From positions 7,863,434 through 7,903,435 of the forward strand of contig NC_069005.1 of assembly GCF_001194135.2 (NCBI RefSeq): a stretch of DNA of 40,002 bases, read 5' to 3'. Under the pieces are notes generated by a model. It saw only the letters and a list, made by a program, of their open reading frames with translations. It searched no databases and was not told the DNA's origin. Shown one piece after another: positions 1 through 40,002 of this stretch. Each line of letters begins with the position of its first letter. Within the stretch, counting starts at the first letter, position 1. The DNA comes from Octopus bimaculoides (Eukaryota). The translations under genes and the position numbers were made by a program.

Positions 1-1832
1 GTAAAGTCGACCTCGGCGGAATTTGAACTCGGAACATAACGGCAGACGAAATACTGTTAAGCATTTTGCCTGACGTGCTAACGGTTCTGCCAGCTCACTG
101 CCTTCTAATATTGCTAATATTACTTTATTGTAAGTTGGCGAGCTGGCAGAATCGTGAGCATGACGGGCAAAATGCTAAGTGGAATTTCGTCCTTTTTTAC
201 GTTTTGAGTTCAAATTCCAACGAGGTCAACTTTGCTTTGCATCCTTTTGGGGCGGTGGGGGTGGGGGTGTCAATAAAATAAGTACCAGTTGAATACTGGG
301 GTCGATCTAATTGATTTATCCCTTCCCCTGAAATTTCTGGGTTTGTGCTAAAATCTTAAACCAATATTACTTTATCGTGGGGCGGGTAGCTGGCAGAATC
401 ATTAGCACACCAAGCAAAATGCTTAGTGGCATTTCATCCGTCTTCACAGTCTGAGTTCAAATTCTGCCATGGTTGACTTTGCCTTTCATCCTTTTGGGGT
501 TGATAAAATAAGTACCAGCTGAACACTAGGGTCGACATAATTGACTTACCTCTCCTCCGAAATTGCTAACCTTATGCCACAATTTGAAATCAATATTACT
601 TTATTGCATAACTGCTATTATTTAATACAATACTGCTGTGTGTGATAACAAACTGCTGTATCTGTGATATCACACTGCTATAATTATACACTATCATACT
701 GATGTATGTGTGTGTGATATTATACTGAGCTATATCACATTGCTCTATGTTATATTGTTGTAACTTCATATTATCATTCTGCAGTAACCATGTGATATAA
801 CTGTGTCTCATACTGCTGAAAATGCATTCAAGCCATTGCTGTAACTGTGATATTATATTACAATTCCTGTGTAATGTGGAGGCACATGGCTCAGTGGTTT
901 GGGTGTTGAACTCATGGTTGTAAGATTGTTCATAAGATTGTGGTTTCAATTTCTGGACCATGCCATGCGTTGTGTTCTTGAGCAAAATACCATTTTACAT
1001 TGCTCCAGTCCACTCAGTTGGTAAAATTGAGTAATCCTGCGACAGACCAGCATCCCATCTAGGGAGGAATATACATGCTAGAGAAACCAAGTAACCAGCC
1101 ATTTGTTCCTTACAGAATAATTCGGACTGGTCGTACCTGTGTGATATACTGCTGTAACTATGATATTACACTAGACCTTGTGATATTATACTGCTGCAAC
1201 ACTTTGATATAAAATATCAACATGGCACAGACACCATTGTGCTGCTACAGCTTTAATAACTCACCCACAAAATGTCAAAATATTCCCAAAACTTTGTGTA
1301 AAATGCTTGAATCAGTCAGTTTGTAGACAGTTTTTCTGTCTAGCGCCATGTGGAATTTAGGGATAATTACCAAATTTGTATTTTTATTGTTGTTGCTTCT
1401 ACTGCTATCATATACAGACTGTTGATGGCACATAAACCTTGCTCAGCATTTTATATTGGTGCATCCAGTATCAAATACTAAATCTGATTGGTTTAACATT
1501 TAGACCAATAAAATAACTTTGCCAACATTAACCCTTTTGTTACCATATTTGTTGAAATATATGCTTTTGTTTCAATTGATTGTGAAAATAATAAAGAATT
1601 TTGTAAAAAAAACTTTGTCATTATTAACCCTCTTGTTACTGTGTTTCCGTTGAAATACTCTGTCTTTCTTTCAATTAATGAAGAATTTTGTAAAATAACT
1701 TTATCATTATTGTTAAAGATAGTGTTAAGGGAACGAGCTGGCAGAATCGTTAGCACACCAGCTAAAATGATCACTGCAATTTCATTTGTCTTTATATTCT
1801 GAGTTCAAATTCTGCTGAGGTCAACTTTGCTA

Positions 1833-2220
1833 GGAGTGGCTGTGTGGTAAATAGCTTGCTTACCAACCACATGGTTCCGGGTTCAGTCCCACTGCGTGGC
1901 ACTTTGGGCAAGTGTCTTCTACTATAGCCTCGGGCCAACCAAAGCCTTGTGAGTGGATTTGGTAGACGGAAACTGAAAGAAGCCCGTCGTATATATGTAT
2001 GTGTGTTTGTGTGTCTGTATTTGTCCCCCCCACCATCGCTTGACAACCGATGCTGGTGTGTTTACGTCCCCGTAACTTAGCGGTTCAGCAAAAAGAGACC
2101 GATAGAATAAGTACTAGGCTTACAAAGAATAAGTCCTGGGGTCGATTTCCTCGACTGAAGGTGGTGCTCCAGCATGGCCGCAGTCAAATGACTGAAACAA
2201 GTAAAAGAATAAAGAGTAAG
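1833..2220 (+). mobile_element. Octopus-type tRNA-headed composite SINE, family B (ggagtggctgtgtggtaag...)
   Basis: Closely similar copies at 11275-11671 (+), 25937-26280 (+), 28625-29072 (-), 37380-37575 (+, partial), 39525-39885 (-) and 14565-14720 (partial); each has an internal (TA/TG)n tract. Confidence 0.9.
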
Positions 2221-3780
2221 AGTATATATATAAATGCATACACACGCACATAATTATCAGCCTGCTGTTCTGCTTTTGGTCTTTCCACTTATCTTGGAGT
2301 CAATGATGCTATTCTGCCTCCCTTTCCCCAGCCAGTTTTGGGGGCCTTAAAAAAGAGCCATGCATACTAGACTTTCTCTTCTGCCTTCATCACAAAAAAG
2401 CAACAACTCATCTAAGTTTTTACAAGTATTTATTAATTTAACAATGTGGTTAGGAATAATATGTTTAGATTAATGTTCCCCCATCATCAAGTATGTCAAC
2501 AGTTTCAAAAGCTATAAATGAATAATAACTTTGTAACTGTATTTAAGAACTCTTGTAAACAAAACAGTGGTAAAAAGATAACTGGAGTGGAAATGTAGTG
2601 GAGATTGAGTTGGAAGAACTAAAGGGTTGTCAGTGGTTAGATAAGACCTAAACAAAACAAAAAAGATGATTATCTAATAACTACTTTTGTTTTTTTAACC
2701 CCAGGTCAACCTGTCTTTTTAAATAAAATTTATCTCAAACTACATTACATTGCATTTAACCGTTTTGTTACCATGTTTATGGTGAAATATACTGCCTTTC
2801 ATCATCATCATCATCATCGTTTAACGTCCGCTTTCCATGGTAGCATGGGTTGGACGACTTGACTGAGGACTGGTGAACCAGGCTCCAATCTGATTTGGCA
2901 GAGTTTCTACAGCTGGATGCCCTTCCTAACACCAACCACTCCAAGAGTGTAGTATATATATGTATATGTATATATATATATGTATATATATATGTATATA
3001 TATACATACATATATGTATATATATATATATANNNNNNNNNNNNNNNNNNNNNNNNNNNNNNNNNNNNNNNNNNNNNNNNNNNNNNNNNNNNNNNNNNNN
3101 NNNNNNNNNNNNNNNNNNNNNNNNNNNNNNNNNNNNNNNNNNNNNNNNNNNNNNNNNNNNNNNNNNNNNNNNNNNNNNNNNNNNNNNNNNNNNNNNNNNN
3201 NNNNNNNNNNNNNNNNNNNNNNNNNNNNNNNNNNNNNNNNNNNNNNNNNNNNNNNNNNNNNNNNNNNNNNNNNNNNNNNNNNNNNNNNNNNNNNNNNNNN
3301 NNNNNNNNNNNNNNNNNNNNNNNNNNNNNNNNNNNNNNNNNNNNNNNNNNNNNNNNNNNNNNNNNNNNNNNNNNNNNNNNNGTGGTGGGGTAGATAGATA
3401 GATATAAATATTATTTAAAATAGTTTGATTTGGCTCCATGTATTTAAACTGCCTTTGTTTCAATTAAATTTGAAAGTAATGAAGAATTTATTAAATTAAC
3501 TTCGTTATTATTAAACTGGAGTCTGGAATACAAATTAACATGAAATTTTGATGGAGGTTTTAATTTAGACCATTTTAAAACAGTGAATTTGTATCAGAGT
3601 ACCAAGGGTGGTTTCAGGCAGGATGGTATCAAAAAGGGTTAACATGTCACTTCCTTTTTCATTTTTTTTTGACAATAGGAATGTATTATTTGAAAGAGAT
3701 TTAAATGCTTTTTCAAGCAAGCTGAGTAACAACATAGAAGCTATTTCATTAACTTGTAATGCTTCTGTCATACAAAGTTG

Positions 3781-4031
3781 TCACTTTTGTATTGAATCCA
3801 TGTCAGAATTAGTTGGCTGTTTAGGTTTTGAAATATCTTGGACTTGTTCGGTTTTGTAACTTGCATTAGAGACATCATTCCGGGGCTCAACATCACTTGT
3901 TACTAAGATGTCTTTCGCAATACATTCATTCATCAATCCACTGGCATATAGTCTTCTTTCTTTTGCTTCATCAGCTTCCTGCCACATTTGCAGCGGGGAG
4001 GAATGAATCTCAGAACTCAATTCTTCATTAC
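3781..4031 (-). CDS. DIABLO: DIABLO-like terminal coding exon 5
   Basis: Acceptor ttcttttatattttcaaag|. Phase-1 continuation (G)NEELSSEIHSSPLQMWQEADEAKERR...SIQK, with TGA at 3783-3781. Confidence 0.82.
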
Positions 4032-7000
4032 CTTTGAAAATATAAAAGAAAATTCAATTTAAATAGCTACCATTTGTTAAGGTTATCACTACAGATAAGC
4101 AATGAGTTCATGGACGGTTAATGGGTTGGATGGGTGGTGATTAAGGAGCAAAAACACCTGAAATATGTCATATACACCCATTTCTCATTTTTTATCTTTG
4201 ATCTCACCAGATATTGGTTTCAAATTTTGGCACAAGGCCAGTAAGTTTGGGGGAGGGAGTAAGTCAATTATATCAACCCCAGTGTTCATCTGGTACTTAT
4301 TTTATCGACCCCAAAGGATGAAAGGCAAAGCTAACCTCAGTAGAATTTGAACTCAGAATATAAAGAGCAACCAGATATTGGTTTCAAATTTTGGCACAAG
4401 GCCAGTAAGTTTGGGGGAAGGGATAAATCAATTATATCGACCAGAGTGTTCATCTGGTACTTATTTTATCGACCCCAAAGGATGAAAGGCAAAGCTAACC
4501 TCAGTAGAATTTGAATTGAATTTCATCCATAAAAATAGATGAAATGCCACGAAGCATTTTGCCCGATATGCTAACAATTCTGCCAGCTCACTGCCTTTAA
4601 CCAATTTGTCTTCCAACTCTGCCAGTCCCACATCTTAGTTTTGATACAACAACGAGCATATGACTGCACTAACCTGACATAAAGGCAACTTCCGCTAACT
4701 GCATGATTAGCCTGTCCATACTGCTTAAAACCATTTGTAATTTCTGAAGAAGATAAAGAAAGTTAGAGGAAAAATCACTTAAAATACCATATATTTACAA
4801 AGTGAGTGAATTTGGTAGAAGGAAGCGTGGGGGTTGTAAATGAACAGCATTGTCATACAATGACGGTGATGATATATATATATATTCACCACTTAAAAGT
4901 GCATATTGTGTTAGAACTCACAAATACTGTAATATTTACCAAGAGAGAAAAACTCTCATATTTCCTTACCTGGATTTTGTCTTTGCAATCATTTATTTCT
5001 GTTCGAGTGTCAATGATGAGACACCATAATCTTTCCCCTTCTTCATCAAGGCGGCCTACAAATTTCATATAGTCAGAGTAATAATTTATGAGTTTATAGA
5101 TGAGCTGCAAAAAAAAAAAAAATAAATGTATTATTAAATAAGAATGTTCGTGAAAGATCACAACGATTATGAATATAGAATGACATAAATTTTTAATAAT
5201 TCCGCCAAATTGACTTTGCCTTTCATCCTTTTGGGGTCAATAANNNNNNNNNNNNNNNNNNNNNNNNNNNNNNNNNNNNNNNNNNNNNNNNNNNNNNNNN
5301 NNNNNNNNNNNNNNNNNNNNNNNNNNNNNNNNNNNNNNNNNNNNNNNNNNNNNNNNNNNNNNNNNNNNNNNNNNNNNNNNNNNNNNNNNNNNNNNNNNNN
5401 NNNNNNNNNNNNNNNNNNNNNNNNNNNNNNNNNNNNNNNNNNNNNNNNNNNNNNNNNNNNNNNNNNNNNNNNNNNNNNNNNNNNNNNNNNNNNNNNNNNN
5501 NNNNNNNNNNNNNNNNNNNNNNNNNNNNNNNNNNNNNNNNNNNNNNNNNNNGCTTTGTTTATATTTCACAACTATGAAACAAAAACGTATGTAACAATTT
5601 GTCAGTCACCCCACCCCCAACCCGTTTTTCGGACCACAAAAAGGGTTTGGTAATTTTTCTCCTATGCAGATCTCTAATGCAACATTTAAAAAATGAGTCA
5701 ATAAGTGAAAATAACCAATAAACTGATTCCTTATGGGATTTCCCAATCAAATTGCCAGCAAACCATTTTCAGCCAAACCAATTTCAACGGATTTCGCTCA
5801 AATCTGATGTCGATGTTACTTATTTTGGTTTGAAATAAAGCACTTAATCATTTAATAATCCTAGCTTAATCCCTAGCAGCGCCGGGTTATACTGCTAGTT
5901 ATTATTAATATTAAATTTTACTTCTCAGAGTTCTTAATATTACTTGCTCTAGTTAATTCTGTGAGAGTGGACAGCAGCCTGTTGTCAAAGGTCTCATAGG
6001 GTCTCTGAAGGTCTTTGTCCACGAATCATAAGACTTAATATGTAGATGTTAAGATACTCAACACCGAGGTACCAATCCCAAAATCCTAGCTGCCGCAAAT
6101 AGAGCAGATTTTGGGCATGTTCTGCCCACATGTCAATTCCAGTTTCTTAGACATATTTCTTGAACTTGGTCCTTATAACTACTGGGATGACAGGCACTCT
6201 CTTTATTGCCCACATTCTTGCAAATTTCTTCCGTTAGTAACTTGTATTTTTCTACCTTTTCCAGCATTTAGTCACCTATGTGTGCATCCCTGGTTATAGC
6301 AATAATCTTTTTGTCACCTATTTGTGTGTGTCCCAATAGAGTAAATACTAGTTTAGTACTGGGATTGCAAGCATCATAGAATAAATACCAGGTTTACAAA
6401 AAATGTACTGGGGTTGGTTTCTTCAACTAAGCCCTTCAAAGTGAATGCACAGCATGAGCAGAGTCCTGTAACTGAGACAAATGAAAATATTAAAAAAAAA
6501 AACAGGAATGTAATAACTGTCAATGGAAGTCTAAGACAGGAAGGATAGTGTGTGAGAAGAGGTTAGGAATAGATAAAGAGAGGTAGGGAGGGAAAGAGAG
6601 AGAGAGAGAGAGAGAAAGAGAGACAGACAGATAAGAGAGAAAGGGAGAGACAGATGAGAAAAAAGAGAGAGACTGATGAAAGAGAGAAAGAGAGCAAAAA
6701 GAGAAAAGAAAGGTAGAGGGAGAGAGATAGACCAGTGAGAGAGAGAAAGAGAAAGAGGCAGATGAGAAAGAAAGAGAGCAAGAGAAGAATAAGGAGATAG
6801 ATAAGCAGAGGGAGGAAGGAAGGCAGAGAGAAAGGATTATGGGCGCTTACTTGTGTGCATTCATTTTCGGTTTTTACCAGGATACCAAGTGTGACTTCAT
6901 ATAGAGTTGTTGTAGCATCTTTGGTCTTCAAAAATTCATTATCAAAGTCTGGGATGCCGGATAAAGGGATCTATATGAATGAAAGAAAGAAAGAAAGAAA

Positions 7001-10000
7001 GAAGGAGAAAGAGAATAGGAAATTGTGAATTGTACTTCAAAGTATAGCAGGTGATATGAACACATACACTAAACATCAACAGAACACAAACTACTGGGTT
7101 GGCCAAAAAGCCTGTTTGGTTTTTATGATAATAAACTTGAAACATTCTAAAAAGTAGCTTAAAATTTAAGATGTTTATGTCAATGTTAGCCCTAATCCAG
7201 CAGACTTATGGTCAAAGAGGTTCCAGCAAAAACTATTTGATTTGCTTTTTGCTTTTGTTTTCAGAAATAGTATATCTGACTACATAATGCAGTGAATATG
7301 GTATTGATACGATCAGTTGCCATTTCTCTGTAGAAGTGTCCCACACTCCATGAGAGAAATTCGTTCGGGAAATGTAGGCATCTTCGATTATGGATTGGGG
7401 CAGTGCTACTCAAAGTGGTGGTCCGCGGACCGGTGCCGGTCAGCGAGCCATCAGCTACCGGTACGCGGCGAGTTTCCAGAAAAGAAAGAAACATTATAAA
7501 ATCCTTATGTAATATTGTATTATTTGTTAACAAAATAAATATAAGGTAAAAGATATTGTCAACTTTTATTATATTCATTATATATATTAGAAATAATACA
7601 TTTCTAAACCTCTCAGAGAGACTTAAGCAGTAGTGATGCGATAAAGTAGTTGTATACTGCCGGCTTAACGTGACAGTCTCAATAAGGGAATATACTACTG
7701 CTATTTAGCCCTAGGAAGCTGGACCGCTTCCTGTCGGCCTTGACACATTGGTCCAGCTTCCTAGGGCTAAATAGCAGTAGTATATTCCCTTATTGGGACT
7801 ATAAGTTAAGTTGGCAGTATACAACTACTTTATTATATATATTGTTTCCGGTATAAATTAATATTACTAAGAAATATTACCGGTTTGTGTCACATTGGAG
7901 TGGGGAGTGCCGGTACACCACATCATATAGTTTGAGAAGCACTGGATTAGAGAACGATAAGAAAACTGAACCCCCCTTCGACAACAGCTGAACCGCGTAT
8001 CGACGAGGGGAGGCTACTCTTCCTTCGATCTTAGAAAAGGGTTTGTTTCCTCCGCACCACCCTAAAGAAGTAGCAGAGAAGTCGGAAAGAAAAATAATTA
8101 TTTATCGAACGCTGAAAAAAGCGACAAGAAAAGTAGAAATAGCAGGCGTTGAAGAGATAGAGGAATGTTTAAAGGAAGTAACGACATTCTATTACAGAGG
8201 ACGAACGTTTGGCGCGGTGTAGGTGCGTTTCGTTAATGAGAACGAAGTAAAGAAGAAGTACTCCACCGTGGCCTTGAAATCGGCACAGTGGGCACTCTTA
8301 CCTACTTACTCTGACAGACGCACAGCCAGAGTAAGGATAGGGAGAGTGCCACCTGGAATTAACGAGGATTGGCTTGTGGCAGCCATCCTCTACAATACAG
8401 AGGAGAAAGCAGAGATNNNNNNNNNNNNNNNNNNNNNNNNNNNNNNNNNNNNNNNNNNNNNNNNNNNNNNNNNNNNNNNNNNNNNNNNNNNNNNNNNNNN
8501 NNNNNNNNNNNNNNNNNNNNNNNNNNNNNNNNNNNNNNNNNNNNNNNNNNNNNNNNNNNNNNNNNNNNNNNNNNNNNNNNNNNNNNNNNNNNNNNNNNNN
8601 NNNNNNNNNNNNNNNNNNNNNNNNNNNNNNNNNNNNNNNNNNNNNNNNNNNNNNNNNNNNNNNNNNNNNNNNNNNNNNNNNNNNNNNNNNNNNNNNNNNN
8701 NNNNNNNNNNNNNNNNNNNNNNNNNNNNNNNNNNNNNNNNNNNNNNNNNNNNNNNNNNNNNNNNNNNNNNNNNNNNNNNNNNNNNNNNNNNNNNNNNNNN
8801 NNNNNNNNNNNNNNNNNNNNNNNNNNNNNNNNNNNNNNNNNNNNNNNNNNNNNNNNNNNNNNNNNNNNNNNNNNNNNNNNNNNNNNNNNNNNNNNNNNNN
8901 NNNNNNNNNNNNNNNNNNNNNNNNNNNNNNNNNNNNNNNNNNNNNNNNNNNNNNNNNNNNNNNNNNNNNNNNNNNNNNNNNNNNNNNNNNNNNNNNNNNN
9001 NNNNNNNNNNNNNNNNNNNNNNNNNNNNNNNNNNNNNNNNNNNNNNNNNNNNNNNNNNNNNNNNNNNNNNNNNNNNNNNNNNNNNNNNNNNNNNNNNNNN
9101 NNNNNCCGAAATATATATATTTTTTAAAAATCACTGCAATAATAATAATAATGATAATAATAATAATAATAAATCATTCTTTTATTTACTACAGGGACGA
9201 CTAGCATTTGAGGAAGGATTTGTGGCGAGTAATCTGTAATTATAGGACTGAGATAATAGAGATTTCAAATTACCCGCCGGTAATTTGAATGGCGGGTAAT
9301 TTGAAATTGCTACATCGGTGTTACAGTCCCAAGGCTTTAAACACAGAATTTCTCCGTTGAAAGGTATTCAAGTTTTACAAGTACTGAGTTTTTTTGTTTT
9401 TAGAATGGATAAAGTTCTTTTTTATTCTCTTACATAAAGGGTACACATACTTGATTACATAAATAAAACACATCCAAAACCGAAGGATATACAAACATGA
9501 ACGAAGGTAGAAAGAGGAAGAAAACACATCATATCAACGAGTGTCCCAATCGATAATACATTACAAAGTTCAACGGAACGTACTGAAGCAAGACAACACG
9601 TTCGCAGCATTACCACGGGCGAGGCTAAGGCGTTGGAAAAGCCAAGCACCCTCACGAGTATCGTCTGACAGCTCGGTGAAGCGAGCCGTCAATGATAAGA
9701 ACTTCGTCGTTAGCGGCCCTGCCCGTCCAAACGTTTCAAAGGCCACAGGCTGGAAGAAATGGTTCACTGACAAGTCCTGATACTTAAGGATTTCGTTCTG
9801 TTAGACTACAGAAGCAGTGACCCTCCCATTTACCGCAGCATCCAGAATTTGGGAGAGAGCAAAAGAGACACTGACGTCCAGATGAGGGCGCCTACCTCTT
9901 ACCCAGGGACAAAAGGTAAGACCATCTGGTCTCTTCCCGTCACTTCTGGATAATCCCGCCGACTCTAGAACTGAGGGGATATTAATCCGAGCTAGGGCCC

Positions 10001-12003
10001 GCTTAATGATTAAGTTTATATCAGTGTAACGAGCGAAACGACCAGTATTTATTTAGGCAGCAAGACACGCCATGAAGGTCTGTGGAATCGAGGGGCCTAC
10101 CACAGCGACATCTTAATTCTCCACAAATGTCGGCTCCCACTCTGGATATAATGGAGGTGCGGAGCTCATCCACACTGAGTAGACCATCAATGTTGGCCAC
10201 AGGCAGAGCATCGATCAGTCCCCCAGGAATTTCGCACTTGCAGAATAAAATTACATTTCCTTGTACCCGAGGAAAAGTGAATTGGATTGATAAACGACTG
10301 AAGTGGGTAGGGCACAGAGTAAGATTTGACTTTGAGGAAAAATTTTTTTTTCCAAATGCTCACTATCTTACAAAAATTATATCAGCTAAGCAAATGACCG
10401 TCTCTAAAGCATTAAAAACGCTATAACATATTCAGAATACTATTTCAGAAAATTATCACCGTTCTTTTTGAGCCTATAGAAGACAAATTTAACTGGGGCA
10501 AAATGAGTAAGTCAAGAGAAGGCAAATTTGCCTCTTGAATACTCCAGAATTACATTTGAAAAAAAACTCATACACATCAATGTTCATCCCTAAACATCAG
10601 AAAGATCAGAAATGCAGCAAAAATTTGAAATATCTAAGTTAAATGAAAGGGTCATGGAAAATGGCACACGATATAAAATTGACAAAACTCGACTAAATCT
10701 AAAAACGCTATATAAAATATTTTCTATAGCTTCGTCACGATCTGCTGTAGCAGTCCTCTTCCTGTTATATTTACGGACCATACATTTAAAGAAAACAAAT
10801 TATTGAAATTACTTATTACTCATTTTGCCCCAGTTTAGATAAATTTTTTTTGAAAATGATCAAATTAGACATTAGTGTGGGGGAAAATTGACTTGGAATC
10901 CAAGAGAGAAAAGAATATCGATTGTTAATCACCATAAGTTATCCAGATATTTTACTGGCAACTTCAATTACATGTGAGTCAAAGTTGAGGAAAGATTCCT
11001 TGAAAAAGAAATAATGTACTTGTGACCTGACTGTTTCAATCTTTTTCAGCTTCAACAACTTTGTTGATCAATTTTTACTCCCAAAGATGATGCAACAGTA
11101 CGAAATGATGCTTCAATACTTGCAATGTATTGGTCTCAAATAAATAGGGAAAAAATAATGAAAAATCAGAAATTGCTCATTTTGCCCCACTTACAAATTC
11201 TACCCCCACCCCCGCCGCTACTAATGAGCAGCCGGATAGAGTGAAGGGGGTGGGGAATAATACACAGCATAGGTGCAGGAGTGGGTGTGTGGTAAGTTAC
11301 TTGCTTACCAACCACATGGTTCCGGGTTCAATCCCACTGCGTGGCATCTTGGGCAAGTGTCTTCTACTATAGTCTCGGGCCGACCAAAGCCTTGTGAGTG
11401 GATTTGGTAGACGGAAACTGAAAGAAGCCCGTCGTATATATGTATATATATATATGTGTGTGTGTGTGTCTGTATTTGTCCCCCCAACATCGCTTGACAA
11501 CCGATGCTAGTGTGTTTACGTCCCCGTAACTTAGCGGTTCGGCAAAAGAGACCGATAGAATAAGTACTAGGCTAAACAAAGAATAAGTCCTGGGGTCGAT
11601 TAGTTCGACTAAAGGCGGTGCTCCAGTATGGCCACAGTCAAATGACTGAAACAAGTAAAAGAGTAAAGAGAGCAGGATATTGGACTTGATGATAGGTGGT
11701 AACGGAGAGCTGAATGAAGTTGATAATGTGTAATAACCGTGATAGCCTAATCTCAAGTAGAAATAAACAAGAGACAAAAGAGGCCGGTTCTCTGAAAACT
11801 ATCCTCAGTCAAAACAAACCCTTTATTTTGGAACTCACCGGTGTGTTGATGTCACATTGCTCAATATCAACGTGCAGGGTGCTCCGGAGTCGAACCACGG
11901 TAGACGTACCCAAAACTAACCGGAGAGTTTGACTACGGATTAACGGCACACACCTACGAGACACGAAGCTGAACACTTTGGACAATCTAAAGGCAGCTGC
12001 CAT
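3781..12003 (-). CDS. DIABLO: Smac/DIABLO homologue (mitochondrial IAP-antagonist family), 5 coding exons, 246 aa
   Basis: Exons 12003-11839 (165 nt), 6970-6851 (120), 5104-4970 (135), 4743-4674 (70) and 4031-3781 (251). All introns are GT-AG with compatible phases (0,0,0,1), and the total of 741 nt is open. Protein: MAAAFRLSKVFSFVSRRCVPLIRSQTLRLVLGTSTVVRLRSTLHVDIEQCDINTP|IPLSGIPDFDNEFLKTKDATTTLYEVTLGILVKTENECTQ|LIYKLINYYSDYMKFVGRLDEEGERLWCLIIDTRTEINDCKDKIQ|KLQMVLSSMDRLIMQLAEVAFMSG|NEELSSEIH...DMDSIQK*. By eye it aligns with human DIABLO as recalled ([61 protein letters not shown]...AAEAAYQTG). Confidence 0.85.
4674..4743 (-). CDS. DIABLO: DIABLO-like exon 4 (70 nt, phase 0/1)
   Basis: Acceptor ttctttatcttcttcag| and donor TCAG|GTTAGT. 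Encodes KLQMVLSSMDRLIMQLAEVAFMS(G). Confidence 0.88.
4970..5104 (-). CDS. DIABLO: DIABLO-like exon 3 (45 codons, phase 0/0)
   Basis: Acceptor poly-T-gcag| and donor CAG|GTAAGG. Encodes LIYKL...GRLDEEGERLWCLIIDTRTE...KDKIQ, the most recognisable Smac segment. Confidence 0.88.
5895..6290 (-). mobile_element. Degenerate R4/Dong-like 3' fragment in DIABLO intron 2
   Basis: Remnants of VPVIPVV...AARILG and an AT-rich tail; similar in type to 17795-18190. Confidence 0.5.
6560..6835. repeat. Degenerate (AG)n/(GA)n purine tract at the 5' end of DIABLO intron 2
   Basis: Directly visible; begins about 15 nt downstream of the exon 2 donor in transcript orientation. Confidence 0.95.
6851..6970 (-). CDS. 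DIABLO: DIABLO-like exon 2 (40 codons, phase 0/0)
   Basis: Pyrimidine-rich acceptor ctttctttcattcatatag| and donor CAA|GTAAGC. Encodes IPLSGIPDF...KTENECTQ. Confidence 0.8.
7401..7944. mobile_element. hAT-type MITE
   Basis: Termini cagtgctactcaaa / tttgagaagcactg. The 8-bp flanks gattgggg and gattagag match at 6/8. Confidence 0.75.
7641..7833. repeat. Foldback inverted repeat, ~85-bp arms and 24-nt loop, nested in the hAT MITE
   Basis: Arm 7641-7725 is nearly the exact reverse complement of 7750-7833. Confidence 0.92.
8040..8416 (+). mobile_element. Probable LINE ORF1 (RRM-like) fragment running into an assembly gap
   Basis: Reads ...RKVEIAGVEEIEECLKEV...GAV*VRF...RRTARVRIGRVPPGINEDWL, with a stop, resembling non-LTR ORF1 proteins. 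Clade not assignable. Confidence 0.5.
9550..10230 (-). mobile_element. CRE-like (RLE-type) non-LTR retrotransposon 3' fragment
   Basis: Contains the Cys/His segment RCRCG...HGVSC, then INLIIKRALARINIPSVLE..GLSRSDGKRPDGLTFCPW, then FQPVAFETFG...REGAWLFQRLSLA-RGNAA. Frameshifted. Confidence 0.85.
10491..10835 (-). mobile_element. Pogo/Tigger-like MITE (345 bp) retaining the transposase start
   Basis: Perfect 20-bp TIRs aactggggcaaaatgagtaa (10491-10510) and ttactcattttgccccagtt (10816-10835). The minus ORF from 10781, MVRKYNRKRTATADRDEAIENI, resembles pogo HTH-psq transposase N-termini. Confidence 0.75.
11275..11671 (+). mobile_element. SINE family B copy, 170 bp into DIABLO intron 1 (antisense)
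   Basis: Same sequence as 1833-2220. Confidence 0.9.
11839..12003 (-). CDS. DIABLO: DIABLO-like exon 1: mitochondrial targeting presequence
   Basis: ATG in a good context (gtaATGG on the minus strand). The first ~40 aa are Arg/Ser/Leu-rich and contain no acidic residue. The exon ends CCG|GTGAGT (phase 0). The ORF-track start at 12045 is TTG, not ATG. Confidence 0.8.
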
Positions 12004-12313
12004 TACTTCGTTTCTTACAAGACTTTGATCAAGGAAAGACGACAATGCCGAGCAGACATTTTCACAAATAAAGTCACTTCACAGATTCGTACTTTACGTT
12101 TTTTTTTTTTTCAAATATATTTTGAGTATCATTTTTAAATTATGAAAGTATAAAGAAACGTTGTTATATTTCATTTGTCTTTTTTTTAATTTTATATTTC
12201 TAGCAAAACAAAATCCCAAATATTTCTTTAGACAAGTTTTCCAATAAATACGGAACTAGATGCGACTCAGCTTATACTTACAGCAAAGTCTGTTGTGACT
12301 GCCAGCTGATAAC
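12004..12313. promoter_or_regulatory. Putative bidirectional promoter plus both 5' UTRs between the DIABLO-like and PCYOX genes
   Basis: Only 310 nt separate the two divergent ATGs, so both TSSs probably lie in or overlap this interval unless there are unseen upstream non-coding exons. No specific core motif is claimed. Confidence 0.7.
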
Positions 12314-12395
12314 ATGTCGAAGTTGCTCCTGTCAATCACATTGCTTCTCTACCTAGGCTTTGTATTGGGTTTTGACGAAGAATTACCTAGAATCG
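12314..12395 (+). CDS. PCYOX1: PCYOX exon 1: signal peptide
   Basis: aacATG. Encodes MSKLLLSITLLLYLGFVLGFDEELPRI, a hydrophobic signal peptide. Donor G|GTAAGT joins in frame to exon 2 to give PRI-A-IVGAG. Confidence 0.9.
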
Positions 12396-15300
12396 GTAAG
12401 TTTACTTGACAATTTACAATTACAATAGTAATTTTTTTCCCCTCCTGCTTTCTCAGTCAACAGACGTTTCGTGTCAAGACATGCTTGTTTATTCTTTTTG
12501 GTGGGAGTAAGTTCATTCGTATTCATTTATACACAACATGCACGCAATAGAGAGCCCGTGTGCTGTTACTAGACAGGTTAAAATTAAGGAAGGGATACAT
12601 TGGATAACGGTGGTCATGCATATCCCTAGTCAGATGGGATGGTCATTGCTAGAATGCTTTTAAACATTAGTTTGCTCAGTCATCGGTAATCTGGGACTAA
12701 ACAACTTCAATAACATACTGTGTTCGAAACCACGAAGGAGCCTCCGCCAGTTAGAAATCGTAGCCAGTCGCACTCAAATTATATCCTATTCGCTTAAAAA
12801 AAAAAAAAGGCGCACATTCGCAAGAAGAAAACAAAACCAGACGGACACATTGGATAATGAAGTCCAATATACACCGTCTAAAAAAACGGGATGGCCACGG
12901 ACGGAATGTTTTTGTCGTAGGGGTGCTGACTAGGCTTGTCCTGCAGTTTGACAACAGTCACAACAAATAATGGAGTTCGATTCTGTTCAGTTTCTATTCT
13001 AACATCAACAGGTGCGTGACATCTGTTGCTGTCAAGTGTTTCCCTTTTGGGAGGGAACTTTTACGTGGTCGCTCGATTTGCGAGAAACAATAGCTAAATC
13101 TCTATAAATTCACATTGTCTACACTTTGAGAAAAGAGCACGTTGGATAATGCAGCCCTGGTAGATCTAACAACTAAATCTCCTTCGTTCCAACAAAAGAA
13201 GGACACGTCGACTATTGTAGATTTGTACACATACCGGCTTTGAGTAAAACAAAACCGAAAGGAACAGCTTTGAATATTGTGTCTGAAGAAAAAAATAAAT
13301 AAATAAAATAAAGATAGCCGAAGCTGAAATGTTCAGCCAGAGTCGCCCTGATGTCAACAACATATGCTTGCCCCCTCATGTTCACCACTCTACATTATTG
13401 ATAAAGTAGGCGCAAAATTACCCAAAGTAGTGAACCTGGAAATTTTGATAAAAATGCCGTGGCTTATCTATATGAAGTACATTTAGTACCCACTTAGCTT
13501 ATAATTTTTCGTACAACAGGCGAAAGCGTACTTTTGTTTTTTTTCTTCAGTCGTTCTAATTTGTGTAAGATCCTTCTTTACGTTCCATAGGCTCGGGCGT
13601 GGCTTTGTTGCTTCCCGACCACATGGTTCCGACTTCAGTCCCGCTGCAAGGTACCTTGGACAAGTGTCTTCTACTATAGCCCCTGGGGTTAGCGTGCATT
13701 TTTTTCCATATTCGTTCGCTACACATCATTTTACACCCATTACACTATTTTTTTTTCTTTCAGTTTTGTGACCGGTTGTTAAAGTTAGGTTATCGGATCG
13801 TGTGAATTTTCCGAGTTCTCTCCTCACCCCACCCCGTTCGTCAGCGCGCATTTTTTTGTTTTCATAAATTCGTTTACTACACATTATTTTACACCTCTTA
13901 CACTTTTTAAAAAATTTNNNNNNNNNNNNNNNNNNNNNNNNNNNNNNNNNNNNNNNNNNNNNNNNNNNNNNNNNNNNNNNNNNNNNNNNNNNNNNNNNNN
14001 NNNNNNNNNNNNNNNNNNNNNNNNNNNNNNNNNNNNNNNNNNNNNNNNNNNNNNNNNNNNNNNNNNNNNNNNNNNNNNNNNNNNNNNNNNNNNNNNNNNN
14101 NNNNNNNNNNNNNNNNNNNNNNNNNNNNNNNNNNNNNNNNNNNNNNNNNNNNNNNNNNNNNNNNNNNNNNNNNNNNNNNNNNNNNNNNNNNNNNNNNNNN
14201 NNNNNNNNNNNNNNNNNNNNNNNNNNNNNNNNNNNNNNNNNNNNNNNNNNNNNNNNNNNNNNNNNNNNNNNNNNNNNNNNNNNNNNNNNNNNNNNNNNNN
14301 NNNNNNNNNNNNNNNNNNNNNNNNNNNNNNNNNNNNNNNNNNNNNNNNNNNNNNNNNNNNNNNNNNNNNNNNNNNNNNNNNNNNNNNNNNNNNNNNNNNN
14401 NNNNNNNNNNNNNNNNNNNNNNNNNNNNNNNNNNNNNNNNNNNNNNNNNNNNNNNNNNNNNNNNNNNNNNNNNNNNNNNNNNNNNNNNNNNNNNNNNNNN
14501 NNNNNNNNNNNNNNNNNNNNNNNNNNNNNNNNNNNNNNNNNNNNNNNNNNNNNNNNNNNNNNNNCGATGTTGGTGTGTTTATGTACCGTAAGCTAGCAGT
14601 TCGGCAAAAGAGACCGATAGAATAAGTAGTAGGCTTACAAAGAATAAGTCCTGGGGTCGATTTGTTCAACTAATGGTGATACTCCAGCATGGCTGCAGTC
14701 AAATGACTGAAACAAATAAAGGAATAGTCCCCGTTGTGGTCCACCCACTTCTTCCATCGGTGTTGCAGTATTAGGATCCCATTAGTAAAGAAGTTTTCAT
14801 TTTGTTGGTTTAAAAAGTCATCAACAGCAGATGTGACGTCAGCACTGCGATGCTGGTTCCCAGTTAAGTGTTTTTTTTCCATGTCAGGAAACAGATAGTA
14901 TTGAGATAGGGCCAAATCAGGAGAATAGGGAGGGTAATCAGCAAGTTCAAAGCCACAGTCATGCACAGCAGCCATTGAAACTAAGGACTTGTGTGCTGGA
15001 TTATTGACCTGATAAAGCAAGACCCCTGTTGTCAGTTTTCCTGGGCGTTTAGATTTGATAACTTTTCATAACTGCCTGAACAAGTTGGCATGTACTTTCC
15101 ATTGGTGGTGTGGCTCTTTTGAAGATAGTCAATAAACACAAAAAATTCCCTGCAGATAAAATGACCTTGGCCTTCTTTGGTGCAGGTAAAGAAGGGTGTT
15201 TCTACTGTATGAATGTAGCCCTTTAAGGCTAAACCCTTTTTCTACAAGTACTTGATAACACCACAGTGCCAAATTTTGTCGAGGAGCCTGGTGTAGCCAC

Positions 15301-18300
15301 CTGGTTCACCAGTCCTCAGTCAAATCGTCCAACCCATGCCAGCATGGAAAGCGGACGTTATACGATGATGATGAAGTCACTTCTAGTTACTTTTGAAGTT
15401 TTCTTTAAATAGTCAGATGTCAGTTTACCTGGAAAGAAACAATGCAGTTATTAATAAGATGGGTTGAAATTAATGCATGCAAGATTTCACAGCACTAGCA
15501 CCACTCCTTCATAGTCAGCTTATGAACTTTTCAGCCTACCCCTGTGTATATATATCATCATTATCATTGTCTTTTATGCATGCATTGGTAAGACAGTTGA
15601 CAGGAGCCAGCCAGGAAGAAGACTACCCCCAGGTGTCTGTTTGGCAGAGGTTTTGCAGCTGGATGCCCTTCCTAATACCAAATCTCTCCACAGAGTGGAC
15701 TAAGTGCTTTTACATGACACCAGCACAGGTGATGTCAGTTTTGGCATGATTCTTACAGCTGGATGCCATTCCAAATGCCAACCACTTTACAGTGTGGACT
15801 GGATTCTTTTTACTTGGTACCAGCAGGATAACCAAGTAACTTGCAAGACAAGGAATTTTGAGAGGGGAAGGGATCTTGTGTTAGATGATGGCAAAGGTTG
15901 AACGCTTTGATATGATCTGACAAGCTCCAGGACTGCGTTGAGCTCCAATGCCATTGTTTCTGCAAGTGGTTGCCCTTCCTAATGCCAACCACTTTACAGG
16001 GTATACTGGGTGCTTTTCAAGCCACTGGCACTTAAAAATTTAAAAGAAAAGGAAAATGTCCCTTCAACTAAGTGGGGTTAGTATTTAAGAGAAGATGACA
16101 GCTTTAAGTTGAGAGGCTGAAATATGATAGGGAGACAGGCACAGGTGTCTATCTTTCTCTCTCTCTCTCTGTACAGAGGCAGTACAATGCTACCCTGAAT
16201 TATATAAGGGTGGGTGGGAGTAGCTTGAAAGAAGATAAAGATGGTAGTGATGGTGTACGAAAGTGAACTCTCAAGGTACAAAAAGGTGAGCATGTGCGAG
16301 GATACAGACAGTAGATGGGGCGGGGGAAGAGATGGTAAGTAGCTTCATAAGACTGTGTGGGAGAGTAGCAGATAGTGAGAGATTAGGTAAAGGTGAATGT
16401 AGTGTGTGATGTATCTGTAGAATGCTCAGTTGGCCCCATATCTATGAAGCTGTTATGTAATCTAATTGAATGAACTGAAATACATTTTCTTGAAACTGAT
16501 GGTGGATCTGTTTATTTTTACTTTATATGGATTAGAATACACCCTCATTCACCTAATGTCAAAACATTTTCTCTTTCTCTCACCACACACATGTGTATGT
16601 TGATGCAAACTGGAAAAATAGACCTCAAAATATGAGCATATGTACATTTTAATTAATATTTAGCAGAAGTAACAGTGACTCAAAGTAATGTCAGAAGAAA
16701 TGCCACTAAGCATCATGCCCAATGTGCAAATGATCGTGCCAGTTTGTTGCTCTGATGGGAGATCTAATAATCGTATTTGTCTGTGTGTCATTCAAGCTAA
16801 AACTATCAAAAGGGGAGCACAACAACAAACCTTGAAAGATAAAAGCTTGATATAATATCTATTGTTAATAAATCTTAACCAGAGTAAAGTTCTTTTTCCT
16901 TATTAACGTGGTTCTATCGGCAGAATCAGAAATAGCATTGGACAAAAATGCCTTGTGATATTTAATCACTTCATTCTATGTACAGAGTTCAAATCCCGCA
17001 TTGATTTCATCTTTCTGGAGTTGATAAAGTACTAGTAATATACTGGGATCTATTTTATTGATAAACCCTTTCCCCAAATTTCTGTCTTTGTGTTTATATT
17101 AGGAACAATTATAATAATAATAATATTAATAATAATAGTAATAATAATAATATTAATAATAATGAAATTATTGTGTATAGTGTTCAGGTGCACTACAACT
17201 CACCAAAGGTGCATGTACAGTAAATAGAATTATGTATGAAAGTCAGGATAGTAAATGGTGTATGAGTCATGATATACATGTGTGTATGTGTATGGACAGG
17301 GTGAGTGGATATCAGGTGTAGTGTTGGCGAATTTCAGGAAGCATGGAGGTTTTAAAGGATGCAGTGTCTCGGCAACTAACAACTGATGCAGGTGGTTTAT
17401 TCCATGCTTCAGTGAGTGTGAAAAAAATGTTTATGAAAGTCACAGGAGCTGTGCTGTTTTCTGACTTTATAGGCATGCCCACATTTGTTAGACTCATGGA
17501 GTTCAAAAAGGTGTTCAAGGTAGTTGTTGGCATGATGGTTTATAATTTTGTGGGTGTTTACTAAGTCAGTTGCCAGACATCGGAACTTCAATGTATCTAT
17601 GCCTTGAAGCTCCAACGTCTGGTAACTGACTTAGTAAACACCCAGTTAATTTTACTTATGCTGTAAAGGTTGATATTATATTTCATTCTTTCAGGGTTTT
17701 AGAAAATAATTACCAGTAGAGCACTGGGGGGTCAGTATTATCGGCTTCCCTGCTTCCTTCAAAATTGCCAGCCTTGTCCTAAAATTTGAAACCATTATTG
17801 TTATTATTTGATGAAAACTCTCAACTTATTTTGCTGGGTATGATGGAAAGTGTCAGCTGTCCACAGCCAGCAGACTAAGGTGACACTTGTTTATTGGTCA
17901 TGCTTCAAGGACTCTGAGAAGAATTCTTGCAGTTCCAAGCAATGCTGGTTTTTGTAAGCGTTGTATCTTTACATTTGTATCATTCTTTCTGATCCATGTT
18001 GGTAGCTGAGTGCTGATACTTCCAAGTGCACCAATTACTATTGCTATCATATCTACTCTCATTGACCACAGCCTTCATATTTCCCAATTCATCGTAGTTG
18101 TTCAGTTTTTCTTCTTTCTCTTTGATCCTGTTGTCACCAGGACACGCTATGTCAATTATCATGCAAGTTCTTTCATTTTTATATACCATATTATTATTAT
18201 TAAGGTGTGAAGGCTTGTGGCATAGTGGTTTTTTAATTTATGCTTGTTTTTCTTAATTGATTAATTAATTTAAAAAAAAAATAATAGTGGGAATTTCGCT

Positions 18301-21300
18301 GTTTAATACTCTGTTTTCCTCTTCAATTCTTGTTTCAGCAATAGTTGGTGCTGGCATTGGAGGCACATCAACAGCTTACTACCTACGTCAACTGTTTGGG
18401 GACCAAGCTGTCATAGATATATATGAATCCAATAAAGTTGGCGGACGTTTGGACTCTTTCGAATTTGATGGAGAATCCATTGAAACCGGTGGCAGCACAC
18501 TTCATCCAAAAAATGCTTACATGCTGAATTTTACAAAGATTTTAGGTAAGGGGTTTAATTTTACTTATTCCATTTGTGATTGTAAATGTAGGGTTGTTGT
18601 TTAACCCCTTAAGTCAGCCCTATTGAAGGAGACCAACACTTAGCCCTTTAGCATTTAGATTATTCTATCAAATGTAATGCTTATGTACTCTCATTGTTTT
18701 AAATTAATCGGGTATCATTTTGCAACTTCAATGCATCAATGATATGATTGTTTATTTTTAGAAAGGAGATGGCCAACTAGATAAGACAATGGGATCACTT
18801 GCTTAGAGGTTGTGAGCTCAAATCCACAGCAGTTGTTTCATTGCTTCTCTTAATATACTATTCTTGTACTTCATTGTACAACAGCTTCTTTGGATAGTCA
18901 TTCTGTTGACAAAATTTGTAAAATAGGTACACTTTTGAAGTTTGTTAGTTTCGAATATATTCCACATTGATTTTGCCTCATCTCTTGAACTTAGCTGTAG
19001 ATTTGAAAATATTTCTGCTTGCCAGGCTTGGAAGCAAAACAGCTTGAAAGCAATGGATTTGGAATATATGATGGCAAAGAGTTTCTGTTTAAAACCAGTA
19101 GTTACAAAATTATAACCATCCTGAAAGCTTTCTGGCGTTATGGAAATGATCTGCAGAGAATTGCAAATTGGATTGACGATTTGATTACCAAAAAATTTTG
19201 CCGGTAAGTTAAAAAAAATTTTTTTTTATTTCAGTGCTTTTTTTTTTGCACATTTTTTTACTGAAGGATTCAAATATAATCGCTCAAAATTTCATTAGCC
19301 TTAACTTTGGAAAGCAGTTTTGTATATCAATCTATCTTTTGTTGAGGAATGTTATGTTTGAAGCTATTTTTTATTGAGATATGTCGAGTTTACTGAGGCA
19401 ATGTGATTTGCAGAAAATACCAATTCCATTTTTTGATAGATATTTAACATCATTACTAGAATAACCATTAGATTTAATTTCACAGTGAAAAGGCTAAAAT
19501 TTGTTAATTACAACATTAAGAGAATAAGTAATGTCATCAATGTCATAATCAACTTCGTTAGTGTAATCATCTTCATTATTGTTGCTATCATTAGTTAATC
19601 CTTTTAAACACAGGAATCAGATATAACCAATCAAAATTTCATTACCCTTAACTGCAGAAAGCAGTTTTATATCCCAATCTATCTTTTGTTGAAGAATGTC
19701 GTGTTTGAAACTATTTTCTGTCTGGATCCAGTCTTCAAATGCAAAAATAGGCAAACCCTAACTTAGCAAGCATTATATACTAGTTGGCTGTTCCTGTTTA
19801 AAGGTTAAAGAAAATTTAGCTACTATTTTTTAGGACCTTGAAAGACTGCATAGGGAGTCATTGCTCCAGTATGTTTCTTATTCTGCTTGCTAATATTCAG
19901 TTTTCTATCGCTCAACCAGGATCTACAATCATCAATTGAAAGGGTATGCCTTTACCACTGTGAAAGATCTGCTGTTATCCATGGACCAATTAATGCTAAA
20001 CTTAACCACCAGACCTTTAGAAGAAACTCTGAAAGAAATGGGCTTTTCTGACCGCTTTATTGCAGAGCCTGTTACTGTGGCTGTCCGAACAAATTATGGC
20101 CAGACAGTCAATATTCAATCATTTGCTGGTGAGTACTTAACACAGAAAACAATCGGGAAGCTGTTCTATGATTGGCTTTGTTTTTCTTACTTTTCATTTT
20201 TCTAGTTTTTTTCAAATTTTTAATGTTTGACACCAAACAACCTGAGGCTGCCCTTGGTCCTATGCCCTAAATTTCCTGTTTTAAAGTGATCTAAATTAAA
20301 ACCTTGCATCAATATTTATTAATTAATATTCCATATTTCAGTTTAATTATTTATGGCAATGTTTGCTCTGCTTGAGAAGACATGTCCAACTAAGTAAAAC
20401 TGTGGCTGTCCATATGTACAAGTATGTCCTCTACATCCCTCTCTCAGCTGAGAGGCCTTTCCCTTGAGGGCTTGTGGGTGATGGTGTCATGTAAAAAGCA
20501 CTTGTGCTGGTACCACATAAAAGCAGCTGTGCTGGTGTTACACAAAAGTGCTGATGCCATGTAAAAGCACCCATGCCAGTGCCACGTAGAAGTACCATGT
20601 AAAAGTACCCATGCTGGTGCCACGTTGAAGCACCCGTGCTGGTACCACGTAAAAGGCCCTGTCCCAGTGTCACATAAAACTCGCACGCACACACTCACTT
20701 GAGCGACACTCGCACGCACACACTCACTCGAGCAACACTTGCGCACACACTCACTTGAGCGACACTCGCACACACACTTACTCGAGCAACACTCGCTCAC
20801 ACAACATTCACTGACTCACTCAGGATTTTGTCAGATCCCCCCCACTCATTCACATGATGCTTGCTCACTCTGAGAACACTCATACACCATTTACTCACTC
20901 CAACACAACACATACAGGCATTGTGCGTGTGTGTGTGTGTGTGTATGTGTATGTGTGTGTGTGTGTGCTTACAACACTCCAGCACATTTTTTTATCTTTA
21001 ACTTTGTAACATTTCTCAAACTATATTTTACCGTTACAGGGTCTATCTCACTGGCAGGTATGCAACCTGGTTTGTTTGCCATAAAGGGTGGAAACAAGCA
21101 GGTGGCCGAAAAACTATTAACAGAGTCTAAAGCAAATTTTATTCACGCCGAATTAAAAAAAATCTCACTGTTAAAGGAACACGATTCAATACAATATGAA
21201 TTATTCTATAAACCCCACAACTCGACCGAAAAAAACTCCATGCAAAATCATATATACGATATTGTCATAATTGCTATGCCACTCAATCAGGATAGCAAGG

Positions 21301-21809
21301 ATATTAAATTTGAAGGATTTATATCACCATTATCCTACAGCCAACCTTTTTACCGAACTGTGGCCACATTCATTCAAGGAGAGGTAAACGCCTCGTTTTT
21401 TGATTTTGAAAAAGAAGGCGACCTGCCGAATAGTATTTTGATTAACGCAGAACCATACTTCATAAATTCCATTTCAAAGAAACGAAAGAACCTCTGGAAG
21501 GTATTCTCCCGGGAACTGCTAACCGAAAGCGAGAAAAATCTGTTGTTCAAAACCATTGAGAAAACGACCGTCTATAACTGGGTAGCCTACCCTGCTTACA
21601 GCTCCTCTCAGAAGTTACTTCCCTTTGTTCTACACGACCAACTCTACTATGTGAACGCTATCGAAAGTGCTGCTTCTACGATCGAGACCAGTGTAATCGC
21701 TGCTAGAAACGTGGCACTGCTTGTCAAAAACCATTGGTTCAATCTCTTTGATTATATCGATGAAATACCAAATGAATCAGAGGAAAATAAAATAAAAGGA
21801 GAATTGTAG
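12314..21809 (+). CDS. PCYOX1: Prenylcysteine oxidase / lyase (PCYOX1/PCYOX1L co-orthologue), 5 coding exons, 481 aa
   Basis: Exons 12314-12395, 18339-18545, 19026-19203, 19920-20128 and 21040-21809, all GT-AG with phases 1,1,2,1; 1446 nt open. Family motifs: PRIAIVGAGIGGTSTAYYL (FAD-binding), VGGRL, IETGGSTLHPKN, GIYDG, RIYNHQ, RTNYGQ, GGNKQV, YDIVIIAMPL, WKVFS, WVAYP, LYYVNAIESAAS. C-terminus KGEL. Confidence 0.95.
14722..15215 (-). mobile_element. Degenerate mariner transposase C-terminal fragment
   Basis: Translates YPPYSPDLALSQYYLFPDMEKKHL...LQHRWKKWVDHNGDY, matching the mariner YSPDLAP-x-D motif and C-terminus. Confidence 0.85.
17110..17625 (-). mobile_element. CR1/L2-like LINE 3' end
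   Basis: Translates LKFRCLATDLVNTHKII...GHAYKVRKQ...KHFF...WNKPP.SVV...FK, the typical CR1/L2 RT C-terminus. A (TAA)n repeat lies at about 17110-17165. Confidence 0.8.
17795..18190 (-). mobile_element. R4/Dong-like non-LTR 3' end in PCYOX intron 1
   Basis: Translates IIDIACPGDNRIKEKEEK..Y, then IVIGALG...LQKPALLGTARIL, followed by a short (TAA/CAA)n tail. Confidence 0.8.
18339..18545 (+). CDS. PCYOX1: PCYOX exon 2 (FAD-binding GxGxxG)
   Basis: Acceptor ttcttgtttcag| and donor TTAG|GTAAGG. Encodes AIVGAGIGG...MLNFTKIL. Confidence 0.96.
19026..19203 (+). CDS. PCYOX1: PCYOX exon 3
   Basis: Acceptor tttctgcttgccag| and donor CG|GTAAGT. Encodes GLEAKQLES...GIYDGKEF...WRYG...KKFCR. Confidence 0.95.
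19920..20128 (+). CDS. PCYOX1: PCYOX exon 4
   Basis: Acceptor ctcaaccag| and donor GCTG|GTGAGT. Encodes RIYNHQLKGYAF...RTNYGQTVNIQSFAG. Confidence 0.95.
20490..20802. repeat. Two adjacent minisatellites in PCYOX intron 4
   Basis: Degenerate ~26-nt unit (gtaaaagcacccatgctggtgccac-like) at 20490-20680, followed by about 4 copies of a 29-nt unit (ctcgcacgcacacactcacttgagcgaca) at 20681-20802. Confidence 0.85.
21040..21809 (+). CDS. PCYOX1: PCYOX terminal exon 5
   Basis: Acceptor ttttaccgttacag|. Encodes GSISLAG...GGNKQV...ESAAS...KIKGEL, with TAG at 21807-21809. Confidence 0.96.
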
Positions 21810-23121
21810 CCATTTTTCTCTCTTCATCTAGAAAGACTGGTACTACCAGCCCTTTTCTTTTTCACACTGTTTTCTTGATTTTTTAAATTTTTTTAGAAAC
21901 ATCAAAGATCAGATTTAGGGTGAGAAGAAATGGCATGCGAAAGTCCTTCCCCTTCCTTACCCAAATCTAGGTTCAGTTGAACTGATAATCGGTGCCTTTT
22001 GCTAATTCCTCTCTCTAAAAATGGATGGCGTTCTAGTCAGACATTGTATTAGGAAGAAAGGTTCCGCTACTGCTGTAAGATTGTCGAAAGTATTTGTCTG
22101 CATTTCATCTTATATTTTTTGTGATTTCAGTGATATAACTATCACATAGTTGATATCTTCCTGCAATTTGTTAATGATGATGTGTATAATTATAGGTCTT
22201 GGTTCATTTAATGATTTGTATGTCTTTAAAATAACTGCCTTCCAAGTATGATGGCTTGTTTGTCTGAGAAAAGAAACTAGAAGATGCTAGCTTCCAGATA
22301 TTATAATTTGTATTTATAAGGAAAATTTCTGGCTACTAGATACTTTGGTTTGTTTGTCTACCAAGAGAAGCTGCCTTCCAAACATTATGTGTGTATATCT
22401 AAGAAAAGAGGCTAGCTAGCTTCCTAATATACCTTGTATGTATAGGGAAAAGGCTGACTAGTAGATATAGTGGTTTGTTTACCTAGCACAGGCATGAGCA
22501 ACCTTTTCTCAAGAAGCAGGCCACATGAGACATGGCTTCGCTGTGTAACAAAATTTTTATTTTTGTCTTTGGTCAGTAAGGGTTATTTCATGTTTGCTTC
22601 TATTTAGAAATGAAAGGAAATCACTACTAGTCCCTTCCTGGACATCTATGTTTTGAAACTGACCTATTTTCCATTACATTTCAAATAGTCAGTGTTGAGT
22701 TGCTGAAGTAGAATTTTCTAGAACAGTCTGGTGACGTAGATAGCAGTATAAATACAGGGATCATAAGCTTAACAGTTCAGTTTATTTCTGTGTCCAAGTT
22801 TGAGGAAAACAAATTGAAGAAAATATCAGCCATTTATCATAATTTCCAAGGGAAGGCAAATAGGAAATAACAGTTGCTACCTGTGGACAAAGATCATGTT
22901 ACATAGTTTTATCAGGCATGTCGTACTACTAGAAAAAACTGAAGGCAATTTTCTTCTTAGGCATGACATTCAGGAAGTCCCCCTGGCCATAGTTTTCCCA
23001 TGACTGGTATAGGAGCTAGTTCTTGAGGAGGTTAGAAGCAAGAAGATAAAATCCATTTGTGTTTCAACATATCAATCTAATATAAAAATGGAGAGTAATC
23101 CACTGACAGACTGACTTAGAA

Positions 23122-23758
23122 CAGTGATTCCCAATGTGAGGCATACACACCCCCACTAGTGGAGCCTGGGAAAATTGTGATGGGACATGAGATCCAAAAT
23201 TATTTCTGTTTTTTTTTTTCTTCAGTGGGACATGGAATTGTGAAAATCTTTCTCTTACAGCAAACATATAAAATAAATGCGCCCTTTTAAAGCCTAGCCA
23301 GGCTCATGGGCCCAGTTTCCAGGTTTCAATGGCGTATGCGTTCCCCAGCTGGATGGGAGGCCAGTCCATCGCAGCGTTACTCATTTTTGCCAGCTGAGTG
23401 GACTGGAGCAACGTGAAATGAAGTGTTTTGTTCAAGAACACAACGCGTCGCCCGGTCTAGGAATCGAAACCACAATCTTACGATCATGATGCTGACACCC
23501 TAACCACTAAGCCATGCGCCTCCACTACATACATACATACTACACCTTTATTCAGCTTAGCCAAGCCAATCCTTCCAGTTAGGCATACTATGTGAACTCT
23601 ATAGAGCTATTCTAAAGCCTTGGTGTGGATATTTCTTTAAGGAAATTATGTAATTATGAAATATTAAAAATAAAGTTTTTTTTCCAACCACTAATGGGGC
23701 ATACATTTTTCTGGAAAGTTATAGTGGGACCTGGGAGAAAATAGGTTGGAAAACACTG
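23122..23758. mobile_element. hAT-type MITE carrying a nested SINE
   Basis: Termini cagtgattcccaa / ttggaaaacactg; flanks acttagaa and ttctagaa (Charlie-type NTCTAGAN-like target). Confidence 0.65.
23285..23523 (-). mobile_element. tRNA-derived SINE family C (ggaggcgcatggcttagtggttagg...)
   Basis: Recognisable A/B-box head followed by a central ttgagcaaaacacttcatttcacgttgctccagtccactcagctgg block. Other copies at 878-1090 (+) and 25625-25770 (+). Confidence 0.85.
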
Positions 23759-24265
23759 TTCTAGAATGTCTGTGACAATGACAACTCTACCATTGTGTAA
23801 AAAATGAAATACCGTTTTTTTTTCTCACATCTATCATATAACAAGACTGCTGTCAAGAGAATCTTTGTATTGTTTAAAGAGTTCATTTCAAAAACCTTCT
23901 TATAATTATTGAAGTGTTCATCAACAATAAATAAATAAACAAATCTTCAAGATATTGTGCTTTAAAGAAAATCCTTTATGAAGAACAGATATGAGTTTTT
24001 TATGGGCTGCTTAGCTGTGTTCCTGCAAATAGTTTAGAATTCCTTATGTTAAGAGTTAAAGTAAGAATTCCAGTGAAGAATGATATTTTTAAGATTGTAT
24101 GGGAGGTAAGAGGGACTTTGGTATAGAACAGAAAGAGAAATTAATGAATTATCGTGTGTGCATGTGCATATGTGTGTGTATGACAGTTGCTGTTTAGCCC
24201 CTGGTCTTCTCTGATCCTGTAGACATATAATTAAAGATATTCTGGCTGTGACCATCCTGAGTTTA

Positions 24266-25540
24266 TCAGGTCATCCCATAAGTTCTGTCTGAATTTTGAA
24301 TAAAGAAAACAAGTGATCAAATGTCATATTTAATTGAAATTTAATCATCAATGTACTTTCCCTGATTATCTATGACTTCCTTCCATCTATTTACAAGCTT
24401 TTTAATCCCATCAATGTAAAACTCTTTTGGTTTCAAAGCGAAGAACTCTGAAATGTCAGTTTCGACCTTCTCCTGGCTTGCGAAAGTTATGTCCCCTAAA
24501 TGATTCTGTAAACTACGAAACAAATGGTAGTCTGAAGGAGCAAGGTTGGGAGAATATGGTGGATGAGGAATTTTTTCCCAACCAAGCTCATCAATCATCT
24601 GTGATGTGATCTTTGCAGTCTGGGGTCGTGCATTGTCCTGATGAAACATCACTCTTTTTCAATTCACTAAAGCAGCTCTTTTTTTCTTCAAAGCTTGGTT
24701 CAAACACTCTAATTGCTGACAGTAGACTTGAGCATTGATTGTTGCATTAGGTGGTAACAATTCAAAGCCAATTACTCCTTTACAATCCCACCAGATAGAA
24801 AGAAGAACCTTTTTCCCATGAAGTTCCCTTCTCGGTCGTAGTTGAGCTTTTTCCCTTTTACCAAGCCACTGTTTACGACGTTTAACATTTCAATAGAATA
24901 TCCATTTCTCAGAACCAGTCAGAAGTTTATCCAAAAAGGGTGAAATGAGTTCACGAGAATGGAGAGAAGAGCAGATGTTAACTCGCTTTGGGACAATTCA
25001 TGAGGTACCCATTTTCTAAGTTTAGGAATCTTTCCAAGTTGTTGAAGATGACAATGAACAGTTGTATGGTTTGAACTAAGCTTTATTGCTAATTCTTCAA
25101 CTGATAATGCAGGATTTTCTTCAAGTAATGCCTCAAGGAGCTTATCATCAAACTCAACTGGACGTCCTGTTCGATCTTCATCGTCAAGGCTGAAATCTCC
25201 ATTTCTGAATTTTGCAAACCATCTTCTGCAAGTTCTTTCATTCTAGCATTCTTTCCCATAAACTGAGTGTATGTTTTGAGTCGCTTCGGCTGCAGAGTTT
25301 CCTTTTTTGTACTAATAAAGCATTATGTGCCTCAAATGCTCTTTGGATGCTTCCATGTTAGAAAGGGTTTTAATCAAAGAAATTTTAATTCTATTATTCT
25401 GTAAAATAATATTTAATTAGTTTAAATGTACACAAATGCATAAGAATAATTTTTAATTCCATTAGACATTCTAAAATACTATTAAATTTCATTCAGTTTT
25501 AAAAAAGGTAAAACCGGACAGAAGTTATGGGATGACCTGA
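24266..25540 (-). mobile_element. Near full-length mariner (D34D) transposon with a disrupted transposase
   Basis: 24-bp TIRs with 1 mismatch (tcaggtcatcccataagttctgtc at 24266-24289; gacagaagttatgggatgacctga at 25517-25540) and TA on the left flank. Transposase runs 25356 to 24341: MEASKEHLRHIMLY...RTCRRWFAKF...WVPHEL...HQDNARP...HPPYSPNLAPSDYHLF, with 34 residues between the 2nd and 3rd catalytic D. It carries in-frame stops and a frameshift. Confidence 0.95.
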
Positions 25541-25893
25541 AACGTGTGTGTGTGTGTGTGTGTGTACACACATGAATAAATATATATATATATATATATG
25601 GGTGTGTGTGTGTGTGTGCATGTGAAAGCATATGGCCTAGTGGTTATGGCTTGCACTTAGAATTGCAAGGTCACAGCTTCAATTCCTGGACTGGGTGGTG
25701 CGTTGTGTTTTGGATCAAGGCACTTCGTTTTACATTGCCCCAGTCCACTCAGCTGTAAATGGGTAACCCTGCAACAGTGACAGACTGACCTGCTGTACCG
25801 GAGGAGTGTTGTCATATTGGTTACTTATGGAAACTGGGTGATCAGCTCTGTGAGTTTCAGACCTCTACACCGTGCTTACTATATATGTGTGTA

Positions 25894-25937
<44 letters not shown>

Positions 25938-26744
25938 CAGGAGTAGCTGTGTGGTAAGAAACTTGCTTCCCAAGCACACGGTTTTGGGTTCAGTTCCACT
26001 GCGTGGCACCTTGGCCGAGTATTCTACTATAGCCTCAGGCTGACCAAAGCCTTATGAGTGGATTTGGTTGATGGAAACTGAAAGAAGCCTGTATGTATAT
26101 GTATGTGTGTCTGTGTTTGTTTCTCCACCATTGCTTGACAACCAATGTTGATGTATTTATGTCTGTAACTTAGCAGTTCGGCAAAAGAGCCCAAATGAAT
26201 AAGTACTTGGGGGTTGATTTGTTCGAGTAAAGGTGGTGTTCCAGCATGGCCGCAGTCAGATGATTAAAACAAATAAAAGAATATACAGTAATCCCTCGCC
26301 GTATCCTGGTTTATTATTTAAGCTTATGTCGACCCTTCCCCATCGGTACTCAACTGGAACTTATTTTATTGACCCCCGCCACCACCACCAAAGGTTGAAA
26401 GTCAAAGTCAACCTCAGTGGTATTTGATCTCGGGAATATAAAACCAGAACGAATGCTGTTAGCATTTTGGCCAACCTTCTGATGATTCTGCCAGCTTGCT
26501 GATTTGCCATGCATGTGTAATACAATTATGAATAAATATAGAATTAAAGACAAAAATTACTTAACGTTGCTTTTGCAAATTATTTAACCTAATTGTTGCT
26601 ATTTCTTGTGGGACCCTGACTGACTTCTCGTGGAACCTGAGGGTCGTGGGGGAACCCCATTTGAGAAGCTCACAGGCAGCTAAAGTGGTGAGTTAAAGTT
26701 TTCATATTTAGTTACGAAGCTTACAAAGCTAACAATATATATTA

Positions 26745-27160
26745 AATTTGACGACTGGCACCCATGCCAACGTCGTCTCCCTTATTGGGGCAAGCGAAAG
26801 CGAAATTGTGATGGCATCTGTGCCCAGTGACGCCTTTCTGGCACTTGTGCCCGCGGCATGTGTAAGGACTTTCGAGCGAAATCGTTGCCAGTGCCCTTGG
26901 ACTGGCTCTTGTGCAGGTGGCACATAAAATACACCATTTTGAGCGTGGCCGTTGTCAGTACCGCCTGACTGGCCTTCGTGCCGGTGGCACATAAAAGCAC
27001 CCACTACACTCTCTGAGTGGTTGGCGTGAGGAAGGGCATCCAGCTGTAGAAACTGCCAAATCAGATTGGAACCTGGTGTAGCCATCTGGTTTCACCAGTC
27101 CTCAGTCAAATCGTCCAACCCATGCTAGCATGGAAAGCGGACGTTAGACGACGATGATGA
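26745..27160. mobile_element. RTE-3'-end-like repeat, family D, with a (GAT/CAT)n terminus
   Basis: Reverse complement of 2800-2952 (catcatcatcgtttaacgtccgctttccatg...). Further copies at 15285-15375 and degenerate ones at 15640-16020. Confidence 0.75.
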
Positions 27161-27167
27161 TTATATA

Positions 27168-27211
<44 letters not shown>

Positions 27212-28059
27212 AACGCATACATACACACATGTATATATAAATACTATATTTGAAGTATATCCAGAGTTGTTATCTGTACTTTCAGGAAGACTGAAAATAA
27301 TAATGAATGAAGTCCTTCACTGGATTACTTTTAACCCTGTCAAATGTAATGCTTATTTATTCACATTGTTTTGAATCAATCATGGATTATTTTGTAGCTT
27401 CGGGATTTCAATGATGTGATTGTTTATCTTTAGAATGACATTGTAGAGTAGGTGTGAGAGACTAGATATGGCTGGTTTAAATGCTGAAGGCTGAGATACC
27501 CATCAGTTACTATCATTGTGCTATTTAGAACTCAACTGTCCAACAGTCAGCCTTACAATTATATTACTAGTCATTAACAAAATAGTGTTTTGTTCTTACC
27601 ACCAGGGCCTAGAAGAGTGAAGTTTCAGCTGGTACAGTGTTCTGGGGAGTGGAGTGCCAAGAAGGAGCCTATGGTATCTAGGCCTCTTCCTAAAAAACAA
27701 ACTAAAACCCCCATAGCCACCCCATTGAATTTTGAAAGGCAATCCCCTGCCTTCCAGGACCTTTAAATTTCTCCCTGAGACTCTGCTTACCACATATTTT
27801 GAGTTAAGTTTGTTCATGTTACATGTTATTAGGTAAGTTATCAGTGACATACCTCTATCCCACCTCCTTGTGTGGCTGACTTTGTAGTTAGCTTAATTAA
27901 AGCATGGAGAAATTTGATAGCTAAAGCTAACTTAACCTGTCTGTCTATCTCTTTGCCTCACCACATATTTCTAGTTAGCTTTTTCAATGCCCTGAGTTAA
28001 CACCAGCTTACCTATTTTCGTTATACTTCATACATATAACATCTCTGAATCCTGTGTGT

Positions 28060-28295
28060 GTGTTATTTCTTTACTACCCCACAAGGGGCTACACACAGAG
28101 GGGACAAACAAGGACAGACAAAGGGATTAAGTCGATTATATCGACCCCAGTGCGTAACTGGTACTTATTTAATCGACCCCGAAAGGATGAAAGGCAAAGT
28201 CAACCTCGGCGGAATTTGAACTCAGAACGTAGCGGCAGACGAAATACTGCTAAGCATTTCGCCCGACGTGCTAACGTTTCTGCCAGCTCACCGCC
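28060..28295 (-). mobile_element. Octopus-type SINE family A (ggcggtgagctggcagaaacgttagcacg...)
   Basis: Related copies at 1-102 (-), 132-360 (+), 380-590 (+), 1733-1830 (+), 4215-4600 (-, internally duplicated), 26330-26500 (-), 32430-32655 (-), 33570-33750 and 35180-35280 (-). Confidence 0.9.
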
Positions 28296-28394
28296 TTAAT
28301 GTGTGTGTGTGTGTATATATAGTCCAACCCATGCCAGCATGGACAACAGACATTAAATGATGATTTTATATATATATATATATAATATATCAGA

Positions 28395-28620
28395 GGCTGT
28401 TATACACCACTGATCACAATGCGCTTCCAGTTCTGTCTAGATTGTACCCTTCTTTTCTGTTTTGACCTGAATTGCTTGACTGAATTATTTTATCACCATT
28501 GTGGAAGCCTTCCAAATGGTATTTTCCAGTCTCTTGGACACCACTTGGCTACTGCACAGGTTCACCCATCTATTGTCTGTGAGCCTTGCAAAATGTCCGG
28601 CTCAACAAAACTTGCAACGT
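28395..28620 (-). mobile_element. Degenerate RTE RT C-terminal remnant
   Basis: Traces of GHIL...KW.P...GRP..W motifs interrupted by stops. Confidence 0.45.
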
Positions 28621-29974
28621 CTGTAAGTATTCTTTTATTTGTTTCAGTCGTTTGACTGTGGCCATGCTGGAGCAGTGCCTTTCATTCGAAGAAGTCAACC
28701 CCGGGACTTATTCTTTGTAAGCCCGGTACTTATTCTATCAATCTATTTTGCTGAACTGCTAAGTTATGGGGATGTAAACACACCAACATCAGTTGTCAAG
28801 TGATGGAGGGGGACAAACACAGACACATGAAAATATATATACATATATATACACACACACATATATATATATACATACATATACACACACACACACACAC
28901 ACACATATATTACACAAACATATACGATAGGCTTCTTTCAGTTTCTCTCTACCAAATCCACTCAGAAAGCTTTGGTCGGCCCGAGGCTATAGTAGAAGAC
29001 ACTTGCCCAAGGTGCCACGCAGTGGGACTGAACACAGAACCATGTGGTTGGGAAGCAAGCTTCTTACCACATAGTCACATTTGCACCTATGTATATGTAT
29101 ATTTATATATATTATTTATTAAAACCCCCCAAAAAATCTTCACAAACTGTTACTCAGTGTTTCATGTGACCATTCATCAGACAGTTGCAATAATATTGAA
29201 TAATAAATGATGTATGAAGATATTTCTGGTTTTGTATTTTGCCCACTTTGTTTTGCATCTGTATGTGCATGTGTGTTTGTGCATGCATGATGTTTCCTCT
29301 CTTTTCATACATGTAAGTTAAAAAAAAAAGTATATATATCTTCCTCTGAAGCCAGATTAATTTTTACAACTTGATATTATGATATTCACTAGCTTACTGT
29401 ATTAATTCACTGTGTAGAGTTCTATATCTTCTGTGTATGGGAACGGATGGCTTTTGAAACATGTAAATATTCATCTCGTGTCATGTCGGATGAAATAAAA
29501 TGTTTATACTTTCTTCTCTTTGTCCATTTGTCGTTATTTGCAAACTGTGAAAAATGGTATGATAACCTGGTAAGGTTGCAAGATGCCTCATAACCGTATT
29601 TACCGCTTCAACATTTAAATTGGGCCATATCCAGCTCAGATATTTCACCTGCTTGATATCAAAACTTCCTGGATCCAGCATCTCACACCTGCCCACCAAT
29701 GTCATTCTAAAAATAAGTAATCACAACATCAAAACCTCAAAGCTATGAGATAATGCATGATTAATCCAAAACCATGTGAATAAATAAGCATTATATTTGA
29801 CACAAAAATCCGTATGCTAAAGAGTTAAACCAGCCATATCTGGTCCAAATATCTCACCTGTTCAAACCAACCAGATCTGGCTTCTTACACCTATCCTACA
29901 ATGTCATTCTAAGCAAGCTTCTTACCACACAGCCATGCCTGTTCCTACAGCAACAAATTGATGAAACAAGCCAA

Positions 29975-30400
29975 GATGTGAAAGGCACATTATGCTCTTA
30001 TGTGATGCCTGCCAAATTTACATTACAAGTGGATAAATCAACTCTACCAAGAAATGTGGCTTTACTTTTAGTTTATGTTAAGTTTATAAAAGAAGAGAAA
30101 ATAATTCAAGAGTTACTATTTGATTTACATTTGGCAACAGATGTAGAAGGAGAGTTGAAATTCTTGCTATGGATTTATATTTTTTAAATCATTATAATGA
30201 TTTTTTAGTTCCAATGAAAGGGAAGAAGCCAGGAAAAAGTCCTTTATTTTTACCATAAATATATCAGCTACTCTAATCCAACAAAATTATATGGCTTCCG
30301 CATAATGACACTACAATTTTTCGAGTGGCAATATTACACATGTGGAAAATATGCTATTTTATTCTAGCTCTTAAGAAGACATTGAAATAATTATTCATTA
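29975..30400 (+). mobile_element. hAT (Charlie/Buster-like) transposase fragment
   Basis: Translates FTLQVDKSTLPRNVALLLVYVKFIKEEKIIQELLF..L.T...GE, compared with the family motif FSLQLDESTD..N.A.LLV.VRF....I.EELLF. Confidence 0.8.
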
Positions 30401-30984
30401 TGATTATACAAATTCATTTTAGGAATGTTTTGAATGGTAATCATTAAATCCTACTTAAGAGTGCCATAATACTGCAATATACATCCTGAGAAAGCTTTTC
30501 ATATGGAGGCACAGGCATGACTGTGTGGTATGAAGTTTGCTTTCCAACCACATGATTGCAGGTTCAGTCCCACTATGTGGCACATTAGGCAACTGTCTTC
30601 TGCTATAGCCTTGGGCTAACCAATGGCTTGTGAATGGATTTGCTACCTGGAAACTGAGAGAAGCCTGTAGAAGCTTGCTTTCCAACCATATGATTCCAGG
30701 TTCAGTCCCACTGTGTGGAACCTTGGGCAAGTGCCTTCTTCTGTAGCCTCAGGCCGATCAAAGCCCTTTGAGTGGATTTGATGGACAAACACTGAAAGAA
30801 GTCTGTCGTGTATATATATAGATATATAGTTGCTTTCCAACCACATGGTTCTGGGTTCAGTCCCACTGCATAGGACCTTGAGTAGGTGTCTTCTACTAAA
30901 GCCTCAGGCTGACCAAAGCCTTATGCTAAGTAGTGGTCAGTCCAACACTCAGCCCCACGAAGAACATGAACACACTGCACATCT

Positions 30985-31320
30985 CATCTGTCAGGCACCC
31001 TTACAAGGACGTAATCCAGAATATGCCATTCTTTAGATTCAGGGTGCATCCATGTGGTCTTAAACTTATTCTTTTGTTGAAACATGGTATTAGTAACACA
31101 TAGACAAAGCTCTTCACTTATCTGCAGCAGAAGCATACCATTACTATTACACTTTCCCATCCCATGCTTTCCAATTACAGTCCATATGTTAAAATCCCTC
31201 CCCACTCTAGCATTAAAGTCACCAAGTACGATGACTTTGTCTGCCCGAGGGATATTTCTTATAATGCCCCTTCAAAGCATGATAGAAAGAAACTTTTTCG
31301 TCATCAGTAGAGCACATAGT
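30985..31320 (-). mobile_element. RTE-clade LINE AP-endonuclease fragment
   Basis: Translates GKHGMGKCNSNGMLLL...VTNTMFQQK...TTWMHPESKEWHILDYVLVR. Confidence 0.88.
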
Positions 31321-31639
31321 TGGAGCATACACACTCACTAAGGTCACATATTTTCCTTTAACCAAAGGAATTCTCATGGACATAAGATGCACACACTGTA
31401 ATAAAATGCTGTAGAATACGTCAAGGAAAATAATTCACACAAAAAAATGTCACAAGGAAAGCAGACAAAAATGTCAAAGGAAAACTTCGAAAAAGTTCAG
31501 ATTGTGTGTGTGTGCATGTCTGTTTTTTTACTCCATTTCAGAGGTGGAATAAAACGCTTTTTTTTTTTGTCACATGATTATTTCCATGATATACATTGTA
31601 TTGTCACTTTGTTAGCTTTAATAAAGCGACTTCTAATAT

Positions 31640-31905
31640 CATTTGTCGAATTTCTCTGTTATCACGTGGCTTTCGTTTTATTATATAGTTTTTAAATGAA
31701 TGCTGTATGAAATGGTGGTAGAGGAAGAAGAAATAAGCGGCGGTGGCGTAGGCGGTGGCAGTGGGGTTTCTGTGATGAAGAAAGTTTGGCTGTTGGAATT
31801 TTCGTTTTCTTTCTTCTACCACGTCATTCACAGCTGAAACATTTTTGAACACGTGGCCACGACCACGTTGTCGAAACAAAATTCCGGTAACTTCCGGTTG
31901 CCTCA
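31640..31905. promoter_or_regulatory. Orphan promoter-like island
   Basis: Locally CpG-enriched. Contains two ETS-type CCGGAA sites on the minus strand (ttccggtaacttccgg, about 31882-31897), two CACGTG E-boxes (about 31663 and 31850) and a CRE half-site ACGTCA (31821-31826). Confidence 0.45.
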
Positions 31906-32829
31906 ATATTTTTTTTCTTCTTTTGCATAATTTTATTTCATTTTAGTTTTATTTATTTTTTCTCACTCCGTTGTCTTGAGCACTGATTTCGTCAGACAGA
32001 ACTGAAATAACTTCTTACTAAAAATAGATATATTCCTCGCTACACCGATTCCTGTTTTTTTCCTTCACTCACCCACGAAATTACCACATTGGTTTTAAGG
32101 CTCAAAATGGCTATTTATTAAACTTGTTGATTTGTTTTAACGCATCGCCTGTTTGGACACAACCTTGGCTACTGCTTCTTTAGGCAAGTCTAACAATGAC
32201 TGCTTACCTCTGTCGAAAATAGATTTCACTTTCCTTTCTCATCCCACATTCTCGTGAGGATGGTAACCATTTCGTAGCTGGTTAAGATAAGACAGTCTCG
32301 GCATGGTTACTCGATGTGTTAAAAACAACAGCCAAATCACATCCTACTGCCTTTTATAAAGGAAAGGGTACATTGTATAATGGTACGTAATAAAAAAGAA
32401 AGAAAAAAGATGGGTTAATCTCTACTGGAATCAGGACCTCGGTTTCAAATTTTGGCACAAGCCTGGCAACTTCGAGTGGGGGGGATTAAATCGATTACAC
32501 CGACCCCAGTGCTTAACTGGTACTTATTTTATTAACTGCCAAAAGATGAAAGGTAAAGTTGATCTCGGCGGAATTTGAACTCAGAACGTATAGATGGACG
32601 AAATGCCGATGGACATTTTGCCTGGCGTGTGAACGATTCTGCCAGCTCGCCGCCTTATCCCTTAGAGAAATATTACGAGACGCAACAAGGCTGCCTTCGG
32701 GCCCTTTACCCCTTCTCAGAACTCGAAGAAGTTAAAATTAATGAAATTAAATCCAATACCATCTTATTCTTTGAATTTAGTGTTGGTGGAATATACACTT
32801 GGATATACTCTTTCGACTGAACACACTGG

Positions 32830-33205
32830 ACAGATGCTCGGGGACCTCACAGATGTAAGGGACCGATTCTAATCTATGTATGTTGTGACTTTCTGTTAGT
32901 GGCTATTGTCCCCACATGCTGTGACACCTCCCGCGGCAACCTGGTGTGTCCAGCTACCGGTCTAAGTTTGCTGCTCGTCAAGGCGAGAAGAGCAATCTGT
33001 CAAAGTATCGGTCGCTCTCTGACAGGTTTATTGTCGTCAAGCCTGTGGCAGTGGAGACTTCTGGCGTTCTCGGCTCTCGGACCAAATGGTGGAGATGGCT
33101 ATTCGCAAGTGTGAGTCCCGTGAATAAGAGTGGCTGTTCCAGTGCATATCCCTCGCTATCCTCCGGGGCAACGTATTTTCCATTTTGTCTGCTGGGACCT
33201 TGAGA
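32830..33205 (+). mobile_element. Second CRE-like retrotransposon C-terminal fragment
   Basis: Translates AARQGEKSNLSKYRSLSDRFIVVKPVAVETSGVLG followed by a degenerate RGN motif; same C-terminal region as the element at 9550-9800. Confidence 0.7.
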
Positions 33206-34179
33206 TGGTCTAAATTGCAGGAAATCGAGAGAATGCAAGAATCTCTAACTGGTTTGTTGTCTGTTTAGTGAGTTCTCTGAGAAGCAGGCTAAACATGCTG
33301 TTATCATTGTTTAAAAAATAAAAAGCTTGCTGCTGCTGCTTATTTAGATTGAAAGTGTAAAGGGTAGTTATAACTAGACTTGGTGGCAATTTAGATCCGT
33401 GTTTATTGCTACAATTGTACACCGTTTCATGAAAAGCGGACAGCATCAAATTATAAGAACGTCATATTCACGGGAGTTGAAAACTTAATGATCTAACTGA
33501 TCGGCACATTGCTACAAAAACGTATTGCGTTGATTTTCCATCATCTCCGAGTTGAAAATTAGCTGTGGTGAGAAAGTTGATTAAATCGATCTCAGAGATC
33601 AGATGGTACATATTTTATCGACTCTCCCAAAGAGAGGAAAGACAGGAGGTGATCTCTACAGCATTTGATCTCAGAACGTAAAAATCCAGGAGTCGATGTA
33701 ATCGACTAGTCCCCTCCCCCAAATTTCAGGCCTTGTGCCTATAGTAGAAAGGATTCTTATTATTATTATTATTATTACTATTCTGAGAGAGAAAGAAAGC
33801 GAAAGAGGGAGAGCGCGATGGGTGGGGTGAAGAGAGAGAAACTGCCTCTACTACTGAATCGGTAGATGGAAGGTAAAGTTGAACCCAGGGTACAGACGAT
33901 CGGAATGTCGCACTAACGTATAAATAGAATAAGCACACTTATACTATTTATTTATGTTGACTCGTAGATTCTTTGTTTTTCCATTAATTTCCGTTTAAAG
34001 CGGAAACAAAAATAGTCGTTGAGTTCAGTTTTTATCTTCTTCCTCCGTCTTCTCTGAATATTAGGCGGCGATTTGCAAACAATATTCTCTTTATTTAGAC
34101 CACCAAAAGATGTCTTATGAATTAGGGTTTCGTGTGTACAAGCCGAACAATTACTGGAAAGGTCTGGAAATAAAACTAT

Positions 34180-34460
34180 CATGATGGTAGTGGCGGTGGT
34201 GCTAGATGGAGTGGCGGCTTTAAATGAACGTTGAGATTGTGTTGGTGACTGTGAGAGTTGAGTGTGATAACAGTGACGGGAAGGGTGGTAGTGAAGGGTA
34301 CTGTCGTTGTGATGGTGGTGGTGGTAAATATGACGAAAGAGGTCGTGATGGCGGTGGTGGTCTCTATGATGCGAATAGCTGATGTGGTGATGAATGTGAA
34401 TGGTGGTTTTAATGAAGATGGTAGAAGGTGACGTGGATGATTGTGACGGTGGTTGTTAGA
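34180..34460. repeat. Degenerate (GGT/GAT)n trinucleotide tract
   Basis: Directly visible; accounts for the Thr-rich ORF 34179-34490. Confidence 0.9.
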
Positions 34461-34642
34461 ACGCGTCGGTTGGTGTATCCGAAGCTGCATAGTTAAAGCG
34501 TGTATGGATGTGTGTGTGCAGTTAAATGTCGTATCACAGGATAAATGTGACAGAGAACGAACGATGAGAGTTTATTTGTTACAGGTTTTAATGCGGTTCT
34601 TTTCTGTTCGGTTGCCAATTTTCAATCTATTCAATTCCTGCT

Positions 34643-34926
34643 CAGGCGATCTTTCGGTACTAGATCCCATAAATTCCGGTCGTTGTGTGCACGCATACTG
34701 ATTACATTATCGTATGGTGTGTTTATGTTTTTAAATGACTTGAAAATATGAAAAGACAACATTAAATAGAAAAAAACGAAAAAATGAATGGCCCACTATA
34801 CTCAAACTTTCTCCCCTCAGATTCATACAGTTCTCAAACTTTAAACACACTATACGATAATGTAATCAGTACGCATGCGCACAACGACCGGAAGTTATGG
34901 GATCTCGTACCGAAAGATCACACCTG
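34643..34926. mobile_element. Foldback MITE with ~83-85-bp TIRs
   Basis: 34643-34725 is a near-exact reverse complement of 34842-34926, with a ~116-nt spacer. Confidence 0.85.
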
Positions 34927-35525
34927 CTCGAATTGATTTCATTTTTGGTGTAATGACATGGTTTTATATGCTAATCTCTGCTTTGAAATTCATTTTCACA
35001 ATAAATCGGTAAGTAAATGCTTAACTGTACTTTGCACTGTAGAAGCGGTTGTGGCTGTGGAGAAATGTGCACAAGCGACGTATCACTGTCTTAATTCATG
35101 AAGGGATCTGCCTAAATAATGATATCTTTTCTCTTCGTCACAGCAAAGAAATATCTAAATATTAAATCTACTTTAGGATAAGTCTAGTACTCTATTTTAT
35201 CGACCCCAAAATGAAAAAAAGCAAAGTTGTCTTCAGCGGAATTTGTACTTAGAACATAAAGACCGTGTAGCAAGAATGTTTTATGTTTACGAACACAATT
35301 TATTGTTACATTAATATCTTTCACACTCGCTACAAGCGTAAGTAAATAACGTACGGTTTTTTGTCCTGTCAATGCATATCTTACTCTCTTGAAGTAAGAA
35401 CTATTAGAATAGGAATGTGGTTAACTTCACGTCAGCCATCAAAACGTCATTTACATTAGCATGATCAAAAATGTACCAATCGTGATCATTTAATTTTTTA
35501 TTCATACATGATGGTATATCTAGAC

Positions 35526-36377
35526 CAAGTGTTCTCAACCATTTAAAAAAAATCTATGGACCCCTGTGATTAATATTTTATTCTGGCGGTCTCCATAGGT
35601 ATTCAGTATTTAAAAACTAATTTTATAGACTTTTAAAATTCATATTTTGCTTTATATACATTAACTTTATAACGAAAATTATATACGACTTGAGATGAAA
35701 ACGAACTGGTAAGCGACGATTTGTTCTTCGTTATAAAATACAATGATTGCCATACATGAAATAAAATAAATATAACAGGTTACAGCTAGGATGTGTGAGA
35801 GACCTCGTGGTTAGGCTGGACTGTTGATCTTGTAGACGAAGTTGACGTACTGTTTGGTGGTGTGTAGAGGCAGACGTTGGTCTGTTGATCGTGTAGTGTT
35901 CATACAGCAACGATGTAGGCGGGTGTCTGGTGTAGATGAAAGCGAAGATTGGCTGGTGTTAGGTACATCGTTGTCAGAGACCTAGAGCAATAGAGAACTG
36001 TCGTTCTTATAGAGATTAGTGGGCTCCTAGAGCTGGTGATTAATTTCCCGTGTAAGGAAAAACAAACTGTCGCAAGAACATATGACCCGCTGGAACGAAA
36101 AGACTTGTGGAGCCGATATCCAGGTATTTAAGCCTAAACGACCGTAACGCAAACATTTACGTAAATCACTTCTGCTACAACTTGTATAGGTGGAACTATG
36201 TAAAATGTTAGAGAAAGAAACTTAGCTGTTTCTTACAAAACATACATCTGAAACAAAATTTTTTCAGGAACCCTTAAAATATTATTGTGGATCTCCAATT
36301 TACTATTTTGCTGTGTGAGTCCCCAAAGATCTTATATAGCCCCTCGGGGCCATATGGACGCCGGTTGAGAGCCATTG
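35526..36377. mobile_element. hAT-type non-autonomous element
   Basis: Termini caagtgttctcaacc / ggttgagagccattg; flanks atctagac and ttctaggc match at 6/8. Confidence 0.65.
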
Positions 36378-37676
36378 TTCTAGGCTAAAGACCGCCAAAT
36401 AATTACAAAACCCTAACCCTAACTCTAAAACCCAAACCTTAAAACCAATACAAACGCACGAACGATGTCATAAATAACAGTGACAAACGAAATATATCAC
36501 CATTTTGTACTGTTGCATGATCTTTAGAAGTAAAAATTGGTCATCAGAGTTATTTATGTTGAAGTTGAGGGTGTCGGAAACATAGCCAGGTGGCAGGTAT
36601 TTTCTTTTTTCAAGAAGATTTTCTTTTAACTTTGACCTGATTATAAATGAGATTGCGGCTCTTTTTTAAAACGGGGGCCACATTTTTCATTAACGAAACA
36701 CTTTGAAACTTGGAACACTGGTAGAATGTGTCATATAAAACATCTTTTTATCTTAGTCTTCTTAAAAAAAAAAAGAAATCCCTAAGTTATTCCATGTGAA
36801 AGTTGTCGTATTTCTNNNNNNNNNNNNNNNNNNNNNNNNNNNNNNNNNNNNNNNNNNNNNNNNNNNNNNNNNNNNNNNNNNNNNNNNNNNNNNNNNNNNN
36901 NNNNNNNNNNNNNNNNNNNNNNNNNNNNNNNNNNNNNNNNNNNNNNNNNNNNNNNNNNNNNNNNNNNNNNNNNNNNNNNNNNNNNNNNNNNNNNNNNNNN
37001 NNNNNNNNNNNNNNNNNNNNNNNNNNNNNNNNNNNNNNNNNNNNNNNNNNNNNNNNNNNNNNNNNNNNNNNNNNNNNNNNNNNNNNNNNNNNNNNNNNNN
37101 NNNNNNNNNNNNNNNNNNNNNNNNNNNNNNNNNNNNNNNNNNNNNNNNNNNNNNNNNNNNNNNNNNNNNNNNNNNNNNNNNNNNNNNNNNNNNNNNNNNN
37201 NNNNNNNNNNNNNNNNNNNNNNNNNNNNNNNNNNNNNNNNNNNNNNNNNNNNNNNNNNNNNNNNNNNNNNNNNNNNNNNNNNNNNNNNNNNNNNNNNNNN
37301 NNNNNNNNNNNNNNNNNNNNNNNNNNNNNNNNNNNNNNNNNNNNNNNNNNNNNNNNTATATATATATATATGTATATGTGTTTGTGTTTGTCCCCCCAAC
37401 ATCGCTCGACAAACGATGCTGGTGTGTTTACGTCCCCGTAAATTAGCGGTTCGGCAAAAAGAGACCGGTAGAATAAGTACTAGGCTTCCAGAGAATGAGT
37501 CCTGGGGTCGATTTGCTCGACTAAAGGCGGTGCTCCAGCATGGCCACAGTCAAAAAGACTGAAACAAATAAAAGAGTATTAGCAATCAATATTCTTTTCT
37601 CTGTTGGATTCCTAGTAAAATTTCTTCCAACACTAATGTCTAATTTGATCATTTTCAATTTTGAAAAAATATCTAA

Positions 37677-38018
37677 AACGAGGTAAAATGACTAATCAAT
37701 TATTTCAATAATTTCTTCTCTTTAACTACACGGTGCTGAATGTATCATGAAGGGAACCACTCGAGCAGATCGTGAAGAAGCTATTGAGAATATTTTATGC
37801 TGTTTTTATCTTTGTATTTAGTTGAGTTCCATTAATTTCATATCGTCTGCCATTTTCCCTTGACCCTCTTTCAATTTTACAAGATGTTTTAAATCTTTGT
37901 TGCATTTAAAATTGTTCTGACGTCTAAGAATGGATATTGATGCGTATAAGTCTTTTCCCAAATGTAATCCAGAATTGAAGAGGCAGGTTCATCTTATCGC
38001 ACTCATTTTGCCCCAGCT
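37677..38018 (+). mobile_element. Second, more diverged copy of the pogo-like MITE
   Basis: Colinear with the reverse complement of 10491-10835 (gcagatcgtgaagaagctattgagaatatt... ending cactcattttgccccagct). Confidence 0.8.
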
Positions 38019-38574
38019 AAATTTTTCTTCTATATGCTCAAAGAGAACGGTGGTAATTGTCTGAAATGTTCTAAATATATTATAGTGTTTTTAATTCATT
38101 TAGCGAAGGTCATTTGCTCAGCTGATTTGGTTTTGTAAGGTTGTGACCATATTTAAAAAATATATTTTCTCTCAGTCAAAAATTCAGTAAAAACTCCTCA
38201 TCGCCCCCCCCCCCACCGTCTCCATTTTCAGAAGGTTATGAGGAGACAAAGTCTGTAGCGGGAGTGTGGTGGTGGTGGTGGGGGTCACACTTTTGCATTA
38301 ATTCTTTCGAAGATTTTGACTTTAATTGAATATATTTTACATAAAAGCTAGCATTCAAAGAGAGAGAGAGAGAGAGAGAAAAAACTATTTGAATTAAAAT
38401 CTTTTTATCATTCTGCCGTCAGCAAAGCGACAGGCATCGAACTAATAGTAAATTAATGTAAATATATACACAATACGAACACATATCTATCTGAACACAC
38501 AAACTTTGTTGTCTCAATTGCTCATTTAAGTTCCGCCGATGTCTCTGACTTGCTATGTACAAATATATTTGTCT

Positions 38575-38925
38575 GTCGGTATGTATGTATGTATTTATGC
38601 ATACATGTAGGTGTGTGTATGTATGAATGAATGTATGTATGTGTTTGTCTATATATGCGTATGTGTCTGCCTGTGTGTATATGTATGTTTGTGTATGTGT
38701 CTATATATGTATGTATAATGAGTATAGTGTGTGTATGTATGTATAATGAGCATAATATGTGTATGTATGTATGTACAATGAGTAGATATGTGTTTGCCTG
38801 TATGTATGTTTGTGTGTATGTATGTATGTACAATGAGTAGATATGTGTTTGCCTGTATGTATGTATGTATGTTTGTGTGTATGTCTATGTATGTATGTAT
38901 TTATGTATGTATGTATGTACGTATT
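38575..38925. repeat. (TATG)n/(TG)n compound microsatellite
   Basis: Directly visible; accounts for the HTY-rich ORFs at 38522-38946. Confidence 0.95.
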
Positions 38926-39524
38926 TAAGCTTATACTGTCCTCCATTCGCCAACGAAGCCATAAGATAAATTGCTTTAATTAACCAAATATAATCGGGGG
39001 AGTCGGTTTAACACGTCGACATGTCGGATCAGTGATATTGTTTCAATTCCCTTGAGAGACTGAATGTTAATCATCTCCAGTTTAATTTCTAGATTACGAA
39101 TATTTAACGTTTTATGAACGGTGAAAACAAGTTCGCTAAACAAGGAGAAAAAAAAAGCAAAAAAAAAAAACACTTGCTGAGGCAAAGAATTTTGCTGTAG
39201 AAGCATCCACGTCACAGAAAGTGACGTCTTCTTCCTTGCTATCCTCGCCCTATTTTCGACATGTACAAGATATGTATGCGTTTAAAGACGGGCGTAACTC
39301 CGGCGGATGTAAAGTGGTTTAATGCTATGCTGTCGTCTGGAGGCGCATCCCAACAGCATCGCATTGGGAATACCCATGTTTTTCACGTTCACAAGCATCT
39401 AAAATTCTATTTATCAATCTCAGATCTGGTCTTTTCTTTTACATACTTCCATCTGTAATAACTATAGAAATGTGCTCCTTACCACAGACTTTTTTCGTCT
39501 GAACTTTACTCTTTTTTTTACTCT

Positions 39525-39885
39525 CTTACTTGTTTCAGTCGTTTGACTGCGGCCATGCTGGAGCACGATCTTTAGTCGAGAAAATCGACCCCCAGGACTT
39601 ATTCTTTATAAACCTAGTACTTATTGTATCGGTCTTTTTGCCGAACCGCCAAGTTACGGGGACGTAAACACACCAGCATCGGTTGTCAAGCGATGGTGGG
39701 GGGACAAACACAGACACACAAACACACACACACACATATATATATACGACGGGTTTCTTTCAGTTTCCGTCTACCAAATCCACTCACAAGGCTTTGGTCG
39801 GCCCGAGGCTATAGTAGAAGACACTTGCCCAAGGTGCCATGCAGTGGAAATGAACCTGGAACCATGTGGTTGGTAAGCAAGCTAC
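39525..39885 (-). mobile_element. SINE family B copy
   Basis: Reverse complement of the 1833-2220 family. Confidence 0.9.
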
Positions 39886-40002
39886 TTTATTTCATTAAAT
39901 ATTGGCCATTAAGGCCTTACAAGGAGGGGACAAACAAGGACAGACAAACATATAAAGTAGCTGCAGGCTGGACACAGACATTAATGAGGTGAGGGTGATA
40001 AC

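What the first reader, a model, noticed from the sequence alone, without database searches (positions are those of the whole stretch)
3781..12003. Hidden five-exon cephalopod Smac/DIABLO homologue
Sequence: five small minus-strand exons with canonical splice sites join into one open 246-aa frame, with a mitochondrial-type presequence and a helical body. Established: vertebrate Smac/DIABLO is released from mitochondria and antagonises IAPs, while Drosophila uses the unrelated RHG proteins. Inference: the motifs GRLDEEGERLWCLIIDTRTE (human [21 protein letters not shown]) and LAEVAFMSG (human AAEAAYQTG), plus the MAA..LS..SF...CVP start, make this an orthologue. I recall bivalve Smac homologues being reported, so the family may not be new to molluscs. 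Such a divergent gene could still be unannotated or mislabelled in octopus.
Basis: partly seen in the sequence, partly recalled or inferred. Interest (0 to 1): 0.8.

Follow-up and report, generated by a model that had tools for sequence, protein, structure and literature searches.

The report
Already-annotated octopus Smac/DIABLO gene
The five exons are real and encode the Octopus bimaculoides homologue of the mitochondrial cell-death protein Smac/DIABLO, but the gene is already in the public annotation, so it is ordinary; its one oddity is that it lacks the usual four-residue motif that binds IAP (inhibitor of apoptosis) proteins.

Summary
**Observation confirmed.** Five minus-strand exons (12003-11839, 6970-6851, 5104-4970, 4743-4674, 4031-3781) have GT/AG splice sites and join into a 741-nt, 246-aa frame.

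**Gaps.** Both assembly gaps lie inside introns. The gapless O. sinensis locus has the same five exons and splice sites (dN/dS 0.17).

**Identity.**
- Pfam Smac_DIABLO scores 43.6 bits against a cut-off of 25.
- The best solved-structure matches are all human Smac.
- The AlphaFold model is a three-helix bundle whose top 11 Foldseek hits are Smac (TM 0.84).

**Not hidden.** The exact 246-aa protein is RefSeq XP_014789768.1 ("uncharacterized protein LOC106883317") and UniProt A0A0L8FHI7 ("Direct IAP-binding protein with low pI"). Homologues are annotated across gastropods and bivalves. A squid Diablo transcript was published in 2022.

**One open point.** The canonical Ala-initiated IAP-binding motif (AVPI) is absent.
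- No alanine occurs between residues 5 and 73.
- The three alignments place AVPI against TSTV, HVDI or NTPI.
- The hydrophobic sorting segment reads RLRSTL instead of GLGxTL.

IAP antagonism is therefore inferred from homology only.

**Verdict:** a correct homology call on an already known gene; low interest.

The parts
11839..12003 (-). Exon 1 coding part (ATG 12003-12001; residues 1-55): basic presequence followed by a poorly conserved linker
   Evidence: 165 nt with a GT donor at 11838-11837; 8 K/R and no D/E before residue 46; conserved in O. sinensis with the same donor.
6971..11838 (-). Intron 1. Holds assembly gap 8417-9105, SINE-like copy 11266-11680, a 51-nt inverted repeat at 7675-7800, and a candidate alternative first exon ending ATG|GT at 10935-10931
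   Evidence: The gap corresponds to L002 14591-15889 in the gapless O. sinensis locus, which is repeat copies with no coding match.
6851..6970 (-). Exon 2 (residues 56-95): end of the linker and start of helix 1
   Evidence: AG acceptor, GT donor, 120 nt; conserved in O. sinensis; helix 71-108.
5105..6850 (-). Intron 2. Holds assembly gap 5244-5551 and a CT-rich low-complexity stretch just after the exon 2 donor
   Evidence: The gap corresponds to L002 22077-22925, which holds a SINE-like copy at 22476-22893.
4970..5104 (-). Exon 3 (residues 96-140): end of helix 1, the loop with GRLDEEGERLW, and the start of helix 2
4674..4743 (-). Exon 4 (residues 141-163 plus one base of codon 164): helix 2 with the AEVAFMSG motif
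   Evidence: The 70-nt length means the frame is restored only by joining to exon 5.
4032..4673 (-). Intron 4, with two tandem 146-nt SINE-like copies (4206-4351 and 4370-4515)
   Evidence: copies also occur in L002.
3781..4031 (-). Exon 5 coding part (residues 164-246; stop TGA 3783-3781): helix 3 and a disordered acidic tail

Best explanation
This is the Octopus bimaculoides DIABLO (Smac) gene, LOC106883317, a five-exon nuclear gene that is already annotated.

Shown:
- The gene model.
- Its conservation under purifying selection in a second octopus.
- Its membership of the Smac_DIABLO sequence family.
- A predicted three-helix bundle that superposes on human Smac.

Inferred from sequence features:
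- The first 45 residues (8 K/R, no acidic residue, pI 12 for residues 1-40) act as a mitochondrial presequence.
- After import and cleavage, an acidic (pI about 4.5) helical protein remains. It probably dimerises, because human Phe33 of the dimer interface aligns with Leu78.

Inferred from homology only:
- When the mitochondrial outer membrane is permeabilised, the protein is released and relieves IAP-mediated caspase inhibition.

This last step is the weak one. The octopod proteins have no Ala-initiated IAP-binding tetrapeptide. The hydrophobic sorting and cleavage segment of vertebrate Smac (GLGxTLC|AVPI) is replaced by a charged RLRSTL-HVDI. If the protein binds IAPs, it must use a non-canonical new N-terminus, for example Ser41 after the conserved RLR, or contacts in the helical body.
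For: - Gene model: one search gives 5 exons, canonical sites and a 246-aa frame.
- Existing annotation: searches show the exact sequence equals XP_014789768.1 and UniProt A0A0L8FHI7. Searches show the window is identical to GCA_001194135.2 CM046625.1.
- Family: Pfam PF09057 scores 43.6 bits against a cut-off of 25, E 3.1e-11, with protein residues 73-206 on profile positions 72-206 and no offset. Human Smac chains are the only PDB sequence hits below E 0.1, at E about 4e-7. BLASTP to a primate DIABLO gives E 2e-11 from residue 1.
- Whole-library phmmer returns vertebrate DIABLO and mollusc 'Direct IAP-binding protein' entries.
- Fold: the AlphaFold model has helices 71-108, 116-162 and 166-211 with pLDDT mostly 87-98. 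Foldseek's top 11 hits are all Smac, with TM 0.84 and rmsd 2.0 A over 139 columns.
- Conservation: O. sinensis has the same exons and splice sites, with dN/dS 0.17.
- Presequence features.
- Partners exist: IAP genes are present in both Octopus genomes (PMC8917759).
Against: No Ala occurs between residues 5 and 73 of the O. bimaculoides protein. No processing event in the presequence or linker can therefore expose an Ala-initiated IAP-binding motif. Three alignments place vertebrate AVPI against T33-S34-T35-V36, H44-V45-D46-I47 or N53-T54-P55-I56; none starts with Ala. The most hydrophobic 13-residue stretch of the N-terminal region scores 1.3 on the Kyte-Doolittle scale in octopods. It scores 1.9-2.4 in the vertebrate sequences and 2.2 in a bivalve homologue, so sorting to the intermembrane space is uncertain. 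The structure model used an alignment made mostly of vertebrate DIABLO, so it is not independent of the sequence homology. No expression, localisation or binding data were available here.
Confidence: 0.9

Rival explanations
1. The gene is a true Smac homologue, but in octopods it no longer works as an IBM-type IAP antagonist. The AVPI motif and the hydrophobic sorting signal have been lost. The protein is a mitochondrial, possibly matrix, helical protein with a diverged or additional role.
For: There is no Ala in residues 5-73. AVPI aligns to TSTV, HVDI or NTPI. GLGxTL is replaced by RLRSTL, and hydrophobicity falls to 1.3 from 1.9-2.4. The same holds in Argonauta (HVNI), so it is not an assembly or species artefact. 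A bivalve homologue keeps AVAV and the hydrophobic stretch at the aligned place, which suggests the change happened within molluscs.
Against: The helical body is under purifying selection (dN/dS 0.17). The segment R38-L39-R40-S41-T42-L43-H44-V45 is identical between Octopus and Argonauta, which are only 64% identical overall. That pattern fits a conserved processing site with a functional new N-terminus. The gastropod homologues have Ser-x-Pro/Ala at the aligned place, so a Ser-initiated motif may be the molluscan norm. Binding was not tested.
Confidence: 0.35
2. The 246-aa model is incomplete: an exon carrying the IAP-binding motif lies inside one of the two assembly gaps.
For: Gaps of estimated 308 and 689 nt sit in introns 2 and 1. 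The missing motif would be explained this way.
Against: The gapless O. sinensis locus has only the same five exons, and its annotated product is collinear and also 246 aa. The intervals that correspond to the gaps are repeat copies. Argonauta is collinear across both junctions, with only single-residue indels. The Pfam profile and the protein run in register, 72-206 against 73-206, so nothing is missing in length.
Confidence: 0.03
3. The exon chain is a chance arrangement or a decaying pseudogene.
For: None beyond the low identity to vertebrate DIABLO, about 21-26%.
Against: The frame is intact and all eight splice sites are conserved. dN/dS is 0.17 between two species. Pfam is above its gathering score, and orthologues exist in O. 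sinensis, O. vulgaris and Argonauta.
Confidence: 0.01

Closest known systems
Vertebrate DIABLO/Smac (human structures 1FEW, 1G73, 6JX6)
   Same: - Same Pfam family, PF09057.
- Same three-helix bundle, TM 0.84.
- Basic N-terminal presequence that even starts MAAAF, as in sharks.
- Acidic mature part, pI about 4.5.
- Conserved W122, R129, A160 and G164.
   Different: - Only 21-26% identity.
- No AVPI-type Ala-initiated motif.
- The hydrophobic GLGxTLC segment before the cleavage site is replaced by the charged RLRSTL.
- The C-terminal tail is unrelated and lacks the vertebrate YLRED end.
Other mollusc Smac_DIABLO homologues (Sinanodonta woodiana KAL3841326.1; Babylonia areolata XP_076451156.1 'diablo IAP-binding mitochondrial protein-like'; Lottia, Elysia, Lymnaea, Biomphalaria, Bradybaena)
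   Same: Same family and length class, 19-25% identical to the octopus protein across the helical body. They share the motif AEVAF-x-G. All of them that have a UniProt entry are named 'Direct IAP-binding protein with low pI'.
   Different: The bivalve keeps an Ala-initiated AVAV after a hydrophobic stretch. The gastropods have SLPT, SIPG or SLAG at the aligned place, and the octopods have none of these.
Octopod orthologues (O. sinensis XP_029651085.1, O. vulgaris CAI9740974.1, Argonauta hians GAB1608081.1) and the Euprymna scolopes Diablo transcript (PMC9389742)
   Same: The Octopus orthologues are 95% identical and collinear at 246 aa; Argonauta is 64% identical. All have RLRSTLHV and lack the AVPI motif. 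The squid transcript was called Diablo by the same Pfam model.
   Different: Argonauta has a longer Ser/Asn-rich tail.
Drosophila RHG proteins (Reaper, Hid, Grim, Sickle)
   Same: These are functional analogues only. They antagonise IAPs through an N-terminal A-x-P/A-F/Y motif exposed after Met removal (established knowledge). The octopus precursor happens to start M-AAAF.
   Different: There is no sequence or fold relationship. The MAAAF start is shared with shark DIABLO, which has a normal internal AVPI, so it is an ancestral presequence start and not an RHG-like motif.

Membership tests
Smac_DIABLO homology family (Pfam PF09057) | Score above the curated gathering threshold of the family profile | tested here: met
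   43.6 bits against a cut-off of 25, E 3.1e-11, residues 73-206 on profile positions 72-206 of 237. The public database also carries PF09057 precomputed for this protein.
Smac_DIABLO homology family (Pfam PF09057) | Elongated three-helix bundle like the solved Smac structures | tested here: met
   The AlphaFold model has helices 71-108, 116-162 and 166-211 with pLDDT mostly 87-98. Foldseek ranks 1-11 are all Smac, with TM (target) up to 0.84 and rmsd about 2 A. The model is not independent of the sequence alignment.
Smac_DIABLO homology family (Pfam PF09057) | Best match to DIABLO and to nothing else (reciprocity) | tested here: inconclusive
   The forward direction is clear. The only significant PDB hits are Smac, and the whole-library hits are DIABLO and its mollusc homologues. 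A DIABLO-rich profile returns the two octopod proteins at the top. A reverse search restricted to the octopus proteome could not be run.
Mitochondrial intermembrane-space IAP antagonists of the Smac type | N-terminal mitochondrial presequence | tested here: inconclusive
   The composition fits: 8 K/R and no D/E in residues 1-45, pI 12 for residues 1-40, and a predicted helix at 5-17. No dedicated predictor (MitoFates, TargetP) was available and there is no localisation data.
Mitochondrial intermembrane-space IAP antagonists of the Smac type | Hydrophobic sorting segment directly before the mature N-terminus (vertebrate GLGxTLC) | tested here: not met
   It aligns to the charged V-R-L-R-S-T-L. 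The highest 13-residue hydropathy is 1.3 in octopods against 1.9-2.4 in vertebrates and 2.2 in a bivalve.
Mitochondrial intermembrane-space IAP antagonists of the Smac type | Ala-initiated IAP-binding tetrapeptide (A-V/I/T-P/A-I/V/F) exposed by presequence removal | tested here: not met
   No Ala occurs between residues 5 and 73 in O. bimaculoides. The aligned tetrapeptides are TSTV, HVDI or NTPI depending on the alignment. Argonauta has HVNI.
Mitochondrial intermembrane-space IAP antagonists of the Smac type | Binding to type II BIR domains and relief of caspase inhibition | not testable with these tools
   This needs binding and cell-extract assays. The literature read here shows only that IAP genes exist in Octopus genomes (PMC8917759).
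Mitochondrial intermembrane-space IAP antagonists of the Smac type | Homodimer through helix 1 (human Val26 and Phe33; residues named from memory) | not tested
   In the HMMER alignment human Phe33 pairs with Leu78 and Val26 with Thr71. No multimer prediction was run.

The most novel reading that the evidence does not exclude
Octopod DIABLO orthologues have lost both the Ala-initiated IAP-binding motif and the hydrophobic intermembrane-space sorting signal, which a bivalve homologue still has. Yet the helical body stays under purifying selection. Octopods would then either use a non-canonical new N-terminus, such as Ser41-Thr-Leu-His after the conserved RLR site, or have turned the Smac fold to a function that does not depend on IAPs.
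Probability: 0.3. Interest if true: 0.35.

Novelty: already known. Interest (0 to 1): 0.12.

Why it matters
It matters little as a discovery. The gene model, its Pfam assignment and its UniProt name are public. The family is annotated in gastropods and bivalves, and a squid Diablo transcript has been used in an expression study.

The practical value is small. The NCBI product name 'uncharacterized protein LOC106883317' could be changed to 'diablo IAP-binding mitochondrial protein-like'.

The only point of biological interest is the missing AVPI-type motif in octopods. It bears on how far the vertebrate Smac-IAP mechanism can be carried over to cephalopod apoptosis studies, which at present assume it.

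Tried and rejected
1. **Missing exon in the gaps: rejected.** The gapless O. sinensis locus, collinear orthologues and an in-register Pfam alignment all speak against it.
2. **The precursor's M-AAAF start as a Reaper/Grim-like motif exposed by Met removal: rejected.** Shark DIABLO proteins start MAAAF or MAAVF too and still carry a normal AVPI or AIPI further in.
3. **Wider naming of invertebrate relatives: little gained.**
   - A mixed profile search was swamped by vertebrate DIABLO.
   - An invertebrate-only profile returned only four proteins, probably because low-complexity tails dominated the word filter.
   - Names came from cluster look-ups instead.
   - Squid and nautilus sequences were not obtained.
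4. **Literature: nothing found.** Searches for an octopus DIABLO paper, or for a statement about IAP-binding motifs in invertebrate Smac, found nothing.
5. **Intronic ORFs: no Pfam hit.** The ORFs at 9570-9773, 10021-10200 and 14670-15020 gave no hit at E<=0.01.
6. **One script timed out.** It used fuzzy regular expressions and was replaced by a Hamming scan.
7. **Human sequence from memory.** Database sequences P0020 and P0025 give the same picture.
Full report
**1. The observation**

Reading the minus strand of 3500-12300 and splicing by script gives five exons:

| Exon | Window coordinates | Length (nt) |
|---|---|---|
| 1 | 12003-11839 | 165 |
| 2 | 6970-6851 | 120 |
| 3 | 5104-4970 | 135 |
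| 4 | 4743-4674 | 70 |
| 5 | 4031-3781 | 251 |

- Every acceptor is AG and every donor is GT.
- The exons sum to 741 nt and translate without a stop into 246 aa, ending at TGA 3783-3781.
- The 70-nt exon 4 leaves the frame open only if it is joined to exon 5, so the chain is not a trivial set of in-frame ORFs.

**2. The gaps**

The window has N runs at 5244-5551 and 8417-9105. Both lie inside introns, intron 2 and intron 1 respectively. The nearest coding base is 5104, which is 140 nt from the first gap.

The window is identical to GenBank assembly GCA_001194135.2, record CM046625.1, where the called gene spans exactly the same 8223 bases.

The orthologous locus of Octopus sinensis (L002, from GCA_006345805.1) has no N at all. 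It shows the following:
- tblastn finds only the same five exons as significant matches.
- All AG/GT sites are kept, and the spliced product equals the annotated 246-aa XP_029651085.1.
- The stretches that correspond to the two gaps, L002 14591-15889 and 22077-22925, are occupied by copies of the SINE-like repeats seen elsewhere in the gene.

Two further results agree. Argonauta hians is collinear across both junctions, with only single-residue indels. The Pfam profile runs in register with the protein, profile 72-206 on residues 73-206. A hidden coding exon is therefore very unlikely.

**3. Is it a working gene?**

Between O. bimaculoides and O. sinensis the coding sequence has 21.5 synonymous and 14.5 non-synonymous differences. 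That gives dS 0.151, dN 0.025 and dN/dS 0.17. Exons are 92-95% identical against about 85-89% for introns. This is purifying selection.

**4. What it is**

- Pfam-A gives one hit, PF09057 Smac_DIABLO, at 43.6 bits against a gathering score of 25, E 3.1e-11.
- Against all PDB sequences, the five hits below E 0.1 are all human Smac/DIABLO (E about 4e-7). The next hit is a designed protein at E 0.29.
- BLASTP to a primate DIABLO gives E 2e-11, with the alignment starting at residue 1.
- A HMMER pass over 1.84 billion representatives returns vertebrate DIABLO and a set of invertebrate proteins.
- Cluster look-ups place those invertebrate proteins in Lottia, Elysia, Lymnaea, Biomphalaria, Bradybaena, Babylonia ('diablo IAP-binding mitochondrial protein-like') and the bivalve Sinanodonta.
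- An AlphaFold2 model built from an alignment with vertebrate DIABLO has three long helices (71-108, 116-162, 166-211) at pLDDT mostly 87-98. The N-terminal 70 residues and the tail are disordered.
- Foldseek against the PDB puts Smac entries in ranks 1-11 (6JX6, 8AUW, 1G73, 8E2I, 1FEW, 4TX5), with target TM up to 0.84 and rmsd about 2 A over 139 columns. Nothing else is below E 0.08.

The homology call is therefore sound. The structure model is not independent of the sequence alignment that fed it.

**5. It is not hidden**

The exact 246-aa sequence is already public:
- RefSeq XP_014789768.1, 'uncharacterized protein LOC106883317 isoform X1'.
- UniProt A0A0L8FHI7, 'Direct IAP-binding protein with low pI', with PF09057 precomputed.

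Related entries:
- A second isoform, X2 (XP_014789769.1, 192 aa), is also annotated.
- Orthologues are annotated in O. sinensis, O. vulgaris and Argonauta hians.

Published work already covers the family in molluscs:
- A Diablo transcript of the squid Euprymna scolopes was identified with the same Pfam model (E 3.3e-15) and followed in an expression study (PMC9389742).
- 'Diablo homolog, mitochondrial' is annotated in Crassostrea gigas (PMC8917759).

**6. How it probably works, and where the analogy breaks**

*Presequence.* The first 45 residues carry 8 Lys/Arg and no acidic residue, and residues 1-40 have pI 12. The rest of the protein is acidic, pI about 4.5. This is the usual make-up of a cleavable mitochondrial presequence, so import into mitochondria is a reasonable inference.

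*The missing motif.* Vertebrate Smac acts through the tetrapeptide AVPI, which becomes the N-terminus after the presequence is cut at the end of a hydrophobic segment (established knowledge of the family). In the octopus protein this is not reproduced:
- There is no alanine anywhere between residue 5 and residue 73. No cut in that region can expose an Ala-initiated motif.
- The three alignments disagree on the exact register. AVPI falls on T33-S34-T35-V36, H44-V45-D46-I47, and N53-T54-P55-I56. None starts with Ala.
- In the alignment with 18 vertebrate sequences, the conserved GLGxTLC|AVPI reads RLRSTL-HVDI in Octopus and RLRSTL-HVNI in Argonauta.
- The most hydrophobic 13-residue stretch scores 1.3 in octopods. 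It scores 1.9-2.4 in the vertebrate sequences and 2.2 in the bivalve Sinanodonta, which still has AVAV at the aligned place.
- The gastropod homologues show SLPT, SIPG or SLAG there.

*What is conserved instead.* The stretch R38-L39-R40-S41-T42-L43-H44-V45 is identical between Octopus and Argonauta, although the two proteins are only 64% identical overall. That would fit a conserved processing site with a new N-terminus at or near Ser41, but this is inference.

*Where this leaves the mechanism.*
- I commit to 'mitochondrially imported Smac-fold protein, pro-apoptotic by homology'.
- I put about one chance in three on the reading that octopod DIABLO no longer antagonises IAPs in the canonical way.
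- IAP genes do exist in both Octopus genomes, and they are the least expanded among the molluscs studied (PMC8917759).

**7. An idea tested and dropped**

After Met removal the precursor would start AAAF (ASAY in Argonauta). This looks like the Reaper/Grim motif. However, shark DIABLO proteins also start MAAAF or MAAVF and still have AVPI or AIPI further in. The start is therefore an old feature of the presequence, not a new motif.

**8. Verdict**

The claim of a hidden or new gene is not supported. The feature is already known, and interest is low. The only open question worth a bench test is the absent IAP-binding motif.

Noticed in passing
window 12314-21809 (+): A prenylcysteine lyase/oxidase-like gene (481-aa product; Pfam NAD_binding_8, Amino_oxidase, Prenylcys_lyase) lies head-to-head with the DIABLO gene. 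Its ATG at 12314 is only 310 nt from the DIABLO ATG at 12003, which suggests a shared bidirectional promoter. The same pairing is kept in O. sinensis.
   Followed up: partly
window 10931-10935 (-), in intron 1: Annotated isoform X2 (192 aa) is Met plus exons 2-5, so it lacks the whole presequence. The only ATG|GT(A/G) between 13000 and exon 2 on this strand is at 10935-10931, and it is conserved in O. sinensis. It is a candidate end of the alternative first exon. It would give a non-mitochondrial form. No RNA evidence was available.
   Followed up: partly
window 11266-11680 (-); also 28800-29210, 36762-37446, 39624-39992: A SINE-like repeat of about 400 nt sits in intron 1 and has at least six copies inside the O. 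sinensis DIABLO locus. ORF translations elsewhere in the window share its ...RLPNPLTRLWSAR..RRHLPK.P.SG.EPGTMWLVSK string. Three of the five assembly gaps abut such copies or the TA/CA-rich runs next to them.
   Followed up: partly
window 4206-4351 and 4370-4515, intron 4: Two tandem 146-nt copies (95% identical) of a second short repeat. Further copies occur in the O. sinensis locus.
   Followed up: partly
window 7641-7833, intron 1: A nested inverted repeat: 51-nt arms at 7675-7725 and 7750-7800 (98% complementary, 24 nt apart), inside 29-nt arms at 7641-7669 and 7805-7833 (93%). It looks like a small foldback or MITE-like element, but it was not classified.
   Followed up: no
window 14670-15020 (-), inside an intron of the prenylcysteine lyase-like gene: A 116-aa ORF containing ...YPPYSPDLALSQYYLF... 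resembles, from memory, the C-terminal part of a mariner/Tc1-type transposase. Pfam gave no hit at E<=0.01. It directly adjoins the gap at 13918-14564.
   Followed up: partly
window 9570-10200 (-), intron 1: Two short ORFs (67 and 59 aa, for example ...FQPVAFETFGRAGPLTTKFL...) look like remnants of a mobile-element protein. They gave no Pfam hit. The region is conserved at about 89% in O. sinensis, like the rest of the intron.
   Followed up: partly
window 6560-6850 (-), start of intron 2: About 290 nt of CT-rich low-complexity sequence lies directly after the exon 2 donor. It extends the exon 2 reading frame into a spurious 122-aa Leu/Ser/Phe-rich ORF (6563-6931) that a prokaryote-style ORF caller would report.
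   Followed up: no

Follow-up and report, generated by a model that had tools for sequence, protein, structure and literature searches.

A conserved Smac/DIABLO orthologue of octopods that lacks a canonical IAP-binding motif, with a probable chance look-alike at its exon 1/2 junction

The window analysed here, a stretch of 40,002 nucleotides from Octopus bimaculoides (NC_069005.1, positions 7,863,434 to 7,903,435 of the forward strand), contains a Smac/DIABLO orthologue of five exons on the minus strand, which encodes a protein of 246 amino acids. A tblastn search with an approximate human Smac query matched exon 3 alone (E=3e-4). The remaining four exons were located via reading frames and splice sites and were confirmed by identity to the RefSeq protein, the five-exon model being 100% identical to O. 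bimaculoides XP_014789768.1 (LOC106883317) across 246 aa. The features, in window positions, are as follows.

11839..12003, minus strand: exon 1 (M1-P55; ATG at 12003 to donor CCG/GTGAGT), same as in XP_014789768.1
11884..12003, minus strand: presequence, residues 1-40 (basic, acid-free, 8 Arg/Lys), judged by composition and dN/dS
11872..11883, minus strand: S41-T42-L43-H44, invariant in 4/4 octopods, placed by profile alignment
11839..11847, minus strand: codons N53-T54-P55 (AAC ACA CCG), the final three of exon 1
6971..11838, minus strand: intron 1 of 4868 nt with the gap counted (GT..AG, phase 0); its O. sinensis counterpart is collinear
11256..11672, no strand assigned: SINE-like repeat copy within intron 1; at least 8 copies in the O. 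sinensis locus (L001), 84-92% identity
8417..9105, no strand: assembly gap of 689 N, wholly intronic
6851..6970, minus strand: exon 2 (I56-Q95), 40 codons; the mode in other phyla is 44
6959..6970, minus strand: codons I56-P57-L58-S59; L58-S59 match the L-[ST] of a P-x-x-L-[ST] box
4970..5104, minus strand: exon 3 (L96-Q140)
4674..4743, minus strand: exon 4 (K141 to the first base of G164, phase 1)
3781..4031, minus strand: exon 5 (G164-K246 and TGA)
18287..21809, plus strand: exons of a prenylcysteine-oxidase-like gene, head-to-head with the Smac gene

Over the whole gene dN/dS is 0.16-0.17, and the octopod Smac/DIABLO gene is intact and maintained by selection. NCBI also lists an isoform X2, which consists of a Met and exons 2 to 5 and so adds just one Met; a minus-strand search for its first exon (ATG, then GT) returned weak candidates only, none with a consensus donor. 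Two mariner-like ORF remnants gave no Pfam match.

That the gene is a Smac/DIABLO orthologue, as the first-pass annotation had proposed, is borne out by Pfam, a fold model, the intron plan and synteny. The protein is only about 20% identical to human Smac, human Smac chains match it with E of about 4e-7, and residues 73-206 match Pfam Smac_DIABLO (PF09057) with E=3.1e-11 and 43.6 bits against a cutoff of 25. An AlphaFold2 monomer model (pLDDT 80.4) places helices at residues 62-108, 116-162 and 166-229. When this predicted model was searched with Foldseek, human Smac accounted for each of the top 11 PDB matches (TM 0.80-0.87, normalised to target; probability 1.00), and the octopus protein is thus predicted to keep the elongated three-helix bundle of Smac. 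The five-exon plan, with intron phases 0,0,0,1, is common to octopus, Aplysia, Lineus, Haliotis and Sinanodonta; Holothuria and a vertebrate have six exons and hold introns 1 and 2 and a phase-1 intron at a conserved Gly in common with it. The head-to-head prenylcysteine-oxidase neighbour is also found in O. sinensis, Argonauta, Lineus and Haliotis (five species in total), and its conservation supports orthology. Vertebrate Smac (PDB 1FEW, 1G73 and 4TX5; PF09057) resembles the octopus protein in family, predicted bundle, phase-0 intron and basic presequence, and its phase-0 intron follows directly after the N-terminal targeting region, as in octopus.

On the minus strand exon 1 ends with ATC AAC ACA CCG/GTGAGT and exon 2 begins after the acceptor, ...TTCATTCATATAG/ATC CCT TTA TCC GGC. 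The spliced junction is therefore ...EQCDINTP/IPLSGIPDF, in phase 0 and with GT..AG ends, exactly as first read; of the limits then given, 11847 is the first base of the Asn codon and 6959 the last base of the Ser59 codon. The same junction occurs in O. sinensis and Argonauta, and the models of four genomes all splice exon 1 to exon 2 in this way; gene models and conservation are the evidence for the junction. The run of N at 8417-9105 is separated by 1.4 kb from exon 2 and by 2.7 kb from exon 1 and cannot alter the frame, because the donor and acceptor that set it are both in read sequence. Its flanks are collinear, in the same orientation, with the gap-free 9.3 kb intron 1 of O. sinensis (window 9415-9206 corresponds to L001 10367-10591, and window 8062-7917 to L001 11889-12029), in which the counterpart of the gap measures about 1.3 kb and consists to at least half of SINE copies. 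Within that O. sinensis intron A-x-P-x occurs only in SINE copies or unconserved sequence, and the Argonauta intron 1 (585 nt) has no A-x-P-x and no candidate exon. A search for hidden A/S-x-P-hydrophobic coding segments in the introns of O. bimaculoides, O. sinensis and Argonauta returned matches that were all SINE or unconserved. Neither the O. sinensis nor the Argonauta intron hides an exon and the junction is therefore safe, which speaks against a further exon concealed by the gap, an earlier concern.

The first-pass annotation had also stated that no A-[VTI]-P-[IF] follows the presequence, and this holds more widely: the octopus protein is without any A-x-P-x throughout, as are all four octopod Smac proteins examined (0/4). 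In O. bimaculoides residues 5-73 include not one Ala, and in O. sinensis, O. vulgaris and Argonauta the sole Ala of this region is A37, in A-R-L-R. No A-[VTIK]-[PA]-[FYIV] was found as a free N-terminus, the one Ala-initiated candidate being the AAAF of the precursor, which is part of the presequence. Residues 1-45 carry 8 Arg/Lys and no acidic residue, D46 being the first, so that by composition the N-terminus looks like a basic, cleavable matrix-targeting segment; it is strongly conserved in octopods (dN/dS 0.08-0.12). Its longest uncharged stretch is of 9 residues (LVLGTSTVV) with Arg on both flanks, compared with 15-25 residues of higher hydropathy in orthologues that bear an IAP-binding motif (IBM), and octopus lacks a stop-transfer segment, an uncharged hydrophobic stretch that would span some 15 residues or more ahead of the cleavage site. 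An IBM-less Smac is thus the correct broad reading, also offered at first, in that no canonical Ala-type IBM is present.

Both missing elements are found in related proteins. Vertebrate Smac has an uncharged segment of 16-18 residues that ends in ...LC and is followed by AVP[IVF], whereas octopods have RLR/STLHV instead. Aplysia californica (XP_005110230.1, LC/ATPV), Lineus longissimus (XP_064634575.1, LC/AQPL) and Holothuria leucospilota (KAJ8049738.1, LC/AVPF) share two introns with octopus, intron 1 in phase 0 and the one in phase 1 at the conserved Gly, and Lineus has the same neighbouring gene, but all three possess the hydrophobic segment, the Cys and A-x-P-hydrophobic, 7-18 residues upstream of the junction, which octopods lack. 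The presence of the motif in these three shows its ancestral origin and its loss on the way to octopods. In eleven other lophotrochozoan orthologues checked (Haliotis, Lottia, Batillaria, Littorina, Babylonia, Biomphalaria, Lymnaea, Sinanodonta, Saccostrea, Mytilus and Lingula) no A-x-P-x follows the presequence either (0/11). Its absence is therefore not special to cephalopods, which also makes the co-evolution with cephalopod BIR domains suggested in the first-pass annotation less likely. Most of the eleven differ from octopods in having an uncharged segment of 14-19 residues followed by Ala-initiated candidates; octopods have neither. Such candidates include AVAV in Sinanodonta and ASVL in Haliotis (outside the eleven, Elysia has AVAF and Plakobranchus AVGF), and Lottia is like octopus in having no Ala in the relevant region.

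The matches listed in word-indexed protein searches did not include a squid, cuttlefish or nautilus orthologue that reaches the N-terminus; the octopus query returned 2 clusters and a profile of 30 sequences at least 5 proteins. P0008, the nearest fragment among these matches from outside the octopods and a Logan contig (SRR27666073), carries stop codons upstream of the helix-1 region, is uninformative on the N-terminus and as a query returned itself only. A protein of 1348 aa, P0006, matched in 22 stretches, all against query residues 199-233, and was judged a repetitive-sequence match. The literature yielded no description of a cephalopod or mollusc Smac IBM, and in Euprymna Diablo is merely a listed transcript (PMC9389742).

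The tetrapeptide at the junction had been taken as the IBM position with Ala replaced by Asn, a reading that conservation, distance and alignments do not support. It is NTPI in O. bimaculoides, DTPI in O. sinensis and O. vulgaris and YNPP in Argonauta, Pro55 being its only invariant residue among octopods. No part of the N-terminal half has a higher dN/dS than the surrounding linker (residues 46-72; 0.93 and 0.23), and residues 43-61 are mostly non-helical in the AlphaFold2 model (pLDDT 55-71). The same phase-0 intron is present in seven other bilaterian orthologues. Recognisable IBMs (AVPV, AVPF, ATPV and AQPL) are confined to the upstream exon and precede the junction by 6-18 residues and the conserved Asp of helix 1 by 27-39; for N53 these distances are 3 and 20, outside both ranges, and N-T-P/I straddles the ancient intron, unlike any recognisable IBM. 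In a MAFFT alignment of 30 sequences and in an HMM profile the known IBMs fall on octopus residues 33-41 and never on 53-56. It had further been said that human AVPI sits shortly before the corresponding junction region; in the one vertebrate mapped the IBM does so (AVPVAE/K), but the distance is too variable between phyla to establish residue-level homology. If the junction is used as the only anchor, the vertebrate IBM falls on C-D-I-N (residues 50-53) and overlaps NTPI by a single residue.

Pro55 and the Leu-Ser that follows fit a family-wide P-x-x-L-[ST] box ahead of helix 1, and the profile pairs Argonauta YNPPTLTK with PDPTTLTH of this box. In random 33-residue linkers of the same composition [VTI]-P-[IF] arises with a chance of about 2%, and a looser version with about 16%. 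Because the Pro is independently explained by the box, the likeness of T-P-I to an IBM is no more than chance. From these comparisons NTPI is probably a chance look-alike in a poorly conserved linker and not a damaged copy of an IBM.

Residue-level homology was judged by intron position, distances and the HMM alignment. The full-length MAFFT alignment was set aside: it places the IBM Ala on octopus T33 or R38 depending on species, the N-termini being aligned inconsistently. Argonauta was the only octopod that HMMER aligned through, Octopus residues 1-70 being left unaligned to the non-octopod profile, and the mapping was passed from Argonauta to Octopus through their unambiguous mutual alignment. 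S41-T42-L43-H44 then fall on the columns that hold the IBM in Aplysia (ATPV) and vertebrates (AVP). R-L-R/S-T-L-H is invariant in octopods, and S41 precedes the junction by 15 residues and D73 by 32, within the range of real IBMs. The putative equivalence of STLH to an IBM rests on one profile alignment and on distance arguments.

Several other explanations were weighed. NTPI or DTPI could be a derived IBM, freed by a cut after Ile52, whose Asn or Asp N-terminus binds co-evolved cephalopod BIRs. T-P-I does fit consensus positions 2-4 and is kept in three Octopus species, and Cys50, two residues ahead, is a faint echo of the C/A-x-P-x of Aplysia, Lineus, Holothuria and vertebrates; yet among octopods position 1 varies between N, D and Y, position 2 between T and N and position 4 between I and P, and Argonauta has neither the Cys nor T-P-I. 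The tetrapeptide lies moreover in the least constrained segment of the N-terminal half, out of range by both distances, with no evident cleavage signal ahead of residue 53, and an acidic or amide N-terminal side chain is ill-suited to the Ala pocket of BIR grooves. We regard this explanation as improbable. More doubtful still is an incomplete gene model, in which a hydrophobic segment and an Ala-type IBM come from an unread exon in the gap or from alternative splicing. It draws on the 689 unread bases in intron 1 and on isoform X2, whose first exon was not located, but the O. sinensis intron is gap-free and collinear on both sides, with at least half of the gap counterpart made up of SINE copies, its open segments with A-x-P-x are SINE-derived or unconserved in O. 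bimaculoides, and the 585 nt of Argonauta intron 1 hold no candidate. Exon 1 is also under strong purifying selection in its present frame, four genomes have the same join of exon 1 to exon 2, and X2 adds only a Met. The least credible proposal is that the locus is a decaying pseudogene or annotation artefact with a meaningless N-terminus: the sequence is divergent (~20% identity to human Smac) and the locus has several assembly gaps, but the frame is intact, splice sites are canonical in the three genomes mapped, and dN/dS of 0.16-0.17, a confident Smac-like fold model and conserved synteny all stand against decay.

A better case, still an unlikely one, can be made for IAP binding retained through a non-canonical N-terminus, either STLH or TLHV after cleavage or AAAF or ASAY on unimported precursor. 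STLHV is invariant in the four octopods and sits on the IBM columns of the profile alignment, Ser at position 1 is tolerated by some BIRs, and Arg at -1 and -3 would make a plausible context for a presequence peptidase; Leu at position 3 and His at position 4, however, are not known from IBMs. At the precursor end M-A-[AS]-A-[FY] is conserved in octopods, Haliotis starts MAAPI and Lottia MSAPI, and in Drosophila Reaper AVAF and Grim AIAY are exposed after Met removal. Against this, MAA- starts are frequent in mitochondrial presequences, that of vertebrate Smac included, and in the cytosol an exposed N-terminal Ala is usually acetylated. The octopod precursor would begin A-A-A-F or A-S-A-Y, comparable to the N-terminal A-[VI]-[PA]-[FY] that Met removal frees in Reaper, Hid, Grim and Sickle, but those proteins are unrelated in sequence and fold and the octopus residues are the start of a mitochondrial presequence. 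With a similarly low probability, Smac may have been re-wired in octopods, and perhaps in other molluscs, once the membrane-anchored C/A-x-P-x maturation site was lost, to act without BIR grooves or via a new N-terminus: the helical domain may have a mitochondrial or matrix role, presequence cleavage may yield STLH or TLHV, or a Reaper-like AAAF may antagonise IAPs only if import fails.

The explanation that we consider the most probable is that octopod Smac is a real, conserved, IBM-less Smac/DIABLO variant, in which NTPI is no mutated IBM. It has lost two features of Smac as IAP antagonist, the Cys-terminated uncharged hydrophobic segment and the Ala-x-Pro-x after it, which still define Smac in vertebrates, a sea cucumber, Aplysia and a nemertean, while NTPI would lie about 12 residues downstream of the proper place of an IBM, in a disordered, weakly constrained linker. 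The protein would be imported via its presequence and cut near the invariant R-L-R-S-T-L-H, leaving a Ser or Thr N-terminus, with which canonical plugging of the BIR groove would therefore be impossible; a Ser-initiated or otherwise unusual BIR ligand is possible. Human Smac is cut by PARL at residues 51-60 (PMC7966987), and because the octopod protein is without a membrane-spanning segment it would not undergo such intramembrane maturation. Its function, whatever it be, would depend on the helical domain.

In humans the splice form Smac-beta or Smac-S, a minor form without presequence or IBM, exists beside an IBM-bearing main form. The predicted octopus X2 starts at the equivalent exon boundary, but in octopus the main form is IBM-less as well. 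Smac is usually described in terms of IAP antagonism, with the AVPI-type N-terminus as its defining feature. In octopods the orthologue is under selection, with fold, presequence and synteny kept, though the motif and the hydrophobic segment that exposes it are gone. The lack of A-x-P-x in octopods and in eleven further lophotrochozoans argues for a conserved, IBM-independent job of the helical domain. The N-T-P-I itself carries no comparable weight. An annotation as 'diablo homolog' in molluscs is poor ground for inferring a working Smac-IAP axis. IAP-independent functions are under discussion for human SMAC (PMC13434016), and octopod Smac offers a natural test system for them.

The gene is a real Smac/DIABLO orthologue under selection. 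Its RefSeq protein (XP_014789768.1, 246 aa) matches Pfam Smac_DIABLO at 43.6 bits (cutoff 25, E=3e-11), and human Smac chains match it at E=4e-7. An AlphaFold2 model built from an alignment of 30 sequences (mean pLDDT 80) folds into three long helices, at 62-108, 116-162 and 166-229, and the 11 PDB structures closest to it are all of human Smac (TM 0.80-0.87). The gene has a dN/dS of 0.17 in the comparison with O. sinensis and 0.16 in that with Argonauta, and constraint is strongest in the presequence (residues 1-45; 0.08-0.12). Aplysia, Lineus, Haliotis and Sinanodonta likewise have five exons with the same intron phases (0,0,0,1). In Holothuria and a vertebrate the gene has six exons; introns 1 and 2 and the phase-1 intron at a conserved Gly are in common, the extra Holothuria intron being in the presequence and the third vertebrate intron at another place. 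The features of the gene are as follows.

12003-11839, minus strand: Smac exon 1, with ATG at 12003, ending GAG CAA TGT GAC ATC AAC ACA CCG, then GTGAGT
11989-12003, minus strand: M1-F5, where Met removal would leave A-A-A-F (Octopus) or A-S-A-Y (Argonauta)
11872-11883, minus strand: residues S41-H44 of R-L-R/S-T-L-H-V, identical in three Octopus species and in Argonauta
6970-6851, minus strand: Smac exon 2, acceptor TTCATTCATATAG, then ATC CCT TTA TCC GGC ATC CCA GAC TTT
5104-4970, 4743-4674 and 4031-3781, minus strand: Smac exons 3, 4 and 5

Upstream of Smac and head-to-head with it lies a prenylcysteine-oxidase-like gene (18287-21809, plus strand), whose exons match NAD_binding_8 and Prenylcys_lyase with E down to 2e-65. 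These two genes are paired in the same way in O. sinensis, Argonauta, Lineus (a nemertean) and Haliotis (an abalone), which makes them an old conserved gene pair. Two ORF remnants on the minus strand (14670-15020 and 24341-24652) carry PPYSPDLA and Y(Y/H)LF and resemble C-terminal portions of mariner/Tc1-type transposases, with no Pfam match at E<=0.001.

The first-pass annotation placed N-T-P-I at the position of the IAP-binding motif (IBM), the N-terminal tetrapeptide (human AVPI) that fits the BIR grooves of IAPs, and read it as an IBM with Ala replaced by Asn. The limits of that finding (6959-11847) are the two halves of one minus-strand splice junction, which was read correctly: a pyrimidine-rich tract and TAG lie directly 5' of 6970, the splice model is that of RefSeq, and the product is joined in phase 0 as EQCDINTP/IPLSGIPDF. 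The stated lack of an Ala-type tetrapeptide after the presequence also holds, with no A-x-P-x anywhere in the O. bimaculoides protein and no Ala at residues 5-73. A predicted isoform X2 (P0005, XP_014789769.1, 192 aa) consists of one Met and exons 2-5, without any presequence, and so parallels the human Smac-beta form; its first exon was not found in the readable part of the window. A Logan contig from another sequencing run (P0007, 93 aa) is a genomic read-through, in which EQCDINTP is followed by intronic VSKKK; it has L31 where the O. bimaculoides exon 1 product has V30, which suggests that Asn53 is kept in a further Octopus sample or species.

N-T-P-I itself is not conserved. Its counterpart at the same junction is D-T-P-I in O. 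sinensis and O. vulgaris and Y-N-P-P in Argonauta, and only Pro55 and the following Leu58 are invariant across the octopod junction. Within the N-terminal half, dN/dS is highest in the linker (residues 46-72; 0.93 and 0.23), and residues 43-61 are mostly non-helical and of low confidence in the model. The phase-0 intron 1 is ancient, and each recognisable IBM lies wholly within the exon upstream of it: LC AVPVAE/ in a vertebrate (just ahead of the junction, as had been noted), LC ATPVVLE/ in Aplysia, and LC AQPL and LC AVPF in Lineus and Holothuria, with 11 and 14 further residues before the junction. The IBM Ala is 6-18 residues from the junction and 27-39 before the conserved Asp that opens the helix-1 core (octopus D73). 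N53 is 3 from the junction, which N-T-P-I straddles, and 20 before D73.

S-T-L-H-V, invariant in all four octopods, falls within both ranges, at 13-15 residues upstream of the junction and 32 upstream of D73. In an alignment to a profile of 23 non-octopod N-termini, the IBM columns (Aplysia C/A-T-P-V, vertebrate C/A-V-P) fall on octopod R-L-R/S-T-L-H, and Argonauta Y-N-P-P-T-L-T-K aligns with the family box P-D-P-T-T-L-T-H (vertebrate N-S-V-S-L-S-N); MAFFT aligned N-T-P-I-P-L-S with P-D-P-x-x-L-[ST]. Thus the Pro of N-T-P-I appears better explained by the P-x-x-L-[ST] box than by an IBM, and R-L-R/S-T-L-H-V is a stronger candidate than N-T-P-I for where the protein is processed and its mature form begins. 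Octopod exon 2 has 40 codons; the mode elsewhere is 44 (Haliotis, Sinanodonta, Holothuria and a vertebrate), with 42 in Lineus and 46 in Aplysia. The four residues that octopods lack are at its 5' end, within the box, which would fit a deletion of 12 nt, or an acceptor shift of that length, on the octopod stem. HMMER aligned the Argonauta N-terminus to the profile and left that of Octopus unaligned; with the shorter exon 2, residue-level homology in the linker is therefore unprovable. Junction-only anchoring would set the vertebrate IBM on C-D-I-N (50-53), and under every anchoring the first residue (53, 51 or 46) is neither Ala nor Ser.

An extra exon had also been considered for the gap at 8417-9106. 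The N run (8417-9105) is wholly within intron 1 (11838-6971), and the frame across it is not in question because donor and acceptor are both in read sequence. The O. sinensis locus (L001, 30.5 kb) contains no N, and its intron 1 (6166-15507) is collinear with ours on each flank of the gap, window 9415-9206 corresponding to 10367-10591 and window 8062-7917 to 11889-12029. Between these anchors lies about 1.3 kb, at least half of which (about 0.67 kb) is copies of a SINE-like repeat; all A-x-P-hydrophobic open segments in the O. sinensis intron are within repeat copies or in sequence unconserved in O. bimaculoides. The gap-free 585-nt intron 1 of Argonauta hians has none. The further assembly gaps are:

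3033-3381: downstream of the stop codon
5244-5551: in Smac intron 2
13918-14564: assembly gap
36816-37356: assembly gap

The first two leave the coding sequence intact, and exon 2 runs on into exon 3 without a break in the family alignment. The SINE-like repeat (about 400 bp; 11256-11672, about 4206-4661, and at least 8 places in L001) contains GGTTCCGGGTTCAATCCCACTG, by eye like the T-arm of a tRNA; a search of the window with ARAGORN gave no tRNA gene. Its copies are scattered in the Smac introns of O. bimaculoides and O. sinensis and explain much of the spread in intron size (4.9 kb in the window, 9.3 kb in O. sinensis, 0.6 kb in Argonauta). Intron 1 also contains an inverted repeat (7675-7800; 51 nt, 98% complementary, 24-nt spacer) that resembles a small foldback or MITE-like element.

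The IBM of vertebrates, Holothuria, Aplysia and Lineus is preceded by a stretch of 15-25 uncharged residues, the last of which is Cys. The longest such stretch in the octopod presequence is 9 residues (LVLGTSTVV), with Arg on both sides, and only Batillaria has a lower maximum 15-residue hydropathy in the set. Human Smac is matured at residues 51-60 by the intramembrane protease PARL (PMC7966987; PMC13434016), whereas the octopod protein has no membrane-spanning segment, which would make PARL-type handling impossible; the conserved R-L-R-S-T context instead resembles a standard site for the presequence peptidase.

Several alternatives to an IBM-less Smac were weighed. A non-canonical N-terminus is unlikely: STLH or TLHV could serve, being invariant and on the IBM columns, as could the precursor's A-A-A-F or A-S-A-Y, which resemble Drosophila Reaper AVAF and Grim AIAY, but the latter could be merely the common MAA- presequence start (MAAPI in Haliotis, MSAPI in Lottia, MAAPA in Lymnaea). 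A derived N/D-T-P-I motif is quite improbable given the Argonauta sequence and its place outside both distance ranges. Of the earlier interpretation, the IBM-less reading is right and the mutated IBM is not supported. Since the O. sinensis and Argonauta introns offer no conserved candidate, a hidden or alternative IBM exon, in the gap or elsewhere, appears very unlikely, and a pseudogene or annotation artefact can be given almost no credence.

Among lophotrochozoan orthologues recovered by exhaustive HMMER search, only Aplysia and Lineus have a post-presequence A-x-P-hydrophobic motif; it is absent from Haliotis, Lottia, Batillaria, Littorina, Babylonia, Biomphalaria, Lymnaea, Sinanodonta, Saccostrea, Mytilus and Lingula. 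Most of these 11 keep Ala-initiated candidates after the hydrophobic segment (AVAV in Sinanodonta), as do Elysia (AVAF) and Plakobranchus (AVGF); in Lottia, as in Octopus, the IBM region lacks Ala altogether. The canonical motif is ancestral because it is common to deuterostomes, a nemertean and a gastropod, and, judged from these sequences, it has been lost or remodelled more than once, with octopods as an extreme case. The octopod protein is thus not very special among lophotrochozoans, and we found no published description of an IBM-less cephalopod or mollusc Smac in the literature searched.

We propose that the precursor is imported by its conserved basic presequence and cleaved near R40/S41, which would leave a mature protein with a Ser or Thr start, a disordered linker of about 20 residues that includes N-T-P-I, and then the Smac helical bundle. 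Without Ala at its N-terminus, this protein would not insert canonically into the BIR groove, and IAP antagonism would be lost. Cephalopods have 8-11 IAPs in a 2026 survey, and Bruce-type BIRs are conserved across metazoans, where nothing in their residues would prevent an IBM from binding (PMC13159474). It is therefore probable that BIR grooves are still occupied by ligands, presumably caspases or other proteins with an IBM. The conserved function of octopod Smac would have to sit in the helical domain, in the matrix or the intermembrane space.
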